64,000 nucleotides of DNA from contig JAVBPT010000005.1 of assembly GCA_031549455.1 (NCBI GenBank), positions 31,993 to 95,992 on the forward strand, in the 5' to 3' direction. The number at the start of each line of letters is the position of its first letter. Within the stretch, counting starts at the first letter, position 1. The notes under the pieces are model-generated. The model searched no databases. It saw only the letters and a list, made by a program, of their open reading frames with translations, and was not told the origin of the DNA. A program made the position numbers and the translations under genes. Shown piece by piece: positions 1 through 64,000 of this stretch. The stretch is from Eubacteriales bacterium (lineage in GTDB: Bacteria > Bacillota > Clostridia > Lachnospirales > JAKSVV01).

Positions 1-656
1 TCTCAACTGTGGCAGGACACGCCGGAAAGCTTGTTTTTGGCCATGTGGGAGAGAGAAGGGTGCTGATGATGCAAGGACGATTTCATTACTATGAGGGGTA
101 CAAGCTAGAAGAAACCACCTTTCCAATCCGCGTGATGCAGAGTTTAAAAATTGGGAAGTTAATTGTAACCAATGCAGCTGGAGCGATCAATCAAAAATTT
201 AAGCCGGGGGATATCATTTTAATAAAGGATCACATGAATCTAACCGGAAATAATCCGCTCGTCGGACAGAACCTTGAGACCTTTGGGGTTCGTTTTCCGG
301 ATATGAGCGTGGCATATGATGAGGAATTCATCCTTTTGGCAAAAAAAGTTGCCAAAAGGGAGAAGATACGAGTTCAAGAGGGTGTCTACGCTTATATGAC
401 AGGGCCTTGTTATGAGACACCGAGTGAGGTAAGAATGTTGCGAGGGCTTGGGGCAGATATGGTGGGGATGTCCACCGTGCCGGAAGTGGTGATCGCAAGA
501 CACGGGAAAATGAGGGTACTTGGGATTACCTGTGCCACCAATATGGCGGCAGGGATCTTAAAACAGCCGCTCGATCATAAAGAGGTGATCGAAACCGCAA
601 ACAGGGTAAAGGATAGAATGATTCGTTACACAAAGGAGATTATTAAAGAAATATGA
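1..656 (+). CDS. punA: Purine nucleoside phosphorylase (trimeric PNP/PunA type), 5' end cut by window edge
   Basis: The frame is open to the window start. Motifs VTNAAGAIN, GPCYETPSEVRML and GADMVGMSTVPEV are typical of inosine/guanosine PNP. Confidence 0.9.
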   Translation, partial: STVAGHAGKLVFGHVGERRVLMMQGRFHYYEGYKLEETTFPIRVMQSLKIGKLIVTNAAGAINQKFKPGDIILIKDHMNLTGNNPLVGQNLETFGVRFPDMSVAYDEEFILLAKKVAKREKIRVQEGVYAYMTGPCYETPSEVRMLRGLGADMVGMSTVPEVVIARHGKMRVLGITCATNMAAGILKQPLDHKEVIETANRVKDRMIRYTKEIIKEI

Positions 657-946
657 AGATGAAAATTGGAATTGCCTGCATTTTTTTATTGCTTTTTGTA
701 ACTTTCATTTATAAGTTTGCGTCTACTCCAAGAGAGGACGTAAAAATTCAGGTGTTCCATTTAAATACAGCGACCAAAGAGGACCTTATGAAGCTAAATG
801 GTGTTGGGAGTGCGATTGCAGATCGGATTCTGACATATAGGGAGACAGCTGGGTTTACAAAAAAAGAGGACATCAAGAAGGTAAAAGGCATTGGTGATAA
901 ATTATATGAAAAAATTAAAAAAAATATAGAAGTGGAGGCAAAATGA
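653..946 (+). CDS. ComEA-like helix-hairpin-helix DNA-binding protein with N-terminal membrane anchor
   Basis: It has a hydrophobic N-terminus and tandem HhH signatures (LMKLNGVGSAIADRIL, IKKVKGIGDKLYEKI). The ATGA overlap with the punA stop suggests coupling. Confidence 0.7.
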   Translation: MKMKIGIACIFLLLFVTFIYKFASTPREDVKIQVFHLNTATKEDLMKLNGVGSAIADRILTYRETAGFTKKEDIKKVKGIGDKLYEKIKKNIEVEAK

Positions 947-1599
947 TAGAGCCAGTAAAAAAAGATGTTGAGCTTAGTTTTATCCCAGATAAAGAAAACG
1001 CCACCATCACACTTGCCCAAAATGGGAACAGTAAGGCGTTTGAGAATCTGGTAAGCGAATACGAAGGATATGTATATAATCTCGCCTACAATTTCTTTAA
1101 CAATACGCTAGATGCTCAGGATGCAACACAAGAAATTTTTGTTAAAGTGTTTAAAAACATAGAAAAGTTTAACTATAAGTCAAAATTTAAAACGTGGCTC
1201 TATAAGATTGCTATTAATACTTGTATTGATGAACTTAGAAAGAAAAAAGAACGTTACTTTGAATATGTGGACATTGAAACTGAAAATGACAAGTTGCAGG
1301 AATTTCCAGATATCCGCGGCAAGTCCCCAGAAGAATTGTTGGAAGAAAAAGAACTGAGGCTTGAGCTCAAAAAGATTATTAAAAATTTACCAATGAAATA
1401 TAGAGTGCCGATTGTTTTGAGAGATATGCAAGGCCTTGCCTATGCGGAAATTGCGGATGCGCTTTCTTTAAATGAGAACACGGTAAAGGTAAGAATCAAC
1501 AGGGGAAGAAGTATGCTTCGGGAAAAACTTACAAAATTGATGAAACAAAATGATAAGCTTCTCAGTCTAATTAGTAAAAAGAAAGAGAGGATGATCTGA
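943..1599 (+). CDS. ECF-type sigma-70 family RNA polymerase sigma factor
   Basis: Region 2 (DAQDATQEIFVKVF, WLYKIAINTCID) and region 4 (LAYAEIADALSLNENTVKVRINRGR) are both present. A GGAGG RBS precedes the start. Confidence 0.85.
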   Translation: MIEPVKKDVELSFIPDKENATITLAQNGNSKAFENLVSEYEGYVYNLAYNFFNNTLDAQDATQEIFVKVFKNIEKFNYKSKFKTWLYKIAINTCIDELRKKKERYFEYVDIETENDKLQEFPDIRGKSPEELLEEKELRLELKKIIKNLPMKYRVPIVLRDMQGLAYAEIADALSLNENTVKVRINRGRSMLREKLTKLMKQNDKLLSLISKKKERMI

Positions 1600-2822
1600 T
1601 GCATTGCGGAAAAATGAAAAAAGTTATGTTTATGTATCTTGAAAAAAGTCTCCCTGAAAAACAGATGAAAAAGATTGAAGATCATTTAAAAACATGTAGT
1701 AAGTGCAAAGAAGCTTATGCTAAGACCGAAAATATGATTAATGTACTAAGGAGTAGCGAACCCAAAGCAGTACCGAAAGATCTGCATAAAAACATTATGA
1801 GAGAGATTGAAAATCTAGATACGGCGAATGATATAAGAAATCAAGAAATCAAGCACAGTTTTCGAAATTTTGCTAGAGGAACCGGGATTGTGATTGCAAC
1901 CTTATTTATCTTCCTACTAGTGATTACCGTATTTGATAAAACGGGAGGGGTTAACCTGCCAGAAATCAATTTCAGCGGGATGCAACAAAACCTTACAAAG
2001 ATGATTTCTCCGTCCACCGCGCAAAATGCAAAAAAGAATGAAGAATTAAGAACGTATGATATGGCAGAAAGTGAAGAGATGGGCATCTCGGGAGTAACAA
2101 GCGATGCCCCAATGAACATTAAAAAGACAGCAGATAAAGAGATTAAACAGGGCAGCAGTAGTATAGAAGTGGTTGACATGGATCAAACTATGACAGAAAT
2201 AGAGACCCTCATTCAAAAGTATAATGCCTATGTGGAATCCAGAAATATTTATGTTTATAGCAATACAGCACAGGGGAGGGATCTAAAAAATGCAAATATG
2301 ACCATTCGGGTTGAACGAGATAAGTTCATGGACTTATCAGCTGAAATCTACAAGCTCGGCAGGGTGACTTCAACCAATGAGACCATCACAAATGTGACCA
2401 AGAGTTACGTTGACATTGAGAACAGAATAGACCTTCTAGAAACCCAACTGGAGTCCTTAAAAGAGGTCCTCAAAAAGGCGACTAAGATGGAAGATATTTT
2501 GCTCATTATGGAAAACATCAATAGTACGACAAATGAGCTTGAGTACTATAAATCACAAAAGGTAAATCTAAATGATCAGGTGGAGTATTCTTACCTCAAT
2601 CTAAACATAGCAGAGGTATTAGACTACAAAGAGATTAGAAAACAAGATGGCACGTTTATTGAGAAAGCAAAACAAAGCCTTGTAATGGCGACCAATAACC
2701 TAGTGCTGAATGTTGAAGAATTTGTATTATGGATCCTGGCAAATATCTTTAATATCACGATTACATTGGTCATTTTATTCGTTCTATTTATAGTTATAAA
2801 ATTGATTTTTAAAAGGAGGTAA
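1599..2822 (+). CDS. Anti-sigma factor: N-terminal zf-HC2 motif, central TM, DUF4349-like coiled-coil domain, C-terminal TM
   Basis: The start overlaps the sigma gene stop. The motif HLKTCSKCKEAY gives H-x3-C-x2-C. Hydrophobic segments lie mid-protein and at the C-terminus. The DUF4349 assignment is from memory of that family's architecture. Confidence 0.65.
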   Translation: MHCGKMKKVMFMYLEKSLPEKQMKKIEDHLKTCSKCKEAYAKTENMINVLRSSEPKAVPKDLHKNIMREIENLDTANDIRNQEIKHSFRNFARGTGIVIATLFIFLLVITVFDKTGGVNLPEINFSGMQQNLTKMISPSTAQNAKKNEELRTYDMAESEEMGISGVTSDAPMNIKKTADKEIKQGSSSIEVVDMDQTMTEIETLIQKYNAYVESRNIYVYSNTAQGRDLKNANMTIRVERDKFMDLSAEIYKLGRVTSTNETITNVTKSYVDIENRIDLLETQLESLKEVLKKATKMEDILLIMENINSTTNELEYYKSQKVNLNDQVEYSYLNLNIAEVLDYKEIRKQDGTFIEKAKQSLVMATNNLVLNVEEFVLWILANIFNITITLVILFVLFIVIKLIFKRR

Positions 2823-2825
2823 GTT

Positions 2826-3581
2826 ATGAATTCTAAAAACAAAATTTTGATTGCACTTTGTGTACTATTTATCTTTAGTCTGGGTGTTTTCGGAACAAGA
2901 TATTTTGAAAGAGGAAGTGTTTCAAAAGCGGAAGAAGTAAACATGGAAAATACGATTACCGTAAATGCTGAGGGGATTTACCGAATCGCACCGGATATCG
3001 CAAATTTAAGTCTTGGGGTGAGCATTGAAAAGACCACAGCAAAGGCAGCGCAAGACGAAGTGACCAGAATTATGAATGCAACCATCGATGAGCTTGGAAA
3101 ACAAGGAATTGATAAAAAGGATATGCAAACCGCTAGCATTAGCATCTATCCAGTATATGATTACAATCCCAACAATGGAAGTAGAACGCTGAAGGGTTAT
3201 AATGTGAGCAATACACTGAATGTCAAGGTAAAAGATCTAACAAAAGTTGGCAATTTGCTTGACATTGCGATTGGAAAAGGTATAAACTCAGATGTGAGCA
3301 TCAACTTTGCATTAGATGATCCAACCAGCGCATATGAAAATGCCTTAAAGCTTGCCACTAAAAGAGGAGAGGCCAAAGCCAAGGTTCTGGCAGACTCGAT
3401 TGGTGTGAAGGTAAATAAACCCTTGATGGTGTCAGAAGGTACGACATCGTATTATGCACCATCCATTCGAAATTACTTAACAAATGGGGCAATGGCAGAA
3501 AGTGATCAAAGCTCTTCTGTACCGATTGAAGCGGGCCAACTTGAGATGAGGGCGCAAGTAACCATGGTTTATAAATATTAA
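2826..3581 (+). CDS. SIMPL/DUF541 family secreted protein
   Basis: It has a signal-like N-terminus, and its size and sequence pattern (ITVNAEG...APDIANLSLGV...EAGQLEMRAQVTMVY) are typical of the SIMPL family. Confidence 0.7.
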   Translation: MNSKNKILIALCVLFIFSLGVFGTRYFERGSVSKAEEVNMENTITVNAEGIYRIAPDIANLSLGVSIEKTTAKAAQDEVTRIMNATIDELGKQGIDKKDMQTASISIYPVYDYNPNNGSRTLKGYNVSNTLNVKVKDLTKVGNLLDIAIGKGINSDVSINFALDDPTSAYENALKLATKRGEAKAKVLADSIGVKVNKPLMVSEGTTSYYAPSIRNYLTNGAMAESDQSSSVPIEAGQLEMRAQVTMVYKY

Positions 3582-3589
3582 AAAAACTA

Positions 3590-3617
3590 TAAAGAAATCT
3601 TAAAGTATTCCGATATA
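3590..3617 (+). promoter_or_regulatory. Sigma-D (sigma-28)-type promoter candidate for flgM
   Basis: TAAA (3590-3593), a 16-nt spacer, then CCGATATA (3610-3617). This matches the TAAA-N15-GCCGATAA class and lies 38 nt upstream of the flgM start. Confidence 0.5.
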
Positions 3618-3655
3618 TATATCAGGATACCAAATTTAAGAAAGAGGTGGCTAAC

Positions 3656-3928
3656 ATGGATGTTAGAAAAGTTGAAGCAGCATACGGTGTAAATCATATT
3701 TCAAAAGCCAATAAAACGGATAATGTAAAGCACGTGACGCCTACCATGGGGAAAGATAAAGTTAGTCTTACAGGAGTGGCAAGCGATTTTAAGCTAGCAT
3801 TGAATGCAGCCAGAGAGGTAAGTGACGTGAGAGAAGATTTAGTAAACGACATCAAGGAAAGAATGGACAATGGAACGTATGAATATGACATGGATGCTCT
3901 TATCGAAAAAATGGTAAGTAAAAAGTAA
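3656..3928 (+). CDS. flgM: Anti-sigma-28 factor FlgM
   Basis: A small protein with the characteristic C-terminal helix region (REDLVNDIKERMDNGTYEYDMDALIEKM). An AAGAGG RBS lies 8 nt before the ATG at 3656, and the track's GTG at 3647 is less likely. Confidence 0.75.
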   Translation: MDVRKVEAAYGVNHISKANKTDNVKHVTPTMGKDKVSLTGVASDFKLALNAAREVSDVREDLVNDIKERMDNGTYEYDMDALIEKMVSKK

Positions 3929-3944
3929 AACAAAACCCTATTAT

Positions 3945-3973
3945 AAAAAAGGACTCACCAAGGTCCTTTTTTG
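3945..3973 (+). terminator. Intrinsic terminator after flgM
   Basis: AAAAAGGAC-loop-GTCCTTTTTT hairpin followed by a T-run. Confidence 0.7.
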
Positions 3974-3985
3974 CATATTTTGCTC

Positions 3986-4014
3986 TTGACAATCATATAA
4001 TAATCGTATACTAT
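3986..4014 (+). promoter_or_regulatory. Sigma-A promoter candidate driving the 4021-4378 unit
   Basis: TTGACA (3986-3991), a 17-nt spacer, then TACTAT (4009-4014). Confidence 0.5.
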
Positions 4015-4020
4015 AGGTAC

Positions 4021-4378
4021 ATATTATTTGACATGATTCGACAAAAACCAACAAAAGGCTCAACGTCGAGTGATGACTGATGATATAATATTATTACAAG
4101 GAGCTGAAAAAGAGTGTACAGCGAAAGGATCAACACGCCGGCACACTACCTTCCGCCAGTCGCAAAATGGCAGGAACCTCAACCCAAGAGGATCAGTATG
4201 AGTAAGGAAGCCGCTATGAAGGATCAACACGTTAAAGCGCGTGGACGCGGTTCCAGAACAAAAGCAGGAACGCCTAGCGAGGCCAAATAATATTATATTC
4301 GATCTTTTCGTCACGGTGAAAAGGTCATAAATTAAAAAAAGAGGAGTGCGCTCTCTACTGAGGGCCCTCCCCTTTTTT
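4021..4378 (+). ncRNA. Candidate stand-alone structured sRNA with two tandem homologous domains, GGA-rich; family not recognised
   Basis: The unit has its own promoter and terminator and is visibly GC-richer than its flanks. A 13-bp perfect long-range inverted repeat pairs 4083-4095 with 4286-4298. Two 94-nt tandem units share AAGGATCAACACG (4125, 4219) and GCAGGAAC (4170, 4264). A hairpin lies at 4301-4326. There are 9 GGA motifs. The alternative reading is a 58-codon GTG ORF at 4114..4290. Confidence 0.45.
4334..4378. terminator. Bidirectional intrinsic terminator shared by the + RNA unit and the - small ORF
   Basis: An imperfect GC-rich stem (GGAGTGCGCTC / GAGGGCCCTCC) is flanked by an A7 run upstream and a T6 run downstream. 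Confidence 0.6.
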
Positions 4379-4381
4379 ATA

Positions 4382-4543
4382 CTAACAACAATGTCTGTGA
4401 TGACGTTTGTGATGTCTATGATGACGTCTGCAACAACAATCCCTTTCGCAGCAGTCATTGTCTCTTCTACAACAGTCGTCTTCTCTTCTAACCCACATGC
4501 ATCTGCATTCATCAAAATCGCATCCATTATTACATCTAAACAT
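4382..4543 (-). CDS. Unannotated 53-aa Cys/His/Arg-rich small protein (MFRCNNGCDFDECRCMWVRREDDCCRRDNDCCERDCCCRRHHRHHKRHHRHCC)
   Basis: A GAGGTGA RBS lies 5 nt upstream of the ATG at 4543. The TAG stop at 4382-4384 abuts the bidirectional terminator. It uses AGA-dominated Arg codons like its neighbours. It is shorter than the ORF-track cutoff. Confidence 0.5.
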   Translation of the reverse strand: MFRCNNGCDFDECRCMWVRREDDCCRRDNDCCERDCCCRRHHRHHKRHHRHCC

Positions 4544-4943
4544 ATAATCACCTCTATTCGTTTTCGAGCTAGCTTGGTGAAAACTACTAACTTCAAAAAT
4601 ACAGATCTTATTTATAATTTGATTTAAAAATTACCATATCTTATCTATTTATCGCTACTTTCAGTTTTTTAACTGATTAGGGTAAGAGTAGGTCACCTTG
4701 CCCCTCTAATATTTTATAATAAACTATATGCCCCAAAATAAAACTAGTTACAGCTTTTTGCAAATAAGATACAAACAGATCATAAAAGGTCAAAAAGTGT
4801 CGATCACTTCTTAAAATAATAATTGAAAATAATAGATATAAATGTTAGAATATTATTATAAAGGCAAAAAAATATCGAAACTTGCGACGAATCAGGGCTA
4901 AGCTTGCTAAAAACAAAGGGCGATATAGAGTATAGGAGTGAAA

Positions 4944-5792
4944 ATGGCACCGCAAATTTATTTTCCGAATCTTAATCTGAAGTTTAATGTTGGCAATGTG
5001 GCATTTGAAGTGATGGGCATCAAAGTGTATTATTATGGTCTACTGATCGCGTTCTCAATTCTTCTTGGATACATTTTATTAGAAAATAAGCTCAAGAAGA
5101 GAGGAGAAAAGATAGAGGATTATGTAAACTATATTATTACAGTAATATTCATGTCAATCGTGGGGGCAAGAGCCTATTATGTTCTCTTCTCCTGGGACTA
5201 TTATAGTCAACATAAGCTTCAGATCTTCAATCTTCGAAACGGGGGCATTGCAATCTATGGAGCCATCTTAGCAGCTATTCTTACGACCATTGTATACTGC
5301 AGGATTAAAAAAATCCAATTTCTAAGCTTTGCGGATACGCTGGCACCCTACTTGGTGCTTGGTCAGGCGATCGGAAGATGGGGCAACTTCTTTAATAAAG
5401 AAGCGTTTGGAGGGTACACAGACAACCTAGTTGCCATGGCAATCCGAAGCGATGTTGCGGGATATATGGAACATGTAACGCATGTGCGGTACTTTGATCA
5501 AGATTACATACAGGTGCATCCAACCTTTTTGTATGAATCCATCGCCTGCTTCTTGATATTTGCACTTCTTGTAAACTGCAAACAAAAAATGGATGGTCAG
5601 GTTGTACTCAGTTATCTATTCTTTTATTCGCTGGCTCGGTTTTTTATTGAGGGATTAAGAGTAGACCAATTACAAGTACAACATTATCCGATTTCACAAA
5701 TTGTGGCTATTTTATTAATGCTGATTAGTTCAACTTTATACCTATGGGAAAGGAGGAAAGCATGGAAAAAGAAAGAAGAAACCAAATCCTAG
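4944..5792 (+). CDS. lgt: Prolipoprotein diacylglyceryl transferase
   Basis: It contains the GRWGNFFNKEAFG signature and is a multi-TM protein. An AGGAG RBS favours the ATG at 4944 over the GTG at 4938. Confidence 0.9.
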   Translation: MAPQIYFPNLNLKFNVGNVAFEVMGIKVYYYGLLIAFSILLGYILLENKLKKRGEKIEDYVNYIITVIFMSIVGARAYYVLFSWDYYSQHKLQIFNLRNGGIAIYGAILAAILTTIVYCRIKKIQFLSFADTLAPYLVLGQAIGRWGNFFNKEAFGGYTDNLVAMAIRSDVAGYMEHVTHVRYFDQDYIQVHPTFLYESIACFLIFALLVNCKQKMDGQVVLSYLFFYSLARFFIEGLRVDQLQVQHYPISQIVAILLMLISSTLYLWERRKAWKKKEETKS

Positions 5793-5929
5793 AAATGCAA
5801 GAAATGAAGAAACAACTTAACTGTATGGTGGTAGAAAATAAAGACTATCAAGAAATCTACGACATCAGTGTAAAGCTAGATCAACTGATTATGGCATACT
5901 ATGACAAAAAGCTTAAAAAAACAGTATGA
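5762..5929 (+). CDS. Spo0E-like sporulation regulatory aspartyl-phosphate phosphatase
   Basis: A ~55-aa helical protein with the pattern IxxLRxxL...SxxLDxLI (ILEMQEMKKQL...SVKLDQLIMAYY). An AGGAGG RBS precedes the ATG at 5762, and the gene overlaps the lgt 3' end. Confidence 0.6.
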   Translation: MEKERRNQILEMQEMKKQLNCMVVENKDYQEIYDISVKLDQLIMAYYDKKLKKTV

Positions 5930-6768
5930 TCATAATAGATGGAAAGAGTACAGCTGAAAAAATAAAAAGCAAGTTGAAAATGGAAGTTGAGCGCATTAAG
6001 AAAAATGGAGTTTGTATAAAACTAGTTGTTGTACTTGTTGGAGAGGACTACGCCTCTCAAAAATATGTTGCAAGCAAAGAAAAGGCTTGTCTTGAGGTGG
6101 GGATCGAGTCAGAAGTGTATCGTCTAAGGGAAACAACCACAGAAGAAGAGCTTATAGAACTCATTCAGAAGCTAAATCGGGATGATGCTGTCACGGGAAT
6201 CCTGGTGCAGTTACCATTACCAAAACAAATACGGGAAATAGAAATCATGAAAAAAATGGATCCCCAAAAAGATGTGGATGGCTTTCATCCAGAAAATGTT
6301 GGATTATTACATCTTGGCATGCCGTATATGATTCCATGTACACCTCTTGGAATTGTACATTTATTAGAGGAATATCAGATTCAGATAGAGGGAAAAAACT
6401 GTGTGATTCTTGGGAGGAGCAATATTGTTGGAAAGCCAATGGCATCGCTACTCATCGGGAAGAATGGGACTGTCACGGTTTGTCATTCCAAAACCAAGAA
6501 TCTAGAAGAGGTGACGAGGGAGGCAGATATCTTGATTGCGGCGATTGGGAAACCAAGGTTTGTAAAGAAAGAAATGGTTCGCCAAGATGCTGTATTAATC
6601 GATGTGGGAATAAACAAAAATGAAGAGGGGAAGACTTGCGGGGATGTTGACTTTGAGGACTGTAGCCAGAAGGCTTCCCATATTTCCAAAGTACCTGGGG
6701 GAGTGGGACCGATGACGATTGTCACCCTCCTTGAAAACTGTGTTGAGATCGCAAAAAGAAGTGTATAA
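5926..6768 (+). CDS. folD: Bifunctional methylenetetrahydrofolate dehydrogenase/cyclohydrolase
   Basis: It shows full-length FolD-like sequence (YVASKEKAC, GILVQLPLP, DVDGFHP, GGVGPMT). Confidence 0.9.
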   Translation: MIIIDGKSTAEKIKSKLKMEVERIKKNGVCIKLVVVLVGEDYASQKYVASKEKACLEVGIESEVYRLRETTTEEELIELIQKLNRDDAVTGILVQLPLPKQIREIEIMKKMDPQKDVDGFHPENVGLLHLGMPYMIPCTPLGIVHLLEEYQIQIEGKNCVILGRSNIVGKPMASLLIGKNGTVTVCHSKTKNLEEVTREADILIAAIGKPRFVKKEMVRQDAVLIDVGINKNEEGKTCGDVDFEDCSQKASHISKVPGGVGPMTIVTLLENCVEIAKRSV

Positions 6769-6815
6769 CTTCTTTTTTTGATCATATTTTAACACGGTTT
6801 TGGAACAATAAAAAG

Positions 6816-7454
6816 ATGATAAAAGAATTAAAACAAGAAGCCAAAAATCGCTTGCAGGATAAATGGAATAAATGCGCCTTCTTTGGGTTGCTTCACTTCC
6901 TTTTCAACTCCATTTTGCTGATCTCGGTTATGAAGCTGGTAATGGACCTAATCGACATTGATAACCTCTTTCTGTCTATTGGGATAGAAGCACCTGTGAC
7001 CTTATATATTTTTAACATTTTCACATCTGTGACGGACTTTGGCTATGCAAAATTTTTGATGAACATAGCGCAAAAAAGAGAAAGGTTTAGCGATCTTTTT
7101 TATCCATTTAGAAGTATAAGATTGCTGTATAAACTGATACTATTAGAAATATATAAACAAACCAAAATCTTTTTATACAGCCTGCTTTTTTTGGTTCCGG
7201 GAATCATGTCAAAAATCAAATTTGAACTGATACACTATTGTATGGTTCAAAATGAAACCCTTTCTTTCTTTGAAATTCTTCGTTTGAACAAAAAGATTAC
7301 AAAGGGAGAGACATTCCGTTTGATTAAAATTTTGATCAGTTTTATTCCGATCTACTTACTCACCTTATTTAGCTTTGGGATTCTTGGGTTTTGGTTAGAA
7401 CATTATATAAAAATGACACTGTTGGTTTATTATGAAAAATTAAGAACCAATTGA
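6816..7454 (+). CDS. DUF975 family integral membrane protein
   Basis: The N-terminal pattern (IKELKQEAKNRLQDKWNK) and multi-TM layout are typical of DUF975. Confidence 0.6.
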   Translation: MIKELKQEAKNRLQDKWNKCAFFGLLHFLFNSILLISVMKLVMDLIDIDNLFLSIGIEAPVTLYIFNIFTSVTDFGYAKFLMNIAQKRERFSDLFYPFRSIRLLYKLILLEIYKQTKIFLYSLLFLVPGIMSKIKFELIHYCMVQNETLSFFEILRLNKKITKGETFRLIKILISFIPIYLLTLFSFGILGFWLEHYIKMTLLVYYEKLRTN

Positions 7455-7500
7455 CTTTATAAAGTTTTTTGATAATATTAAATTAATGGAGGGATGTAAA

Positions 7501-8892
7501 ATGATCTACAAAAGAGAAAATGGATATAAAAATCTGGACAAAAAAAGAATGAAGGAAATCTTTGATTTTGCGGAAGACTATAAAAAGTTTTTGGACAAAG
7601 GAAAGACGGAACGAGAAGTGACCATGCAAATGGAGGCTTTTGCTAAAAAGGCGGGCTTTAAGCCAGCAGAAAGTTATAAAAAACTAAAGGCGGGAGACAA
7701 GGTTTATTATATTAACCGGGAAAAGAATATTGTGCTTGCGGTGATCGGAAAGCAAGAGATCGAAGAAGGAGCAAACTTTATTGTGGCGCACATTGACTCT
7801 CCAAGACTGGATTTAAAGCAAAATCCACTTTTTGAAGACTCAGAATATGCCATGATGAAAACCCATTACTATGGCGGCATCAAGAAATATCAATGGGGAT
7901 CGATTCCGCTTGCCATGCACGGAGTGGTTATTCTAAAGAACGGAGATAAGCTGGATTTGTCAATCGGAGAGGATGAGGACGAACCCATCTTCATGATTCC
8001 AGATCTGTTACCACACCTTGATAAAAACGTACAAAGAGAAAGAAAATCCGAGGATGTTTTAAAGGGTGAAGAGCTTAAGATCATAGTGGGTGCAATACCA
8101 GCCACCATCAAGGATAAAGAGGTAAAGGATCTTGTAAAATATGCAATTGTGGAAAAACTAAATAAGGACTATGGCATTGATGAAGAAGATCTCTTTACAG
8201 CAGAGCTTGAACTTGTACCCGCACATAAAGCAAAGGATGTGGGGTTTGACCGAGCATTGATCGCAGCTTATGGGCATGACGACCGTGTTTGTAGTTACTC
8301 TGCTGCCATGGCCATCATGGATCTTAAAGAGATTCCTCAAAAAACACTCATTTGCTATCTAGCCGATAAAGAAGAGATTGGTTCAACAGGTGGAACGGGA
8401 CTGGAGTCCAGATATTTGGAGTTTTTTATGTCGGATCTCATCACAAAACTTTCGAGTAAGGACGTTTACACGACGCTAACCAAATGTTTATGGAATTCAA
8501 AGTCCATTTCATCAGATGTGGATGCGGGGTTCCATCCCATTTTTAAAGAGGTGCATGATGAACAAAACGCCTCCAAGCTCTCATATGGAATCACACTGGT
8601 GAAGTTCACCGGCGCTAGAGGGAAAGCGGGATCAAATGATGCCGATGCCGAATACATCTCGGAAATTAGGACTTTGTTTAATAAAAACAATATCAAATGG
8701 CAGGTCTCTGAGCTTGGTAAAGTAGACGAAGGTGGCGGTGGAACCGTTGCCAAGTTTCTTGCAAACTATGGCATCAAGACAGTGGATGCAGGACTTGCGG
8801 TACTCGGAATGCACTCACCCAATGAGGTGATTTCGAAATATGATTTATATGAAATTTACAAAGCCTATAAAGTGTTTTTAATGGGCGTATAA
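7501..8892 (+). CDS. M18-family aminopeptidase
   Basis: It contains HIDSPRLDLKQNP, a DDRVC motif and a C-terminal GMHSP motif. A GGAGGG RBS precedes the ATG at 7501. Confidence 0.8.
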   Translation: MIYKRENGYKNLDKKRMKEIFDFAEDYKKFLDKGKTEREVTMQMEAFAKKAGFKPAESYKKLKAGDKVYYINREKNIVLAVIGKQEIEEGANFIVAHIDSPRLDLKQNPLFEDSEYAMMKTHYYGGIKKYQWGSIPLAMHGVVILKNGDKLDLSIGEDEDEPIFMIPDLLPHLDKNVQRERKSEDVLKGEELKIIVGAIPATIKDKEVKDLVKYAIVEKLNKDYGIDEEDLFTAELELVPAHKAKDVGFDRALIAAYGHDDRVCSYSAAMAIMDLKEIPQKTLICYLADKEEIGSTGGTGLESRYLEFFMSDLITKLSSKDVYTTLTKCLWNSKSISSDVDAGFHPIFKEVHDEQNASKLSYGITLVKFTGARGKAGSNDADAEYISEIRTLFNKNNIKWQVSELGKVDEGGGGTVAKFLANYGIKTVDAGLAVLGMHSPNEVISKYDLYEIYKAYKVFLMGV

Positions 8893-8911
8893 AAGAAGTT
8901 GGAGTAATAGA

Positions 8912-9322
8912 ATGAAAGAGATGTTGAAAGATTTTAAGAAATTTGCGATCAAGGGAAACATCATTGACTTATCTGTGGGAGTGATCATCGGGACAGCCTT
9001 TGGAAAAATTACCGCATCACTTGTAAATGATATCATCATGCCGATACTAAGTCTTGTGATTGGGCGGATCAATCTGACCACCCTAAGCTTTATATTGGTG
9101 CACGAGATAGAAGGAAGGGATGCGGTGACGCTAAAGTACGGAAATTTTATACAAATGATTTTAGAGTTTCTGATTATATCTTTCTCAATCTTCTTACTTT
9201 TAAAGTATTTGAATAAGGTAAGAAGCAAGATTGAGGTGGTGGAGGAGAAAAAAGCGGAGTTGCCACCAGCGGATGTGAGACTATTGACAGAGATCCGAGA
9301 TATTTTAAAAGAAAAAAAATAG
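8912..9322 (+). CDS. mscL: Large-conductance mechanosensitive channel
   Basis: It has the N-terminal FKKFAIKGNIIDLSVGVIIGTAFGKI signature. Confidence 0.9.
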   Translation: MKEMLKDFKKFAIKGNIIDLSVGVIIGTAFGKITASLVNDIIMPILSLVIGRINLTTLSFILVHEIEGRDAVTLKYGNFIQMILEFLIISFSIFLLLKYLNKVRSKIEVVEEKKAELPPADVRLLTEIRDILKEKK

Positions 9323-9359
9323 AAATAAGCCGGCAAAAGTAGATTTTGCCGGCTTATTT
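9323..9359 (+). terminator. Intrinsic terminator after mscL
   Basis: AAATAAGCCGGCAAAA-loop-TTTTGCCGGCTTATTT perfect hairpin. Confidence 0.85.
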
Positions 9360-9463
9360 CTTTCTATTTGATCATTCTTTGTCAATACCAAATGAGGTTT
9401 TACATAAAGGACTAGCATTTTTTTCCAAACTCTGATATAATGATGGCAGATTGGAGTCTTTGC

Positions 9464-11155
9464 ATGGAAAAGCTACTAAAAGGGATGATTTATTATATGG
9501 TATGCTATCTTGGCTTTAGCATTCTTTTTAGTCTGCTCTATTTATCAAAAGAGACCATTCATATCGTGCCGATTTACCCAGAGAGTCTTGCTTTTTGGGT
9601 TTATATTTCCTTATCCACTCTGGCTTTATGTATCATTCTGTTGAATAGGAAAACCAGACTGGGAGAGGCAGTCAGAGAGGATTTTATCAAAATTAAGCCT
9701 TTTGTCAATTCACTGGACATCAACCACCTAAAGCTAATGGATTATCATGTGATTCATTATAGAAAAGGACTTGAAGTGGGGCTTATTAAAATCAAAGAGA
9801 AGGTGAAGAAAATTTATATCGATCTAAAAGCCAGAAACATAAGCAGTGTTTTTGTGTTTGAAGACGAAAAAAACCAGTTTTTCGATCGGATGAAGAGAAG
9901 TCTGACTCTCCCGAACTCAAGTAGTTTCATTATCTCAAAGGGGAGAAAATTTTCTGAATCAGAAGAGGAGGAGTGGAAGAAAGAGGGATTCGATCTTTAC
10001 CATATCAATCTCAAAGAGGGCTTTCCGGAGTATAGCATCGACATTTTGAGTTATATAAATACCTATGAAGAAGTGGAAGTCTTTGCGAGAAAAATCTTAC
10101 TCTTTTCGGAGAATTCAGAGATCAGCTTTAGAGAGGATACCATCAAACTACTTATGGCGTGTGTGTTTCTCGTAAAAAGCAATCCACAGGAGGAAAAAAG
10201 AACCATTGAGCAAGTAAAGAGACTGATTGAGAATGCGAGTGCCGCCGAAATAAGACAAAAAATCAAGATCTCAAATACAGGGTTTGAAATCTTAGAGACA
10301 ATGGAAAATAGGGATGACGAGAGGATTTTAGAGTTTCTCCATTTTGCGAAAAGATCACTTGAAAGAGTAAATTGTGGCCTCTTTCAAAAAGGAGAAAAAG
10401 AACTCAACCTGGATGTTTTTAAATCCAACCCTTCTATCTGTCTGATACAGGCCGGGGAAGAAAACAGTTTAGAAGTAGAATTGCTACTAGATCTAATTTA
10501 TAATTATTCAAAACAGGTGTATGACATCGTGAACCGAGATCATAGCATTTACATCAACGTGATGATAGAAGACTTAAGTCTTTATCAGACCATGAATGCA
10601 CTGGAGGAGCATCTGATCGCGGCATCCGTATACAAAATCTTCTATTTAATTGGAGTTCAAAATACAATAGCGTATGAACCTAAATATAAAAAGGAGATAT
10701 TGGAAAATGTAGGAGCAAAACTATTCTTCTCTATCTCAAACAAGCGAACCGAGATGATTCTAAAAGGAGAACTTCAGGCAGATGATAAGAAGCTTGAGAA
10801 ATTATATACCAAACTCGATACCAGCAAAGTACTTGTATTGCTTAACAAAGAAGAATATTTTGTGGTTACAAAATATGACTTTAATGTTGAAAAAATTAAA
10901 AATTATAATATTATAAAAGAAGAGAACGAATTTATTAATAATTTGGCCAACCTGGATCAAAAAATAGATGTAAAGTATGTGGAAGAACCAGTTGAAAAAA
11001 AGGAACTAAAGCTAGAAGTAACAAAGGAAGAAAAGGAATTTATCTCGAGCCTTTTAAAAGAGAAAGCGGAAGAGACGGCTGTGGTAGTGGAAAAAAAACC
11101 AGAGGGACACATGCTTTTCAATCAATTGGTTGATATAAAAAGAGGGAACGGCTAA
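9464..11155 (+). CDS. Membrane-anchored VirD4/TraG (T4CP)-like protein lacking a P-loop (pseudo-ATPase paralog of 55835..57445)
   Basis: It has two N-terminal TM segments and is collinear by eye with the T4CP at 55835..57445 (see finding). The Walker A position reads FVFEDEKNQFF. A GGAG RBS and an extended -10 (TGATATAAT at ~9431) favour the ATG at 9464. Confidence 0.5.
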   Translation: MEKLLKGMIYYMVCYLGFSILFSLLYLSKETIHIVPIYPESLAFWVYISLSTLALCIILLNRKTRLGEAVREDFIKIKPFVNSLDINHLKLMDYHVIHYRKGLEVGLIKIKEKVKKIYIDLKARNISSVFVFEDEKNQFFDRMKRSLTLPNSSSFIISKGRKFSESEEEEWKKEGFDLYHINLKEGFPEYSIDILSYINTYEEVEVFARKILLFSENSEISFREDTIKLLMACVFLVKSNPQEEKRTIEQVKRLIENASAAEIRQKIKISNTGFEILETMENRDDERILEFLHFAKRSLERVNCGLFQKGEKELNLDVFKSNPSICLIQAGEENSLEVELLLDLIYNYSKQVYDIVNRDHSIYINVMIEDLSLYQTMNALEEHLIAASVYKIFYLIGVQNTIAYEPKYKKEILENVGAKLFFSISNKRTEMILKGELQADDKKLEKLYTKLDTSKVLVLLNKEEYFVVTKYDFNVEKIKNYNIIKEENEFINNLANLDQKIDVKYVEEPVEKKELKLEVTKEEKEFISSLLKEKAEETAVVVEKKPEGHMLFNQLVDIKRGNG

Positions 11156-11168
11156 GAAAGTTGGGTTA

Positions 11169-12521
11169 ATGATAGAGAAAAAAATTTTGGTGATTGGGGC
11201 AGCCAGAAGTGGGATTGCACTTAGTAACACGCTTATAAAAATGGATAAAGAAGTAACCTTATATGATCATACAGAGAATTTAAATGAAGAAGAGATTAGA
11301 GCACAACTAGAAGAGGGTGTTCGGTTTTTACATGGGCAGACGGTAGAGGTCTCCTCGCTCCTTGATGAAACACAAGTGATTGCCTTAAGTCCAGGCGTTC
11401 CAACCGATTTGGATTTTTTGGAGGTTGCAAGGACGAAAAGGATCAAGATCTTGGGAGAGATTGAGATCAACTATGATCTTTGCAAACCAAAAGAGAAGAT
11501 CATCGGTATCACTGGAACAAATGGAAAAACCACCACCACCACACTTGTGTATGAGATTGTAAAAGCGTTTGATGTGAACACACTTGCGCTTGGTAATATT
11601 GGGACGCCCTTTTCAAAAGAGGTGCTTGGGGTAGAAAGTGAAAACATTGTTCTTGAGCTTAGTAGCTTTCAGCTTGAGACCATTGACCAATTTAGGCCTC
11701 ATGTGAGTGCGGTTTTAAATATTACACCAGATCATTTGGATCGTCATAAAACAATGGAAAAGTATATCCAGGCCAAGGAAAATATCTTTAAAAATCAGAC
11801 CGCGGAGGATACACTAGTTTTAAACTTTGACGATGAGGTCACAAGAGGGATGAGGGATAAAACAGAGGCAAAGGTGCTTTTCTTCTCCTCGAAGCAGAGC
11901 TTAGAACGGGGGGCGTTTTTAAGGGGAGAAGAGATCGTATTAAAAGACGGAGAAATGGAAGAGGCGATTTGTCACATGCAAGATTTGCAGATTATCGGTA
12001 TGCACAATGTTGAAAATGCGATGGCGGCAGTTTTAATTACGCATGCTTACGGTGTGCCTATTGAGATCATTAGAGAGGTGCTCATTCGTTTTCAGCCTGT
12101 TGAGCATAGGATAGAATATGTCCGCACGCTAGATGGGGTAAAATATTATAATGATTCAAAAGGCACCAATCCGGATTCATCCATCAAAGCGATTCGAGCG
12201 ATGAAGGGGGAAACGATCATCATCATCGGGGGCTATGATAAGAAAATTAGCTTTGATGAATTTGTATCAGCGTTTTCTGGGAAAGTAAAACTTGCCATTA
12301 TTATCGGTCAGGTACGAGATCAACTGGTTGAGACTTGTAACCGTCTGGGTTTTACGAATTATGTCTGTAAGGACACCTTTCCCGAGGCAGTTTTATGTGC
12401 CCACGCCCACGCAAAAGAAGGGGATCATGTTTTGCTATCGCCTGCCTGTGCGTCATGGGGAATGTTTAACAACTACGAAGAGAGGGGAAAGCAGTTTAAG
12501 GAGCTTGTGAATAAGCTGTAG
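11169..12521 (+). CDS. murD: UDP-N-acetylmuramoylalanine--D-glutamate ligase
   Basis: It contains GITGTNGKTTTT and the Mur ligase layout, with an N-terminal GAARSG Rossmann-like motif. Confidence 0.9.
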   Translation: MIEKKILVIGAARSGIALSNTLIKMDKEVTLYDHTENLNEEEIRAQLEEGVRFLHGQTVEVSSLLDETQVIALSPGVPTDLDFLEVARTKRIKILGEIEINYDLCKPKEKIIGITGTNGKTTTTTLVYEIVKAFDVNTLALGNIGTPFSKEVLGVESENIVLELSSFQLETIDQFRPHVSAVLNITPDHLDRHKTMEKYIQAKENIFKNQTAEDTLVLNFDDEVTRGMRDKTEAKVLFFSSKQSLERGAFLRGEEIVLKDGEMEEAICHMQDLQIIGMHNVENAMAAVLITHAYGVPIEIIREVLIRFQPVEHRIEYVRTLDGVKYYNDSKGTNPDSSIKAIRAMKGETIIIIGGYDKKISFDEFVSAFSGKVKLAIIIGQVRDQLVETCNRLGFTNYVCKDTFPEAVLCAHAHAKEGDHVLLSPACASWGMFNNYEERGKQFKELVNKL

Positions 12522-12523
12522 AG

Positions 12524-13867
12524 GTGGATATGAAGAGAATTAAAATGCCGGACGAAGTCCAGTTTGTTTTAGGCGGACTGAAGAAAAATGGGTTTGAAGC
12601 CTTTATTGTAGGAGGTTGTGTGCGAGACAAGATTTTGGGAACAGAACCCCTTGATTATGATGTAACCACTTCTGCAACGCCAGAAGAGATCAAGAAGATT
12701 TTTAGAAAAACTTTTGATACAGGAATCGAACATGGGACGGTGACGGTGATACAGGGAGAGATGGCAATCGAAGTCACCACGTACCGAGTTGATGGAAAAT
12801 ATATAGACAATAGACATCCAGAGAGCGTGACGTACACCAGACTGTTAGAGGAGGACTTAAAAAGGAGAGACTTCACAATGAATGCAATGGCCTATAATGA
12901 TGAGGTGGGCTTGGTGGACATTTTCTCGGGAGAACAAGATTTAAGAGAGGGGGTGATCCGGTGTGTCGGGGAGCCCAATGAAAGATTCCATGAGGATGCA
13001 CTCAGAATGATCCGAGCGGTACGTTTTTCGGCAAAGTTTGACTTTGGGATTGAACAAAAAACGCTCCGAGCGATTCAAAAAAATAGCAGGCTTCTCGAAA
13101 ACATTAGCAAGGAGAGGCTTCGAGAGGAGATGAATAAAATTTTATTATCGGACCATCCCGAAAAAATTGTATCTCTTCACGATCTTGGTCTTCTTGAGTT
13201 TATCATGCCAGAGTTTATTCCGCTTATCGGAAATAAGCAGAACAACCCTTGGCATATTTATGACATTGCTGAACACACCATCCTTTCTGTAAAAAACATG
13301 GAAAAGGATTTGACATTACGGCTCACCATGCTTCTGCATGATATCGGAAAGTCTGATCGGAAAACAACGGATGTCGTGGGGGTTGATCACTTTTATCGCC
13401 ATGCAGAACTAGGGAGCGCGATGGCAAAAGATATTCTAACCAGGCTAAGGTACGACAACAAAACTATTTCCAAGGTGTCCACACTGATTAAATATCATGA
13501 TTTTAGACTGATTACAAAAGAAAAAAATGTGAGACGAGCACTTGCGAAACTGACAGAAGAGGTGTTTTTAGATCTTATTAAGGTGAGAAGGGCAGATGAC
13601 TCAGCCAAAAATCCAGAAAAGGTTCGAGAGGAAAGCGAGTCCATCCAAAAACTCATAGAGGTATATGGGAAGATAAAAAAACAAGGGGACTGCTTTAAAA
13701 AGGCAGACCTTAAAATCAATGGAAGAGATTTGATTGAGCTTGGAATTGTGGACGGGAGAGAGATTGGAAGGATATTGGACAAGGTGTTTATGCTTGTATT
13801 AGAAGACCCAAGTCTTAATGAAAAAGAAAAATTAATTCAGACAATAAAAAGGAACTTTATATTGTAA
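12524..13867 (+). CDS. cca: CCA-adding tRNA nucleotidyltransferase with HD domain
   Basis: It contains GGCVRD, DYDV and RRDFTMNA motifs, followed by the HD region (LLHDIGK). Confidence 0.85.
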   Translation: MDMKRIKMPDEVQFVLGGLKKNGFEAFIVGGCVRDKILGTEPLDYDVTTSATPEEIKKIFRKTFDTGIEHGTVTVIQGEMAIEVTTYRVDGKYIDNRHPESVTYTRLLEEDLKRRDFTMNAMAYNDEVGLVDIFSGEQDLREGVIRCVGEPNERFHEDALRMIRAVRFSAKFDFGIEQKTLRAIQKNSRLLENISKERLREEMNKILLSDHPEKIVSLHDLGLLEFIMPEFIPLIGNKQNNPWHIYDIAEHTILSVKNMEKDLTLRLTMLLHDIGKSDRKTTDVVGVDHFYRHAELGSAMAKDILTRLRYDNKTISKVSTLIKYHDFRLITKEKNVRRALAKLTEEVFLDLIKVRRADDSAKNPEKVREESESIQKLIEVYGKIKKQGDCFKKADLKINGRDLIELGIVDGREIGRILDKVFMLVLEDPSLNEKEKLIQTIKRNFIL

Positions 13868-13920
13868 AATAAAAATATTCAGGTATGATAAAGTAAATTT
13901 AAAAAATGGAGGAAAAAAAG

Positions 13921-15096
13921 ATGATGTTTATGAAAAGCAAAAAGTTATGGATTACTGTTATAATCTTGCTTGTGATCGGTACAGTGGGTGTGTTCGGAAT
14001 GGACTATCTTGCAAAAAGTAGTTTTGCAAACAAGACCCCATTTGAAAAATTGATTTACTCTTCTGTTAAAAACATGAAGTATAGATCATACGATTCCACA
14101 CAAAATGTCAACATGGATTATGCAATCGGGGATTATAAAATAAAGGCGGACATGAACTTTGATGTTAAAAAATCAGGGGACAAAAATTACTTTGGAATAA
14201 TGGCAAAATTAAATGATAAGGAAGTAAATTTGGGATCGATCTACTTTGATGCCCAAAAAATCATTTTGGATCTAACCGGGTTTTACGATAAGCCGTTATA
14301 TGTTTACTATGATGAGATCGGAAAACTTTTAAAGACAGCAGGGATGACAGGAGAGGAATCCAATCTGCATACCAAAGACTATATGGATATTTTCATGAAC
14401 TTTAAAAACAATGCAAACCTAAAAAAGGTTAAAGCAGACACGTATATCGATATGGTGAAAAAGTATTTTGAAGATGCGATTATGTATATTGGAGATGAAA
14501 GCATCACAATTCAAGACGTAAAATACGATACAGAGAAATATAAATTAGATCTTCAGAATGAAAATGTGATCCTTGCAATTGTGGACACTTTAGAAGCGGC
14601 AAAACAAGATCAAAATTTAAAACTGGCTTCTAAAGATTTGGCAACGAACCTACTTAATAAAGCATTGCAAAATGAAGACTACAAAGAGTTTGGTCTTGCA
14701 AAAGAGGAGATGGAAGGTCTGATTCAAACCATTTCAAATGAGTTTGATAGTTATTGGAATCAATTATTAGATGCAATGATCAACACGTATAAAACAGCAG
14801 CGGAAGCAGATTTGAGTGGAATGGACATGGAACTTTTCTATCATCTAACCAAAACAGGAGATATGGTGAAGAGCTATGGATCACAAAAAGTAGACAAAGA
14901 GGGAATAAAAACCCAAATGACATTTGATTCAGAAATCTTTCATATCAATAAAAGTGTAAGCATTCCAAAGTATGATCTAAAGAATGCGATGAATCTTGCA
15001 GTAGAATCTATGGAATCATTACAAGACGTTTTTGGAAAGATCGCACAAGCCTATGGGGCAAAATTTACAGAAATTTTCTTGGGAGATTTACAATAA
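13921..15096 (+). CDS. Membrane-anchored/secreted hypothetical protein
   Basis: It has an N-terminal TM or signal segment (LWITVIILLVIGTVGVFG). No family was recognised. A GGAGG RBS favours the ATG at 13921. Confidence 0.5.
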   Translation: MMFMKSKKLWITVIILLVIGTVGVFGMDYLAKSSFANKTPFEKLIYSSVKNMKYRSYDSTQNVNMDYAIGDYKIKADMNFDVKKSGDKNYFGIMAKLNDKEVNLGSIYFDAQKIILDLTGFYDKPLYVYYDEIGKLLKTAGMTGEESNLHTKDYMDIFMNFKNNANLKKVKADTYIDMVKKYFEDAIMYIGDESITIQDVKYDTEKYKLDLQNENVILAIVDTLEAAKQDQNLKLASKDLATNLLNKALQNEDYKEFGLAKEEMEGLIQTISNEFDSYWNQLLDAMINTYKTAAEADLSGMDMELFYHLTKTGDMVKSYGSQKVDKEGIKTQMTFDSEIFHINKSVSIPKYDLKNAMNLAVESMESLQDVFGKIAQAYGAKFTEIFLGDLQ

Positions 15097-15109
15097 GATT
15101 TTAAAATAT

Positions 15110-15143
15110 AAAAACAGAGTTCAATGTTTAAACTCTGTTTTTT
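15110..15143. terminator. Bidirectional terminator between convergent genes
   Basis: AAAAACAGAGTT-loop-AAACTCTGTTTTTTT hairpin. Confidence 0.8.
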
Positions 15144-15577
15144 TGTTCGAATAATTTTTTGTATTGCCCATAACCTTCTTCTTCTAATCGCTCAACCGGA
15201 ATAAAACGAAGGGCGGCAGAGTTGATGCAATAGCGGAGACCTCCAGCGTCTTTTGGCCCATCTGGAAATACATGTCCAAGATGGGAATCGGCTTTCTTAC
15301 TCTTGACTTCCACTCGCATCAAGCCAAAAGAGGCATCCTTTTTTTCAACGATGGATTCATTTGAAACAGGCTTTGTAAAGGAAGGCCATCCACAGTGGGA
15401 ATCAAATTTGTCCATTGAAGTAAAAAGGGGTTCTCCGCTCACAATATCCACATACAAGCCCCTCTCGCGGTGATAGGTATATTCGCCCGTGTTGGGCTTT
15501 TCAGTTGCTCCGTTCTGAGTCACGTCAAATTGAAGTGAGGAGAGTTGCCTTAGACGTTCTTCTTTGGTCATACTCAT
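15128..15577 (-). CDS. msrB: Peptide-methionine (R)-S-oxide reductase
   Basis: It contains GWPSF and RYCINS motifs. Confidence 0.9.
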
Positions 15578-16074
15578 TTCATATCCTCCTCTGCAATCAG
15601 GTTTAGGTTGACATGACAGTATCCGTTTGGGTTTCTAAGAAGATATTGTTGGTGATATTCCTCAGCGGGATAAAAGGAGGTGAGGGGGAGAACCTCTGTC
15701 ACAATGGGTCGATGATATTCCCCCTGCTTTAAGTTTATAAACTGTTTAATTTTTTCTTCATCTTCTGGATCCACATAATAAATGCCACTTCGATACTGGC
15801 TTCCAATGTCATTTCCCTGACGATTTCTGGTAGTGGGATTAACGGTTTTAAAAAACTCGGTGAGAAGTTTTGAAAGGTCAATCAGGTTGCTGTCATAAGC
15901 CAATAGAACTGCCTCGGCATATCCTGTTTCTTTTGTACAAACATCATGATAGGTTGGGTCAGGGGTATGCCCGTTTGCATAGCCACAAGTCGTATGACAA
16001 ACCCCCTTTAGTCTTGAAAAATAGGCTTCGGTCCCCCAAAAGCATCCTCCCGCCAAATATATTTTTTTATTCAT
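15574..16074 (-). CDS. msrA: Peptide-methionine (S)-S-oxide reductase
   Basis: It has the GGCFWG active-site motif near the N-terminus. A GGAG RBS supports the ATG at 16074, and the longer track ORF adds 19 unlikely residues. Confidence 0.9.
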
Positions 16075-16189
16075 ATGCACTCCATTTAGAAATTCTGATA
16101 ATAGTATACACCAAATCTCAAAAACAATCAAAAAACCTCTTTGTAGGTTTCGGAAAGTATGATATAATGATTTTTAAAAGAGGTATGAT

Positions 16190-17440
16190 GTGAAAGAATA
16201 TGATATCGTGATTGTGGGCGCGGGTGCAGCCGGATTAATCTGTGCTTGCAGGCTTTCCGAACGAATGCCGGATTGTAAAATTTTGATGATTGACCGGATG
16301 AACAAAGTTGGAAAGAAAATATTGGCCACGGGCAATGGACGGTGTAATCTATCAAACGCTCAGATAGTAAGAGAAAAATATCATAGTACGAATCCACACT
16401 TCATCGATTCTGTGATCGAAGGGTCAAATAGACAGGCCATTCTCCCCTACTTTGATGAGCTAGGGTTGAAGACAAAAAGGATTGAGGATGGAATTTACCC
16501 GATTACTGGAGAGGCAGCCTCTGTGTTGGACGTTTTAAGGCTAAAGATAGAAGAGGCCCTAAATGTGGACGTTTTACTAAATACGGAGGCGGAAAAAGTA
16601 GAAAAGAAGGAAAAATATTTCATTCATACAAAAACAGGTGTTTTTTGTGCAGCGACGTTAATCATGGCAACGGGGGGGTGTAGTGCACCCATTTATGGGT
16701 CAAACGGGAGTGGATATGGTCTGCTAGAAGCGCTGGGACATACCAAAAAAGAGACCTATAAGGCATTGGTGCAACTTATAGCGGACAAGCCAAATTTGAA
16801 AAGGATTGACGGTGTGCGTGCAAAGGCAAAAGTCAGGATAGAGGTAAATGGTGTACCTTCTGAAGAAGAGATGGGAGAGGTTCAGTTTACCCGATATGGC
16901 TTATCTGGGATTTGTATTCTAAACCTATCGCATATTGCCTCTTATCATACAGAGGTGATGAAAAATAGGGTGGTTATATGTTTGGATTTGATGCAAAACA
17001 GGATGGAGGAAGAACTCTTCGCAGAACTTATAAAAAGAAGACAGCGTTTCGGAAATCGTCAGCTGGAAAATTATTTAACGGGCCTTTTGAATCAAAAGCT
17101 TGCGCTCTTTCTCTATCAGGAGCTTAAAGTAGATCCCAAAAGAAAAATAAGTTCGCTCAGTGAGAGTGAGATAGAGGGAATAGGAAAAAAACTTAAAAGT
17201 AGTGAGTTTCCGATTATAGGGACCAAGGGGTTTGACCATGCACAGGTTACTGCAGGTGGAATGGATACAAAAGAGATTGATCCAGCTACATTTGAATCTA
17301 AGCTGCATAAAAATCTATACATTCTTGGTGAATTACTAGATTTATACGGAGATTGTGGGGGTTATAATCTAAATTTTGCATTTATGAGTGGTCTTGCGGC
17401 GGCAGATCATATAGGAGAAGAACATGATTCGAATAAATAA
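16190..17440 (+). CDS. HI0933/BaiN-like NAD(P)/FAD-dependent oxidoreductase
   Basis: It contains DIVIVGAGAAGL and the TGNGRCNLSN motif. Confidence 0.8.
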   Translation: MKEYDIVIVGAGAAGLICACRLSERMPDCKILMIDRMNKVGKKILATGNGRCNLSNAQIVREKYHSTNPHFIDSVIEGSNRQAILPYFDELGLKTKRIEDGIYPITGEAASVLDVLRLKIEEALNVDVLLNTEAEKVEKKEKYFIHTKTGVFCAATLIMATGGCSAPIYGSNGSGYGLLEALGHTKKETYKALVQLIADKPNLKRIDGVRAKAKVRIEVNGVPSEEEMGEVQFTRYGLSGICILNLSHIASYHTEVMKNRVVICLDLMQNRMEEELFAELIKRRQRFGNRQLENYLTGLLNQKLALFLYQELKVDPKRKISSLSESEIEGIGKKLKSSEFPIIGTKGFDHAQVTAGGMDTKEIDPATFESKLHKNLYILGELLDLYGDCGGYNLNFAFMSGLAAADHIGEEHDSNK

Positions 17441-18977
17441 TATAAAAATGAATATCGAGCATACAGAGGAAGACCTAAAACAAAAGTGTCTAAACATCTT
17501 AAAAAGAGAAACGGCAGAGTCTTTTCAAATTGTGAAGAGATCAGTGGATGCAAGGGACAAAAGGGATGTTTTTTATGTATACAGTGTGGAGCTAAAGGTA
17601 GCGGATGAAGAACGGATCCGGGAGACAAAAGAGGTCGTAAAGGTCGAGGCGGAACGATTTGTTTTTCCGAGGTCACAGAAAAGTTTTGAAAAGAAACCGA
17701 TTGTTGTAGGAGCGGGGCCAGCCGGTCTGTTTTCAGCGCTCACGTTGGTTCGCTCGGGTGTTCCGTGCACCCTAATTGAACAAGGAAAGCCGGTGGAGGA
17801 GAGAGTAAAGGATGTTGCCTCTTTCTTTGAGAGCGGGAAACTAAATCCGCTCTCAAATATCCAATTTGGCGAAGGGGGAGCGGGCACGTTTAGCGATGGA
17901 AAGCTCACCACTGGCATCAAAGATGAGCGGGTTCGAGCTGTTTTCGAGACGTTCGTTGAATTCGGAGCGCCAAGAGAGATTCTGTATTCCGGAAAACCGC
18001 ATATTGGAACGGACCGGCTAAGGTCAATGATCAAAAGAATGCGAGCCTATTTGATTCAAAATGGGTGCGAGGTGCGTTTCGATTCGAAACTCACAGACCT
18101 CTTGATAGAGGAAAGCTGGTTAAAGGGCATCGTTGTGAATCATACCGAGACCATAGAAACGGATCATTTAATCCTTGCAATGGGACATTCTGCTAGAGAT
18201 ACGTATAACATGCTTTACCAAAAAGGGATTGCTCTCGAACAGAAAAACTTCTCCATTGGGGTTCGGATTGAGCATGAGCAAAGTATGATCCAACACAACC
18301 AATATGGTTCTTTTGCAGAGCTTTTGGAGCCAACAGATTATAAGCTGGTTTCCCACCTTGAAAACGGACGGAGTGTATACACCTTCTGCGTGTGCCCGGG
18401 TGGCTATGTTGTGGGGGCTTCTAGCGAGGAGGAGATGGTTTGCACCAATGGAATGAGTGAATATAAAAGGGATGGCAAAAATATTAATGGGGCCATTCTG
18501 GTCGGTATTAATCGGGAAGACTTTCATAGTGATCATCCTCTTGCGGGTATTTATTTACAACAAAAGCTAGAGCGAGACGCATTTATAGTAGGCGGAGGAA
18601 ATTATTATGCGCCCTGTCAAAGGGTGGCCGATTTCATACAAAATCAGAAAACCACTGAATTTGGATCGATTACACCGAGCTATAAACCGGGCGTGACGCC
18701 AGCCAATTTCCATGAAATCTTGCCACCTTTTATTACGGAAAGTTTAAAAGAGGCAATTCTTGAGTTTGATCGCAAGATAAAAGGGTTTGCAGCGGAAGAT
18801 GCGATTTTGACTGGAGTGGAGAGCAGAAGTTCTTCTCCGGTCAGAATTGTAAGAGGAGAGGACATGAGGGGATCAATCGAGGGCTTTTATCCAATCGGAG
18901 AAGGAGCGGGTTATGCCGGTGGGATTGTAAGCTCAGCAGTGGACGGGATGAAATGTGCGCTGGCGTTAATCCACTAA
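17424..18977 (+). CDS. Uncharacterised FAD-dependent dehydrogenase (COG2509-like)
   Basis: It contains VVGAGPAGL, GEGGAGTFSDGKL and a C-terminal GEGAGYAGGI motif. Confidence 0.75.
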   Translation: MIRINNIKMNIEHTEEDLKQKCLNILKRETAESFQIVKRSVDARDKRDVFYVYSVELKVADEERIRETKEVVKVEAERFVFPRSQKSFEKKPIVVGAGPAGLFSALTLVRSGVPCTLIEQGKPVEERVKDVASFFESGKLNPLSNIQFGEGGAGTFSDGKLTTGIKDERVRAVFETFVEFGAPREILYSGKPHIGTDRLRSMIKRMRAYLIQNGCEVRFDSKLTDLLIEESWLKGIVVNHTETIETDHLILAMGHSARDTYNMLYQKGIALEQKNFSIGVRIEHEQSMIQHNQYGSFAELLEPTDYKLVSHLENGRSVYTFCVCPGGYVVGASSEEEMVCTNGMSEYKRDGKNINGAILVGINREDFHSDHPLAGIYLQQKLERDAFIVGGGNYYAPCQRVADFIQNQKTTEFGSITPSYKPGVTPANFHEILPPFITESLKEAILEFDRKIKGFAAEDAILTGVESRSSSPVRIVRGEDMRGSIEGFYPIGEGAGYAGGIVSSAVDGMKCALALIH

Positions 18978-18998
18978 ATTTGGACAGAATAGAGAGAG

Positions 18999-19016
18999 AA
19001 AAATCTCTCTTTTTAT
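18999..19016. repeat. Left copy of 18-bp perfect direct repeat AAAAATCTCTCTTTTTAT
   Basis: It is identical to 20702-20719. Here it forms the 3' half and T-tail of the terminator hairpin AGAGAGA-AAAA-TCTCTCT of the upstream gene. Confidence 0.8.
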
Positions 19017-19079
19017 ATAAAAAGAGCTTATCCCCCGTAAGGAATAAGCAAGAGAAAACCTCCAATATTTATAAGGTGT

Positions 19080-19382
19080 CTAAATGATGTGAAACATCTG
19101 TAATGCGAAATAGATAGTTAAAAGGACTATAAAGCTGATGGTTGCGTAGGCAAATGTTTTGTGTACACGGTCTTCGACTCTGCGAGTGATAAGAATTAGA
19201 CATGCAACTTCGATTACAGAAAGTACAGAAAGGAATGTTGCCCCTGAATCTTTGAAAATAGCTTGCAGAGCGAAGTAAATCGATAGTGTACCACTAAACT
19301 GAACGATTGGTTCTTTTGCCAAAGCTGGTAACTTCATTGCGAAATCCCCTTTCATTTTTTGATTTTGTTGTTTGTTGAGCAT
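19080..19382 (-). CDS. Small 3-TM membrane protein, unknown function
   Basis: It has three hydrophobic segments, its own TTTACA-17-TATACT promoter (minus strand, ~19440-19470) and a terminator at ~19028-19060. The start is uncertain (19382 or 19337). Confidence 0.5.
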   Translation of the reverse strand: MLNKQQNQKMKGDFAMKLPALAKEPIVQFSGTLSIYFALQAIFKDSGATFLSVLSVIEVACLILITRRVEDRVHKTFAYATISFIVLLTIYFALQMFHII

Positions 19383-19518
19383 ATTGCCCTTGTCCCCTTT
19401 CGGTTGAATTGGTTGTGTGGTTCTCTTGGAAATAGCTAGTGCTTAAAAATAATACTATAAGTATAGCACAATTACCAATATTTGTAAATAGAAAATGGTA
19501 AATACTTCAAATTAATTA

Positions 19519-19548
19519 TTGACATAAACTGTAAAAACATGGTATAAT
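19519..19548 (+). promoter_or_regulatory. Strong sigma-A promoter candidate
   Basis: TTGACA, an 18-nt spacer, then TATAAT with an upstream TG (TGGTATAAT). Confidence 0.6.
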
Positions 19549-19578
19549 GTAATTATATGGAAAAAAAGGTGCAGGATT

Positions 19579-20544
19579 ATGAGTAATGGAATTACGATTA
19601 GACATAACAAATATACTCCTTGGAGTCCAAAAGAATATTATAATAAATATGGATTTAAAATTAAAAAACCAGTTCAAGAAGGGTTTAAAATTAATGTTCA
19701 AAAATATAATCCTGAAGAAGAAGGAAGTAAGAATAAAACAGTAATCCAAGCCATTGAGGATGGATATAAAAATACTGATAAAATTTGCGATGATAATCTG
19801 TTAATTGCTAAAATTCCTGCAATAAAAAAAGCGGTGGAAAGTATAGATAGAGAAATTGTTGCAACTGGAATTGATACTAAAAGTATTGATGGAAAAATGC
19901 AGGTAATGGCATTTTTATATGGTCAATTACAAAAGGATATAAAGTACTATAATCCACAAGTTAGGGTGGGAAACTGGATGCCGAATTACCTTCAAGAAAG
20001 AGCTACAGGGTTAGAAGATGGTTGTAATGTTTATGGTGCTTTAGTAGATAAATATGCTAAATGTTCAGGTATTGCAAAAGCATTTGAAGTCTTATGCAAT
20101 CATTATGGAATAGCATGTACATCTAGAGGACTTACTGGAGTTAGAGTTGGTCATGCAATAAATGAGGTGAGTTTTGATAATGGAAAAGTATCTTATATAG
20201 ATATTGCATCTGAAATAGGAATGGGACAAGATGGACTTTATGCTGATAAAAATACTATAAGAAGAATTCCTATTGAAAAGCTAAATATAACCACTAGATA
20301 TTTCATGATGAGCAAAGAAGATGTAAATAGGATGGGATATACTTTTGATGAAGAGCCTCGTTCGGAAAGTCAGAAGATGAGTGAAAATGAAAAATTAGAT
20401 TTATTTAGTGAAGTAGATAGAAAGATAGCAAATGGAGTCAATGGAACTGCATTAAGTGATGAAGTACCAACAGTAGCAAGTGGTAATAATGAAATGCCTA
20501 GAATAACTATACATAATCATAATGCCAGTGATATAGAATACTAA
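19579..20544 (+). CDS. Transglutaminase-like (Cys-His-Asp) domain protein, no signal peptide
   Basis: The core AKCSGIAKAFEVLCNHYGIAC...GHAINEVSF...SYIDIA resembles the transglutaminase-like cysteine peptidase core (C...H...D). The gene is very AT-rich. Confidence 0.55.
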   Translation: MSNGITIRHNKYTPWSPKEYYNKYGFKIKKPVQEGFKINVQKYNPEEEGSKNKTVIQAIEDGYKNTDKICDDNLLIAKIPAIKKAVESIDREIVATGIDTKSIDGKMQVMAFLYGQLQKDIKYYNPQVRVGNWMPNYLQERATGLEDGCNVYGALVDKYAKCSGIAKAFEVLCNHYGIACTSRGLTGVRVGHAINEVSFDNGKVSYIDIASEIGMGQDGLYADKNTIRRIPIEKLNITTRYFMMSKEDVNRMGYTFDEEPRSESQKMSENEKLDLFSEVDRKIANGVNGTALSDEVPTVASGNNEMPRITIHNHNASDIEY

Positions 20545-20565
20545 TTAAAATAAATTGTACAAATT

Positions 20566-20595
20566 GAATCTGTGAACAAAGCAGATTCTTTTTTA
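20566..20595 (+). terminator. Intrinsic terminator
   Basis: GAATCTG-loop-CAGATTC followed by TTTTTT. Confidence 0.8.
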
Positions 20596-20701
20596 ATGCA
20601 GCTGGTGATAAGTGTGAAAGATAATTTAACAGAAAGGCTCAACCCGAAATCTACCGAACAAATGGCAAATCAAAATGAAGCAGAGCCTATTTTACTTAGG
20701 T

Positions 20702-20719
20702 AAAAATCTCTCTTTTTAT
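20702..20719. repeat. Right copy of 18-bp perfect direct repeat AAAAATCTCTCTTTTTAT
   Basis: It is identical to 18999-19016. Here the 5' hairpin half is missing. Confidence 0.8.
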
Positions 20720-20802
20720 TTTTGAATATTTCCATCATAAGTAAATAATTTCTTCTTGAAGTGTCAATAATAAAAATGATATTTTATGATGTGGAGGTTG
20801 TA

Positions 20803-22143
20803 ATGGATAAAGTAGAAACCACCTATAAGCGACTATATTGGGACAACGGAAGTACCATGTATGAGGGAGGAATTCGAGACGGCAGGCCAAACGGCTATGG
20901 TAGAATGTATGATAAAGAAAGCAAGATAAGATACAAAGGCGACTTTACAGATGGAATCGTGAGCGGGAAAGGCAAACTGTATTACGATAATGGTAAGATT
21001 GAATACGAGGGAACATTCTTAAATACAAAAAAGCATGGCTTTGGTAAGGAGTATGACCGAAATGGAATACTCAAATATATGGGTGAGTTTAAAACAGATT
21101 CCAAAGACGGGTACGGAAAATTGTTTAATAATACGGGAGAAATTATTTACGAAGGGTATTTCAAAAAAAACAGTATTGATAATATGAACGTGGAGATAGG
21201 GGAAGATATGGGAACATTGGTGCTTGATAAAAAAGAAAATGAAGAAAAACGAAGTGAGCGAGTTAAAATTGAGCCGGAAATTAAAATCGAAACAAAACAA
21301 GCGGACATCATGAGTAAAATCAGTAGAAAAAGAGAAGAAGTGAAATATGACAAGTATGTCCAGACTGGAAAAGGGAGCAGCGCTTATTACCCCAAAGAGA
21401 AAATAATTGAAACAGATTATAGCAGGGGAAAGGTATTCCGAAAAAATGGAACTCTTGAGTATGAGGGAGAGCTGACTGACCGAAAGATGCATGGCCTTGG
21501 AAAAACATTTTATGAAAATGGGAAAATACAATATGAAGGAAGTTTTATGTATGGCATGATAGAGGGAAATGGGACCCTATATGATGTAGAAGGGAACGTG
21601 AAATATAAAGGAAGCTTCTTTGAAAACAAGATAGAAGGAAGCGGAAAAATTTATTTTAAAGAAGGAAGCATAAAGTACGATGGAGAGCTTGCAGATGGCC
21701 TTCCAAACGGAAAAGGTAAAAAATATAATTCAAAGGGCGTGCTGAAGTGTGAAGGCCGATTTGAAGATGGACTACTAGAGGGAGAGGGAAAAGAGTATTA
21801 TGACAATCGGACCATGAGAATTGATGGCGTATTCTCTAAAGGCCTTGCAAATGGGGAATGTAGATATTATGACAAAGCTGGAAAATTGCGATATGAAGGA
21901 AGCCTGGCAGATGGGAGATTCTGCGGATATGGCAAGATTTATTACGCAGATGGTAAGACCAAATATGAGGGTGAGTTTAAAGATGGTATCTACAGCGGGC
22001 GAGGCAAATTGTATTATCCGGACGCACAAATCAAATATGAGGGTACATTTAACTACGGTGTACCAGATGGAAAAGGGAAGTTATACGATAAAAAGAGCAT
22101 TTTACGATATGAAGGTGAATTTAAAGATGGAATTCCAGTATAG
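20803..22143 (+). CDS. MORN-repeat protein (two MORN arrays separated by a charged linker)
   Basis: The unit YEGxxxxGxxxGxGxxxY recurs many times. A GGAGG RBS supports the ATG at 20803. Confidence 0.8.
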   Translation: MDKVETTYKRLYWDNGSTMYEGGIRDGRPNGYGRMYDKESKIRYKGDFTDGIVSGKGKLYYDNGKIEYEGTFLNTKKHGFGKEYDRNGILKYMGEFKTDSKDGYGKLFNNTGEIIYEGYFKKNSIDNMNVEIGEDMGTLVLDKKENEEKRSERVKIEPEIKIETKQADIMSKISRKREEVKYDKYVQTGKGSSAYYPKEKIIETDYSRGKVFRKNGTLEYEGELTDRKMHGLGKTFYENGKIQYEGSFMYGMIEGNGTLYDVEGNVKYKGSFFENKIEGSGKIYFKEGSIKYDGELADGLPNGKGKKYNSKGVLKCEGRFEDGLLEGEGKEYYDNRTMRIDGVFSKGLANGECRYYDKAGKLRYEGSLADGRFCGYGKIYYADGKTKYEGEFKDGIYSGRGKLYYPDAQIKYEGTFNYGVPDGKGKLYDKKSILRYEGEFKDGIPV

Positions 22144-22222
22144 GAATTCTTTTTTCATGAATTCTTAAAAAACGTGTACAAATTGGAGATTTGCATGTAT
22201 AATAGTAGAAAAAGGAAAAAGG

Positions 22223-22768
22223 ATGAGAGTCATTAGTGGAAAAAAGAGAGGGGCTAAGTTGGCATCGGTTGAAAGCGAGGACACAAGGCCAACGCTGGAT
22301 CGGACGAAAGAAACCATGTTTAATCTGATTCCCGCCCCCTTCTATGATAAGGTCGTGCTTGACTTGTTCAGCGGTTCAGGAGCGCTAGGGATTGAGGCGC
22401 TTAGCAGGGGGGCAGGCGAGTGTCACTTTGTGGATTCCTCTACGGAATGCACAAAAATGATACATAAAAACCTGGAACACACAGGGCTAAATGAGCTAGG
22501 GGAGATTCATACAATGGATGTACAAAAATCCATAGAATGGTTTACAAATCGTAAAATATTTGATATTATATTTCTAGACCCACCGTATAATATGGGTTTT
22601 ATAAATAGTACTTTAAACAGCATAATCAAAGCGGGTATTTTGAATCAGAATGGGCTTGTTGTGCTTGAAGCAGGGAATAAAGAAGAGATCAGACAAGAGG
22701 AGTTAAGGCTTCTAAAAAGCAGAAGATTTAAAATATCAACACTATATTTATATACATTATATAAGTAG
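22223..22768 (+). CDS. rsmD: 16S rRNA (guanine966-N2)-methyltransferase
   Basis: It contains MRVISGKKRG...RPTLDRTKETMFN, the SAM-binding DLFSGSGALGIE and the DPPY motif. Confidence 0.85.
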   Translation: MRVISGKKRGAKLASVESEDTRPTLDRTKETMFNLIPAPFYDKVVLDLFSGSGALGIEALSRGAGECHFVDSSTECTKMIHKNLEHTGLNELGEIHTMDVQKSIEWFTNRKIFDIIFLDPPYNMGFINSTLNSIIKAGILNQNGLVVLEAGNKEEIRQEELRLLKSRRFKISTLYLYTLYK

Positions 22769-22791
22769 CAAGTATAATAATGGAGGTTATT

Positions 22792-23316
22792 ATGGAAAAC
22801 ATTATGGAGCTGTTTGGTAGGTTGGAAGATACAGTTGACGATGCCACAAAAGTGCCTTTTACTGAAAATGTGATGGTGAACGGAAAAGAGCTGCTCGATT
22901 TGATTATGGATATTAAGCTTAAGTTTCCAGATGCGATTAAACACGCAGAATGGGTTATTCAGGAAAGAAATAAAATTTTGATGGATGCCAGAAAAGAAGC
23001 AGAAGGCAAGCTAAAAGAATCCGAACGTTATGCCAACAGACTAGTTGATGAAAATGAGGTGACAAGAAGGGCATATGAACAAGCAGAGAAGATTGTAGAA
23101 AGCGCCAAGCAAGCAGAACGTGAAATGAAACTAGGAGCACTTGAATACGCGGATAGCATTCTTGTAAAGGTCGAAGAGGGGTTAAAACAAACAATGGAAC
23201 GTTTTCACGAACAATTTCTTTCGATTGAGGAGACCTATTCTGTCTTTTTACAACAAATTTCAAAAAACAGACAAGAATTAAGAGGAATCAATCGCAATAA
23301 TATTGATGATCTTTAA
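22792..23316 (+). CDS. Coiled-coil protein of unknown function (ATPase subunit-H-like annotation class)
   Basis: It is a charged helical sequence with no catalytic motif. A GGAGG RBS favours the ATG at 22792. Confidence 0.4.
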   Translation: MENIMELFGRLEDTVDDATKVPFTENVMVNGKELLDLIMDIKLKFPDAIKHAEWVIQERNKILMDARKEAEGKLKESERYANRLVDENEVTRRAYEQAEKIVESAKQAEREMKLGALEYADSILVKVEEGLKQTMERFHEQFLSIEETYSVFLQQISKNRQELRGINRNNIDDL

Positions 23317-24311
23317 AAAAAACAGTGGTATAGGAAAAAGGTAAAAAGGACACTCAGGACACCCTGAACAAATTTGTACTTTAAATACTGGCCAAATTTG
23401 ATATTCGAATGCAAAATAATGTTGTGGGTTTGCATGTGTACACAAAAACCTCCAAAGCTGATTAGAAAAGAGGCGGAAAGAATTTTATAAAGCAGATCCA
23501 TCTGTAAAATAGATAACAAATATAGACCATTTGTGATCTCAATGATTCCAAAAATCATGTTTGAAAAGTAGGTCGCAGGAATTACAACGGGGCACAGCTT
23601 TGATACAAACAGATATAAAATGTCTTGGATGTGGTAGATGCCAAACACCTTAATGAGGATACAGAAAAAAACCACCACGCCACCGATGTTGATGATGGTC
23701 TCCACCGCACTCATAATGCTGTCGTTTAGAATGACGGAGATGTTGGACTTGGGCAGAAAGCCAAATGGGCTCTCGGCATATCTCTTTTTCCGGTTCTGAA
23801 AAGATTGATAAAGCGCAATGGATATTGCCGCAAACATTTGAGATACTATTAGTAATGTTCCGATTTTAAGGTCACCAAACATGTTAATCGCAATTGCGCC
23901 GATGATGAACATTGGGCCACAATTATTGGAATAAGTGATTAATATATTGGCCTCATCTTCTGTAATCTCCCCGTTTGAAAGCATGGTATACACGGTCTTT
24001 GCTCCAAGCGGATAGCCCGTTAAAAGTCCTAGGGCAAAGCAAATTGAGCCGTGAATAGATACATTTAGGACTCTGGATAAAGGTTTTAGAACAAAAGAAA
24101 ACAAATGAACCAGATTGGTTTCGATAATGATATTAATGATAATGATAAAGGCAAAAAGAGAGGGAAGAATATTGTTATACCAAAGTAGAAGACCCGTCTT
24201 GGTTGCCAGAAAGATATCCGTTGGATAAGCAAAAAGAGTATATAAAAATAATATACATAATATGTAGAAGATAAAATAACAAATATATTTTATGATTCTC
24301 ATATAAACCAC
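23313..24311 (-). CDS. ylbJ: Sporulation integral membrane protein YlbJ-like (nucleoside-recognition/Gate domain)
   Basis: It is a polytopic membrane protein, and its position opposite rsmD matches the B. subtilis ylbH-ylbJ neighbourhood. The start is uncertain (24311 GTG or 24302 ATG). Confidence 0.6.
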   Translation of the reverse strand: MVYMRIIKYICYFIFYILCILFLYTLFAYPTDIFLATKTGLLLWYNNILPSLFAFIIIINIIIETNLVHLFSFVLKPLSRVLNVSIHGSICFALGLLTGYPLGAKTVYTMLSNGEITEDEANILITYSNNCGPMFIIGAIAINMFGDLKIGTLLIVSQMFAAISIALYQSFQNRKKRYAESPFGFLPKSNISVILNDSIMSAVETIINIGGVVVFFCILIKVFGIYHIQDILYLFVSKLCPVVIPATYFSNMIFGIIEITNGLYLLSILQMDLLYKILSASFLISFGGFCVHMQTHNIILHSNIKFGQYLKYKFVQGVLSVLFTFFLYHCFF

Positions 24312-24372
24312 TTGAACGTACTACTTGTGTATTATATTAATATAAATTTTATTATATGTGTGGAGGGTAAAA

Positions 24373-24660
24373 ATGGACAAAAATGAAAGAATAATGATTT
24401 TACAAATGCTCAGCGAAGGAAAGATCAACGTGGACGAAAGTGTGCGACTTCTGGATGCACTTAAACCAGACTATCTCAATGAAGGAGTAGAAAAGGTAAG
24501 ACAGGTTTGCGATGCAACCGGTAAAAAAATCGAACCAGCTGTGAACGAAATTAAGAAAGTATATAAAAAAGCGGAACCCAAAATAAAAGAAGCGGCAGAA
24601 AAAACAACCAAAGCGGTTAAAAAAGCCGCCAATGATATTCAAAAAAAGATAAAAAAATAG
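24373..24660 (+). CDS. Small Lys-rich protein with SHOCT/LiaX-like N-terminal helix
   Basis: It contains the ILQMLSEGKINVDESVRLLDAL motif. A GGAGGG RBS precedes the ATG at 24373. Confidence 0.4.
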   Translation: MDKNERIMILQMLSEGKINVDESVRLLDALKPDYLNEGVEKVRQVCDATGKKIEPAVNEIKKVYKKAEPKIKEAAEKTTKAVKKAANDIQKKIKK

Positions 24661-24685
24661 GAAGTGTGGGATGGAAGAGGTAAAA

Positions 24686-25285
24686 ATGAGTGTTGGAAAT
24701 CTGTTTAAATATATTACAATCACGGTTTTGGTTGTCATGATTTCAGTTGCCATCGCCACAAACTATATTTCCTCAATGGCAGCAAGTAGTAAAGAGGACT
24801 ATGCGGCAAAGCAACTAAAAGAGGTTGATATTTTAAGAGGAGACGAGAACGGAAATCTTCTTCTTGACGCGCATATCACGCGTGCTGAGATGGCAACGTT
24901 GATTCTTAGAATTATGATGTACGAGGATGAACCCGTTGCAGATGCAGGTTTATCCAAGCATACAGATATAAAAGGACATTGGGCAGAAAGCAATATCAAA
25001 AAAGTGATCAATCTAAAATATATGAAGGGGAAGTCGGATGCTATTTTTGGTCCGAATGATCAACTCACCTATGGCGAGATCGTGACCCTCATTATTAGAC
25101 TCATGGGAGCGGAGAACGCCTCAATGGTCAACTGGCCAGTGGATTATGTAAATAAAGCAAAAGAGCTTAAGATAATAAAAGACGAAACCGTTTGGGAAGA
25201 GGTAAAATACAACAATAGCGTTACCAGAGGAATGGTTGCGCTGATGTTATGGGATACGATTACAGCGAATACGAATGTTAGGTAG
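24686..25285 (+). CDS. SLH-domain cell-surface protein
   Basis: It has an N-terminal TM or signal segment and two SLH-like modules (LRGDENGNLLLDAHITRAEMATLILRIM; KGKSDAIFGPNDQLTYGEIVTLIIRLM). Confidence 0.7.
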   Translation: MSVGNLFKYITITVLVVMISVAIATNYISSMAASSKEDYAAKQLKEVDILRGDENGNLLLDAHITRAEMATLILRIMMYEDEPVADAGLSKHTDIKGHWAESNIKKVINLKYMKGKSDAIFGPNDQLTYGEIVTLIIRLMGAENASMVNWPVDYVNKAKELKIIKDETVWEEVKYNNSVTRGMVALMLWDTITANTNVR

Positions 25286-25293
25286 GTGTATAA

Positions 25294-26715
25294 ATGGAAG
25301 TGAAGCTATTGTCCTGTACAAACCATGCAAGTAAAATTGTGGCCACCGCAGCCAAAATAGCGGTGACACCGGGAAAAGCAATTGAAATTTTTGATTCAAT
25401 AAAAGAGGATAAAAAAGCAGATGAGGTGGTAGAGCGGGTTCTGGGATATGGACATATGTCGATCTCGGAACATGTCTCTTTTAACTTTGGCATTCAAGAT
25501 GTGTCCCTCGTTGTAGAGACTTTTTTAATCAGCCACCGACTTGCTTCTTACACCATTCGCTCGGGAAGATATACCAGCTTTGATGACGACAATCTTTTTG
25601 TACCGGAGTTTCGATTTAATAGTTATGTGGATGATGATACGAAGGTAAAAGCCAAGGAGCTCTATAAAGATTTTGCAAAGCACGCATTTTCTGAGTACAA
25701 CTATTTTTTAGAAAAAGGAATTAAACCTGAGGATGCACGATTCTGTTTACCTTATGGCGTGAAAACCAATATCTATTTTACCGTGAATGCAAGAGAACTT
25801 ATTCATGTAATCAGTGCTGCTTTACACGGAAGGGGAAAGCGTAACGCGGAAATTGTGAAGCTGGGAGAAAGATTGCTTAAGCTTGGAAAAGAGGTACTAC
25901 CAACTGTCTTTAAGGACGTTGAACGGTATGAGCTTGGACAAGAAGAAAAGGTAGACAGATTAAACGAGATCTTTACAAGACATGAGATGCAGGACGTTGA
26001 AAGGCAAACACGAGCAATCGTCGAGTTGATTGATTACGAAGAAGATGCGGAAAGAAAGGTGGGCGTTCTTGCGCTAATTAATCAGTTTAACTGTGACACA
26101 GCATATGCTCAAATGAGAGCTAATGATACCGATATATTGAAAGAAATATTAGAGATTGTGTGCAACGATAAAAGGAAAAGAGAACTTGAACAAATTAGTT
26201 ATACCTTTAGAATGAACAATCTTACTTTACCGATTTTAAAACATATTATGAGACACCGAATGCAATCGATTCTAATTCCATCTTTTGTGCAAGTGGGGAA
26301 GAGCAAAACCTATTCCACGCCACCGTCTATGGAAGAGAATGACCAGAGTGAAGAAATTATAGAAAGATATAAAAAAGTACACGAAATGGGGAGAGAACTC
26401 TATGAAAAACTGGAAGCAATGGATGTCCGAAAAGAGGATCTAGCCTATACATATTTAATGGGAGATGAAGTGTGTGATGTGGTCACAACCATGAATGCAA
26501 GAGAACTTTATCATTTTCTATCGCTTAGAACCTGTACCAGGGCACAATGGGCAATTCGAGACATCGCGCTTTCGATGCTCAAAAAACTAAAGGAAGTGGC
26601 ACCTTATATCTTCTCACTTGCAGGACCAAATTGCTATTCAAAAGGAAAATGTACTGAGGGAAAAATGTCATGTAAACAGATGGACGAGGTTGCAAAACAA
26701 ATTAAGGAATTATAG
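25294..26715 (+). CDS. thyX: Tandem-duplicated ThyX-like flavin-dependent thymidylate synthase
   Basis: Half 1 reads GHMSISEHVSFNF...SHRLASYTIRSGRY...FTVNAREL. Half 2 reads ISYTFRM...RHRMQS...TTMNARELYHFLSLR..RAQWAIRDIA. Confidence 0.65.
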   Translation: MEVKLLSCTNHASKIVATAAKIAVTPGKAIEIFDSIKEDKKADEVVERVLGYGHMSISEHVSFNFGIQDVSLVVETFLISHRLASYTIRSGRYTSFDDDNLFVPEFRFNSYVDDDTKVKAKELYKDFAKHAFSEYNYFLEKGIKPEDARFCLPYGVKTNIYFTVNARELIHVISAALHGRGKRNAEIVKLGERLLKLGKEVLPTVFKDVERYELGQEEKVDRLNEIFTRHEMQDVERQTRAIVELIDYEEDAERKVGVLALINQFNCDTAYAQMRANDTDILKEILEIVCNDKRKRELEQISYTFRMNNLTLPILKHIMRHRMQSILIPSFVQVGKSKTYSTPPSMEENDQSEEIIERYKKVHEMGRELYEKLEAMDVRKEDLAYTYLMGDEVCDVVTTMNARELYHFLSLRTCTRAQWAIRDIALSMLKKLKEVAPYIFSLAGPNCYSKGKCTEGKMSCKQMDEVAKQIKEL

Positions 26716-27068
26716 TATAGTAGTATAAAAAACCTGATATAATTGCTTATCTATAGGTTTTACCTGTCCATCCAAATAAATAGGGAAGGCTTATCAAGCG
26801 ATGAAAAAAGATTTCCAAAGATAGAATATATAAAAATTATGGGGAGTTTGAGGGAAAAGAGAAAATGTAGCATAAATGATAATTAAAAAAAACATAGCTT
26901 TTAAATGTAAACTAATCTTGCTAAAGGCTTTTCGTATATCATATTTCCCAACTCATAGATAGCATCATCCGAGAATGGTTGTAATATTTAAAACTTATAA
27001 AATACTTCGATCTTTCATTATATACACTTAGATATTATAAACGTTTTTATTTTCAATATTTATTGCAC

Positions 27069-27092
27069 AAAAAAGAGGGCTCCCTCTTTTTT
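27069..27092. terminator. Bidirectional hairpin terminator in ORF-poor region
   Basis: AAAAAGAGGG-CTC-CCCTCTTTTTT hairpin. Confidence 0.6.
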
Positions 27093-27249
27093 GCTTTAGG
27101 AGACTCCCTCTTTAAAATTACTTACTATTTAGGTTCTAGATTATAGTCAATAAAAATAGAGACATTATCGATGCTATCTAAGACTTTTTGTACCCAGATC
27201 ACCGTTTTCTTGTTGCTGCGTTGAGTTCATATCTGATGGTAAACTCCTG

Positions 27250-27423
27250 CTATTGGAATTGAACAAAGTGAAGGATTATCCATACTACAATGCATATTGC
27301 AGAAATGATGAGACAATGACGAAAATCTCTGTCGTAGGGACCCCAGATATTCCAATAGTATAATGCTTTGACAAGAAAGATAAGTCCCGCAACGATCGCT
27401 GCCAAGTAAATAGTAAATAACAT
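27250..27423 (-). CDS. Unannotated 57-aa two-TM small membrane protein (MLFTIYLAAIVAGLIFLVKALYYWNIWGPYDRDFRHCLIISAICIVVWIILHFVQFQ)
   Basis: A GAGGAGGG RBS lies 7 nt before the ATG at 27423, and there are two hydrophobic helices. It is below the ORF-track cutoff. Confidence 0.55.
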   Translation of the reverse strand: MLFTIYLAAIVAGLIFLVKALYYWNIWGPYDRDFRHCLIISAICIVVWIILHFVQFQ

Positions 27424-27953
27424 AATAATTCCCTCCTCTTATTTTTCAAGGTGTTTTATTTATAGTAAACTATCAAAAGATAGATAAAAAAGGGAAGAAA
27501 TTCAAAAAATGTATTAAAAACTATACATTACCATATATTTTACCATTTTTCAACTTTTTACACGATAAATAGCCTGACTTTTTTCTTGACACAATAAAAC
27601 CAAGCATACATCATTTTTTGTCATTCAAATCGAATTATCATTGTTTTACATTATGGTCGATTATACTAGAAATCAAGCCATTTTAAATTAGATGTTATTT
27701 ATCCCAATTTTCTAAGTTTCAATGCGCGAAAGGAGAATTGTACTGTTTAATAATACGAATAGAATGTAAAAGATAAGAAAATGGGCGTGAGCATAAGAGT
27801 AATAGGATTCGTATTCAATGGAATAAAAAATTTCTAATGAGGTAAAGCAAGAATATTGCGAACAAAGCAAACATGTTGCAAATTTATCTTTAAAATTGCA
27901 TCTGGTTTGACGGATTATCGCGTTAAAATATCCTAGACATTGCTAGGATATGA

Positions 27954-28148
27954 TTATCTATAGTATTCCGTGTGCTTCTCATTAATCGCATCAAAATCAT
28001 TAAATACATTTGTTTGATCTTCACCTATCTCAAACATAAATGAGTTCGGTTCAACCTCTTCACTAAAACCAATATTTTCCTTTGAAAATCGATACGCCTT
28101 ATTGTTTGGCGGTGTACTGTAACTACTATTTCCTGTAAAAGTTTTCAT
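27954..28148 (-). CDS. 64-aa hydrophilic small protein, unknown function
   Basis: A GGAGGTG RBS lies 6 nt before the ATG, and a hairpin (TATCCTAG-loop-CTAGGATA) follows the stop. Confidence 0.55.
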   Translation of the reverse strand: MKTFTGNSSYSTPPNNKAYRFSKENIGFSEEVEPNSFMFEIGEDQTNVFNDFDAINEKHTEYYR

Positions 28149-28321
28149 AACAACACCTCCAAATATTCTGCACGTTTGTGCAATTTTAGTATATGCAAAA
28201 TGTGTTCAAGTATTCACGATCCACATAGCAATTATTGGCAATAAAATTTTACAAAAAAGTACATACAAAAACAAAAAAATATGTTAAAATTATATTAGAT
28301 ATAGATATCGAAAGGAATAGT

Positions 28322-31300
28322 ATGAAAAAGATAATCTCGAGTTTATTATTGATTATATATAGTTTAACCATTCTGCTGACCTTTTATGTAAAAGATGTGG
28401 CGGCGGCAGGGGAACCATTTAGATGGGTGAGAGGATATGCACTGGATAACAACCTTTCAAGAACAACGCAGGTTGCAAACGACGAGGCTTTGCTAGAGTG
28501 GGATGTAACCGATGCGGGAGTGTATACGTTTTCTTTTTATACAGAAAATGAGAGAAAGAATGTGTTGACCTTTACCAAAACCCTAAATACACTGGATGTA
28601 AAATATCAAATTTTCAGATGGGATGGGACTGATTTTACCATCGATGTAACACAAAGTTACATTCAAGCAGAATATAAAGATTGGGATTTTGCGTCCCAAA
28701 CACTAATTACGCCAACCGTTGTGCCAACAGAGGTGGTCTTCCATATTGATTCTGTGGACTCACAAAGGGGACGAATTTTTAAAATCGAAAATCAATACAT
28801 CAAGTTCTTTTGGAGTGTCTCAGATTCAACAATAAATGTAAATTTTAAGGGACTTAAGAAAAACACAGTCCATCCTTTTGAGCTTAGCAGTCCAGGCGGA
28901 AGCACCCAAAAGATAAATGTATTAAAAAATCTGAGTTTTGATGTATCACCCACACACTACATCAACGTGTCTGGAAGTGTGGTCAACCTTGAGACGATTG
29001 ACCATGAGCTTCACCCGAATGAAAATGCGGGGCAAAAGCCGGGGATCAAGATCGAAATTTCAAGACCCATCGCCTATAATTCAGTGACAGCAAAATTTGA
29101 TGGTTATATCCCACTGATGGATGAGGCACTTATCAATCTATCCATCAACCTTCAGGAAAAGGTGGAAAATCTGGGCGTAAATCCTGCAAACTTTTCTATC
29201 TACAAAAAGCTTTCCGAGCTTACGAAGGCTTCTAGTGGGGATAAATATTACATTGATGTTGTGAAATCAAATGATGGTTTGGTGCCGTCAAACCAATATA
29301 CGGTTTGGTCAGCTTTAAAAGAGTCAACAATCTATGACCCAACCTCTCTGATTCTTTCCAACGTGGCCACAGAGAAGTATGACTTTGACGTGAGGTACAT
29401 TGTGACCAACGGAATAGGAGCAGGGTATACTTATCTTTCCTATGATATTGCCAGAAAAAGCATCACGGATACCTATGCAGTGATTGACACCTATAATGGG
29501 CCTGGAATTTACACCATCTATGTGGCGGAAGCAGCGATCACAAACCCTTCCTCTCCTCAGCTTGCCAAATGGGCTGAACAGAGGGTAGAAGAAGGGAGCG
29601 GAAAAATTTATATTCCACTCAGCGTGGTTCGAAATGAATTGATGCCCAATAAATATTACACATTTAAGGTAGAATATCGGTTAAATGATACCACGGCCAC
29701 AGTTGCATCTCAACTTCGAATCTACGATGCAAACGCTGACCATAAGGTAACGGTTTCTGTGCCCAAAATAGTCAGCATACAAGATTTAATTGTTATCCCG
29801 AAGGAGAACACGCTCAATGATGCTAAGGTTGCACGCTTTAACCTGGTTTTCGAGATGCCGGATAAAGTGATGGAGCTTCTTAGCACAAACAACAAACAAA
29901 TTTGGTATGAATTTTGTATGAATACATTGAATCGGAACCATACGGATAGTCAGGATCCAAGCAAAAATCAGAAATATCAGATTGCTCAATCCATTTATTT
30001 GAAGAAAAATGGAAGCCAGATTGAACTTAGAATGAATGATCCAAACAATCCAGAGTTTAAAATTGTAGATATTGATAAACCAATCAGCTGTGAAATCGTT
30101 CTAAAAGGGTTAAATCAAAACTGGATTTCCTTTAAGGTACCAGATTGGTCTGGAAGCGGAGGGGATTTAACCAAACCGGTTTCCGGAAGCGTTGGGAAAT
30201 ATATACCGGGGAATAGTACGCTTTATGAAAACGACTTTTTTAATCCCAACAAGGCAAAGATTCCGGCAAGTTATTTTGTTACTTTAAGAGCGCTTTATGA
30301 TGAGGATCTAATGAGTACGACCAATGAGATCACCATGAGCGAGTATGCCATTCCAATCAGTATTGCTCTTTCGGAAACGCAAGAGATACTGAAGGCACCA
30401 ATCGATGTAAAGAGCCCGAATAAAGGAATAGATTTTATTGAAACACGGTTTACAGATGTGGAGATCACAGAGTATAAAAGAAAGATGCTTGATTCAATTC
30501 AGGCGGATCTAGACAAGAAGGAATATGAAGTCTTTTTGAGTGCTTCTCAAGGGGATCTACAAAGGGTTTTATCAAATAGCCTGATTGTAAATAAGAAAAA
30601 CATCGAGCAAGCAGCAAGCAGCATTTACAATTTCAAACACCTTGGAAGCATTGGGAATTCGATTTCAATTCACCCTTCAAGCAGTAATGTTAGCCCGACG
30701 ATAACAGAGATTCGAAATGGAGCGGTGATCGCTTTTAGAATAAGTGCAGCGGATTTCATGCTCTTAAATTTGGATGCCAATCAAAACTACTATATGGCGG
30801 TTCGAACGAGTCTTGATGTGGTGGTGGACAACAACGAAGATGGTGTGAATGAAACCACTGTGAATCGATATTCTGAAATTACAAATATTTCCTCCGTTCG
30901 AACAGGGACTGAGATTGTCATACCAGGAGAAGAAGACAAAATCCCTGGGGCACCACAAAATTTTGGAATGGAAGAGGAAGCCACTGATCGATATATTCAT
31001 ATCAGATGGGAAGAGCCAGAGTATGATTCTAGTTTAAGACCAACTGAGATTTTGGGATATGAAATCATTCGGGTTGCGGACAATCGACTTGAGACCGCAG
31101 ATCGAAGCAACAAGTTAAGCATTGCGGATCTATATGCGATTGATCAATACAAAGACAAGGAGGCTTTTAGGATAATTGAGGGAGTGATGCAAAAATGGAA
31201 TCAGACCTCAAAAATTTGGGAAGTGATAGCAGGGGACCTGGATATTTATGAATATGTGCCGAATGGAAACTATATGAGATTAAAAGACTTTAACATCAAT

Positions 31301-33163
31301 ACCAACCGAATTTATTATTACTATATTCGAACGGTAAGATATGACACGGTACTAGGACATACAGAGATTGCAAAATCGATGTGGGCGGAGTTGACCTCCA
31401 CCACAAAACCCGTACAAGGTGTTAAAAATTTAAAACAAGTCTTTACAGGATATGCTTACAACGATTTATACGAAGTGGTTGTTTCATTTGAATCACCAAT
31501 CATCGATTCAAGTAGAATACCAAGCGAGTTTGAACATGTGATTGCGGTAAGGAGTCAAGATAGCGCGGTCTATTCAGAAAACGGATATAAAGTGACACTA
31601 CTTGCTGTTAAGGATGAAGGAAAATCAGACTACAGAACCTATGTGTATAAGATTGGTGGATTATTATCTGGGAAGAAATATTATGTGAAAGCGGCAATAC
31701 TGGATAAGACCACAACAGAAGAGGGCAATGTTTATGCCAAATCGGCGTATACACCATATATTGAGCTCAGGACCACCTTTTCACAAGAGGATTATGATAA
31801 AGAAAACAAGTACGCCGATTATTCAAGATATTATGATACCAAGACATTGGAACTCATTAACGTACCCGCTTTTGTGGTTGAGGATAGCGCCTCTAGCTAT
31901 GAGCTAAAGTATATCGAGGAGAAGTTTACAGGACTCATCAATGCAACTAAAACCAGCTATTTTGATCTGCCGGTTAAGAAGGATGTGGCGAGTCTCACCT
32001 ATTTTATTTCTCAGAAAAATATACAAGACCTTCAGAATAAAAAAATGTCATTAAGGATTGTGCGGGATAACCTAACCCTCATCATTCCATACGAGTGGCT
32101 GGATTCTGAGTTAACAGAAGCATGGGTAAATATGAAAAAGTCTATGAAAGATCGAAATAAAGGGGTGAGTGATTTTTATGTTAGACTAAGCCTTACTTTC
32201 AATGATAAAGCCACCACCATTAATGGTGCCAAGAAATTGGGGGCGGAAGTTGAAACGCAAATCGAACTGATCGAACAAAATCGTTATAACGTCGAAATTG
32301 ATTATATGATTGAGGAACGATTAAAGGATAAGATTAAATCCGAAAAATCAACCTTCCTTTATGAACTGGACAGACAGTTAAAAGGAGAGATCAACGACAA
32401 TCGATTCTTAGAAATAATGGATGATACAATGGAAGATTTGGCGGAAAAGTTACAAATCATTGTCGCCAAAGAATTGCCAAAGTATGAAGAGGATTCGGAG
32501 AGCGTGGTGGAGACGTATAAACCGATTAACATGAAATATACCGGAGAAGCCACTGCTAATATTGTGGCCTACAACACGAAAACAAGAAGCTGGTATACCA
32601 TTCAACAAGAAAAATCCATGGGAAATATCAATGGGTATATGAGCAAATTGGAACGCTTTGCACTCACAAGTGTAAACGATTTTACCCTTATTTATGGAAC
32701 AGAGGAGGAGAAGGCTGCTGCTGAGGTAAAGGCAAAATATAACCTGGATGCGGTACTTCGAGCCAATGGGGTTTATGACCTGAGTGGGACGGTGACACAA
32801 AAATTGATGAAGGAGATCGTGTATGTGATTATTGCAAAAAGGGCAAGTAGTATCAATGAGGAAATCAATCTGAGAAAGCAGATTGATGCACGGTTTAGCT
32901 TCCTGAATCAAACGTTAACAAATCAGGAGATCATCTATACCATTATGCAAACTTACAATATGTTCACTAGCATTGACATCAATAACCTCATCATCAAGGA
33001 TCAGAGTGTGATTGTGGGAATAACGGGTATTCAAAACTACTATAAACAAAGCATTTTGGCTTCGGTCGAGTTGGGAATGCTTACAAAGAATGACATCAAG
33101 GAGCCCAATAAACAACTTAGTGTGGGTACAACGTTAAGACTCATAAGAGATATCATAAAATAG
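28322..33163 (+). CDS. Giant (~1613 aa) secreted beta-rich protein with fibronectin-III-like modules; no canonical anchor recognised
   Basis: It has a signal peptide (MKKIISSLLLIIYSLTILLTFYVKDVAAA). FN3-like segments occur (PGAPQNF...RWEEPEYDS...ILGYEIIRV...YYYYIRTV and VQGVKNLK...YYVKAAILD). The track's TTG start at 28235 is unlikely. Confidence 0.7.
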   Translation: MKKIISSLLLIIYSLTILLTFYVKDVAAAGEPFRWVRGYALDNNLSRTTQVANDEALLEWDVTDAGVYTFSFYTENERKNVLTFTKTLNTLDVKYQIFRWDGTDFTIDVTQSYIQAEYKDWDFASQTLITPTVVPTEVVFHIDSVDSQRGRIFKIENQYIKFFWSVSDSTINVNFKGLKKNTVHPFELSSPGGSTQKINVLKNLSFDVSPTHYINVSGSVVNLETIDHELHPNENAGQKPGIKIEISRPIAYNSVTAKFDGYIPLMDEALINLSINLQEKVENLGVNPANFSIYKKLSELTKASSGDKYYIDVVKSNDGLVPSNQYTVWSALKESTIYDPTSLILSNVATEKYDFDVRYIVTNGIGAGYTYLSYDIARKSITDTYAVIDTYNGPGIYTIYVAEAAITNPSSPQLAKWAEQRVEEGSGKIYIPLSVVRNELMPNKYYTFKVEYRLNDTTATVASQLRIYDANADHKVTVSVPKIVSIQDLIVIPKENTLNDAKVARFNLVFEMPDKVMELLSTNNKQIWYEFCMNTLNRNHTDSQDPSKNQKYQIAQSIYLKKNGSQIELRMNDPNNPEFKIVDIDKPISCEIVLKGLNQNWISFKVPDWSGSGGDLTKPVSGSVGKYIPGNSTLYENDFFNPNKAKIPASYFVTLRALYDEDLMSTTNEITMSEYAIPISIALSETQEILKAPIDVKSPNKGIDFIETRFTDVEITEYKRKMLDSIQADLDKKEYEVFLSASQGDLQRVLSNSLIVNKKNIEQAASSIYNFKHLGSIGNSISIHPSSSNVSPTITEIRNGAVIAFRISAADFMLLNLDANQNYYMAVRTSLDVVVDNNEDGVNETTVNRYSEITNISSVRTGTEIVIPGEEDKIPGAPQNFGMEEEATDRYIHIRWEEPEYDSSLRPTEILGYEIIRVADNRLETADRSNKLSIADLYAIDQYKDKEAFRIIEGVMQKWNQTSKIWEVIAGDLDIYEYVPNGNYMRLKDFNINTNRIYYYYIRTVRYDTVLGHTEIAKSMWAELTSTTKPVQGVKNLKQVFTGYAYNDLYEVVVSFESPIIDSSRIPSEFEHVIAVRSQDSAVYSENGYKVTLLAVKDEGKSDYRTYVYKIGGLLSGKKYYVKAAILDKTTTEEGNVYAKSAYTPYIELRTTFSQEDYDKENKYADYSRYYDTKTLELINVPAFVVEDSASSYELKYIEEKFTGLINATKTSYFDLPVKKDVASLTYFISQKNIQDLQNKKMSLRIVRDNLTLIIPYEWLDSELTEAWVNMKKSMKDRNKGVSDFYVRLSLTFNDKATTINGAKKLGAEVETQIELIEQNRYNVEIDYMIEERLKDKIKSEKSTFLYELDRQLKGEINDNRFLEIMDDTMEDLAEKLQIIVAKELPKYEEDSESVVETYKPINMKYTGEATANIVAYNTKTRSWYTIQQEKSMGNINGYMSKLERFALTSVNDFTLIYGTEEEKAAAEVKAKYNLDAVLRANGVYDLSGTVTQKLMKEIVYVIIAKRASSINEEINLRKQIDARFSFLNQTLTNQEIIYTIMQTYNMFTSIDINNLIIKDQSVIVGITGIQNYYKQSILASVELGMLTKNDIKEPNKQLSVGTTLRLIRDIIK

Positions 33164-33170
33164 ATTGGCT

Positions 33171-33213
33171 ATACAGGTGTGGTGAAGAACTCAGAACCAC
33201 ACCTGTATTTTTG
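33171..33213 (+). terminator. Intrinsic terminator after the giant gene
   Basis: ATACAGGTGTGGT-loop-ACCACACCTGTAT followed by TTTTT. Confidence 0.85.
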
Positions 33214-33284
33214 TCATTAAAAATTTTTTAATTTAAGCACTACCCTTTTCCTTTATTTCATATATAATGGCACAAGATGGGTGA

Positions 33285-35513
33285 ATGATGGAAAAAATCG
33301 TAGGAGACGTACAGACCATAATATTTAGAAATGAGGAAACGGGTTACACCGTTTTCGAGTTTAAGGTAGAGGGCGCTAAAAGGGTCACTTGTGTAGGGCT
33401 TGTTTTTGATCTGTATGTGGGAGAAACCATAGAATTATCAGGTGTTCGGACAACACATCCCTCTTATGGTTCCCAATTTTCTTTTTCAAGTTATACGGCG
33501 CTTCCTATTCGAACACAAAACGCAATGCTAAAATACCTCTCTTCTGGTATGATTAGAGGGATTGGAGAGAAAACAGCTGAGCGAATGGTAGATGAGTTTG
33601 GGGAGAAAACGTTTGAAATCATAGAAGATTCGCCAGATCAATTAGCCCGAATTAAGGGAATCACGAAAGAGCGGGCCGCGAAGATATCGGAGGACTTTAT
33701 CAGCAAAAAAAAGATGAGAGATACCGTGATTGGACTTCAAAAGTATGAGATCTCAGTCCATTTTGCCATTAAGATTTTTACAATCTTTGGAGAAAAGGCG
33801 GAACAGAAGATCCTCTCCAATCCCTATATATTGGTTTCGCACATCGAGGGGATTGGTTTTAAGTACGCGGATAAAATTGCATTTAAACTCGGCTTTTCCA
33901 AGAATTCGCTTTTTCGAATAAAAGAGGGAATTAAGTATATCTTAAAACTAAGCAGCTTTGAGAGGGGACATGTATTTCTGCCAGAAGAGACCTTAATAAC
34001 AGAGGTAGAAAAGATACTTGAAATCCCAAATCACAAAGAGGTGATCTGGAACCTCCTATTTGAATTAGAAAATGAAGATCAGGTTGTGCTTCTTTCCCAT
34101 AAAGAATACGGCAAGGCGATTTATCTAAAATACTTTTATATGGCAGAAAAATATATCGGGTCTAAGCTAAAGATGTTGAGTGATTTTGGTCTAAACCAAA
34201 AACAAAAAGAGACGTCTAAGGAGATCGAAAAGATTGAAAAAGGGGAAGGGATCGAGCTTTCAAAGGAACAGAAAGGGGCGATTCTATCTGCCATAGAGAA
34301 TAATGTAACCATTATTACTGGGGGACCTGGGACAGGAAAAACCACCATTATGAATATTCTGCTTAAATATTTTGAGGAGAAGAAGCAAAAAGTAAAACTG
34401 GTGGCTCCCACGGGGAGAGCCTCAAAAAAGCTTGCAGAGGCGACACGTCATGAGTCTCAAACGATTCATCGACTGCTTGAGGTGATGCCAAGCACAATAG
34501 AAGAAGAAATGCAGCATTTTGGAAGAAATGAAGAAAATCCAATTCAGGGGGATGTGCTCATTATAGACGAGATGTCTATGGTGGATATCTTACTTTTTCT
34601 CGCTGTTTTAAAGGCGATGCCACAGGGCATGAGACTTGTTCTGGTTGGAGACAGCAAACAACTTCCCTCAGTGGGACCGGGAAACGTGCTCAAAGATTTA
34701 ATTCATTCTGAAAAGATCAAGACGGTCGAACTCATCAAGATTTTTAGACAGTCTAGAGAGAGTATGATCATCACGAATGCGCATCTGATTCGAAATGGAG
34801 AGCTTCCGATTCTGGACGAAAAGGGAAAAGACTTCTTCTTCATTCATGCGAGAGATCCATACCAGGTTGTAGAAGAGGTGACGAGTCTTGTAAGCAGTAG
34901 GTTAACCCAATATTTAAACTGTTCACATCATGAAATACAGGTGCTCGTTCCCATGAAAAAAGGGATCACGGGTGTTGAAAATCTAAATAGCACATTACAG
35001 TCTGTTCTAAATGCTTCGGCAAAGGAAGAAATAAAGGCAAATGGGAAGAGTTTTAAAGTAAATGATCGGGTGATGCACATCAAAAACGATTATGAGTTAG
35101 AGTGGAGAAAGTTAAATCAAAATGGCTATGAAGAAGAAAAAGGGCTGGGTGTTTTTAATGGGGATACCGGTCGGATCGATGAGGTCAATGAATTTACCGG
35201 GGGGATGACCATTCAGTTTGATGATGACAAAATTTGTGAGTACAATGCCAGCAATCTAAAAGAGCTAGAACTTGCCTATGCCATCACCGTACATAAATCC
35301 CAAGGAAGTGAATATAAGGCGGTGGTTATTCCTCTATTTGATGTACCCACGCCACTTTTGAGCAGAAATCTGATCTACACAGCCATTACAAGGGCGAGGG
35401 AGCTGGTGGTGATCGTAGGAAGGAAAGAAATTATTCAGAGCATGGTGGTACGCGATTTTGAAGAGAAACGGTACACCATGCTTCGAGAGGAAATTGTGGA
35501 GAGATTTGAATAA
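33285..35513 (+). CDS. recD2: RecD2-type SF1B ATP-dependent DNA helicase
   Basis: It has an N-terminal HhH region, Walker A GGPGTGKTT, DEMSMVD, and C-terminal YAITVHKSQGSE and TAITRAR motifs. Confidence 0.9.
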   Translation: MMEKIVGDVQTIIFRNEETGYTVFEFKVEGAKRVTCVGLVFDLYVGETIELSGVRTTHPSYGSQFSFSSYTALPIRTQNAMLKYLSSGMIRGIGEKTAERMVDEFGEKTFEIIEDSPDQLARIKGITKERAAKISEDFISKKKMRDTVIGLQKYEISVHFAIKIFTIFGEKAEQKILSNPYILVSHIEGIGFKYADKIAFKLGFSKNSLFRIKEGIKYILKLSSFERGHVFLPEETLITEVEKILEIPNHKEVIWNLLFELENEDQVVLLSHKEYGKAIYLKYFYMAEKYIGSKLKMLSDFGLNQKQKETSKEIEKIEKGEGIELSKEQKGAILSAIENNVTIITGGPGTGKTTIMNILLKYFEEKKQKVKLVAPTGRASKKLAEATRHESQTIHRLLEVMPSTIEEEMQHFGRNEENPIQGDVLIIDEMSMVDILLFLAVLKAMPQGMRLVLVGDSKQLPSVGPGNVLKDLIHSEKIKTVELIKIFRQSRESMIITNAHLIRNGELPILDEKGKDFFFIHARDPYQVVEEVTSLVSSRLTQYLNCSHHEIQVLVPMKKGITGVENLNSTLQSVLNASAKEEIKANGKSFKVNDRVMHIKNDYELEWRKLNQNGYEEEKGLGVFNGDTGRIDEVNEFTGGMTIQFDDDKICEYNASNLKELELAYAITVHKSQGSEYKAVVIPLFDVPTPLLSRNLIYTAITRARELVVIVGRKEIIQSMVVRDFEEKRYTMLREEIVERFE

Positions 35514-35515
35514 AC

Positions 35516-35546
35516 AAAAAGGGATATCTAGCGTATCCCTTTTTTA
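35516..35546. terminator. Bidirectional terminator shared by recD2 (+) and argS/sORF (-)
   Basis: AAAAAGGGATA-loop-TATCCCTTTTTT hairpin. Confidence 0.85.
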
Positions 35547-35552
35547 ATCTAT

Positions 35553-35657
35553 TTATTCATTGTCATCTTCATCGTCGATGTCTTCGTCATCATCACAACA
35601 ACCACATCCGCAATCATCGTCATCGTCTATGTTTTCTTTTTTTTCGTCTTCGTTCAT
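35553..35657 (-). CDS. Unannotated 34-aa hyper-acidic CGCGCC peptide (MNEDEKKENIDDDDDCGCGCCDDDEDIDDEDDNE)
   Basis: An AGGAGGTG RBS lies 5 nt before the ATG at 35657. The start is only 15 nt after the argS stop, and the TAA at 35553-35555 comes just before the shared terminator. Confidence 0.55.
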   Translation of the reverse strand: MNEDEKKENIDDDDDCGCGCCDDDEDIDDEDDNE

Positions 35658-35672
35658 TCTTTCACCTCCTCT

Positions 35673-37346
35673 CTACATTTCTTCTGGTGCTTGCATACAG
35701 ATCAGACTTAGGCCCTCTTTTAAGATTTTCTGGGTTGCTTTTACAAGTTGTATTCTGGTGTTTTGAACCAAGTCATCCTCTACAAGAATAGCATACTCAT
35801 TGTAGAATTTATTAAAATATTGAGCCAAATCGATCAAATATCTTGCGACAAACGACGGCTCGAAACGAGTTGCTGCATTTATAACGATTTCATTGAACTT
35901 AGATAGGTGTTTAATCAGTTCAAAGGAGGTTTCATCTTTTAATAGATCATAATCCACTTTGCCAGTATCATTTGCCTTTCGAATAAGGCTACAGAGTCGG
36001 GCATGGGTGTACTGAAGGTAAGGCCCTGTCTCACCATCAAACCGGAGCGCCTCCTCCCACTTAAACACAACGTCCTTATTGCTACTATTAAATAAATTAT
36101 GAAACACAAGTGCACCCACGCCCACCATTTTGGCGATCTCTTCTTTATTTGGTGCATTTGGATTCTTTTCGTCGATAATCGTCTCTACCTTTTTGGTTGC
36201 CTCTTTGATGGCATCCTCTAACTTAATGATATTCCCGGTTCTAGTTGAGAGGTTTCCGCCTTCCAGTCGGACCATCCCATGGGCGATATGTGCAAGGTCA
36301 GAAGCCCAAGAATAGCCCATTTTTTCGATCACTTTAAACCATTGTGCAAAGTGCAATTTTTGTTCGGAACCTGTGATATAAATGCACTTATCAAAGTCAA
36401 AGGTTTCTTTTCGGTAGATCGCAGCGGCGATGTCTCTTGTCATATATAAAGTGGCTCCATCACTGCGGACGATAATGGCAGGAGCCATTTCCTCTAGTTC
36501 TACAATCTTAGCACCCTGACTCTCAACAAGTAGGTTTTTGCTTTCAAGTTCAGAGACCACGTGATCCACCTTATCTAGGTAAAAGCTTTCGCCGGTGATA
36601 TAATCAAAATGAAGATTCAACTCAGCGGATACCCTATCAAAATATTTTATACTGATCTCCTTAAAATAATTCCATATTTTAATCGCTTCTGGATCCCCTT
36701 TTTCAATTTTATAGGACCAGCTTCTTCCGTCATCTTCAAGGGAGGGGCTTTTCTCCGCTTCTTCATGAAATTTAACATAAAGGTCTACTAATTCATAGAT
36801 GCCCCGTTCCTCAATTCTTGCCTCATCGCCCCAAAGCTTGTAGGCCACAATCAGTTTCCCAAATTGGGTACCCATGTCGCCGAGGTGATTAATGCCAATC
36901 GGCTTGTAGCCAACATATTCAAAGATTCGGTAAAGAGAATCGCCCGTTACGGCGTTCTTAAGATGTCCAATGTGAAAAGGCTTTGCGATGTTTAAAGAAG
37001 CGTAGTCAATCACGATATTTTTTCCCTGACCAATGTTGGGTTTTTCTGCTTTTTGAATGCCATCTAAGGTCTTTTCAATAAAATATTGTTTATTCACAAA
37101 GAAGTTCAGGTATCCACCCACCACTTCGGTTCGTTCAATGAGATCATTTTTGATGATTTCTTTCAATTCCTCTGCAATCAGAGCGGGAGACTTTTTGCGT
37201 AACTTTGCCAGTGTAAAACATGGGAACGCAAAGTCCCCAAGCTTGGGGTTGGGAGGAATTTCAATCTGTCTTTCCATCTCGCCCGTAGCCACATCTTGTA
37301 TAAACTCAGACAGCATGTCTGTCAGCTCTTTTTTGTCCATTTCCAC
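35673..37346 (-). CDS. argS: Arginine--tRNA ligase
   Basis: It has the class I HIGH motif (PFHIGHLKN) and the ArgRS-typical N- and C-terminal domains, ending ...QAPEEM. Confidence 0.9.
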   Translation of the reverse strand: MEMDKKELTDMLSEFIQDVATGEMERQIEIPPNPKLGDFAFPCFTLAKLRKKSPALIAEELKEIIKNDLIERTEVVGGYLNFFVNKQYFIEKTLDGIQKAEKPNIGQGKNIVIDYASLNIAKPFHIGHLKNAVTGDSLYRIFEYVGYKPIGINHLGDMGTQFGKLIVAYKLWGDEARIEERGIYELVDLYVKFHEEAEKSPSLEDDGRSWSYKIEKGDPEAIKIWNYFKEISIKYFDRVSAELNLHFDYITGESFYLDKVDHVVSELESKNLLVESQGAKIVELEEMAPAIIVRSDGATLYMTRDIAAAIYRKETFDFDKCIYITGSEQKLHFAQWFKVIEKMGYSWASDLAHIAHGMVRLEGGNLSTRTGNIIKLEDAIKEATKKVETIIDEKNPNAPNKEEIAKMVGVGALVFHNLFNSSNKDVVFKWEEALRFDGETGPYLQYTHARLCSLIRKANDTGKVDYDLLKDETSFELIKHLSKFNEIVINAATRFEPSFVARYLIDLAQYFNKFYNEYAILVEDDLVQNTRIQLVKATQKILKEGLSLICMQAPEEM

Positions 37347-37444
37347 CTCATATCTTATGCCATTTTAGCATAAGTAAAAAGAAATGTAAACCACTTGTGA
37401 AATGAAAAAAAACTGATATAATTAGCAGTAATAAGCGGGATATT

Positions 37445-39415
37445 ATGGTAGAAAGAATAAGGGAATTAGTAGAATTAATTAATAAAGCCAATGAAGAGTA
37501 TTACGGAAATGACAACGAGATCATGTCCAATGCAGAATGGGATGCACTTATGGACGAGCTAAGGGAGCTAGAGGAGAAAGAGGGAATCGTTCTTTCAAAC
37601 AGCCCGACGCAAAGCGTAGGGCACAGCATTGCTTCAAAGCTTGAAAAAAAAGCACATGAAGCACAGATGCTCTCCCTTGATAAGACAAAAGAGATTAGAG
37701 ATCTTGAATCCTTTTTGGGAATTTATGAGGGTCTTTTATCTTTTAAGCTGGACGGCTTGACCATTGTGCTGACGTATGAAAATGGAGAGCTAAAAGAAGC
37801 CCTAACACGGGGAGATGGGGCAATGGGAGAGGTGATTACCCAGAATGTAAAGGCATTTAAGAACATACCCCTTTCCATCAAACACAAAGAGAAGATGACC
37901 ATCCGCGGAGAGGCGATCATTAAATATTCAGACTTTGAAAAACTCAACCAGAAGCTTGGTGTGGAAAGCCAATATAAAAATCCGAGAAATCTTTGTAGCG
38001 GTACGGTTAGACAGTTAAATAGTAAGATTGTAGAAGAGCGTAGCGTCTATTTCTATGCCTTTCAGATCGTGGGGTATCAAAAAACCAATCAGAAGGAGGA
38101 TCAGTATAAACTTTTAAAAAATCTGGGTTTTGAAACGGTGGAATATACGCTGACCTCCTCTTTAACCGTGGGGGAAGATGTAGTTGATTTCAAGAAAAAA
38201 CTGCAATACTATGATTTGCCTTCGGATGGGCTGGTTTTGACCTATAACGATATTGAATTCTCCAAAAGTCTTGGCGTGACCTCCAAATTTCCAAGAGATT
38301 CCATTGCATTTAAATGGCAGGACGAACTTGTAAGAACAAGTCTTTTGAGAGTGGACTGGAATGCCTCCAGAACGGGGTTGATTAATCCTGTGGCTATTTT
38401 TACACCAGTGGAGATTGAAGGAACCACAGTAGAGAGAGCAAGCATTCACAATGTGAGCATTTTAAAAGGGCTCAAGCTAGGGATAGGAGATGAGCTTCTG
38501 GTATACAAGGCCAATATGATCATCCCTCAGATCAAAGAGAATAAAACACAGTCCGGAACAGTGGAGATACCAACGGTGTGTCCGGCATGCTCTTTGGGAA
38601 CCCGGGTTAAAAAGAATCATAATACAGAAGAGCTTTATTGCACCAACCCCAATTGTCCGGCCAAAATAGTACAAAGCATAGTTCACTTTGTGGGGCGCAA
38701 TGCAATGAACATAGAAGGGGTCTCTGAGGCCACGATTGAAAAGTTTATTGAACAGGGAATTATAAGGGAAGCACAAGATTTATATGACTTACATAAACAT
38801 AAAGAGGCGATTGTAAAGCTAGAAGGATTTGGTGAAAAATCGTATGAAAATATCATAGCATCGATAGAAAAATCCAGAAAAGTAAAGTTGGCCTATTTGA
38901 TCAATGCACTCGGAATCCCCGGAATCGGACTTGCGAACGCCAAGGTTCTTGCAAGAACATACCATTTCAATCTTCGGGACATCATGGAGGCTTTGGAGAT
39001 GGAGCTGATCAAGATCGATGGGTTTGGAGAGATTCTGGCCCAAAATGTGTATCGGTATTTCCGTGATCCGCAAAATCGAGTGAGAGTAGAGGAGCTCAAA
39101 AAGCGGGTTGAGATTGAAAAGGAAGAAAAGAGGATCATCCAAAATGAATATATTACAGGAAAAACTTTTGTAATCACAGGAGAGCTTACAAGCTTTGAAA
39201 ATAGGGACGAATTAAAAGAAAAGATAGAGGCTTTAGGAGGTAAGGTGACGGGAAGTGTGACCAAGAAGACGGATTATCTCATTAACAATGATATGGATTC
39301 GGGATCTACTAAGAACAAGAAAGCAAAAGAGTTGGGCGTTCCAATTCTTTCAGAGGAGGAAATCAGAAGAATGCTTACACAAGAGTCTCTTGACAATTTT
39401 CTACAGAAAGAATAG
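37445..39415 (+). CDS. ligA: NAD-dependent DNA ligase
   Basis: It contains KLDG adenylation lysine motif, a Zn-finger Cys cluster (CPAC...C..C), HhH repeats and a C-terminal BRCT. Confidence 0.9.
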   Translation: MVERIRELVELINKANEEYYGNDNEIMSNAEWDALMDELRELEEKEGIVLSNSPTQSVGHSIASKLEKKAHEAQMLSLDKTKEIRDLESFLGIYEGLLSFKLDGLTIVLTYENGELKEALTRGDGAMGEVITQNVKAFKNIPLSIKHKEKMTIRGEAIIKYSDFEKLNQKLGVESQYKNPRNLCSGTVRQLNSKIVEERSVYFYAFQIVGYQKTNQKEDQYKLLKNLGFETVEYTLTSSLTVGEDVVDFKKKLQYYDLPSDGLVLTYNDIEFSKSLGVTSKFPRDSIAFKWQDELVRTSLLRVDWNASRTGLINPVAIFTPVEIEGTTVERASIHNVSILKGLKLGIGDELLVYKANMIIPQIKENKTQSGTVEIPTVCPACSLGTRVKKNHNTEELYCTNPNCPAKIVQSIVHFVGRNAMNIEGVSEATIEKFIEQGIIREAQDLYDLHKHKEAIVKLEGFGEKSYENIIASIEKSRKVKLAYLINALGIPGIGLANAKVLARTYHFNLRDIMEALEMELIKIDGFGEILAQNVYRYFRDPQNRVRVEELKKRVEIEKEEKRIIQNEYITGKTFVITGELTSFENRDELKEKIEALGGKVTGSVTKKTDYLINNDMDSGSTKNKKAKELGVPILSEEEIRRMLTQESLDNFLQKE

Positions 39416-39438
39416 AATGGGGTCAAAAGGAGTGAAAA

Positions 39439-39759
39439 ATGGAAGAAGAAAAAAAGAGTCTTACAGAACTGGAAAAGGGAATGCTGCTTGGATGGTACGC
39501 AGCTATGTTTAGAAAGATCTACGTTCAAACGGGAGGAAACGATATACTGTTATTTATGAAACCAGACCACTTTGGCAAAGAGGGAACCTATTTTGCAAAG
39601 TATATGGGTACCGAATTCGGCTTTCAACTTTTATGTGAAAGGCAAAAAGAGGAGAGGGGCTCGCTATGCATTAGAGATTTACTCGAAGAGCATGCGTCGG
39701 AATTAATGGGATATGTTGAAATAATCGATGAAGGTTTTGATCAAACGGTAATGGAGTAA
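39439..39759 (+). CDS. Hypothetical 106-aa protein
   Basis: The ORF has an RBS (AAAGGAG) and a downstream terminator. No family was recognised. Confidence 0.45.
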   Translation: MEEEKKSLTELEKGMLLGWYAAMFRKIYVQTGGNDILLFMKPDHFGKEGTYFAKYMGTEFGFQLLCERQKEERGSLCIRDLLEEHASELMGYVEIIDEGFDQTVME

Positions 39760-39764
39760 AATGG

Positions 39765-39788
39765 ATACACCTTTCGGGTGTATTTTTT
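39765..39788 (+). terminator. Intrinsic terminator
   Basis: ATACACC-loop-GGTGTAT followed by TTTTT. Confidence 0.8.
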
Positions 39789-39855
39789 GTGTTCCAAAAA
39801 GCAAATCAAAACTTTGGGTGATTGACAAAACATAGTTTTTGGCTATAATAATTTT

Positions 39856-41010
39856 ATGAAAAATAAAGAAGGTTTTGGAATTCTGTTCTATGCATTTATA
39901 ATCTTTTCCCCCCTTTTTACAGGGTTATATTTTGAAAAAGATTTTATTTGGGCTGTCGTTTTTCTTACCATTTTTAGTGTGTGCGCTTGTCTGGTCAACC
40001 GAAGCATTTACTTGGGTGATACCAAGATGGCATGCGTTTTGTTTCTCATTTTACTCTTGCCCTCTTGTAGCCACTTGGTTAACACCCTCATTTTTCATAG
40101 AACAGTGCCCATCACTAGCACGATCTATGGTACATTACAGATTTTGGAGATGCAGATGCTTTACTTTGCGTTGTTACAGCTGAAAAAACTGAACACGCTC
40201 TATTTCACATCTTTTATCACGAAATGTGCAATCATTGTATCTGCGTTGTATCTAAATATAACCCTTTTCTTTCCAAGTTGCTACAGAGAAGGACGGTTTG
40301 AATCCACTTTTGGATATGCCAATACATTAGCGATCTATCTCTTTTTTGCGCTCACATTGCTTCTAAATTTAAAGAATCCATATCCGGGAAAGCCAACAAA
40401 GTGGATGACGTTTAAGATGGCCTCCTCTTTCTTTTTAATCTTAGGTATTGTCTTAACCAATAGCAGGACGGTTTATCTGATTACGCTGGTATACTTTTCC
40501 TATTTCTGTTACCATTTACTTTCAAAACAGGTGTGGAGGAAGATGGCGAGTAAGGCAATACTGGGATCCGTTTTGGTTCTTTCCTTAATGATTTTATTTA
40601 TCTTTGTAAAGTATAGGGATCGGATTGAACTGGACATTATGAAGCGAGACATGAGTTTGCGACTTAGTTACTATAAGGAAGCGGTGGAACTTATTAGAGA
40701 AAATCCACAAGGCTTTGGATATGAGGAGTACTTAAGGTATCAGGTGCGAAAGGAAGGGAAATATCGGTTACGCTTGGTGCATAATGGGCTGCTTCAGATG
40801 TGTTTGAACTACGGGATCCTATCGCTTATTCTTTTTACTTTGCTTCTTTATCTAGCGATTAAAAAGGCAGGGAATACGCGAGGAGAACTTATGTCGTATC
40901 TCTTGGTCCTTGCTCATAGCATGGTGGATATCACCTTTTCTTATATTAGTGTCAACAATATACTCATTATCACAGCGTTTTTGATTTGTTATGATCAACA
41001 AAAACTTTAA
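39856..41010 (+). CDS. O-antigen ligase/polymerase-like (Wzy_C) membrane protein
   Basis: It is polytopic, with LTNSRTV and HNGLLQMCLNYGI motifs resembling O-antigen ligase family loops. Confidence 0.55.
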   Translation: MKNKEGFGILFYAFIIFSPLFTGLYFEKDFIWAVVFLTIFSVCACLVNRSIYLGDTKMACVLFLILLLPSCSHLVNTLIFHRTVPITSTIYGTLQILEMQMLYFALLQLKKLNTLYFTSFITKCAIIVSALYLNITLFFPSCYREGRFESTFGYANTLAIYLFFALTLLLNLKNPYPGKPTKWMTFKMASSFFLILGIVLTNSRTVYLITLVYFSYFCYHLLSKQVWRKMASKAILGSVLVLSLMILFIFVKYRDRIELDIMKRDMSLRLSYYKEAVELIRENPQGFGYEEYLRYQVRKEGKYRLRLVHNGLLQMCLNYGILSLILFTLLLYLAIKKAGNTRGELMSYLLVLAHSMVDITFSYISVNNILIITAFLICYDQQKL

Positions 41011-41070
41011 AAAAAGAGTGGAAAAAGAAAAAAATAGTATTATACTATGTTTAAGTAATTTCTTGGAGGA

Positions 41071-42381
41071 ATGATGGATAAAAAAGATACCAGTTTCGCA
41101 AGTTTTCTGGCCATCACCATTTTGGTGGGCGTGGCCTTGTGTTCTGTTGTTTTTTTCTTCGTATTTAAATATTTTAAAGGCGAGAAAATGCAGCTCAACC
41201 TAGAGGATGTAAACCTAGGAGAGGCAACAGAAGCAACCAAACTCGGGGTGATAGTGGAACTCAGTTTTAATCAAAATAGCCTCTCCATTTTTGACATAGA
41301 AGAAAAGGCGGAAATGGAAGAGATGACCTTGCTTGGTTCAACCAAGTATGTCGATATGGACGATATGATTATGGCAAAGCAGGAAGTATACATTGGCGAT
41401 ATTGTATATGTTACGTACAATGAAGAAAATAAGGCGGTAAACCTAATAAAACAAAATAGGGATGCTTTGAAGATCCAGGATATAGAAAAATTTAGTGTGG
41501 ACTACTTAAATAAGAAGGTGACAGTAGGAAAAGATGTTTACAAAATGGAAGAAACGCTGGTGCTTCATTATAAAAACGAAACAGTCCCTCTATCAGAAGT
41601 GCTTGATCGAGCGATTGTGAGTATGAAAGGATACGGGGACACCATCTACAGTATATCCATTCAAGAATATATGGGTGGAATTCGTTTTATTTATCCTGAC
41701 TATCTGCAAGGCGCAGAGGTTGAGATTGACGGCAAGGGAGCCTTCCCAATTCAAGAAATTGATAAGGTGGCTTTGAAAGCAGGAGAATATAAACTCCTGG
41801 TGAAAAAATTAGACATTGAGTCGATTCCGTTGACGGTCACGGTGAAGGAAAGAGAAATCGAGGAGATCGACCTTAGCAACGTAAACCTGAAAACGGCTTT
41901 GGTTACATTGAAAGTGAACATTGGCGACTATTATGTTCACATCAGTAGAGAGGATAAAATAATTAACCATACGTATACAGACAATCTAAATGATATAACC
42001 GATGTTGAAAAGATTTATAACAATCAGGTGGAGCTTCCACTGGGGAACTACACACTCAATTTTACCAAAAAAGGATTTAAGGACAAGAGTATTCGCATAA
42101 CAGTTGAGCGAAACATGACAGTTAGCGTGCCACTAGAGAGCGATGGCACCACCTTTAAAACGACGATTGAGAGCACACCTGCCAACGCAGAGGTTTATAT
42201 TAACGGGAACTATCTGGGGGATTCCCCGGTTACGACCTATCTATTTAAAGGAACCAATGCGATCACAATTAAAAAGTCAGGGTACGCAGACTTTACACAA
42301 ACGGTTGAGACAACTAAATCAGAGAACTATCATTTTCAGCTTCAAACAGACAATCCTTACCCTGAAGCAGAGAATGAATAA
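41071..42381 (+). CDS. Membrane-anchored PEGA-domain protein
   Basis: It has an N-terminal TM segment and a C-terminal PEGA-like module (TIESTPANAEVYINGNYLGDSPVT...ITIKKSGYADF). Confidence 0.6.
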   Translation: MMDKKDTSFASFLAITILVGVALCSVVFFFVFKYFKGEKMQLNLEDVNLGEATEATKLGVIVELSFNQNSLSIFDIEEKAEMEEMTLLGSTKYVDMDDMIMAKQEVYIGDIVYVTYNEENKAVNLIKQNRDALKIQDIEKFSVDYLNKKVTVGKDVYKMEETLVLHYKNETVPLSEVLDRAIVSMKGYGDTIYSISIQEYMGGIRFIYPDYLQGAEVEIDGKGAFPIQEIDKVALKAGEYKLLVKKLDIESIPLTVTVKEREIEEIDLSNVNLKTALVTLKVNIGDYYVHISREDKIINHTYTDNLNDITDVEKIYNNQVELPLGNYTLNFTKKGFKDKSIRITVERNMTVSVPLESDGTTFKTTIESTPANAEVYINGNYLGDSPVTTYLFKGTNAITIKKSGYADFTQTVETTKSENYHFQLQTDNPYPEAENE

Positions 42382-42417
42382 ATAGAATACAAAAGATAAA
42401 AATGGAAGGAGAGCAAA

Positions 42418-44130
42418 ATGGGTTATAAAGAAAGATATGACAGCTGGCTAGGCTCAGATTCAATCGATGAAGAAACCAAAAATGAGCTCAGAGGATTACA
42501 GGACGAAAAGGAGATTGAGGATCGCTTTTACACAGAGCTTGAGTTTGGCACAGCAGGGATGAGGGGGATTATCGGAGCAGGTACAAACAGAATGAATCGT
42601 TATACGGTTACCAAAGCAACGCAGGGTCTAGCAAATTATATCAAGGCACAACGCGTTTCAATGCCACAGGTGGCGATTAGTTATGATTCTCGTCATATGT
42701 CTAAAGAGTTTGCACACTATGTTTCACTTTGTCTGAATGCAAATGGAATTAAGACCTATATATCCGATGAAATTCGTCCAGTTCCCGTGCTTTCATTTAT
42801 GGTCCGTTATTATAACTGTATAGCAGGGGTCATGATTACTGCAAGCCATAACCCAAAAGAATACAACGGCTATAAAGTATACTGGTCAGATGGGGGCCAA
42901 ATCACCGAACCCATCGATTTAAGAATCATGGAAGAAGTGAACGCCATCAATGATTATTCCACGATTAGGATGCTCAGCGAGGAAGAGGCGAGAGAAAAAG
43001 GACTTTATAACACAGTCGGAAAAGAAGTGGATGATGAGTATATTCAACAAATTAAGAAGGAATCACTCTATCCAAAGATTTGCGAAACTTTTGGAGGAGA
43101 AATTAACATTGTGTACACACCACTAAACGGGGCAGGCAACAAAATGGTGAGAAGAATTTTAGACGAGATGGGATTTGCCAATGTGCATGTTGTGCCAGAA
43201 GAAGAGGCTCCGGATCCAAATTTCACCACTGTCCCAAACCCAAACCCAGAGTATGTGGAGGTTTATAAACTAGGAGTAGAGCTTGCCAAAAAGGTAGAAG
43301 CTGACGTCGTGATTGCAACGGATCCGGATGCGGATCGACTTGGTATGATGGTTAGAGATGCAGGTGGGGAATATCATCTTTTTACAGGAAATATGATTGG
43401 ATCCATTCTAACTGAATATATATTAAGTGAGTTAAAAAATGTAGAAAAATATAAGGGCAATGAAATCATTGTGAAATCCATCGTATCCACCAACCTTGTA
43501 AATGATATTACGAGGGAGCATGGGGCGACACTTGTCAATGTCCTAACGGGGTTTAAGTACATAGGAGAGGAAATTAATCGGTGTGAAAATGAAAGAGACT
43601 ACTCTTTTGCTTTCGGCTTTGAAGAGAGCTATGGTTATTTAAAAGGAACCCATGTGCGGGACAAAGATGCTGTGGTGATTAGTATGCTTGTGGCAGAACT
43701 AATGGCCTTTTGTAAGAGCAAAGGTATCACCGTGTTTGAATACATGGAGAATATCTATAAGAAATATGGCTACTATGAAGACTTGGTGAAATCATTTGTC
43801 TATTCTGGCAAAGAGGGGGCAGACAAAATAAAGTCACTGATGAAGGCATATCGTGAGAACGTACGCAAGGAGATAGCAGGGATTGGTGTAACAGAGTTTA
43901 TTGATTATGAAAACGATACCAAAACCAATCTGCTTCTAAAAACAGTGTGCTCAACAGGACTACCAAGATCCAATGTCTTATATTACACCCTTTCGGATGG
44001 AAGCTTTATCTGTGTAAGGCCATCCGGGACAGAACCAAAGATAAAATATTACTTTAGCATAAAGGGCGAGAATAAAATGGAGGCAAAAGAAAAGTTGGAA
44101 AAAATATTCAAAGATTTTTGTAAAGAATAA
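42418..44130 (+). CDS. Phosphoglucomutase/phosphomannomutase family (alpha-D-phosphohexomutase)
   Basis: It contains the TASHNPKEYNGYK phosphoserine loop, DPDADR and GFEESYG motifs. Confidence 0.85.
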   Translation: MGYKERYDSWLGSDSIDEETKNELRGLQDEKEIEDRFYTELEFGTAGMRGIIGAGTNRMNRYTVTKATQGLANYIKAQRVSMPQVAISYDSRHMSKEFAHYVSLCLNANGIKTYISDEIRPVPVLSFMVRYYNCIAGVMITASHNPKEYNGYKVYWSDGGQITEPIDLRIMEEVNAINDYSTIRMLSEEEAREKGLYNTVGKEVDDEYIQQIKKESLYPKICETFGGEINIVYTPLNGAGNKMVRRILDEMGFANVHVVPEEEAPDPNFTTVPNPNPEYVEVYKLGVELAKKVEADVVIATDPDADRLGMMVRDAGGEYHLFTGNMIGSILTEYILSELKNVEKYKGNEIIVKSIVSTNLVNDITREHGATLVNVLTGFKYIGEEINRCENERDYSFAFGFEESYGYLKGTHVRDKDAVVISMLVAELMAFCKSKGITVFEYMENIYKKYGYYEDLVKSFVYSGKEGADKIKSLMKAYRENVRKEIAGIGVTEFIDYENDTKTNLLLKTVCSTGLPRSNVLYYTLSDGSFICVRPSGTEPKIKYYFSIKGENKMEAKEKLEKIFKDFCKE

Positions 44131-44192
44131 AATGGGGAGCGGTTATGGAGAATGAAAAATCGGAACTAAAAAAGTAAGTTGGGAAGGTACAT

Positions 44193-45254
44193 ATGAGGAG
44201 TGTTAGATTAGATTTAATCAAAGATGGAGACGTATTGGCCAAGGCAGTCTATGATGAGCTGGGCAGGGTGCTACTGCACTCTGGAAGTGCAATCAGAACA
44301 TCTTATATTGATAAACTAAAACTGCTGGGTGTAGAGAGAGTCTACATCCAGGATGAGATCTCAGAAGGAATCGAAATAAAGGACGTTGCCACCACCGAAA
44401 CCTTACAGGCAGGAAAAGTGGCAATTAAAGAGATGTTTAAGAACTATATTATTAAACAAAAAATAGAGTTTATCAGCCTGTATAACGTTGTGACCAACGT
44501 TTTGGAAGAAATCTTATCCAACAATGATTATGTAGTCAATATTTATAAATTGAGGTCGAAAAAGAGAGACATATTTGAACACTGCATCAATGTAAGCATC
44601 ACCGCCACGGTGGTTGGATCGTATATCTTTAATGTACGAAAATTAAAAGACCTCACACTGGGAGCAATGGTGCATGACATGGGTTATTTATTAATCCCAG
44701 ATGCCATCTTAAATAAGCCGGGGAAGTTGACGGCAGAAGAGAAAAAGATTATGCAAAAACATGCTCAACTGGGATACAATATTTTTAACTCCGATATTAA
44801 CTTTCCCGTGTATGCCAAAAATATCGTACAACTCCATCATGAAAAATGTGATGGAAGTGGTTACCCATTTGGAATCAAAAAAGATCAGATTAGTGAACTC
44901 ACAAGGCTGGTTACGATTTGCGATAAGTTTGACAACATGATGAATCCAAAACCATGGATGCAAAAAAGGAGAACCTATGAAGTGTTTGAAGAGTTGGAGC
45001 AATTGACCCAAACAGAGCTTGATCCTGACCTGTTTGAACATTTTAAAAAACATGTGGCCGTTTATCCAACAGGACAGGCTGTTTTACTTAGTAATGGCTG
45101 TAAGGGAATTGTGTCGAGACAAAATCTGAAGATGTTGACAAGACCAGTTGTCAGAGTGGTGATCGATTCAAAAGGGAACAAAGAGAAAGTGCCATACGAG
45201 TATGATTTGATGAGAGAAAGAACGTTGTTTATTATAGATGAAATTGAATTGTAG
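44193..45254 (+). CDS. HD-GYP domain protein (probable cyclic-di-GMP phosphodiesterase)
   Basis: It contains HDMGY and HHEKCDGSGYPFG motifs. Confidence 0.8.
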   Translation: MRSVRLDLIKDGDVLAKAVYDELGRVLLHSGSAIRTSYIDKLKLLGVERVYIQDEISEGIEIKDVATTETLQAGKVAIKEMFKNYIIKQKIEFISLYNVVTNVLEEILSNNDYVVNIYKLRSKKRDIFEHCINVSITATVVGSYIFNVRKLKDLTLGAMVHDMGYLLIPDAILNKPGKLTAEEKKIMQKHAQLGYNIFNSDINFPVYAKNIVQLHHEKCDGSGYPFGIKKDQISELTRLVTICDKFDNMMNPKPWMQKRRTYEVFEELEQLTQTELDPDLFEHFKKHVAVYPTGQAVLLSNGCKGIVSRQNLKMLTRPVVRVVIDSKGNKEKVPYEYDLMRERTLFIIDEIEL

Positions 45255-45262
45255 AGGGCATT

Positions 45263-47467
45263 ATGTTTGATGACATGTTTGAAAGGTTAAAAAGCAAAAT
45301 AAGTGAATACAATTCGGATGCCGATTTTACGATGCTTGAAAAGGCATATAAAATTGCGGGAGAGGCGCATCGAAACCAAACCAGAAAGTCAGGGGAACCC
45401 TATATTCTCCATCCGCTTGAAACGGCTTTCATCATTGCGGAGTTAGAGCTGGATATGGAGAGTCTGGTGGCTTCTATTCTACATGACGTGGTGGAAGACA
45501 CAGAAGCAACCTATGATTCTGTGAAGAGTGAGTTTGGTGAAGAGGTGGCAAATCTGGTGGAAGGGGTCACCAAGCTAACGGCGATCACCTATAAAGAGGC
45601 CACCAACGTTGACAAACAAGAAATTCAGGCAGAGAACTACCGGAAGATGTTTCTTGCGATGTCAAGTGACATTCGTGTCATCCTGATTAAGCTTGCAGAT
45701 CGTCTCCACAATATGCGTACCCTAAAATATCTTTCAGAGGAGAAACAGCAAGAGATTGCAAAGGAAACGTTGAATATTTATGCTCCCCTGGCGAATCGTC
45801 TGGGGATTTCCAAAATTAAGATTGAACTCGAGGATTTATCGCTTCGTTATCTACAACCCGAAATTTATTATGATCTAGTCAATAAGATTAACATTCGAAA
45901 AAGTGAAAGAGAAGAGATTGTAAATCAGGTCATTCACCAGCTTGAAACAGAGCTTGCCAAATCCAATATAAAAGGAGAAGTGCAGGGAAGAGCAAAACAC
46001 TTTTTTAGTATTTATAAAAAAATGCACTCAAAAAACAAAACATTAGATGAGATCTACGATCTTTTTGCAGTAAGGGTAATTGTAACCACGATTAGGGATT
46101 GTTATGAAGTTTTGGGTATTATGCATGAGTTTTATAAACCCCTACCCGGGCGATTTAAAGACTATATTGCGATGCCGAAGGCCAACATGTATCAGTCTCT
46201 TCATAGCACATTGCTTGATAAAAAGGGAAATCCATTTGAGGTTCAAATCAGAACCTATGACATGCATAGAATCGCAGAAAACGGGATTGCCGCGCACTGG
46301 ATGTATAAAGAGGGGATCAAAAATACAAACGATCGTCTTGCGGAAAAGCTTACTTGGTTAAAAGAGGTGCTTGAGTGGAAAAAGACAGCTTCCACCAACT
46401 CAAATGAGTTTGTCAATAACATTAAGTTAGAGCTGGATGTCTTTAACGATGAAGTGTATGTGTTCTCTCCGAGGGGGGATGTTGTGGCGCTTCCTCAAGG
46501 ATCGACCCCAATCGACTTTGCTTATTACATACACTCCGCTGTGGGGAATAAGATGGTGGGTGCAAAGGTAAACGATAAGATTGTGACATTTGATTATACG
46601 CTTAAAACAGGGGATCGGATTGAAATTATTACTTCTCAGAATTCGAAAGGACCAAACAGAGACTGGCTTTCTATGGTGAAGACTCAGCAGGCCAGAAGCA
46701 AAATATCGATGTGGTTTAAACAACTTTCAAAGGATGAATCTATTGTAAAGGGAAAAGAATTACTCGAGGAAGCAGCAAAGAAAAAGGGGATAAGACTGGA
46801 GGAACTATTAAGACCCAAATGGAAAGAGCAGGTATTACAGAAGTATGGCGTCAAGGACTTTGATGCGATCTATACCCTCATAGGGCATGGGGACTTAAAG
46901 GAAAGCCAGATCGTCAATAAATTATATAGTTATTATGAAAAGGAAAACCAAAAAGAGATCACGGTTGATGAGGTGCTAGAAAAGAGCATTAAAGAAAGGC
47001 AGGGGGGAGATAAGGCCAAAAGTGGTGTATTGATCAGTGAGATTGGAGATGTGGCCATCAACCATGCGAAGTGTTGTAATCCCATCCCGGGAGATGAGAT
47101 CGTTGGATACATTACAAAGGGGAGAGGCGTTTCTGTACATCGAACAGACTGTAGAAATATTATTCTGCTATCAGGAGATGAAAAAAGGAAGCTGCTTCCG
47201 GCAGAATGGAAGAAAGGACAGACCAATGTGTACTATCGATCGGACATTCGAATTATTGCTACGGATAGAAAAGGTCTGCTGGTTGATGTGACCAAAGCCA
47301 TTAGTGACGCCAAGATTCCGATTAAGCTATTTGATGCCAAGACCATTGAAAAACAAGCCATCTTTACAGTGGCGGTTGAATTATTGAATAGGGAACAATT
47401 AGAGAAACTGATCAATAGTATTAAACGGATTAAAAATGTGATGGATGTGGTAAGAATAAGTGGGTGA
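45263..47467 (+). CDS. relA: Bifunctional (p)ppGpp synthetase/hydrolase
   Basis: It has the HD hydrolase (ILHDVVEDT), the synthetase domain (YIAMPKANMYQSLHST), and TGS and ACT regions. Confidence 0.9.
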   Translation: MFDDMFERLKSKISEYNSDADFTMLEKAYKIAGEAHRNQTRKSGEPYILHPLETAFIIAELELDMESLVASILHDVVEDTEATYDSVKSEFGEEVANLVEGVTKLTAITYKEATNVDKQEIQAENYRKMFLAMSSDIRVILIKLADRLHNMRTLKYLSEEKQQEIAKETLNIYAPLANRLGISKIKIELEDLSLRYLQPEIYYDLVNKINIRKSEREEIVNQVIHQLETELAKSNIKGEVQGRAKHFFSIYKKMHSKNKTLDEIYDLFAVRVIVTTIRDCYEVLGIMHEFYKPLPGRFKDYIAMPKANMYQSLHSTLLDKKGNPFEVQIRTYDMHRIAENGIAAHWMYKEGIKNTNDRLAEKLTWLKEVLEWKKTASTNSNEFVNNIKLELDVFNDEVYVFSPRGDVVALPQGSTPIDFAYYIHSAVGNKMVGAKVNDKIVTFDYTLKTGDRIEIITSQNSKGPNRDWLSMVKTQQARSKISMWFKQLSKDESIVKGKELLEEAAKKKGIRLEELLRPKWKEQVLQKYGVKDFDAIYTLIGHGDLKESQIVNKLYSYYEKENQKEITVDEVLEKSIKERQGGDKAKSGVLISEIGDVAINHAKCCNPIPGDEIVGYITKGRGVSVHRTDCRNIILLSGDEKRKLLPAEWKKGQTNVYYRSDIRIIATDRKGLLVDVTKAISDAKIPIKLFDAKTIEKQAIFTVAVELLNREQLEKLINSIKRIKNVMDVVRISG

Positions 47468-47470
47468 GAG

Positions 47471-47920
47471 ATGAAAATTGTACTTCAAAGAGTGAGACAG
47501 GCAAGTGTCAGTGTAGGCGGAAAGACGATTGGAGAAATCAAAAGAGGCATTGCAATTCTATTTGGCATTACACAAAAAGATGAGGCAGATGAACAAAATT
47601 TAGTAGAGCAAATGGTTAAAAAAACGATCCAAATGAGAATATTTGAGGATGCAAATGACAAGATGAATCTTTCTCTTTTGGATATTCAGGGCGAGATTTT
47701 GGTGATTCCGAATTTCACACTCTATGGAGACGCAAAAAAAGGAACAAGACCAAGTTATACAGACGCAGCAGAAAAACCAGTGGCGCAAAAAATATATCAA
47801 CATTTTCTACACGATTTGAGGGAACAATATCCCTATAAAGTGGCAGAAGGGGCATTTGGATCCGAAATGGAACTCAGTTTGAGTTGTGATGGGCCGGTTA
47901 CGATTATATTAGAATTATAG
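47471..47920 (+). CDS. dtd: D-aminoacyl-tRNA deacylase
   Basis: It starts MKIVLQRV, contains the SQFTLYGD-like NFTLYGD motif, and has the size typical of Dtd. Confidence 0.85.
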   Translation: MKIVLQRVRQASVSVGGKTIGEIKRGIAILFGITQKDEADEQNLVEQMVKKTIQMRIFEDANDKMNLSLLDIQGEILVIPNFTLYGDAKKGTRPSYTDAAEKPVAQKIYQHFLHDLREQYPYKVAEGAFGSEMELSLSCDGPVTIILEL

Positions 47921-47928
47921 GAGGTTAC

Positions 47929-48315
47929 ATGGAAAGCAAAGAATGTGTATTCTGTAAAATTGTTAGAGCAGAAATTCCGACCTACAAATTGTACGAGGAC
48001 GAAAACTTCATCGTGATTCTGGATATTCATCCACAATCAACAGGTCATATGTTGGTCATACCGAAGGGTCATTATGACAATATTTATGAAATTGAAGAGG
48101 AAAAAATGAATGATCTCATGAAGGTGACAAAGCGGATGGCAGTCTTGCTCAAAGAAAAATTCAGTCCGGAGGGTTTAAATATCATCCAAAATAATGGGAC
48201 GATTGCTGGACAAACGGTGATGCATTTTCATATGCATATCATTCCGAAGTATGAGGATAAAAAAGAGAACGAAAAAGACATTGAAAAAATATATACGATG
48301 TTAGTAAATAATTAG
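47929..48315 (+). CDS. HIT-family nucleotide hydrolase
   Basis: It contains the CVFCKI and HFHMHIIP histidine-triad motifs. Confidence 0.85.
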   Translation: MESKECVFCKIVRAEIPTYKLYEDENFIVILDIHPQSTGHMLVIPKGHYDNIYEIEEEKMNDLMKVTKRMAVLLKEKFSPEGLNIIQNNGTIAGQTVMHFHMHIIPKYEDKKENEKDIEKIYTMLVNN

Positions 48316-48327
48316 GAGGAAATGATA

Positions 48328-48762
48328 ATGATGGAAGTGAAGAATTGCAAAAAATGTGGAAAGATTTTTAACAGTGTAGCGGGAAAGAAAATCTGTGCTG
48401 ATTGTGAAAAGCTTGAAAATGAGGAATTCAAGGTGGTAAAAGATTTCCTATATGACCATCCGAATGCAAATATGCAAGAGGTCGCGGAAAAAACGGGTGT
48501 AGAAGAAGAAGTGATTATGAGATTTTTGAGAGATGGAAGGCTTGCCATTTCGGATTCGAGCAGCGTGAGCATTTATTGTGAGAAGTGTGGAGCACCGATT
48601 AAATCAGGAAGATTCTGCGAGAAATGTCAAAGCAAACTAGGCGAACAATTTTCCAAACTCTCTAGTGGAGATAAGTCGGACGATGATAGAAAGAGAGAAC
48701 AGCTAGAAAAACTTAGAAATCTCCAGAGAACGGGGATGCACACGGATGTTAATAAAAAATGA
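48328..48762 (+). CDS. YvyF-like zinc-ribbon protein (flagellar-operon protein family TIGR03826-like)
   Basis: It has an N-terminal CKKCG...CADC, a central HTH-like segment and a second CEKCG...CEKC. The family assignment is from memory. Confidence 0.5.
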   Translation: MMEVKNCKKCGKIFNSVAGKKICADCEKLENEEFKVVKDFLYDHPNANMQEVAEKTGVEEEVIMRFLRDGRLAISDSSSVSIYCEKCGAPIKSGRFCEKCQSKLGEQFSKLSSGDKSDDDRKREQLEKLRNLQRTGMHTDVNKK

Positions 48763-50585
48763 GCGAGGAGAAATTTAATCCAAAGATATGGGTAGAGAAT
48801 CTACCACAAACACCAGGGATCTATGTAATGTACAACAAAGAAAACATTGTCATCTATATTGGAAAGGCAAAGAACCTTAAAAAAAGGGTTTCCCAATATT
48901 TTATGAACAAAGAAAGCCAAAACATTAAAACGATAAAATTGGTTGAGAACATACACAGGATGGAATATATCGTAACGGACACAGAAGAGGAATCTCTTAT
49001 CTTGGAATGCAATTTTATTAAAAGGTACAGGCCCAGATACAACATCCTATTAAGAGATGACAAAACCTATCCATACATTCGAGTAACCACGAGTGAAACC
49101 TATCCAAGAATATTGTACACAAGATACTTAGAAAAAGATGGCTCAAAATATTATGGGCCCTTTCCAGATACAGAATATGCAAAAGGGATCATTGAGATTC
49201 TGCTGGATATATATAGTTTGAGAAGGTGCAATCAAAAGACATTTAAAAATCAGGATAGGGCATGTCTCAATTATGATATGGGCATGTGTTTGGCACCTTG
49301 CATGCATTACATTGATGAGGATGCGTATCGGATTAGGGTAAATAAGGCGATTGAATTTTTAGAAGGAAACGAAAAAGAGGTGCTAGATCTCCTTTCTGCT
49401 CTTATGAAAAATTATTCAGATGAGTTGAAATTTGAAGAGGCACGAAATGTAAAAGATAAAATTATGCTGGTCAAGAGAATATCAGAGGACCAAAAGATTA
49501 ATACCACAGATGATCGAAGGCAGGATATGATTGCACTGGCACGTTCGAGCATAATGGATAAGCAGGTTCTTCAGATTTTTGTGATTCGAGATGGAAAGCT
49601 TGTGGAAAGAAAGCACTATCTTTTCGAGGAAAAAAAGGATGTTGAAAATAGTGAAATTATCAGTTCATTTTTAAAACAATACTATCTAGAAAACATTGAT
49701 CTGCCAAGCGAAATTTTGTTAGAAGAAGAATGCAGCGAATCAGACGAGATTGAAAGAACTATTTTGCATAGCCTTAAGAAACGAGTCAAGATTCTGGTGC
49801 CAAAACAGGGCAGAAACAAGAAACTGCTTCGACTCGCAAGCAAAAATGCGGAGATTCTGTTGGATCAGAATGTAAAGGCTTACCAAACCAAAAAGGAGAA
49901 GCATAAAGTGCTTTCCGTACTCGCGGAAACGCTAGGAATTTCAAATTTTCTGGAACGGATAGAGGCCTATGATATTTCAAACATCAGTGGAGTAGACAAT
50001 GTGGGATCGATGGTTGTTTTCACAAATGGGGAAAAAACCCCGAGTGAATACCGTAAATTTAAAATAAAGACGGTTGAGGGTCCAAACGATACCGCCTGTA
50101 TGCTCGAAATGGTGAGTAGAAGATTTAGGAGATATGAGCAGGAGGATCTAAAATTTGATAGGTACCCGGACCTTATTATCATTGATGGAAAGCTCCAGGT
50201 GGATGCAATTCTAGAAAAAATAGGTCTTGAGGTTCCGATTTGTGGATTGGTGAAGGATGACAAACACAGAACGAGCAAAATATATTATCATAAAAGAGAG
50301 ATTGAACTGGATCCAACAAGTGAACTTTATAAATTTTTGGTGAGGATTCAGGATGAGGTACACCGTTCTGCCATTGGCTATTTTAAAAAGGTGCATCATA
50401 AAAATTTATTTAAATCAGAATTAGATAAGATTCCGGGAATCGGCGAAAAGAGAAAAATGAAACTACTGGAAACTTATAAGAGCATAGAGGAGATTCGACA
50501 AAAAGACGTAGAAGAGCTTGCAAAGCTACCTGGCATGAATCAGAAAGTGGCTCAGATTTTAAAAGAGGAATTAAATAAGAAGTAG
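48759..50585 (+). CDS. uvrC: Excinuclease ABC subunit C
   Basis: It has the GIY-YIG N-terminus (GIYVMY...IYIGKAKNLKKR), a UVR domain and C-terminal HhH. Confidence 0.9.
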   Translation: MSEEKFNPKIWVENLPQTPGIYVMYNKENIVIYIGKAKNLKKRVSQYFMNKESQNIKTIKLVENIHRMEYIVTDTEEESLILECNFIKRYRPRYNILLRDDKTYPYIRVTTSETYPRILYTRYLEKDGSKYYGPFPDTEYAKGIIEILLDIYSLRRCNQKTFKNQDRACLNYDMGMCLAPCMHYIDEDAYRIRVNKAIEFLEGNEKEVLDLLSALMKNYSDELKFEEARNVKDKIMLVKRISEDQKINTTDDRRQDMIALARSSIMDKQVLQIFVIRDGKLVERKHYLFEEKKDVENSEIISSFLKQYYLENIDLPSEILLEEECSESDEIERTILHSLKKRVKILVPKQGRNKKLLRLASKNAEILLDQNVKAYQTKKEKHKVLSVLAETLGISNFLERIEAYDISNISGVDNVGSMVVFTNGEKTPSEYRKFKIKTVEGPNDTACMLEMVSRRFRRYEQEDLKFDRYPDLIIIDGKLQVDAILEKIGLEVPICGLVKDDKHRTSKIYYHKREIELDPTSELYKFLVRIQDEVHRSAIGYFKKVHHKNLFKSELDKIPGIGEKRKMKLLETYKSIEEIRQKDVEELAKLPGMNQKVAQILKEELNKK

Positions 50586-50592
50586 GTACGAT

Positions 50593-51411
50593 ATGAAAAA
50601 GGTATTGGTTTATACGAATCTTGAAAAGGATCCCAAAGAAGAGTATGCCAAAAAGATTCGAGGGATTTTAAAAGAGGAGAAGCTTGAGTGTGTATTTTCA
50701 AGGCATAAGGAGGAAAGACCGGCAGAAGACGGGGTTGACCTGGTTATCTCTATTGGCGGAGACGGAACAATGATTAGCGCCATCAGGGGGTTTAAAGACC
50801 AAAATCCGCTGTTTATTGGATTAAACGTGGGGAAACTTGGATTTTTGACTGAAATGACACCGCAAACCTTAAAAGCAGATTTAAAGAAGATCCTAAGCAA
50901 TCGATATGAGGTTGAAGAACGAAATGCGCTACTTGCCTCCATTGGCAAGACCTCTAAAAAACAATATTTTGCAATCAATGATGTGGTGGTAGGTAGAGGA
51001 CAGATGGCAAGACTGATTGGTGTTGAGATTTACATTAATCTTATTTATGTTGACACCTATTTCCTAGATGGAATGATTGTGGCTACCTCAACGGGATCCA
51101 CTGCCTATAATCTTTCGGCGGGAGGCCCCATTTTAAAGGCCGATGGTGGAAATATTGTGCTCACTCCGATCTGCCCTCATAGCCTTCGTGCAAGGCCATT
51201 AGTGATTTCAGAGGGGGACACGGTCACAATGAAGCTGATTTCAGATGTAAAAGATATGAAAGAGGTGCCCAATCTAAATCTGGACGGTCAGGAGATCCAT
51301 AGCCTAAAGAATGACGATATCATTACAGTGAAAGCCTCTAATCAAAAGATCAGAATTCTTTCCCTAAGAAAGGAACACTTTTTTAAGAAACTCAGAGATA
51401 AAATCAGGTAG
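50593..51411 (+). CDS. nadK: NAD kinase
   Basis: It contains GGDGT and STAYNLSAGGPI motifs. Confidence 0.9.
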   Translation: MKKVLVYTNLEKDPKEEYAKKIRGILKEEKLECVFSRHKEERPAEDGVDLVISIGGDGTMISAIRGFKDQNPLFIGLNVGKLGFLTEMTPQTLKADLKKILSNRYEVEERNALLASIGKTSKKQYFAINDVVVGRGQMARLIGVEIYINLIYVDTYFLDGMIVATSTGSTAYNLSAGGPILKADGGNIVLTPICPHSLRARPLVISEGDTVTMKLISDVKDMKEVPNLNLDGQEIHSLKNDDIITVKASNQKIRILSLRKEHFFKKLRDKIR

Positions 51412-51469
51412 TTGGAATTATAATCTAGCCTTTTGCATATTTTGTAATAAAGAAATGCAAGAGGTTTTT

Positions 51470-52621
51470 ATGTATAATAGAGTTTTGGTTGTCTTTAAAA
51501 ACAAAGAGAGCAAAAATACGAATCTGGCAGGATATGCCAAGGTCATGGAGCTAAACGATCAGGTGATGTTGGAGATTTTTCTACAAGAGGGCGGCAATAT
51601 GGAGAACGTGTATGATTTAAACATAATCTACCAAGAAAACCGGCAAAAAATCAAAAGGCAGATCTGTAAAATTGCTGTAAAAAATAAAGGAGAATGGACA
51701 AAAGACATTACGGATTTAAAAATCCATTTTAAGGATATAAAAGCGCTTTTGATCTCTTCCAATAAAGGAAACATGCTCGTGGGGTATATAGGTGAGGAGT
51801 TTGATCATAAAAAGGATGTACTGGAATATAGGGAGGAGCGGCCGGTTGAGCAAAAAGGAGGACGGATGATGCAGCAAGCACCGGCATCCATAAAGGGAGG
51901 CAAAAAAGAGGATAAAGGTGAGTACGAAGATCTCAATACCATGGATCCATCCAATCATGTCACAATTATCACCAATGGAAAAGAGAAGGAATCACCTTAT
52001 CAGAAGGATAGAGTGGACAGCACAGAGTATAAAGAAATGATTTATGAAAATGGTGTCTATGAGAAAGAGATCGTGAATATAGAACCGGCAAGTAAGATTA
52101 TAGAGGATAACGATCATAAGGATGGATACTATATGATGTATAAAGGAATTTGTCCTCCCGATAGATTGACAGCAGTATCCAGCGTAAATGTAGTGGCTTC
52201 TTCGGGCAACCAAAAAAGAAGACGCATGAGAAGACGGATCGTCAACCCATACACATTTCCTAGGGCGGGAGAGGTGTATGATAGTTATAAAGATAAATTT
52301 TACTCAGATCTAGGGATCCCTTATCAATTATTACCTAGAGAAGATGATGAAAAAAAAGAAATCATTTCTTTAAGTGGTTATCAAAAAGTAGAAAAGGATT
52401 CACCACTATATGATAAATACTTTCCGAAAGAGGAAGAACATCCAAAATCCAAAAGACAAAGGCGACATGAGCGCGGAAAAAAGGAGAGAAAGGATGAGAT
52501 CTTACCGGATGAGCCTACATATGAAAAGGACTTAGAAAATGAGATTGCACATTTTAAAATACAAGAAGAAGAACCCAAAAAGCGTGAGCGTCATGAGAAA
52601 AAAAGACGTTCCAAACATTAG
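51470..52621 (+). CDS. Hypothetical Lys/Glu/Arg-rich protein
   Basis: It is a long ORF whose C-terminal two-thirds are low-complexity and charged (KRRRMRRR, KSKRQRRHERGKKERK, KKRERHEKKRRSKH). No family was recognised. Confidence 0.45.
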   Translation: MYNRVLVVFKNKESKNTNLAGYAKVMELNDQVMLEIFLQEGGNMENVYDLNIIYQENRQKIKRQICKIAVKNKGEWTKDITDLKIHFKDIKALLISSNKGNMLVGYIGEEFDHKKDVLEYREERPVEQKGGRMMQQAPASIKGGKKEDKGEYEDLNTMDPSNHVTIITNGKEKESPYQKDRVDSTEYKEMIYENGVYEKEIVNIEPASKIIEDNDHKDGYYMMYKGICPPDRLTAVSSVNVVASSGNQKRRRMRRRIVNPYTFPRAGEVYDSYKDKFYSDLGIPYQLLPREDDEKKEIISLSGYQKVEKDSPLYDKYFPKEEEHPKSKRQRRHERGKKERKDEILPDEPTYEKDLENEIAHFKIQEEEPKKRERHEKKRRSKH

Positions 52622-52625
52622 AATG

Positions 52626-52656
52626 AAAAAAGGTATCCCCACTTGGATACCTTTTT
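52626..52656 (+). terminator. Intrinsic terminator
   Basis: AAAAAAGGTATCC-loop-GGATACCTTTTT hairpin. Confidence 0.8.
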
Positions 52657-52868
52657 GTATAAGATAAACACTCCAACATTTATCTTATATGAATATTCAT
52701 TTTATTTTCCTAGTTAGATTTAATTTAAAATTTTGTATCAGTAGTAAGTAAAATACCTCCTTTCATCTTTTACTATAAAGCGTAAGAAAAGAGGTAACGG
52801 TTTCATTATATAAAGTGTCTAAAAATTGATTTAAATGACATTAAAAAAAGACAAGCTGGCAACTTATC

Positions 52869-53897
52869 TTATGAATGAAATGTCTCATTTGGAATCGAAT
52901 TTAATCTCAAATTGGAAAAAAGGCTTGCTTTATATCTATAATAGCCGGCAGATGCGATCATGGCGGCATTATCCGTGCACAAATCGACACGCGGTAAGAA
53001 TAGATGTAGCCCAAGTTCGGAGCACTTTTGGTTCAGTAAATCACGCAGTCTAGAGTTTGCGGCAACTCCGCCAGCCACTGCAATCTGATTCACATGATGG
53101 ATTTTTGCAGACTGGATGAGTTTTTCTACCACAACTTCGAGCACGGCTTCTTGAAATTCAAAAGCAATCTTTCGAATATCGATTTCAGTTCCCTTCATTT
53201 TCAATGTATGGATATAATTGATGACAGAGGATTTGACACCACTAAAACTAAAATCAAAAGAGCCTTCTTCTAAATAGGCTCTTGGAAAGAGACCTTCACT
53301 TTGCATTCCACCTAGCTCCTTGGCAAGTCGGTCTATTTTGGGACCGCCAGGATACCCTAGCCCTAGGACCCGTGCAATTTTATCGTAGGCTTCTCCAATA
53401 GCATCATCCTTTGTTTTGCCTAATGTCTGATATACAAGGTCTTCTTTAACCAGTACAATCTGTGTGTGGCCCCCTGAAACCACTAGACATAAAAAGGGAG
53501 GAGAGAGCGTGGGACTACTCAAGTAGTTTGCACAAATGTGCCCCTCGATATGATTGATTCCGATGAGTGGGAGGCCGGAGGAAAGGCAGATGGCTTTTGC
53601 AGCAGAAAGTCCGACTAGTAAAGAGCCCACAAGCCCCGGACCGTAGGTAACAGCAACTGCATCGAGATCAGGGAAATCAATGGATGCGTTCTTTAGTGCA
53701 TCCAAAAGAATAGGATTGATTTTCTCGATATGACTTCTCGACGCCACCTCAGGAACCACCCCTCCATATATACTATGTAAATCAATCTGACTATAAATTG
53801 AATTGGAAAGAATTTCTCTCCCATCACAAACCACGGATGCAGAAGTTTCATCACAAGAGGTTTCGATGCCCAAAATTTTTATATTTTCTGTTTTCAC
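52869..53897 (-). CDS. tsaD: tRNA N6-adenosine threonylcarbamoyltransferase
   Basis: It contains ILGIETSCDETS, HIEGH and GGVAAN motifs. Confidence 0.9.
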   Translation of the reverse strand: MKTENIKILGIETSCDETSASVVCDGREILSNSIYSQIDLHSIYGGVVPEVASRSHIEKINPILLDALKNASIDFPDLDAVAVTYGPGLVGSLLVGLSAAKAICLSSGLPLIGINHIEGHICANYLSSPTLSPPFLCLVVSGGHTQIVLVKEDLVYQTLGKTKDDAIGEAYDKIARVLGLGYPGGPKIDRLAKELGGMQSEGLFPRAYLEEGSFDFSFSGVKSSVINYIHTLKMKGTEIDIRKIAFEFQEAVLEVVVEKLIQSAKIHHVNQIAVAGGVAANSRLRDLLNQKCSELGLHLFLPRVDLCTDNAAMIASAGYYRYKASLFSNLRLNSIPNETFHS

Positions 53898-53906
53898 TTT
53901 ATCACC

Positions 53907-54455
53907 CTAATCGATAAAAAATTGTGGCGTTTTTTTAAATCCAAAGATCTTCCATTGCCCTGTTGCATCGATTCGGAGTCCATATTCCTTATACATGTTC
54001 TCACTTACATTTGTGGTTTCAATTACTTTAATAAGGGATAGAAACCCATCATTCTCCGTTTCGACTTCTTGGGTGCTAATAATCTTTATTTTTTGTTTTT
54101 TAAATTCGTTTAAATCCGTTTTTAGCTTGGCTATTTGCAGATTTAAATCATTGTTTTCAAGGAGTTCAGTATCCAAAAATTTTCGTTGCACCTCAATCAT
54201 ATAGATCAGGTATTTTTGCATTGCCTTTTCATTCATATAATCTCCATATAAGAATTGAACAATGAGGTTATTCATTTTGATCACTTCAAGAGGCGTATTT
54301 GGATAGTCGAACGCGAGGTTTTTATCCATTTCTTCAATTTGTTTAATCAGTTTTTTGGCCTTTTGGTTGCGAATGCCGGTATCAATTTCGGTTACATAAA
54401 AGTAGAAGCCAAAAGCGACTAAGATAAAAGCAAGAGCGATCCAAAGGTATTTCAT
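53907..54455 (-). CDS. Membrane-anchored hypothetical protein
   Basis: It has an N-terminal TM segment (YLWIALAFILVAFGFYFYV). The start is ambiguous (54455, 54473 or 54479). Confidence 0.45.
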   Translation of the reverse strand: MKYLWIALAFILVAFGFYFYVTEIDTGIRNQKAKKLIKQIEEMDKNLAFDYPNTPLEVIKMNNLIVQFLYGDYMNEKAMQKYLIYMIEVQRKFLDTELLENNDLNLQIAKLKTDLNEFKKQKIKIISTQEVETENDGFLSLIKVIETTNVSENMYKEYGLRIDATGQWKIFGFKKTPQFFID

Positions 54456-54456
54456 A

Positions 54457-55365
54457 CTATTCACATCCTTCATTCTCATATTTTAAAACGGTACAGTATC
54501 GATCATAGCCAGGCGTGGTATTGGGGAATATTTTTTTTGCAGTGTCAATAAAATCTTCTGGATAAGCCAAAGAAGGGCTATAGTGTGTTAAAACAAGTTT
54601 TGAGACGTTCGCTTTCTTTGCAAGCGTTGCTGCTTCACTAAATAGCATATGTTTTCGTTCGAGCGCTTTTTCTAGTTCACTGTCTTCGGCATACATGCCC
54701 TCACAGATAAATAAATCTGATTCAAAGATAAAGGGAATCAAATGGTCAACTGGTCTTGAGTCCGTACAGTATGAAACCCTAAATCCCTTGCGCTGTTCTC
54801 CCAAAACCATTTCGGGTGTAAAGCCTTCTATATTTTGTCCATTTTGCAACAATTTCCAGTAACGAACAGGGATACCAAGTTCCTCTGCTTTTTGAGCATT
54901 AAACTTCCCCTTCCGTTCAATGTCTATTTTATAAGCAAGACATGTTGTGGTATGGGTTACTTCGCATGCACTAATCTGGTAGTCACCATAAGCATATCTG
55001 GGATGTTCATTTGACATCTCTACAAATGAGATATCAAACGAAAGCTCAGGAGCAATACACCGAAGTGAGTTCACGATCCGCTCAACACCCACTGGACCAA
55101 TAATGGTAAGGGGTTCGGTTCGACCTGAATTAGCAAGCGTTAAAAGCATGCCAGGAAGACCGCTGATATGGTCTGCATGAAAATGTGTAAAACAGATCAC
55201 ATCCAAGTTTTTAAAGCCCCATCCCAAGATTTTTAGTGAAATCTGGGTGGCCTCTCCACAGTCAAGTAGGAGCATCCTACCATTATACCGCATAAGGGCA
55301 GAAGATAAGAATCTTTTTGGTAAAGGCATCATACCGCCTGTACCGAGTAAGCATATATCGAGCAT
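54457..55365 (-). CDS. rnz: Ribonuclease Z
   Basis: It has the metallo-beta-lactamase HFHADHISG motif and typical RNase Z length. Confidence 0.85.
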   Translation of the reverse strand: MLDICLLGTGGMMPLPKRFLSSALMRYNGRMLLLDCGEATQISLKILGWGFKNLDVICFTHFHADHISGLPGMLLTLANSGRTEPLTIIGPVGVERIVNSLRCIAPELSFDISFVEMSNEHPRYAYGDYQISACEVTHTTTCLAYKIDIERKGKFNAQKAEELGIPVRYWKLLQNGQNIEGFTPEMVLGEQRKGFRVSYCTDSRPVDHLIPFIFESDLFICEGMYAEDSELEKALERKHMLFSEAATLAKKANVSKLVLTHYSPSLAYPEDFIDTAKKIFPNTTPGYDRYCTVLKYENEGCE

Positions 55366-55419
55366 AACGAACCTTCATTATTAATTGTATATTACCACAT
55401 CAAAAGAAGATTTACAATC

Positions 55420-55444
55420 AAAAAGCGACTTTTTTGGTCGCTTA
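55420..55444 (-). terminator. Intrinsic terminator ending the T4CP operon
   Basis: The minus strand reads AAGCGAC-loop-GTCGCTTTTT. Confidence 0.75.
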
Positions 55445-55450
55445 CTAATT

Positions 55451-55786
55451 TTATTTTTTACAACAATTAGATGAATCTAAGCCTGCACCTACTTTTGCAA
55501 ATCCAAGAGATAAAACAAGTGGACCAAGTAGTGGATAGATAAAGTAAGCTGCTGCGGAAGCAAAACTATCACTTTTGAAATCACTTTCATTAAAGCTTTC
55601 TAGATATTCTTCTCCGTATTGCGCCATTTGTGCCATCTGGTCTTCTAGTTCTCTTTCAACGCGTCCATTGATGTAAACAAAATTGCAGATCATAACAACG
55701 ATGATAATAAGAGAGCAAAGTAGTAGTGAGATCACAAATGGGCAAACAGAACATTTGTTCCTCGTTTCTTTCTTTTCTTCTTCCAT
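55451..55786 (-). CDS. 111-aa membrane protein (N-terminal TM, C-terminal hydrophobic segment, terminal NCCKK)
   Basis: A GAGGAGG RBS precedes the start. The TM segment is CPFVISLLLCSLIIIVVMICNFVYI, and the gene is co-oriented with the T4CP and 48 nt downstream of it. Confidence 0.55.
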   Translation of the reverse strand: MEEEKKETRNKCSVCPFVISLLLCSLIIIVVMICNFVYINGRVERELEDQMAQMAQYGEEYLESFNESDFKSDSFASAAAYFIYPLLGPLVLSLGFAKVGAGLDSSNCCKK

Positions 55787-55834
55787 TTTTCCTCCTCAAA
55801 ATTAAATTCAATTTTATAATTACTATAATAATTG

Positions 55835-57445
55835 TCAACCTGTTTTTACCTTGCTCGTGTAACGTTTTTGTTTAAACCAGGAATTGGCCTCATCCATCAC
55901 CACATTCTTATTATGGGCGATGATCAGAACCTTATCCTCATGAAGCCTTCTGACTTCATCCGCGGTGATCAACTCCCGCCTTTGTTCAGACACGGACTTT
56001 GACTCTCCGTTTTCCTGTTTGGTTACACTTTCAGATTTAATAGTAGTAAATCCGGAAAGTTGAGAAACATATTCTGCAGACGTTCCAGTCAGACCTGAGT
56101 AAAAAACTTTTGCCTTTAGATTATTTAGTATATTGTGAGCGGTTTCCTCGCCATAATTTGCCTTTAATTGCTCCATCCCTTGTATACCAATAGATACGCC
56201 GAGCTTTCTGCTACGTGCGGTGGCCACAATACTTGCAAAGTTAGGAAGGGTACCGATATTCGCAAACTCATCTAGCATAAAAAGTACGGGTGTATAGTCA
56301 TTGCCCTCTGCAAAGTCCATACATTTGTTTAGCAATTGAGAGTAGAATACAGACATAAGCGGCATAGCAAAGAGCGATTTTCTTTCAGGCACACATACAA
56401 AGAGTGCAGTGGGCCTATCCCGTAGAACCTTTGGGTGAAACAACTTGTTAAACTGAGGTGTAAAAATTTCTTTCCCATCTTCTATTTTCTTAGAAAAAGG
56501 GGTCTCAACGAAGGTCTTAATTTTTTCATCATTGAATAGTTTCAGCGCATTGGCTAGTGTCACCTTGATACTTGACATGGTTTTGGTTGCCTCTTTGGAT
56601 TGAGCAAACATCATAAATTCTTGGTGGGCAGCCGGAACCTCTGAAAAGATTTTATCGAGCTGCTCAATATTTTTATAGAGAATAATTTTCATGGCTTCCG
56701 GAATATCTTTTTTGAGTCCTTTGTGTTTAACAAAGATGAAAGAGGCTACAAGAAGAGGTTCAGACATGGACAACCATTCTGTGTTTCCACTATGTCCACC
56801 CGTTCCAATTTCATAACTCTTATTTCCATTAATCATCACGAGTTGGGCAATCTCTTTTAATTCTGTGTCATCTCCTGCGATTAAAAGAGGATTATACCGG
56901 ATCGTTGCATTAAAAGGATCTAACTTCATAACGTTATAACCCAGATTAATTAAATATTGTTTTGTAAGATCATGCATTTCGCTTTTAGGATCACTTACAA
57001 CAACCGATGTTTTCCCGTTGAGTTCGAGTAGATTTGGAATAAAGAAACTTGTGGATTTTCCACATCCAGTCGGACCCACGATGGCCACGTGTTCAAAACT
57101 TCGTTTAAGGGAAAGTCGTACATTTTTGGATAAAACAAAACCATCTGTTCCGGTTAAATCTTTAAGGTCGTTGATGGTTCCCATATAAGAAGTTCCCTGT
57201 TCTTTTACCTTAGAGCCACCCTTTTCAAGGATGTTTAGGTAATAGTAGAGGGCACCAATAATGGTTGCAATCGCAAAAAAGCCCTGAATGCCAGACCTTG
57301 TCGCATTGGTAAGGGTAATTGAAAAAGAAGATCCAGAAATGAGATTGATAAGAGGGATAAAGATCCAAGCAAGGATATAAGGTGAAAAAAGTATAAAAAT
57401 AATGATCGATACGATTATTAATGCAATCTTATTTAGTTTACTCAT
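55835..57445 (-). CDS. VirD4/TraG-type type IV coupling protein (T4CP) ATPase
   Basis: It has N-terminal TM segments, Walker A VGPTGCGKST, Walker B VLFMLDEFANIG and the motif SIGIQGMEQL. Confidence 0.8.
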   Translation of the reverse strand: MSKLNKIALIIVSIIIFILFSPYILAWIFIPLINLISGSSFSITLTNATRSGIQGFFAIATIIGALYYYLNILEKGGSKVKEQGTSYMGTINDLKDLTGTDGFVLSKNVRLSLKRSFEHVAIVGPTGCGKSTSFFIPNLLELNGKTSVVVSDPKSEMHDLTKQYLINLGYNVMKLDPFNATIRYNPLLIAGDDTELKEIAQLVMINGNKSYEIGTGGHSGNTEWLSMSEPLLVASFIFVKHKGLKKDIPEAMKIILYKNIEQLDKIFSEVPAAHQEFMMFAQSKEATKTMSSIKVTLANALKLFNDEKIKTFVETPFSKKIEDGKEIFTPQFNKLFHPKVLRDRPTALFVCVPERKSLFAMPLMSVFYSQLLNKCMDFAEGNDYTPVLFMLDEFANIGTLPNFASIVATARSRKLGVSIGIQGMEQLKANYGEETAHNILNNLKAKVFYSGLTGTSAEYVSQLSGFTTIKSESVTKQENGESKSVSEQRRELITADEVRRLHEDKVLIIAHNKNVVMDEANSWFKQKRYTSKVKTG

Positions 57446-57455
57446 TATACACCCC

Positions 57456-57830
57456 TTATTTTATATTCATCAGATACATACCAGCAAGTTCGGCTTTTAC
57501 CATCTTTTTTACTGGAACCCTTTTAAAGATTCTTTCATCCACAATCAAAGTCATGATCTGTGTTCCCACTTTTGCTTTGACCAGAGGGAACTTTCTGAGT
57601 CTCGCTACCTTTGGAATTTGTTCGACAACAGATTTTGGAAAGTTTTGATTTGCGAGCTTGTCTTTATATTTATCAATAATAAATATAGACAACACAATTT
57701 TGTTTTCATTTAACAAGCTTTCGTATTCATTATATTTTGGAACCACTTTTTTCTTATACAATAGCACAAGTAGTCCCACAATAACAGCGATCACAGCAAT
57801 GACGATTAGAGTAATGGTAATCCAGTTCAT
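57456..57830 (-). CDS. 124-aa single-pass membrane protein, unknown function
   Basis: It has an N-terminal TM segment (WITITLIVIAVIAVIVGLLVLLY). A GGAGG RBS supports the ATG at 57830. The gene ends 10 nt before the T4CP start. Confidence 0.55.
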   Translation of the reverse strand: MNWITITLIVIAVIAVIVGLLVLLYKKKVVPKYNEYESLLNENKIVLSIFIIDKYKDKLANQNFPKSVVEQIPKVARLRKFPLVKAKVGTQIMTLIVDERIFKRVPVKKMVKAELAGMYLMNIK

Positions 57831-57909
57831 AGAGTCCTCCATCTTATTTTAGATAGTTCTATTTTACACAATTTTAATTAAAATTCAAGCAGTTTACAAT
57901 ATTTATAAC

Positions 57910-57943
57910 AAAAAAAGAAAGCCATTTTGGTCCTCTGGCTTTC
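57910..57943 (-). terminator. Intrinsic terminator after flagellin
   Basis: The minus strand reads GAAAGCCA-loop-TGGCTTTC followed by TTTTTTT. Confidence 0.8.
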
Positions 57944-57957
57944 CCTTTTCTTTTGGT

Positions 57958-59703
57958 TTATTGTAAGAGTTGTAGCACGCCTCTTGGTTGTTGCATTGCT
58001 TGAGCAAGCATTGATTGAGCTGCTTGTTGAAGAATGTTGTTCTTCGTAAAGTTCATCATTTCTTTGGCCATATCTACGTCCCTAATACGGGATTCGGCTG
58101 CTTGCATATTTTCTGCTCCGGTGTTTAGATTATTGATGGTGTATTCAAGCCGGTTTTGAATTGCTCCATATTTACTTCTTTCCTGTGATACTTTATTTAG
58201 GGCGGCATCTAATTTTATAATCGCCTTATTGGCACTGTCGGCAGTGGTTACATCCAGGGATCTTTCCACATTTGTAGAAGTGGTTCCGTTGGTCACATTT
58301 CTTTCTTTGTAATATTCATCTCCTCCGGTGGGTGGCACAGCACCTGAACCGGTGATGCCAAGTGCTTCTGCACGCATATCATTAAAGGATAATTTGATAG
58401 ACTGATACGCGTTTGCTCCCACATGGAAAGCTGCGGAATTATCTGCTTCGCCGTGTTTTAATGTTTCGGTCCCAATAAACTCGGCAAGATCCACGGTGAT
58501 GCTCGCATTTTCTTTATTTGCGGCAGCGTTGGCGGTTGCGCCAAAATCAAACGAAATCCCATTGGCGGAAATGGTTTTATTTCCAGCGGCCATCGCAGCG
58601 CCTAGAGAGAACTCCTCAGAGCTAATCACCTTATTACTGGAGTCCATATAATTTACCGTGATTTTTGCATTGGTTGCACTGGACAGATCAGAAGCCTGAA
58701 TACTAACCTTGGTTACGCCGGCGAGCCTTTGATCATTTATCCCTCCTGTGACCGCCAGATTTTTCAGGGTGAAATTGCCGCCCTCATTTGTGGTCCATGA
58801 GTTTTCGGTTGTGTAGGTACCCGCCGCATTGACTGTACCAGTGCTAGATCCTTTTGTAAGATCTATGGTTACGGTCGAACCATCTTTGGCATTATCATAC
58901 TCAGATTTGGAGATGGAAAAGGTAATGCCGTTATTGTTATATTCATATTGATCTCCGTTTAAAACCATCTGGTCCGCATCAATCTTAATGGAGCCATTTG
59001 CAGCGGTTTGGCTTGTTGCTTGGATGTCCACTTTAAAGGTTCCAGCACCCGCATCTTTTGTAATGGTAACGGTGTTTAATCCATCTGTTCCACCTTTTAG
59101 ATTGCCCCAGTCCGTGTTGGCGGCACCCGTTGTAATCTTAATGCCGGCATTTCCAGAGCCATCTGTGATGGCAAAGTGATCGGATGTTAGACCCCAGGAC
59201 GCCTTCGGCGAATACTGTATTTTAGAGTCATCAACGCTTCCGGTTCTTGCCACCGTTCTTTCGGAGGCGGAAGCGAGTTCGGATTTGCTTCCGTCAAGTA
59301 GATTCATCCCATTGAATTGTGTGGTATTTCCAATTCGGTTGATTTCGGATGTGAGCTGGCTCATTTCGTTTTGCAGAGCGGCTCTATCAATCTCTTGGTT
59401 GGTATCATTGGCAGACTGAACCGCAAGTTCTCTCATTCTTTGTAAAATAGAGTGGGTTTCTGTGAGCGCCCCTTCGGCGGTTTGAATCATACTGATTCCA
59501 TCCATTGCATTTCTTGAAGCTTGGTTTAGTCCTCTAATCTGTGCTCTCATCTTTTCAGAAATGGATAGCCCTGCGGCATCATCTCCTGCACGGTTAATTC
59601 TTGAACCGGATGATAATTTTTCCATTGATTTCTGTTGAGACGATGCTGTAATTCCTAAATTTTTATAAGTATTCATAGCTGGCATATTGTGCGCTATAAT
59701 CAT
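57958..59703 (-). CDS. fliC: Flagellin (long form, 581 aa)
   Basis: It has the conserved N-terminus ([13 protein letters not shown]...[23 protein letters not shown]) and C-terminus ([14 protein letters not shown]...LLQ), with a Thr/Ser/Gly/Asn-rich central domain. Confidence 0.9.
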
Positions 59704-59799
59704 ATTTTACTTCCTCCTATAGATTTTTTTGAAACTATTTTTAGTATGATTTAAAAAGAAAATTTTATACATTTTTTACATAAAAAAGGCTAGTTGGAA

Positions 59800-60528
59800 C
59801 TAGCCTTTGATTTCATTGATGTGGAAATTGATGTTGTCGATAAATGCTTTTGTTTCACCGGTGTATTCAGAATCCAGCCCAATCACTAAAAATAATTCTC
59901 CTTGTGGACTAGATTTTATCTTTGTCTCATAATTAAATTTCTTGGTTTCATATTTTGTGTCACTTGCGGTGGAGAGATCTCCCACCTTTTTTAGATCGGT
60001 CCCATCATTTGCACCTGTTCCCTTATTGCCGCGAAAAGCCATGTTTCCATCTTTTTCCTCAGGGAGAGGAAGTGTATTCATCACACCTGTTTTTACATAA
60101 ACCTTATTCCCCTTTTCTGTATTTCCGGCATTTGAAATAACTTCAAAATCATATTTTATATCATACTCGGTATCAGGCTTAAGGCCGTCTGTATCATTAA
60201 GCGTTTTACGAATATAGATAAATGCGGTTTTTCCAACATTGTTCATTGAAACCATGAGTCCGCGAGTGGGTGAAGTGACATCAAGAGGCACTTGTTCGTG
60301 GGTAAAGTTTAGATTATACTTTTCTTCGTCCCCGGCAGGAATATCTGTAATGCCAGAACCAAAGTTGGATGCGGCATCATTAAAGTCATACGTAATGGTT
60401 TTTGTAAGTGTGGTGTTGTTTTCATTGTTATCTACATTGGTATTGTTGTTGTCTGTGTTATCTGTGGTTTGACCACATCCTACAACCAAAAATCCAATGA
60501 GTAGCGTACAAAAAAATAATATTTTTTT
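59800..60528 (-). CDS. Lipoprotein, unknown function
   Basis: It has a signal peptide with a lipobox (LIGFLVVGC) followed by an Asn/Thr-rich linker. The terminator overlaps the stop. Confidence 0.65.
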   Translation of the reverse strand, partial: KKILFFCTLLIGFLVVGCGQTTDNTDNNNTNVDNNENNTTLTKTITYDFNDAASNFGSGITDIPAGDEEKYNLNFTHEQVPLDVTSPTRGLMVSMNNVGKTAFIYIRKTLNDTDGLKPDTEYDIKYDFEVISNAGNTEKGNKVYVKTGVMNTLPLPEEKDGNMAFRGNKGTGANDGTDLKKVGDLSTASDTKYETKKFNYETKIKSSPQGELFLVIGLDSEYTGETKAFIDNINFHINEIKG

Positions 60529-60616
60529 CATTATGTCCTCCATAAATTTTAAAATTCATAGGGATAGCATGTGCAAAATATTATTTTTTAAACAGGTTTT
60601 ACAAAATATTTTCATT

Positions 60617-62461
60617 TTATCTGGGATTAATAGTGGGGTCGCCATATAGCGGAGCAACAAATGATCTTCCAAGTGGGTCGATCTTTTCCATATATTTATC
60701 TGCATTCATCGGATATTCATATTTATAGATTCGGTCCAATATAATGGACATTGTGCCGGCTGTTATGGTATCAAGCGGTCGAAACGAGTCTTTATTTACA
60801 CCAATCACCAGGTTAAAGAAGTTGAGTTTGGCAATCGGATAATAGGACCACATGGAAGGACTAACGTCTTTAAAGCTGATATCATAAAAGTCAATGGTGT
60901 TTGGAAGAACCAGAACACGTTCTAGGATTGTCACAAGCTCTTCTCGAGTAATGCGCTTGTTGGGCTGATACATGTTGTTATCCGCTCCTTTTATAATGCC
61001 TCTTCTTTTTAAAGCATTTACTTGACCTTTTCCCCAGTAGGAGGTCGTATCCGAGAAGGTGACGCCATTTGGTTCAAGATCTAGGTAGCAAAGTTCGGAA
61101 AGAAGAACCGCCACTTCGCCTTTCGACAAAACGGTATCGGATTTTACCACACGCGTATTTCCAAATTGGTTCAAAATGGAAAGAAGCCGCGCTAGGTTAT
61201 CGATTGGTGGGGGTGTTACCGGAATAGGGATGGGTGTGGTGTCCTCGGGCAGTTCCTTCCCATTTAAAAGGGAAACATAAGAATCCCATATACCAATATT
61301 TTCTTGTCCTAATGCCCAACTGCCGGACCCTTTAAGATCATATTGCTGAATGGTTTCTAGCTTATGCTGAACTGACCTGGCATTATCATACCAAATTGTG
61401 TAGGTTCCCTCGGAAAGCGTTTTACCACCCCAGAGTTTTGGCTTGGCCTCTCCTTTTCCAATAGTGATCACCGTCTTTGTAGATTGGGTGGCCTCGTCAT
61501 AGAGGGTATTGGATGCATAGGTTGCAATTAAGTAATCCACATCCCTGGCTGCAATGCCATAACCACCAATGGCATCGCCTTCTTTCCAGTATCGACCAAA
61601 GAAGGGGATGCCTAACACCACTTTGCTTTTTGCGACACCATTATTTAATGCATATAAAATGGAGTCTTTGAGAAATTGGTTGCTGGAAATAGGGCCGGGA
61701 AGGCCACCCTGATAAGACTCATCATAACACATTAACATCAGATAATCAGAATGGCTTGCGAGCGCTCTGTAGTCATATGAGCCATGCCATCCAGTGGTCC
61801 AACCCTTTGGATTGGCTGCCACCGCCACAGAGACAACTTTATCATTTGGAATTTTTTGACGAAGCAGACGCACAAAATCGGTATAGGCCGAGCGATGCAG
61901 TTCGGTCACATTTTCAATGTCTACATTAATCCCATCCAGGTTGTATTTCTCGATCTGATCTGCGATTTGTGTGGATAAAAGTTCACGGTTGTTTAAAGCT
62001 GCAACGCCCACCGCCCGATTCCAGTGATTGCTGATGAAAGGGGTGATCATTACACCCCTTTTTTGCATTTGGGAGATGAAGGCAGGATCGATTTTGTCAA
62101 TGGGCGTGATGAGTAGGTTTCCAGTGGATGAGATATCAAAGTAGTCCACACAAATCGTACTGATCGCTCCGTTTGTATCATTTAAGGATTTGAGATAGGA
62201 AACGGTTGTGCCCGCATAGAGGTAGGTCAGGACTTCTCGACCTTTTGGAGATGGGATAGTAATCACTTGACCCACCACAATCTTGCTTGAATCAGTAATT
62301 TCCGGATTGCTTTTTATGAGTTGTTGAACACTTAGACCATATTGATTTGCAATCAGCCATAAGGTATCATTGGGTTTTACGGTATAATCGATGGCAATAC
62401 TCCGGGTGTATATGCATAGGAAAAACAAAACGAGTAAGGGAATCCAAAATGGTTTCTTCAC
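60617..62461 (-). CDS. LysM + glycoside hydrolase family 18 + SLH-like C-terminal domain protein
   Basis: It has a LysM module (YTVKPNDTLWLIANQYGLSVQQLIKSNP), the GH18 catalytic DGINVDIE motif and SLH-like C-terminal repeats (FSDTTSYWGKGQVNAL...ITREELVTILERVL). Confidence 0.8.
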   Translation of the reverse strand: MKKPFWIPLLVLFFLCIYTRSIAIDYTVKPNDTLWLIANQYGLSVQQLIKSNPEITDSSKIVVGQVITIPSPKGREVLTYLYAGTTVSYLKSLNDTNGAISTICVDYFDISSTGNLLITPIDKIDPAFISQMQKRGVMITPFISNHWNRAVGVAALNNRELLSTQIADQIEKYNLDGINVDIENVTELHRSAYTDFVRLLRQKIPNDKVVSVAVAANPKGWTTGWHGSYDYRALASHSDYLMLMCYDESYQGGLPGPISSNQFLKDSILYALNNGVAKSKVVLGIPFFGRYWKEGDAIGGYGIAARDVDYLIATYASNTLYDEATQSTKTVITIGKGEAKPKLWGGKTLSEGTYTIWYDNARSVQHKLETIQQYDLKGSGSWALGQENIGIWDSYVSLLNGKELPEDTTPIPIPVTPPPIDNLARLLSILNQFGNTRVVKSDTVLSKGEVAVLLSELCYLDLEPNGVTFSDTTSYWGKGQVNALKRRGIIKGADNNMYQPNKRITREELVTILERVLVLPNTIDFYDISFKDVSPSMWSYYPIAKLNFFNLVIGVNKDSFRPLDTITAGTMSIILDRIYKYEYPMNADKYMEKIDPLGRSFVAPLYGDPTINPR

Positions 62462-62573
62462 TTTTTATCTCCTTCTAAGAAGACTTTTATATATTGTTTG
62501 TGGTTTTTTCGATCATATTCATCGTATTCAAAAAACATAAAACAAATGTTTTATGTTTTCATAGTATATCTAA

Positions 62574-64000
62574 TTAAAAATTTCCGTAATAAGCATCTTT
62601 TAAAATTTGTTCAAGCTCTGAGACTAAAGGCAGCCTAGGGTTTGCAGTGGTGCATTGATCCTCAAAGGCTCTCTCCGCTAGGTAATTGAGTTTTTGGTGA
62701 AAGGACTCTTCACTCACACCGCAGTCTTGAATAGTCAGAGGGACCTCTAGGCTAGTCATTAATTCTTTAATGGCCTCAATTAAGGAATGAATCCCTTCCT
62801 CATCAGTATAAGCAGGTAGATTTAACCTTCTTGCAATATCTGCATACTTGGTTGGAGCAATATAGGTCTCATATTTCGGGAAGGAAACAAACTTGGTCGG
62901 CACAGCCACGGCGTTATATTTAATAACGTGGGGCAGAAGAATGGCATTGGCTCTACCATGTGAAAGATCAAATTCTCCTCCCAATTTATGTGCCAGTGAG
63001 TGGTTGATTCCCAGGAATGCATTCGTAAAGGCCATTCCAGCCATGGTGGCAGCATTATGCATTTTTTCTCGTGCCACAATGTCTGTGCTACCATTGTCAT
63101 AGGCTCTTTTTAAATTTTTGAACACCAACTCAATGGCTTTTACCGCAAGAGCATCTGTGTAATCAGAAGCAAGTACGGAAACGTAAGCCTCGATGGCGTG
63201 AGTCAATGTATCCAAACCGGTGTCCGCGGTAACCACTTTTGGCAAGGTCATCACAAGCTCGGGATCAATAATCGCTACATTTGGTGTGAGCTCATAATCC
63301 GCAAGAGGATATTTTACGTTAATGGTTTTATCAGTAATAACCGCGAAAGAGGTTACCTCAGAGCCAGTCCCGGATGTGGTTGGGATGGCTACGAAGGTAC
63401 ACTTCTTTGCAATTCGTGGAAGTTTGTAAATTCTTTTTCGGATGTCCATAAATTTTTGTTTCATATCATGAAAATCAATGTCCGGATATTCATGAAGCAG
63501 CCACATTCCTTTGGCTGCATCGATCGGAGATCCACCGCCCAGTGCAATGATGGTATCAGGCTGGAAGTCAGAAAGATTTCTGGCTCCTAGTAGTACTGTG
63601 TTGAAGGATGGATTTGCCTCCACATCATCAAACACCTCATAATGGATGGATTCATCTCTATGGTTTAACTCATTGAGGATCTTATCCACAAAGCCGAGTT
63701 GTACCATTTGTTTGTCTGTCACAATAAAGGCTTTTTTCATATGGGGCATTTTTCTTAAATATTCTATAGAGCCGGCTTCAAAATAGATTCTTTCAGGAAT
63801 TTTAAACCATTGCATATTGACCTTCCTCCTTGCCACTCGTTTTACATTTAATAGATTTTCAACACTCACATTAGAAGTGGTTGAGTTCTTTCCATAAGAT
63901 CCACAACCAAGGGTAAGGGAAGGAACGTTTGTGTTGTAGATGTCGCCGATGGCACCCTGCGAAGAAGGAGCGTTGACAATGATTCTTCCGGTCTTCATTC
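62574..64000 (-). CDS. adhE: Bifunctional aldehyde/alcohol dehydrogenase, C-terminal Fe-ADH part; 5' portion lies beyond the window
   Basis: It has the iron-ADH domain (GGGSPIDAAK, HSLAHKLGGEF) preceded by the ALDH-domain end, and the frame is open to the window end. Confidence 0.85.
   Translation of the reverse strand, partial: MKTGRIIVNAPSSQGAIGDIYNTNVPSLTLGCGSYGKNSTTSNVSVENLLNVKRVARRKVNMQWFKIPERIYFEAGSIEYLRKMPHMKKAFIVTDKQMVQLGFVDKILNELNHRDESIHYEVFDDVEANPSFNTVLLGARNLSDFQPDTIIALGGGSPIDAAKGMWLLHEYPDIDFHDMKQKFMDIRKRIYKLPRIAKKCTFVAIPTTSGTGSEVTSFAVITDKTINVKYPLADYELTPNVAIIDPELVMTLPKVVTADTGLDTLTHAIEAYVSVLASDYTDALAVKAIELVFKNLKRAYDNGSTDIVAREKMHNAATMAGMAFTNAFLGINHSLAHKLGGEFDLSHGRANAILLPHVIKYNAVAVPTKFVSFPKYETYIAPTKYADIARRLNLPAYTDEEGIHSLIEAIKELMTSLEVPLTIQDCGVSEESFHQKLNYLAERAFEDQCTTANPRLPLVSELEQILKDAYYGNF

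Follow-up and report, generated by a model that had tools for sequence, protein, structure and literature searches.

Positions 3986-4378 on the plus strand of the 64,000-nt stretch of DNA analysed here (the window) appear to form a self-contained small transcription unit just 3' of flgM, which, as far as the collections searched indicate, is restricted to one poorly sampled Clostridia-like lineage. The sequence elements composing it are present in the DNA and are non-random; that they drive transcription is what we infer from their arrangement. The best reading of the unit, which we put forward tentatively, is that of a lineage-restricted decoy or dual-function RNA that would show a series of SD-like AGGA sites.

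The upstream gene, previously described as flgM, is confirmed as such by its match to Pfam FlgM (PF04316, E = 3e-12). It encodes a 90-aa product (P0002) from ATG 3656 (3656-3928, plus strand) and constitutes a separate upstream unit, with a sigma-D/sigma-28-type promoter match (TAAA-N16-CCGATA, 3590-3615) on its 5' side and an intrinsic terminator at 3944-3973. Since the 12-pair stem of this terminator has an A-run before it and a T-run after it, it could act bidirectionally, and it insulates the small unit from flgM. Promoter and inverted-repeat scans bear out that the unit stands alone, equipped with promoter(s) and a terminator of its own. The promoter TTGACA-17-TACTAT (P1, 3986-4014, plus strand) is present as claimed in the preliminary description, matches 10 of the 12 consensus positions and has a predicted start at about 4021; the corresponding transcript would carry a 5' stem-loop at 4032-4075 (AUUCGAC/GUCGAGU stem), predicted in both the MFE and centroid folds. 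A second putative promoter, P2, consists of the extended -10 element TGATATAAT at 4081-4089 (plus strand), with a predicted start at about 4096. This element occurs 10 times in the window against 4.6 expected, and its copies at 9433, 16160, 19540 and 37414 each lie 22-31 nt 5' of a gene start, a geometry shared by the copy at 4081, which lies 25 nt 5' of a GTG at 4114. At the distal end, a 10-bp stem-loop at 4301-4326 (plus strand; MFE/centroid folds) separates a TAA stop codon (4288-4290) from an intrinsic terminator at 4335-4378, in which an inverted repeat (4335-4353/4360-4378) is preceded by an A-run and followed by a T-run. This terminator is common to the unit and to a convergent minus-strand ORF at 4382-4543.

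Between these signals lies a core that, as previously described, is GC-richer than its flanks (52-53% versus 26-32%); it is the GC-richest of the 10 intergenic regions and falls in the top 0.5% of 150-nt windows. The plus strand is here the purine/A-rich, mRNA-like strand of the window. The core contains a bipartite repeat whose reported coordinates were reproduced by a repeat search: motif A, AAGGATCAACACG, occurs at 4125-4137 and 4219-4231, and motif B, GCAGGAAC, at 4170-4177 and 4264-4271 (all plus strand), each second copy lying exactly 94 nt past the first and each B block following its A block after 32 nt. A partial third copy of motif A, AGGATCA at 4189-4195 (plus strand), doubles as an SD-like element for an ATG at 4198. 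The recurrence of a 13-mer and an 8-mer at one shared offset was seen in none of 20,000 shuffles and is far beyond chance. The earlier notion of tandem 94-nt units holds for these two blocks at their exact offset, but not for whole units: identity at offset 94 outside both blocks is 30%, which is the chance level, and the spacers match at 8 of 32 positions. The repeat can nevertheless be assigned to the nucleic-acid level, as proposed, for the copies are mutually out of frame and the perfect blocks sit amid unrelated spacers of equal length. The combination of fixed spacer length, random spacer sequence and differing reading frames speaks for selection acting on motifs at the nucleic-acid level and on the distances between them.

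The perfect 13-nt inverted repeat reported to bracket the core was likewise recovered, with its left arm at 4083-4095, overlapping P2, and its right arm at 4286-4298, overlapping the TAA stop and providing the minus strand with a TATAAT box. The arms are AT-only, match at 13/13 positions with 190 bp between them, and are internally palindromic; because each holds a 10-bp palindrome, ATAATATTAT in the left arm, the pair is also a direct repeat, which corrects the original account. The 64 kb contain 3 copies of ATAATATTAT where 0.32 would be expected, and two of these lie at this locus, so that the flanking of the core by this palindrome is non-random. Lone 13-nt inverted or direct repeats are by themselves not rare, with 6 and 3 independent cases in the window, respectively.

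The purine-rich character of the core had been described in terms of GGA triplets, and all nine were found, at 4100, 4127, 4173, 4190, 4206, 4221, 4243, 4267 and 4343; their contexts confirm that AGGATCA occurs three times. The chance expectation of 2-3 GGA in 4100-4269 given at that time was too low, the recomputed value being 4.5, and a recount of sites fitting [ACG][AG]GGA[AU] gives six rather than seven. The enrichment is consequently marginal when counted as GGA (8 versus 4.5 expected, P = 0.048), but real when counted as AGGA, with 7 observed in the core of about 170 nt versus 1.7 expected (P = 8e-4). At least seven AGGA per 172 nt are encountered at only one other locus in the window (128 kb over both strands). 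Evenly spaced clusters of eight GGA occur also in three ordinary genes of the window, and GGA density by itself is ordinary for coding DNA of this genome. GGA-rich mRNAs are likewise known in Firmicutes, the ahrC mRNA having 11 GGA in 483 nt (PMC6546359). A genuine array of AGGA motifs of the SD or CsrA type is thus present: seven motifs are spread over the core (4096-4285) at 15-46 nt intervals, and the array includes two exact AAGGAUCAACACG-N32-GCAGGAAC modules and a third AGGAUCA. The first AGGA belongs to an SD-like AAGGAG at 4098-4103 (plus strand), which is predicted to be mostly unpaired and lies 10 nt 5' of GTG 4114.

Folding analysis did not uphold the idea of tandem structured domains. 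The core at 4100-4285 folds no better than its shuffles (z = -0.15 on the plus and -0.51 on the minus strand), and RNAalifold finds for the two 94-nt units a joint energy of only -1 kcal/mol with 5 scattered pairs, so that there is no shared fold of the tandem-aptamer type. The whole transcript does give a z of -3.6, owing to the terminator, the 4301-4326 hairpin and the A-U inverted repeats; the core itself (4096-4285) is GC-rich, U-poor and devoid of special structure. In its diffuse predicted ensemble about 4-5 of the 8 core GGA have an unpaired probability above 0.5. Two at most lie in predicted hairpin loops (4127, and marginally 4221, on a 3-bp stem), those at 4173 and 4190 are predicted to be fully paired and that at 4206 mostly paired. 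For the AGGA sites the prediction is that roughly half are unpaired.

A close rival to the decoy reading, possible though itself doubtful, is that the unit is an orphan small-protein gene, with P2 or P1 producing a short-leader mRNA. Translation would start either at AAGGAG-N10-GTG 4114, yielding 58 aa, or at AAGAGGA-N5-ATG 4198, yielding 30 aa; the peptide would be basic, Pro/Ala/Lys/Arg-rich and disordered, and the AGGA motifs and repeats would be incidental or cis-regulatory. The signals of a small ORF are all in place: TGATATAAT at 4081-4089, the strong SD at 4098-4103, a 58-codon frame from GTG 4114 to TAA 4288-4290 (4114-4290, plus strand) that fills the GC-rich core and ends 10 nt 5' of the stem-loop and terminator, and the terminator at 4335-4378. 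The distance of 25 nt from TGATATAAT to the start codon, as in four other genes of the window, keeps this reading alive and had been underweighted. Further, both in-frame internal starts, ATG 4198 (after AAGAGGA) and ATG 4216 (after AAGGAA), have an SD-like motif 5-6 nt upstream, and the ORF was called as a gene by public pipelines (P0001; NCBI and Logan). Its frame-0 periodicity margin is 0.121 per codon, versus 0.015 +/- 0.074 in random ORFs of the same composition (P = 0.075) and 0.172 +/- 0.08 in real genes; this places it above 92.5% of the random ORFs and at the 23rd percentile of real genes, with the signal concentrated in 4198-4287. Against a coding function, the log-likelihood ratio of synonymous codons under native usage versus local composition is -3.0, where native usage would give +4.7 +/- 3 (P = 0.006) and local composition -4.7 +/- 3 (P = 0.28); the codon choice of the ORF hence fits local base composition and not native usage. 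Once corrected for composition, its codon score coincides with the median of spurious ORFs and is exceeded by 99.5% of real gene segments; GC hardly differs between codon positions 1/2/3 (0.55/0.52/0.53 versus 0.47/0.32/0.40 in window genes), and 20% of shuffles contain an open frame of at least 58 codons. The hydrophilic, basic 58-aa product is predicted to be essentially disordered, with no fold in a low-confidence AlphaFold2 model (pTM 0.16). A small protein would, moreover, leave unexplained the out-of-frame blocks of 13 and 8 nt and the four-fold excess of AGGA.

Homology searches returned neither relatives of this product nor of the DNA. The only protein recovered with the 58-aa sequence was itself, both in a word-indexed search of 5.8 billion clusters and in an exhaustive phmmer search of 1.84 billion representatives, the total protein search space being about 15 billion proteins; there was no match in Pfam, NCBIfam or PDB, and none by tblastn against plasmids and phages. 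The DNA likewise had no homologue in the collections searched; blastn returned nothing from plasmids or phages. The pattern AAGGATCAACACG-N28-36-GCAGGAAC had no match in viral sequences, and its sole metagenome match, inside a 363-aa ORF of a GC-rich contig, was set aside as chance. The cmscan search of Rfam proposed in the preliminary description matched no known RNA family: there was no match at the gathering threshold in the whole 64 kb, and at E up to 10 the region 3900-4450 gave six sub-threshold chance matches, none to a Csr/Rsm family. In the collections searched, the nearest Lgt shows 55% identity and the nearest FlgM 66%; a contig scan with the SIMPL neighbour protein recovered only distant matches of 24-33% identity. 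The sole FlgM relative (L005, 66%) is followed by a different gene. Among the nearest Lgt relatives (50-55%; L006-L008 and L010-L013) the downstream Spo0E-like, folD, M18 peptidase and mscL genes are retained, and the element is absent upstream of lgt in all of them; blastn of the candidate against all retrieved relative loci gave only noise. A second assembly (Logan contig L001) is of the same strain and is identical at the locus, in the same orientation as the NCBI-derived window.

This isolation would also suit a non-functional relic stranded between two terminators, such as a piece of acquired DNA or the decayed remains of a duplication, with its features arising fortuitously in AT-rich flanks. 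The element is unconserved in all collections searched, has neither structure nor a native codon signal, and is lacking beside lgt or flgM in the closest available relatives. We nonetheless consider a relic unlikely, as two perfect blocks at exact spacing amid randomised sequence imply selection, and promoter(s), SD, stem-loop and terminator are coherently arranged. Less probable still is that the functional strand is the minus strand, where TTCACC-17-TATAAT (4320-4292) could drive an RNA of about 340 nt ending at the bidirectional flgM terminator (3973-3944). Such an RNA would carry eight UCC/anti-SD-like motifs (UGAUCCUU three times) and might be antisense to the plus-strand transcript or a riboregulator of the RsaE/RoxS type that binds SDs. 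Its promoter-like element matches consensus at 10 of 12 positions, equal to P1, the right inverted-repeat arm gives it the ATATAATATTATT context also found in P2, the flgM terminator has an A-run and a T-run on both sides, and UGUUGAUCCUUU is predicted to occupy a 12-nt loop capping a long hairpin that the centroid keeps. However, TATAAT-like boxes are common in AT-rich DNA, the -35 is weak and a TG extension is lacking; the minus strand of the core folds at z = -0.51, the plus strand is the mRNA-like one, and the window yielded no target with complementarity.

A DNA-level element is, if anything, the most improbable of these alternatives. The near-perfect palindromes ATATAATATTAT, 203 bp apart, would then act as paired operators or mark the inverted-repeat ends of an invertible or mobile segment of 216 bp, and the A and B blocks would serve as binding sites for protein along one helix face. 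The strongly over-represented palindrome bracketing the core, the perfect 13/13 inverted repeat, the foreign-looking GC content and block spacings of about 42.5 and 94 bp (about 4 and 9 helical turns) are consistent with this, but the helical-phase argument is post hoc, having been made after the data were seen. Of the marks of an invertible switch or MITE, terminal inverted repeats are present; both orientations, multiple copies and a cognate recombinase were not found in the assemblies and the window. The annotated ORFs include no recombinase or transposase, the window holds no second copy, the called ORF has no paralogue, and the orientation is the same in two independent assemblies. That the inverted-repeat arms also serve as -10 boxes offers a simpler explanation. 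Several further candidates were rejected. A type I toxin-antitoxin pair is at variance with the hydrophilic nature of both small ORFs (the 53-aa minus-strand product is Cys/His/Arg/Asp-rich) and with an overlap confined to the common terminator, and the Rfam match to the SR6 antitoxin reaches only 15.7 bits where the gathering threshold is 55. With no gene for a reverse transcriptase, toxin or nuclease next to the unit, retron ncRNA, type III antitoxin repeats and TnpB/IscB guide RNA were discarded, and matches to sporulation-sigma (sigma-G, sigma-K) promoters were unconvincing by eye.

Under the preferred reading of a decoy or dual-function RNA, P1 (start near 4021) and P2 (near 4096), both of sigma-A type, would feed the unit, and transcription would end at the terminator at 4335-4378 to give products of about 360 and 285 nt. 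The RNA itself would be what works: by exposing several equivalent, single-stranded SD-like sites it would serve as bait for a factor whose usual targets are the SD regions of mRNAs. The partner that first suggests itself is a CsrA-type protein, with a C/U-rich base-pairing sRNA or the 30S subunit as alternatives. The RNA may also be translated from AAGGAG-N10-GUG, which would make it dual-function. The unit boundaries, the repeat, the AGGA array, the GC island, the weak coding signal, the lack of protein relatives and the predicted accessibility argue for this reading. Against it stand the lack of an Rfam family or DNA homologue in the collections searched, a core with no excess folding stability and units with no common fold. 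Protein-sponge RNAs usually display their sites in hairpin loops. Additionally, the first AGGA is well placed to act as an SD, 10 nt 5' of a GTG whose frame fills the core exactly and begins 25 nt after the TGNTATAAT box, the 3-periodicity of this frame exceeds that of 92.5% of random ORFs of the same composition, GGA is common in coding DNA of the genome, and csrA and fliW are missing from the window. RNAduplex comparison with the translation-initiation regions of window genes gave implausibly long, uninformative duplexes and was discarded.

The more specific proposal that this is a largely unstructured, CsrB-like sponge RNA of a Clostridia-like Firmicute, titrating CsrA or another SD-reading protein with seven AGGA sites on about 285-360 nt, is neither supported nor refuted by the analysis and appears unlikely. 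Like CsrB/CsrC and RsmX/Y/Z, the unit is stand-alone, of similar length, and has an independent promoter and a Rho-independent terminator, all as predicted elements. Its 8 GGA and 7 AGGA in 170 nt fall at the low end of the range of about 7-22 GGA/A(N)GGA motifs seen in Csr/Rsm sRNAs. Its [A/C]AGGA[U/A][C/G] heptamers, spaced 15-24 nt, resemble the CAGGA(U/A/C)G repeats of CsrB, at a spacing that one CsrA dimer can bridge, and its AAGGAU agrees with ARGGAU, the core of the SELEX consensus for CsrA. In contrast, CsrB/CsrC carry 13-22 sites (PMC6546359), whereas the unit has only 7-8, with at most two in predicted hairpin loops and three mostly paired. The core is also not stably folded, no Rfam Csr/Rsm model matches it, neither csrA nor fliW was found within the 64-kb window, and the flagellin leader in the window has no upstream GGA site. 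Further, the Csr/Rsm sponge sRNAs belong to Proteobacteria, whereas the host here is a Clostridia-like Firmicute, and in Firmicutes CsrA is known to be antagonised by the protein FliW (PMC6546359; bioRxiv 10.1101/2020.07.02.184341).

Closer to home, SR1 of Bacillus subtilis is comparable as a small independent Firmicute transcript that combines an SD-led short ORF with single-stranded GGA. SR1 is a dual-function RNA that encodes SR1P, has three GGA motifs and acts by base-pairing with ahrC mRNA. CsrA binds SR1 at a GGA that is single-stranded (PMC6546359). The unit differs from SR1 in having no sequence similarity to it, no Rfam SR1 match and no target complementarity found in the window. RosA of B. 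subtilis titrates the C-rich sRNAs RoxS and FsrA, and as in sponges of this type the repeated purine/G-rich SD-like motifs of a single transcript could pair with C/U-rich seeds; unlike in those cases, no C/U-rich partner sRNA is known or can be seen in the window, and homology is lacking. The orphan small proteins of Gram-positives (reviewed in PMC10730256) are likewise similar in their promoter, strong SD, ORF of <100 codons, terminator, lack of homologues and predicted disorder, but the unit departs from them in its non-native codons, in internal repeats that are mutually out of frame, and in an AGGA excess that a peptide does not explain.

Under either of the two leading readings the element is confined to one lineage that is poorly sampled, which limits its wider importance until relatives or data on expression become available. 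If the small-ORF reading were true, it would add one more orphan micro-protein. If the RNA-decoy reading holds, the unit would represent, in a Firmicute, a sponge of the SD-mimic or CsrA type. In the literature searched, only the protein FliW has been described as antagonising CsrA in Firmicutes; were the unit a sponge, an RNA antagonist would stand beside it, and the question of Csr-type sRNAs in Gram-positives would become directly testable.

The stretch 3986–4378 (+), directly 3′ of flgM, appears from its flanking signals to be a real, coherent small transcription unit restricted to its lineage. A simple promoter scan identifies TTGACA-17-TACTAT at 3986–4014 (+; 10 of 12 consensus matches), and a repeat finder recovers a terminator inverted repeat followed by a T-run (4335–4353/4360–4378) and a perfect 13-nt inverted repeat (4083–4095/4286–4298). 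An extended −10 box, TGATATAAT, lies at 4081–4089, 25 nt 5′ of the GTG at 4114 that opens a 58-codon ORF (4114–4290, +). Upstream lies a genuine flgM (PF04316, E = 3e-12) with a terminator (3944–3973, bidirectional in appearance) and a sigma-28-type promoter match (TAAA-N16-CCGATA, 3590–3615) of its own. The candidate therefore stands as a separate unit, and its promoters are of sigma-A and not sigma-28 type in promoter scans. All elements of the preliminary description were recovered where it places them. GC content is 52–53% in 4100–4250 as against 26–32% in the flanks and ~36–45% in neighbouring genes; the candidate is the GC-richest among ten intergenic regions and ranks within the top 0.5% of 150-nt windows across the 64 kb.

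As for the surroundings, flgM (3656–3928) is solitary and not part of a flagellar operon, and directly 5′ of it (943–3581) are genes for an ECF sigma factor, a DUF4349 putative anti-sigma protein and a SIMPL (DUF541) protein. On the other side, a 53-codon ORF (4382–4543, −) with a strong SD, AGAGGTGAT, converges on the terminator that it has in common with the candidate. Its product is extremely rich in Cys, His, Arg and Asp (MFRCNNGCDFDECRC...HHRHHKRHHRHCC; 13 Cys, 8 His), has no Pfam or NCBIfam match, is absent as an exact sequence from a 15-billion-protein collection, and could be a metal-binding or spore-coat-type micro-protein; short tandem DNA repeats like GTCTGTGATGAC occupy 4391–4430 within the ORF. 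Elsewhere in the window, 5744–5929 (+) is a 61-aa ORF overlapping the 3′ end of lgt, and small ORFs with a weak Spo0E-like Pfam match occur at the equivalent position just after lgt in two loci of Lgt relatives (L006, 2785–2946; L010, 942–1085). If the window ORF were likewise Spo0E-like, an endospore-forming lineage would be suggested.

Rfam 15 returned no family at the gathering threshold across the window, and a permissive scan of 3900–4450 gave noise alone (e.g., a 24-bit snoRNA and a 15.7-bit SR6 match). ARAGORN found no tRNA or tmRNA gene in the 64 kb. The 58-aa ORF retrieved only itself from 5.8 billion clusters and, in an exhaustive search, from 1.84 billion representatives, and Pfam, NCBIfam and PDB gave it no match. 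Plasmid and phage collections yielded nothing by blastn, and a viral motif-pattern scan was likewise empty; the single match of a metagenome pattern scan, within an ORF on a GC-rich contig, was dismissed as chance. A second public assembly (L001), identical across the locus, represents the same strain. The only FlgM relative found (66% identity; locus L005) has different neighbours, and a similar TAAA...GTCGATAT element lies upstream of it. The nearest Lgt is 55% identical, and six loci of Lgt relatives keep the downstream gene order with nothing similar to the candidate upstream of lgt. Scanned GTDB species representatives include no close relative and, judged from these searches, the source organism is deeply isolated and very poorly sampled.

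The most robust non-random property of the candidate is a duplicated bipartite nucleotide motif inside an AGGA array. The direct repeats AAGGATCAACACG (4125, 4219) and GCAGGAAC (4170, 4264), detected by the repeat finder, share an offset of 94 nt, a coincidence seen in 0 of 20,000 shuffles of 4083–4298. The preliminary description had proposed tandem 94-nt units; the common offset stands, but identity at that offset outside the blocks is at chance level (31/104 positions, 30%; 8/32 in the spacers between blocks), so that conservation is limited to the two blocks and the exact distance between them. It had also rightly placed the copies in different reading frames, since 94 is not divisible by 3. 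Isolated 13-nt inverted and direct repeats are not rare, with 6 and 3 independent cases, respectively, within 400 nt in the window. The palindrome ATAATATTAT, within both inverted-repeat arms, has 3 copies in the 64 kb versus 0.32 expected, two of which flank the core. AGGA occurs 7 times versus 1.7 expected (P = 8e-4), and a scan of both strands of the window gave a single other locus with at least 7 AGGA per 172 nt (51688–51909, +), within a 388-aa ORF (51455–52621) without a Pfam match. This excess is real. For plain GGA the enrichment is marginal: the 8 triplets in 4100–4269 are indeed present, but 4.5 are expected from local composition (P = 0.048) and not 2–3 as previously estimated. Three ordinary genes in the window also carry evenly spaced clusters of 8 GGA, and ahrC, an ordinary B. 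subtilis mRNA, has 11 in 483 nt (PMC6546359).

The earlier proposal of tandem structured domains is not supported by folding models. The full 360-nt transcript is predicted to fold more stably than shuffles (z = −3.6) because of the terminator, a stem-loop at 4301–4326, a 5′ stem-loop and A-U inverted repeats. The GC-rich core (4100–4285) has z = −0.15 (+) and −0.51 (−), with diffuse ensembles, and RNAalifold of the two 94-nt units yields −1 kcal/mol with five scattered pairs. In the full-length MFE, the 3′ arm of the inverted repeat, which was envisaged as possibly closing a ~190-nt domain, pairs with 4021–4030 instead of 4083–4095.

The candidate belongs to known classes, orphan sRNA or sORF. 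The best-supported reading, held with low confidence, sees a decoy acting at the RNA level, or a dual-function RNA, that presents SD-like sites. Nearly as likely, and likewise of low confidence, is an orphan small-protein mRNA; translation of the 58-codon ORF into a functional peptide is a serious minority prospect, and a dual function as RNA and peptide is possible. In favour of coding, the extended −10 box has the same geometry before four window genes: the motif TGNTATAAT occurs 10 times versus 4.6 expected, and its copies at 9433, 16160, 19540 and 37414 (+) lie 22–31 nt ahead of gene starts, implying very short leaders in this genome. (Another copy, at 26735 (+), heads a 1.5-kb stretch without a long ORF, 26716–28234, just before a 1,642-aa ORF, 28235–33163 (+), which lacks Pfam domains at E ≤ 1e-5 and, given its N-terminal hydrophobic segment, possibly encodes a large protein that is secreted or at the cell surface; 25294–26715 (+) encodes a 473-aa ThyX-like protein with two matched Thy1 stretches, whose flavin-dependent thymidylate synthase domain thus appears duplicated or fused.) Further, AAGGAG precedes the GTG by 10 nt, the frame covers the GC-rich core and stops 10 nt ahead of the stem-loop and terminator, and in-frame ATGs at 4198 and 4216 each have an SD-like motif 5–6 nt upstream. 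A three-periodic composition model favours the frame by 0.121 per codon (random same-composition ORFs, 0.015 ± 0.074, P = 0.075; real genes, 0.172 ± 0.08), a signal arising from 4198–4287 only. Against coding, GC at codon positions 1/2/3 is flat (0.55/0.52/0.53 versus 0.47/0.32/0.40 in window genes), and by composition-corrected codon score the ORF sits at the median of 285 spurious ORFs, below 99.5% of real segments. Synonymous codons, given the peptide, fit local composition (P = 0.28) better than native usage (P = 0.006; log-likelihood ratio −3.0), shuffling this T-poor sequence yields an open stretch of at least 58 codons in 20% of cases, and AlphaFold2 predicts essentially no fold (pLDDT 67, pTM 0.16). 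Coding also leaves the out-of-frame perfect blocks and AGGA excess unexplained.

A minus-strand RNA with eight UCC (anti-SD-like) motifs is possible, since the right inverted-repeat arm gives TATAAT with TTCACC at 17 nt and the flgM terminator looks bidirectional; one of these motifs occupies the loop of a long hairpin, which persists in the centroid structure. A DNA-level role is another possibility, with the two palindromes serving as operators or bounding a 216-bp segment that can invert or move; against this, the annotated ORFs include no recombinase, the window has no second copy, and L001 shows no other orientation. A non-functional relic is possible too, and accords with the zero conservation.

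The CsrA sponge raised in the preliminary description is a candidate role of low probability. The heptamers (AAGGAUC three times, once as GAGGAUC; CAGGAAC twice; AAGGAAG once) are reminiscent of Csr-type repeats, and six consecutive GGA are 15–24 nt apart, a spacing defined post hoc that partly restates the repeat. However, structure prediction puts at most two GGA in hairpin loops and has three mostly paired, and their number is at the low end of the 13–22 reported for CsrB/CsrC (PMC6546359). Neither csrA nor fliW was found in the 64 kb by regex or tblastn probes. A flagellin gene does lie in the window (57958–59703, −), apart from other flagellar genes and not adjacent to fliW-csrA; its leader has an SD alone, with no upstream A(N)GGA site and no sigma-28 consensus. 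The gene encodes 581 aa (Flagellin_N, Flagellin_C and a long central region) and adjoins a type IV secretion coupling-protein-like ATPase gene (55835–57445, −; T4SS-DNA_transf/TraG-D_C). In the literature searched, the antagonist of CsrA described for Firmicutes is FliW rather than an sRNA (PMC6546359; bioRxiv 10.1101/2020.07.02.184341); hence the sponge hypothesis would be novel and, if true, would add an sRNA antagonist of CsrA to the FliW so far described in this phylum.

Follow-up and report, generated by a model that had tools for sequence, protein, structure and literature searches.

A Cys/His/Arg-rich 53-codon open reading frame between a flgM-family gene and lgt in a Eubacteriales bacterium: a probable lineage-restricted small gene with a possible metal-binding product

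The DNA analysed was a stretch of 64,000 nucleotides from a Eubacteriales bacterium (hereafter the window). Between a flgM-family gene and lgt, it contains an otherwise unexplained gap of 1,010 nt, in which a Cys-rich open reading frame (ORF) lies on the minus strand, convergent with a unit on the plus strand (Table 1). The neighbouring genes encode an ECF sigma factor, a zf-HC2/DUF4349 anti-sigma factor, and SIMPL, FlgM, Lgt, Spo0E-like, FolD, DUF975 and M18 peptidase proteins, followed by housekeeping genes. No metal transporter, metalloregulator or maturation gene was present within about 20 kb, and no cotH-type kinase or coat genes were found over the same distance. The annotated parts of the window contained no urease, hydrogenase or nickel genes. 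There was no evidence of a tRNA or tmRNA at the locus. A search of both strands of the locus against Rfam returned nothing, even at E<=10, and no Rfam family reached the gathering threshold over the whole 64-kb window. The locus was identical in two public assemblies (the NCBI contig and Logan SRR23967709), with no polymorphism between them.

Table 1. Positions of the Cys-rich ORF, its expression signals and the convergent unit, numbered from the first letter of the window.
Feature	Positions	Strand	Description
Cys-rich ORF	4382..4543	-	53 codons + TAG; gene-like codon choice; 3-nt and 21-nt periodicity
In-frame 21-nt (7-codon) tandem duplication	4391..4430	-	89% identical; encodes R-H-H-R-H / K-R-H-H-R-H of the His/Arg tail
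Shine-Dalgarno GAGGTGAT	4547..4554	-	8-nt perfect complement to the Firmicute 16S 3' end
Bidirectional intrinsic terminator	4335..4378	both	A-run, G+C stem, T-run; common to the convergent + unit
Convergent unit	3986..4378	+	Sigma-70-like promoter TTGACA-17-TACTAT; ~355-nt G+C-rich transcript; common terminator
Best sigma-70-like candidate for the ORF unit	4766..4793	-	TTGACC-16-TATCTT, 9/12; weak; leader ~215 nt
TGTAAC-N16-CATATAGT	4723..4752	-	Resembles sigmaK-type (AC-N16-CATA---T) and ECF-type -35; a lead only

The translation of the ORF is MFRCNNGCDFDECRCMWVRREDDCCRRDNDCCERDCCCRRHHRHHKRHHRHCC, followed by a TAG stop. The initial annotation had described a minus-strand ORF of 53 codons with 13 Cys, 7 His and 12 Arg, and both the translation and the counts were reproduced here; 7 Asp and 3 Glu are also present among the 53 residues. 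The peptide contains 22.6% Arg, 13.2% His and 24.5% Cys, the last compared with 0.92% in the proteins of the window, and eight amino acids (Ala, Ile, Leu, Pro, Gln, Ser, Thr and Tyr) are missing from it. The ORF has the highest Cys density among all of the six-frame stop-to-stop segments of the 64-kb window, and no comparably Cys-dense segment was found in 1.4 Mb of loci from related organisms. The calculated mass, initiator Met included, is 6,755.6 Da, or 6.76 kDa, with a GRAVY of -1.53 and a pI of 8.3. The most hydrophobic 15-aa Kyte-Doolittle window scores -0.29, and there is no hydrophobic stretch or membrane segment.

The N-terminal two-thirds of the peptide are acidic and contain Cys, residues 1-38 being net acidic (+7/-10), and the tail is basic (RRHHRHHKRHHRHCC), the last 15 residues carrying a charge of +6 and all 7 His. 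The Cys motifs comprise CxxxC, CxC, three CC and one CCC, with basic residues adjoining Cys. The aromatic residues, two Phe and one Trp, all lie in the N-terminal third, and none is present in residues 18-53. The residues can be laid out in heptads as DDCCRRD / NDCCERD / CCCRRHH / RHHKRHH / RHCC. In the tail, a 19-nt stretch is duplicated in tandem with a 21-nt period and 89% identity. Single-sequence AF2 analysis predicted no fold (pLDDT 48.7).

The Shine-Dalgarno (SD) sequence of the ORF has an optimal spacing: it ends 3 nt before the ATG at 4543, and its AGAGG core ends 7 nt before the ATG. A GAGGTGA element 5 nt before the ATG had been reported earlier; the element is present (4548-4554, minus strand), but the spacer is 4 nt (TTAT) rather than 5. 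The window contains 14 copies of GAGGTGA. In total, 25 of its starts combine an anti-SD match of at least 7 nt with an ORF of at least 30 codons. At an SD of at least 8 nt and an ORF of at least 50 codons (both strands, 128 kb), the Cys-rich ORF was the sole non-genic entry, the remaining entries being true gene starts or in-frame internal starts of real genes. A short UCACC sequence (4573-4577, minus strand), about 20 nt upstream, can pair with GGUGA of the SD (4548-4552); this small hairpin could be an SD-sequestering structure, at a z of -1.6, which is not significant.

At the other end of the ORF, 3 unpaired nt separate the TAG stop (4384-4382) from a 44-nt hairpin (4378-4335). The hairpin has a folding energy of -21.0 kcal/mol on the minus strand (z -3.3) and -21.6 on the plus strand (z -4.8), with a U-tract on each strand, which bears out the earlier placement of the stop 3 nt before a bidirectional terminator. 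No other minus-strand ORF of at least 150 aa is present upstream until about 8.9 kb, and the large ORFs are on the plus strand for about 18 kb downstream on that strand. The minus-strand U-tract therefore has no other obvious client. The initial reading of canonical translation and termination signals was thus upheld, namely an 8-nt SD, an ATG, and a stop 3 nt before a terminator. On these signals, the ORF is probably transcribed and translated.

No strong promoter was found for the minus-strand unit, the only candidate of the sigma-70 type being a 9/12 match about 220 nt upstream. A second candidate, AC-N16-CATATAGT (4748-4723, minus strand), lies about 180 nt upstream of the ORF; the relaxed sigmaK-like pattern is no commoner in the window than chance predicts, with 8 found and 7.8 expected. 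A TGTAAC-N17-CGTC sequence (697-728, plus strand) has the shape of a classical ECF-type promoter and lies upstream of the ECF sigma/anti-sigma operon, within a coding-looking stretch. The TGTAAC -35 hexamer is common to the regions upstream of this operon (N17-CGTC) and of the Cys-rich ORF (N16-CATA), which could be coincidence. Two direct repeats, CAGATCTTATTTAT (4602-4615) and CATATCTTATCTAT (4635-4648), are spaced 33 nt apart and lie 60-105 nt before the ATG of the ORF; they could represent a regulator binding site or could have arisen by chance. No metalloregulator operator was recognisable near the ORF. The GGG...CCCC palindrome at 4676-4712 folds no better than shuffled sequences and is of the wrong polarity for a CsoR-type site.

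The convergent plus-strand unit has a G+C content of up to 53%, compared with 39% for the window, and a fold z of -3.9. It contains two tandem copies of a two-block motif, 94 nt apart, in which AAGGATCAACACG is followed by about 32 nt with a hairpin and then by GCAGGAAC. The public gene calls place a singleton 58-aa protein (P0121) in this unit. A spacing of 94 nt is not divisible by 3 and puts the repeated blocks into different reading frames of the 58-aa ORF, which argues for an element that acts at the level of RNA or DNA and not as protein. The unit gave no Rfam family match and is more likely a novel structured RNA.

No homologue of the Cys-rich peptide was identified. There were no matches to Pfam or NCBIfam at E<=10, nothing in PADLOC or PHROGs, nothing in a word index of 5.8 billion proteins, and 0 matches in an exhaustive phmmer search of 1.84 billion representatives. 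The PDB gave one match only, which was a His-tag artefact. Similarly, tblastn against plasmids and phages returned nothing, as did pattern scans of metagenome and viral sequence, and no profile match was found to the bacterial metallothionein families (Pfam Metallothio_Pro and others). The absence of homologues is of limited weight, since a 53-aa low-complexity query finds close relatives only, and the genome has none. The Lgt of the source genome is a singleton, and the next best protein among 5.8 billion is 55% identical. With no relative of Lgt above 55% identity, the source lineage is, by sequence comparison, very sparsely sampled. Scans anchored on Lgt, over genome and metagenome contigs, found relatives of no more than 48% identity. 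In the 55% Lgt relative (contig L161), the lgt-spo0E arrangement was kept, but the gene upstream encodes a secreted protein of another kind, and there was no Cys-rich ORF. The neighbours at the P0005 loci were also different.

The ORF was described as unannotated in the initial annotation, and this was confirmed. The exact protein is absent from a collection of 15 billion proteins, in which Lgt and the 58-aa ORF of the same contig are present, and the public gene calls omit the Cys-rich ORF yet include both of these neighbours.

The synonymous codon score of the ORF was 12.7, compared with 8.4+/-4.7 for a null drawn from the codon usage of the window's genes and 2.0+/-5.1 for a null drawn from base composition (P=0.016 against composition). 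AGA is used for 9 of the 12 Arg, CAT is used over CAC, and GAA and AAT are used exclusively. The DNA of the ORF shows strong periodicity, with z=3.45 at 3 nt and z=5.5 at 21 nt; lags of 6, 15 and 18 were also clearly raised, lag 12 was raised weakly (z 1.4) and lag 9 was not raised. No lag other than multiples of 3 was raised. A codon-frame model, for which 40 ORFs of the window served as the training set, gave a score of -24.9 in the frame of the ORF, which resembles a wrong frame (wrong frames -33+/-15), and a score of +23.8 in the -1 shifted frame, which resembles a gene (real genes 18+/-8 per 53 codons). Codon position 2 is a purine in 48 of the 53 codons, and a gene-like score of the shifted frame would be expected from this, since a purine at this position of the 53-aa frame mimics the universal purine-first codon bias. 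In the DDCCRRD/NDCCERD pair, five of the eight differences fall at third positions (P=0.09). Over the whole ORF, the lag-21 mismatches showed no third-position enrichment, and the internal repeats thus carry no selection signal.

The main alternative to a gene is that the ORF is not translated. In that case, its frame would be open by chance, within degenerate sequence that is periodic at 3 and 21 nt, or the stretch would belong to a non-coding RNA or 3' region of the minus strand; the SD-like site would be a coincidence. We regard this as a serious possibility, at clearly less than even chances. It would fit the lack of homologues in any of the collections searched, the omission of the ORF by gene callers, the extreme composition with its eight missing amino acids, the wrong-frame score from the codon-frame model, the lack of a convincing promoter, and a repeat divergence without codon-position bias; composition alone leaves three frames open at this position. 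Against this, an 8-nt SD, an ATG, 53 codons and a stop 3 nt before a U-tract terminator are unlikely to coincide, and no wrong-frame ORF in the window appeared at the same thresholds. The AGA-biased codon choice is gene-like at the P value given above, and the periodicity is confined to multiples of 3. The alternative is further weakened by the minus-strand region, which folds no better than shuffled sequences (z -1.25), and by the lack of an Rfam match. On balance, we consider that the minus-strand ORF at 4382..4543 is probably a real, translated and lineage-restricted gene.

Other small ORFs were noted elsewhere in the window. A second ORF with a Cys cluster, of 34 aa (MNEDEKKENIDDDDDCGCGCCDDDEDIDDEDDNE; 35553-35657, minus strand), lies directly downstream of argS (35673-37346), has a 9-nt SD (AGGAGGTGA) 4 nt upstream, and is followed by a hairpin and a T-run. 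Its codon score was gene-like (+21.7), and it had no Pfam, NCBIfam, PADLOC or PHROG match. A 64-aa ORF (MKTFTGNSSYSTPPNNKAYRF...; 27954-28148, minus strand) has a 7-nt SD (GGAGGTG) 5 nt upstream and no family match. It lies just upstream of, and divergent from, a 1,642-aa ORF (28235-33163, plus strand), which has no significant Pfam domain and only a sub-threshold match to DUF5008.

As to function, our tentative reading of the Cys-rich ORF is that it may encode a lineage-restricted, disordered metal-binding peptide of a metallothionein- or Hpn-like kind, built by in-frame heptad duplication, a role suggested by composition only. The ORF would be transcribed from the intergenic region that is divergent from lgt, translated from the strong SD and ATG, and ended at the bidirectional hairpin. 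In-frame duplication, in units of 3 nt and 21 nt, seems to be the way in which the coding sequence grew. The product would be a very hydrophilic peptide of 6.8 kDa without a stable fold of its own, in which 13 thiolates (in CxxxC, CxC, three CC and one CCC) and 7 imidazoles could coordinate soft or borderline metals (Zn, Cu(I), Ni, Co or Cd) in clusters. The reducing cytoplasm of an anaerobe would leave the thiols of the peptide free for metal, and the flanking Arg may balance the negative charge on metal-thiolate clusters, a part played by Lys in metallothioneins. Its most likely role would be that of a metal buffer, store or chaperone, like metallothioneins, Hpn and the His/Cys-rich nickel-binding tails. 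We infer the binding of metal from these features, and the choice among the metals named is conjectural. The low pLDDT from AF2 fits an apo-metallothionein-like peptide, since such peptides are expected to be foldless. The gene context neither supports nor contradicts a metal role. The metal-binding and spore-coat roles put forward as speculation in the initial annotation were neither borne out nor refuted.

By definition, metallothioneins sequester metal, are rich in Cys and have a low molecular weight (PMC7387436). Relative to the descriptive limits of a mass below 10 kDa and about 15-30% Cys in CC/CxC/CxxC motifs, the peptide has 6.76 kDa (53 aa) and 24.5% Cys (in CC, CCC, CxC and CxxxC). 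It resembles the bacterial metallothioneins (SmtA/BmtA, the Pseudomonas metallothioneins and MymT) in being small, with about 25% Cys in CC/CxC/CxxxC motifs, some His, basic residues by the Cys and no predicted metal-free fold. MymT is also 53 aa in length. Unlike these proteins, the peptide has no sequence similarity to any metallothionein family, is far richer in Arg and Asp, and carries a His/Arg tail; its three aromatics and 23% Arg appear atypical for classical metallothioneins, which have few or no aromatic residues. Furthermore, its host is an anaerobic Firmicute, and no SmtB/ArsR-type regulator is adjacent. To our knowledge, no metallothionein has been characterised in anaerobic Firmicutes or Clostridia.

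A second group for comparison comprises Hpn and Hpn-2 of Helicobacter and the His/Cys-rich nickel-binding tails of HspA, SlyD, CooJ and HypB. His makes up about half of the residues of Hpn. In the present peptide, His is only 13%, Cys and Arg dominate, and there is neither homology to Hpn nor any nickel-related neighbour, so that the presence of -CC- does not suffice to place it in the Hpn-like class. The peptide resembles the group in being short, low in complexity and lineage-restricted, with His runs and -CC- pairs, and, like hpn, the ORF would be a young gene of a narrow clade. In Hpn, the -CC- pairs have been proposed as metal ligands (PMC4671568).

The arrangement of the locus also invites comparison with antisense-acting riboswitch loci (S-box, ubiG-mccBA, C. 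acetobutylicum). In C. acetobutylicum, an S-box downstream of ubiG-mccBA acts antisense (PMC2566862; reviewed in PMC9943018). Similarly, the plus-strand RNA is promoter-driven, structured and convergent, with its terminator directly downstream of the ORF, and read-through of this terminator would give an antisense RNA over the whole ORF. In contrast to those loci, the RNA has no riboswitch or Rfam match, no antiterminator alternative was identified, and read-through is hypothetical. By this analogy, the locus could hold a recently born, repeat-built gene for a metallothionein-like, metal-buffering peptide, the first from an anaerobic Firmicute, with its expression set by ligand-dependent read-through of the terminator of the plus-strand RNA. 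We consider this full scenario a long shot.

Among the other functions considered for a translated product, a component of the spore surface (coat or exosporium), made by the mother cell at a late stage and cross-linked through disulfides once that cell has lysed, is the best placed, and we judge it unlikely. In this version, the His/Arg tail and heptads would possibly be CotG-like and the Cys would serve as in CdeC/CdeM or CotY/CotZ. CotG-like proteins share composition and not sequence. The peptide has in common with these proteins its Cys-rich, low-complexity architecture, short in-frame tandem repeats and basic residues. The AC-N16-CATATAGT match upstream of the ORF resembles a sigmaK promoter, and the nearby Spo0E-like gene suggests a sporulating lineage. 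However, the promoter-like match is of a kind found at chance frequency, and no significant sigmaK/sigmaE promoter was identified. The peptide has no homology to the coat and exosporium families (CdeC/CdeM/CotY/CotZ/CotG) and no coat or cotH-type neighbours over the distance stated above, it lacks Ser/Lys phosphorylation repeats, and it is much smaller than the known Cys-rich coat proteins. In favour of this version, exosporium proteins rich in Cys have an essential role in C. difficile (PMC6101409); CotG-like proteins are described elsewhere (PMC7821199).

A protamine-like product, whose Arg/His tail would bind nucleic-acid phosphate or another polyanion while Zn- or disulfide-bridged Cys condense or cross-link it, appears improbable. 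The composition of the peptide (23% Arg, 25% Cys and 13% His in about 50 aa) resembles that of mammalian protamines P1/P2, and the charge and the His of the last 15 residues would suit this role. The net acidic charge of residues 1-38 is unlike protamines, and there is no homology and no DNA-linked context.

Two long ORFs overlap the Cys-rich ORF, one of 178 aa (4060..4596, minus strand) and one of 93 aa (4346..4627, plus strand). That one of these is the true coding frame is scarcely credible. The one observation in its favour is that the -1 shifted minus frame scores like a gene; within the 178-aa ORF, this score is confined to about 4566-4386 and is <=0 elsewhere. None of the possible starts of the 178-aa ORF has an SD; this ORF also continues through the terminator and lies antisense to the G+C-rich plus-strand unit, and the 93-aa ORF begins within the terminator stem. 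Neither has a Pfam, NCBIfam or database homologue, and no start variant of either is present in the public gene calls. The initial annotation had dismissed both as artefacts, and our results agree: there is no SD and no family or homologue, and the coding-like score falls only within the extent of the 53-aa ORF. These observations support the view that the long overlapping ORFs are by-products of the composition of the Cys-rich ORF.

The analogy with type I toxin-antitoxin loci drawn in the first reading, with the ORF as toxin and the convergent RNA as its antitoxin, was not supported and deserves almost no weight, as only the layout of a convergent small ORF and a putative sRNA with a common terminator speaks for it, while the peptide is very hydrophilic and has no membrane segment (GRAVY -1.53, best 15-aa window -0.29), there is no PADLOC or family match, and the overlap of the two units is limited to the ~44-nt hairpin (4335-4378), with the ORF starting at 4382, beyond the plus-strand terminator.

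Two further candidates were rejected. A RiPP precursor (SCIFF/ranthipeptide or lanthipeptide) was discounted, as no maturase (radical SAM, LanM) or transporter is adjacent and there is no NCBIfam match. An amino-acid-sensing leader peptide was discounted, as the ORF is followed directly by the terminator and then by the convergent plus-strand units, with no regulated downstream gene.

Characterised bacterial metallothionein-like proteins are known from few groups, namely cyanobacteria, pseudomonads and mycobacteria, and nickel, cobalt and zinc enzymes are central to clostridial anaerobic metabolism. Should the ORF prove to be untranslated, the locus would be a caution that an SD and a terminator around a periodic, low-complexity stretch can mimic a gene. 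If the Cys-rich ORF is a real gene, it would illustrate how small proteins of extreme composition escape gene callers and would be a clear case of a small gene growing from short in-frame repeats, and its product would be a sequence-unrelated addition to the small Cys/His-rich metal-binding peptides.

What the first reader, a model, noticed from the sequence alone, without database searches (positions are those of the whole stretch)
9464..11155. P-loop-less paralog of a type IV coupling protein embedded between mscL and murD
By-eye alignment shows this 563-aa two-TM protein is collinear with the canonical T4CP at 55835..57445. Matching segments, this protein first and the T4CP second:
- SSFIISKGRKF / TSVVVSDPKSE
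- GFDLYHINL / GYNVMKLDP
- TIKLLMACVFLV / SEPLLVASFIFV
- NPSICLIQAGEENS / RPTALFVCVPERKS
- IYINVMIEDLSLY / PVLFMLDEFANIG
- ILENVGAKLFFSISNKRTE / ILNNLKAKVFYSGLTGTSAE

At the Walker A position it reads VFVFEDEKNQFF instead of AIVGPTGCGKSTSFF, so it should not bind ATP in the usual way. It lies among core cell-wall and tRNA genes, not in a mobile element. A degenerate T4CP partnered in trans with an active one would be an unusual, apparently domesticated use of conjugation machinery.
Basis: inference. Interest (0 to 1): 0.55.

Follow-up and report, generated by a model that had tools for sequence, protein, structure and literature searches.

The report
ATPase-dead relative of a conjugation coupling protein
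This chromosomal gene encodes a membrane protein that descends from the ATP-driven "coupling proteins" of bacterial DNA-transfer machines but has lost every ATP-binding motif; it is real and very rare, and its function is unknown.

Summary
9464..11155 (+) is a real 563-aa gene with its own promoter-like site and ribosome-binding site. It has two N-terminal TM helices and no Walker A or other nucleotide-binding motif.

Direct searches fail (Pfam, NCBIfam, PADLOC: no hits; BLASTP vs the window T4CP E=0.08). Homology is established through the only relative found among about 15 billion proteins:
- P0002 matches the target at pairwise E 2e-18 and passes Pfam TrwB_AAD_bind on its own.
- The two-sequence profile aligns with 33 VirD4-type T4CPs at hhalign score 78.9 (E 1.8e-9); the best of 240 shuffles scored 28.4.
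- The alignment reproduces all six by-eye segments.

Walker A, DPKGE, YNP, Walker B and RSR are degenerate in both family members, so the loss of ATPase function is old. The ORFs nevertheless stay intact.

The context is purely housekeeping and codon usage matches the host. The "partner in trans" idea is untested. Relatives that share the solo active T4CP at 55835..57445 have no detectable copy of this gene. The gene is also no closer to that resident T4CP than to T4CPs from mobile-element-like contexts.

Best reading: a selected, non-catalytic scaffold or adaptor derived from a Firmicute T4CP. It is a new variant of a known kind, of moderate interest.

The parts
9321..9361 (+). Bidirectional intrinsic terminator ending mscL; it is the upstream boundary of the transcription unit
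   Evidence: 18-bp stem with 7 GC pairs followed by a T-run
9433..9441 (+). Extended -10 promoter-like element TGATATAAT (inferred)
   Evidence: Read directly from the sequence. The consensus scan, which requires a -35 element, did not list it.
9453..9456 (+). Ribosome-binding site GGAG, 7 nt before ATG 9464
   Evidence: Sequence
9464..11155 (+). CDS of the 563-aa ATPase-dead T4CP-like membrane protein
9482..9649 (+). N-terminal membrane anchor: TM1 (residues 7-27) and TM2 (residues 40-62)
   Evidence: Kyte-Doolittle windows. They align with the two TM helices of the T4CP in the global hhalign. The relative in L002 has a similar N-terminus.
9848..9883 (+). Degenerate Walker A position: VFVFEDEKNQFF (residues 129-140), with a 3-residue deletion and Glu in place of the P-loop Lys
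   Evidence: Global hhalign, MAFFT alignment A3 and motif regex
9899..10873 (+). Core homologous to the T4CP nucleotide-binding domain plus all-alpha domain (residues 146-470)
   Evidence: hhalign residues 145-465 vs T4CP 138-515, score 78.9. The MSA-guided model has block-mean pLDDT of 63-88 here.
10550..10588 (+). Degenerate Walker B position: IYINVMIEDLSLY (residues 363-375) opposite PVLFMLDEFANIG
   Evidence: P0002 has KIYLINMNMVETM at this position.
10874..11152 (+). Family-specific charged C-terminal tail (residues 471-563). It contains the conserved helix motif LKLEVTKEEKEFISSLLKEKAE (residues 515-536).
   Evidence: Conserved with P0002, which has LKPELTSEEKEYIAKLLREKQE. Predicted helix at 521-539.
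11169..12521 (+). murD, 13 nt downstream with no intervening terminator; probably co-transcribed
   Evidence: Pfam Mur ligase domains. The next terminator-like site at the end of a + strand gene lies at 15110-15142; the other sites found are inside coding sequence or on the - strand.
55835..57445 (-). Resident active-looking solo T4CP (536 aa, intact Walker A and B). It is the comparison partner and only a hypothetical functional partner.
   Evidence: Pfam and NCBIfam hits. Orthologues are also stand-alone in housekeeping contexts.
57456..57842 (-). 128-aa single-TM protein directly upstream of the solo T4CP; a conserved companion
   Evidence: 60% identical proteins occupy the same position in L083 and L084

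Best explanation
**Shown.** The gene encodes a membrane-anchored protein with two TM helices. It descends from a Firmicute VirD4/TraG-type (CD1115-like) type IV coupling protein. It keeps the whole T4CP layout: TM domain, RecA-like core interrupted by an all-alpha domain, and the C-terminal strands. It has lost every motif needed to bind and hydrolyse ATP: the P-loop is shortened and acidic, and Walker B, DPKGE, YNP and the RSR arginines are gone. The same losses occur in its only known relative, which comes from a different organism with about 30% GC. The inactivation is therefore old, yet both ORFs stay intact. The window gene also has host-like codon usage, a plausible promoter and ribosome-binding site of its own, and probably heads an operon with murD and cca.

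**Inferred.** The protein is maintained by selection as a non-catalytic pseudo-ATPase. Most likely it works as a membrane scaffold or adaptor. It would use the retained all-alpha domain and the family-specific charged C-terminal helix to bind a protein or nucleic-acid partner at the membrane. It cannot power translocation itself. Possible sub-options are mixing into or regulating oligomers of the resident active solo T4CP (55835..57445), or an unrelated envelope-linked role.
For: **Homology**
- P0002 is the only hit in 1.84 billion representatives (E 2.7e-4); pairwise E is 2e-18 over residues 98-536.
- P0002 passes the Pfam TrwB_AAD_bind threshold (27.2 bits against a cutoff of 20.5).
- Its only plasmid tblastn hits are VirD4-like proteins of the CD1115 family.
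- hhalign of target+P0002 against 33 T4CPs gives 94.8-96.3% probability, E 5e-8 to 1.8e-9. The score of 78.9 compares with a shuffle maximum of 28.4.
- The global alignment is collinear from the TM helices to the C-terminal strand.

**Loss of motifs:**

**Selection and residency**
- A 563-codon ORF is intact in DNA of about 36% GC.
- GC3 is 0.394 (window mean 0.390) and the codon-usage score is 0.081 (mean 0.074).
- The N-terminal and C-terminal non-catalytic motifs are shared with P0002.

**Transcription unit:**

**Precedent:** ATPase-dead paralogues of T4SS ATPases exist, such as Rickettsiales RvhB4-II (PMC4676284).
Against: - The target alone is not significantly similar to T4CP profiles: Pfam has no hit, hhalign gives E 0.015 and HMMER gives 1.1 bits. 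The case rests on one bridging sequence.
- The family has only two or three known sequences, so there is no covariation, no dN/dS estimate and no second genomic context. P0002 lies on a 2.2-kb contig.
- No homologue was found in genomes that share the solo T4CP. A conserved partnership is therefore not supported.
- The structure model that resembles Cag-beta and TrwB was guided by a T4CP-containing alignment, so it is circular. The single-sequence model failed with pLDDT 35.
- There are no expression or interaction data.
Confidence: 0.55

Rival explanations
1. The gene is a functionless relic. A T4CP gene left behind by a decayed integrative element is drifting, and its intact ORF and position are incidental.
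For: All catalytic motifs are gone. The gene is extremely rare and absent from relatives. Its GC (0.355) is about 1 SD below the window mean. It has diverged fast, with about 16% identity to T4CPs.
Against: An ORF of 563 codons without a stop is very unlikely under neutrality at about 36% GC (roughly 0.93^563). The only relative, at 22-25% identity, is also intact and shares non-catalytic features: the TM N-terminus, FE(D/N) at the former P-loop, IFY-x-GV-x-NT and the EEKE-x-I-xx-LL-x-EK tail. Codon usage is fully host-like. It has its own promoter-like site and ribosome-binding site and a tight junction to murD. No other element remnants are nearby.
Confidence: 0.15
2. The protein is a dedicated negative or positive regulator, or hetero-oligomer subunit, of the resident solo T4CP (55835..57445) and its 128-aa partner. 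Together they form a domesticated, T4SS-independent system.
For: Both proteins are encoded on the same chromosome segment outside mobile elements. T4CPs oligomerise through the domain that is retained here (established knowledge; TrwB hexamer 1e9r appears). Dead and active ATPase paralogue pairs are known in T4SS (RvhB4-I/II). The solo T4CP with its small TM protein is a conserved chromosomal module.
Against: The two genes are about 45 kb apart and not co-regulated in any visible way. Orthologue-bearing genomes have no detectable copy of the dead protein. The dead protein is not closer to the resident clade than to the more distant T4CP subset. No interaction test was possible.
Confidence: 0.15
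3. The protein has been re-purposed for an envelope or cell-wall-linked role, because it heads an operon with murD.
For: Only 13 nt separate it from murD, with no terminator-like site at the end of a + strand gene until 15110-15142. In relatives murD follows mraY in the dcw cluster, so this arrangement is a lineage-specific rearrangement.
Against: The operon also contains cca and an unknown protein, so it is functionally mixed. No second genome shows the linkage. Adjacency after a rearrangement is weak evidence.
Confidence: 0.1
4. The similarity to T4CPs is due to chance or composition, and the protein is an unrelated orphan membrane protein.
For: Direct searches are non-significant.
Against: The calibrated profile-profile score is about 20 SD above shuffles. 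P0002 independently reaches the Pfam T4CP model and CD1115 VirD4 proteins. The same register is recovered by BLASTP, hhalign local and global modes, and MAFFT.
Confidence: 0.03

Closest known systems
VirD4/TraG/TrwB type IV coupling proteins, specifically the Firmicute 'VirD4-like, CD1115 family' (NCBIfam NF045973; Pfam PF02534, PF10412, PF12696)
   Same: Both have two N-terminal TM helices and a RecA-like core split by an all-alpha domain. They are collinear over about 450 residues and similar in length. The bridging relative P0002 hits PF10412 and CD1115-family proteins.
   Different: The target has no Walker A, Walker B, DPKGE, YNP or RSR motifs. It has an extra charged C-terminal tail with its own conserved helix. 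It has no Pfam or NCBIfam hit of its own and no T4SS or relaxase neighbourhood.
RvhB4-II of the Rickettsiales vir-homolog T4SS, an ATPase-dead VirB4 paralogue (PMC4676284)
   Same: It is a full-length paralogue of a T4SS ATPase with defective active sites. It evolves faster than the active copy and is encoded at a separate locus from it.
   Different: It belongs to a different ATPase family (VirB4, not T4CP). RvhB4-II is strictly conserved across a whole order and sits in a genome with a complete T4SS. The present protein is nearly an orphan, and no T4SS is visible in the window.
Degenerate ATPase domains of FtsK/SpoIIIE-type secretion ATPases (EssC/EccC of type VII secretion)
   Same: They belong to the same ASCE/FtsK-HerA superfamily. 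Their non-catalytic P-loop-fold modules serve as regulatory or substrate-binding scaffolds (own knowledge; an EssC paper was listed but not read).
   Different: Those are domains within one multi-domain polypeptide that retains at least one active domain. The present protein is a separate single-domain protein with no active site at all.
Cag-beta (H. pylori T4CP) regulated by CagZ (PDB 8dol)
   Same: It is the top structural match of the MSA-guided model. It shows that T4CP activity can be governed by a non-catalytic protein partner.
   Different: Cag-beta is an active ATPase, and CagZ is unrelated in sequence to T4CPs. The structural match here is circular.

Membership tests
Type IV coupling protein (VirD4/TraG/TrwB) | Conserved nucleotide-binding domain with Walker A G-x4-GK-[ST]. 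The review PMC7434980 calls the NBD the feature that defines the family. | tested here: not met
   No such motif exists anywhere in the protein. The aligned position reads FEDEK-N, with a 3-residue deletion and Glu in place of Lys.
Type IV coupling protein (VirD4/TraG/TrwB) | Walker B hhhhDE | tested here: not met
   The aligned segment is NVMIEDLS opposite LFMLDEFAN. The acidic pair is out of register, and P0002 has INMNMVET at this position.
Type IV coupling protein (VirD4/TraG/TrwB) | N-terminal transmembrane domain with two helices | tested here: met
   Hydrophobic segments at 7-27 and 40-62. They align to the T4CP TM helices.
Type IV coupling protein (VirD4/TraG/TrwB) | All-alpha domain inserted between the Walker A and Walker B regions | tested here: met
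   Residues of about 200-300 align with the T4CP all-alpha region. They are predicted helical in both the single-sequence and the MSA-guided models. P0002's Pfam hit is to TrwB_AAD_bind (PF10412), but over P0002 residues 369-479, which is C-terminal to the all-alpha region.
Type IV coupling protein (VirD4/TraG/TrwB) | The protein's own score passes the curated family models (PF02534, PF10412, PF12696; NF045973) | tested here: not met
   There are no Pfam or NCBIfam families at E <= 1. HMMER with a T4CP profile gives 1.1 bits.
Type IV coupling protein (VirD4/TraG/TrwB) | Common ancestry with the family (remote homology) | tested here: met
   hhalign score 78.9, E 1.8e-9, against a shuffle maximum of 28.4. 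P0002 acts as the bridge.
Type IV coupling protein (VirD4/TraG/TrwB) | Genetic association with a T4SS (VirB4) and/or a relaxase | tested here: not met
   None was found among the ORFs scanned across the 64-kb window. The rest of the genome could not be examined.
ATPase-dead paralogue working with an active copy (RvhB4-II type) | Defective active site, plus an active homologue in the same genome | tested here: met
   The active-looking T4CP lies at 55835..57445.
ATPase-dead paralogue working with an active copy (RvhB4-II type) | Conserved co-occurrence of the dead and active copies across the lineage | tested here: not met
   Close orthologues of the solo T4CP exist in several genomes. The dead copy has no detectable homologue there.
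ATPase-dead paralogue working with an active copy (RvhB4-II type) | Physical interaction or co-assembly with the active copy | not testable with these tools
   No multimer prediction or experiment was available.

The most novel reading that the evidence does not exclude
A deep-branching Clostridia lineage has domesticated coupling proteins away from conjugation. An active solo T4CP with its conserved 128-aa membrane partner would work together with this ATPase-dead T4CP as a mixed, T4SS-independent membrane machine or regulated gate. The dead subunit would act as substrate receptor or brake. This would be the first pseudo-ATPase member of the T4CP family with a cellular, non-mobile-element role.
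Probability: 0.1. Interest if true: 0.7.

Novelty: new variant of a known kind. Interest (0 to 1): 0.4.

Why it matters
T4CPs are defined by their ATPase domain, and Walker A mutants cannot conjugate (PMC7434980). I found no report of a naturally maintained T4CP-fold protein with no ATP site, encoded in core chromosomal DNA. If functional, it would show that the T4CP scaffold (membrane anchor, all-alpha domain and tail) can be kept for a non-motor job. That would parallel the pseudo-ATPases of other secretion systems.

Together with the conserved solo T4CP and small-protein module in the same genome, it points to chromosomal, conjugation-independent uses of coupling proteins in Clostridia. The impact is limited because only two or three family members are known and there are no functional data.

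Tried and rejected
**Direct family and structure-database searches on the target**
- Pfam, NCBIfam and PADLOC gave no hits; PHROGs gave only a weak hit to the tail (E 0.0025).
- PDB sequence searches with the target, with P0002 and with their profile found nothing relevant.

**Searches for more family members**
- The word-indexed search of 5.8 billion proteins, with the protein and with the two-sequence profile, found only the protein itself.
- Exhaustive phmmer of 1.84 billion representatives found self plus P0002.
- Scans of metagenome contigs (two) and viral contigs (one), and tblastn of the target against plasmids and phages, found no further members.

**Synteny approach**
- I anchored on MurD in 185,579 species genomes. 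The best MurD was only 50% identical.
- In relatives murD follows mraY, and no target-like gene is present.

**Other tests**
- A T4CP profile scored with HMMER against the target and shuffles did not discriminate.
- Single-sequence AlphaFold failed with pLDDT 35.
- The MSA-guided model gave pLDDT 66 and top Foldseek matches to Cag-beta, HerA, TrwB and VirB4. It is circular and I did not use it as evidence of homology.
- A 595-aa protein without domains near the solo-T4CP orthologue in L083 was checked and is unrelated.
- Literature searches for P-loop-less T4CPs found none.

**Rejected readings:** chance similarity, and an alternative nucleotide-binding motif elsewhere in the protein.
Full report
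**1. The observation**

The window has an ORF on the + strand ending at 11155. The sequence favours 9464:
- A strong bidirectional terminator (9321-9361) closes mscL.
- An extended -10 element, TGATATAAT, lies at 9433-9441 and contains the 9440 ATG.
- GGAG lies at 9453-9456, 7 nt before ATG 9464.
- An independent gene call on an identical Logan contig also gives 563 aa.

Kyte-Doolittle analysis finds two hydrophobic helices, at residues 7-27 and 40-62. No Walker A, GK[ST] or GxGxxG motif exists anywhere in the protein, and glycine content is half that of the T4CP.

The comparison protein at 55835..57445 (-) is an unambiguous T4CP:
- Pfam T4SS-DNA_transf at 1.6e-62, TraG-D_C at 2.6e-29 and TrwB_AAD_bind at 9.7e-23.
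- NCBIfam VirD4-like CD1115 family at 238.6 bits.
- Walker A GPTGCGKS and Walker B LFMLDE.

**2. Is the similarity real?**

Direct tests are weak:
- BLASTP gives E=0.081, although over a collinear stretch of 197 residues.
- There are no Pfam, NCBIfam or PADLOC hits and no PDB sequence hit.
- A HMMER T4CP profile gives 1.1 bits, inside the shuffle distribution.
- hhalign of the target alone against 33 T4CPs gives E=0.015, in the same register.

The protein is almost an orphan. The word-indexed search of 5.8 billion proteins returned only itself. An exhaustive phmmer of 1.84 billion cluster representatives returned itself plus one protein, P0002 (715 aa, E 2.7e-4).

P0002 is the key bridge:
- It aligns with the target over residues 98-536 at pairwise E 2e-18.
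- On its own it passes the Pfam threshold for TrwB_AAD_bind (27.2 bits against a cutoff of 20.5, E 2.3e-6).
- Its only tblastn hits among 72,556 plasmids are genes annotated as VirD4-like, CD1115 family.

The two-sequence profile (A1) against an alignment of 33 T4CPs (A2) gives hhalign probability 94.8-96.3% and E 5e-8 to 1.8e-9 over 270-311 columns. I calibrated this score:
- 120 column shuffles gave a maximum of 24.9 (mean 17.0, SD 2.7).
- 120 block shuffles gave a maximum of 28.4.
- The reversed sequences gave 21.6.
- The real alignment scored 78.9.

A global alignment is collinear from the two TM helices to the C-terminal strand (LDTSKVLVLL opposite LHEDKVLIIA). It pairs VFVFEDEK-NQFF with AIVGPTGCGKSTSFF, and MAFFT gives the same register. 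Homology with T4CPs is therefore established, by transitivity through one bridging sequence.

**3. What has been lost and what is kept**

In 33 T4CPs the following positions are invariant. Both family members have lost them:

| T4CP motif | Target | P0002 |
|---|---|---|
| G-P-T-G-x-G-K (Walker A) | FEDEK-N, with a 3-residue deletion and Glu for Lys | FENDNED |
| D-P-K-x-E | SKGRK | DKDNE |
| Y-N-P | IDI | INL |
| L-D-E-F-A-N (Walker B) | IEDLSL | NMVETM |
| R-S-R | SVY | PKY |

Of the two invariant glutamines of the T4CP Q-motif (Q422 and Q426 in the window T4CP), only the first survives, and only in the target (GVQNT).

The following features are kept in both members:
- The TM anchor. The P0002 gene call is N-terminally short; the contig's frame adds MKRNLKIILYYLCMFLIMVTLIFLI, which resembles the target's MEKLLKGMIYYMVCYLGFSILFSLL.
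- The beta-strand and helix pattern of the core.
- The all-alpha region.
- IFY-x-GV-x-NT.
- The KY and the Lys of the ILxN-x-K-x-F motif.
- A family-specific charged tail with LK-x-E-x-T-x-EEKE-[FY]-I-xx-LL-x-EK.

P0002 comes from DNA of about 30% GC, compared with 38% here. The ATPase death therefore predates the split of two different organisms, and both ORFs remain open.

**4. Context**

Neighbours are lgt, folD, DUF975, an M18 aminopeptidase and mscL upstream. Downstream are murD (13 nt away), the CCA-adding enzyme and an unknown 396-aa protein. msrB and msrA follow on the opposite strand.

No terminator-like site at the end of a + strand gene is found between the gene and 15110-15142. The gene therefore probably heads an operon that includes murD.

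The rest of the window is housekeeping (RecD2, ArgRS, LigA, RelA, UvrC, NAD kinase, TsaD, flagellin and others). No integrase, relaxase or VirB4 was found among the ORFs scanned.

Composition matches the host:

| Measure | This gene | Window genes |
|---|---|---|
| GC | 0.355 | mean 0.387, SD 0.031 |
| GC3 | 0.394 | mean 0.390 |
| Codon-usage score | 0.081 | mean 0.074, SD 0.027 |

The gene is a long-term resident.

In the closest genomes found by MurD (no more than 50% identity; Lachnospiraceae and Defluviitalea-like), murD follows mraY and no target-like gene is present. The arrangement here is lineage-specific.

**5. The "active partner"**

The T4CP at 55835..57445 is itself stand-alone. 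It lies between an RNase Z-like gene and flagellin and is flanked by two small membrane proteins.

Its close orthologues are also solo genes in housekeeping contexts:
- P0007, 76% identity.
- P0010, 63% identity.
- P0013, 57% identity.

In two of the three, the upstream 92-125-aa protein is 60% identical to the window's 128-aa protein. More distant homologues (P0040 and P0088) sit in element-like contexts with PcfJ, a T4SS pilin, ALP_N and a prepilin peptidase.

None of these genomes yielded a homologue of the dead protein. The dead-family profile scores higher against the more distant T4CP subset, which includes P0088 (82.7), than against the solo clade (47.7). A specific duplication of the resident gene, and a conserved partnership, are therefore both unsupported, although neither is excluded for this one lineage.

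**6. Structure**

Single-sequence AlphaFold failed (pLDDT 35). With a hybrid alignment (target, P0002 and 33 T4CPs) the model reached pLDDT 66 and pTM 0.60, with block-mean pLDDT of 63-88 across residues 150-470. Foldseek then gave Cag-beta (8dol), HerA, TrwB (1e9r) and VirB4 as top hits. This result is expected from the alignment supplied, so I treat it as illustration only.

**7. Interpretation**

Shown: this is an ATPase-dead, membrane-anchored derivative of a Firmicute VirD4-type coupling protein. It is chromosomal, has host-like composition and is very rare.

Inferred: it is kept by selection as a non-catalytic scaffold or adaptor that uses the all-alpha domain and the conserved C-terminal helix. 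It cannot drive translocation. Whether it acts on the solo T4CP, on something envelope-related (given the murD operon), or on another partner is unknown.

Rival readings and my confidence in each:
- Functionless relic: about 0.15.
- Dedicated partner of the solo T4CP: about 0.15.
- Envelope-linked role: about 0.1.
- Chance similarity: about 0.03.

**8. Comparison with known systems**

By descent and architecture the protein belongs with the T4CPs. It fails the defining feature of the family, the nucleotide-binding domain with Walker A and Walker B (PMC7434980), and it fails the curated models. I file it as a derived, non-catalytic offshoot rather than as a member.

The nearest functional analogy is RvhB4-II. 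That protein is an ATPase-dead VirB4 paralogue of the Rickettsiales T4SS, which evolves faster than the active copy and is encoded apart from it (PMC4676284). From my own knowledge, the degenerate ATPase domains of EssC/EccC are a further analogy. Literature searches found no description of a P-loop-less T4CP.

**9. Verdict**

- Novelty: a new variant of a known kind.
- Interest is moderate (0.4). The object is real and unusual, but it is known from two or three sequences, has no functional handle, and the attractive partnership hypothesis lacks comparative support.

Noticed in passing
window 55451..57842 (-); L083 9510-11876; L084 9584-11623: The "canonical" T4CP is a stand-alone chromosomal gene. 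Immediately upstream lies a conserved single-TM protein of about 125 aa, 60% identical across three genomes. All three copies sit in housekeeping contexts with no VirB4 or relaxase nearby. More distant homologues sit in mobile-element-like contexts. This looks like a domesticated two-gene module of T4CP plus small protein.
   Followed up: partly
window 11169..12521 (+) compared with L004, L005, L009, L012, L015 and others: Here murD is detached from the dcw cluster and lies between the dead T4CP and cca. In the closest genomes found, murD directly follows mraY. The best MurD match in 185,579 species genomes is only about 50% identical, so the organism is a deep-branching, poorly sampled Clostridia lineage.
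   Followed up: partly
window 26716..33163: A 1642-aa ORF (28235..33163, +) has no Pfam hit at E <= 1e-5. It is preceded by about 1.5 kb with no ORF of 120 aa or more, where GC drops to about 0.30-0.35.
   Followed up: no
window 19579..20544 (+): A 321-aa ORF has very atypical composition (GC 0.31, GC3 0.155, against a window GC3 mean of 0.39) and no Pfam hit at E <= 1e-5. It may be foreign DNA or not a real gene.
   Followed up: no
L002 1..2226 (GCA_024500515.1 contig JALNLU014575290.1): The gene call for the only relative (P0002) is too short at the N-terminus. Reading the same frame from nt 1 or nt 28 adds a first TM helix that resembles the target's N-terminus. The contig has 29.7% GC and is only 2.2 kb, so no genomic context is available. 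A 732-aa cluster mate (P0123) exists on a 2.6-kb Logan contig.
   Followed up: partly
window 25294..26715 (+): A 473-aa protein has two matches to the Thy1 (ThyX) model, suggesting a tandem-duplicated or fused flavin-dependent thymidylate synthase.
   Followed up: no
window 13906..15096 (+) and 51455..52621 (+): Two proteins of about 390 aa have no Pfam hit at E <= 0.001. The first has a hydrophobic N-terminal segment. It is the last gene of the putative operon of dead T4CP, murD and cca.
   Followed up: no
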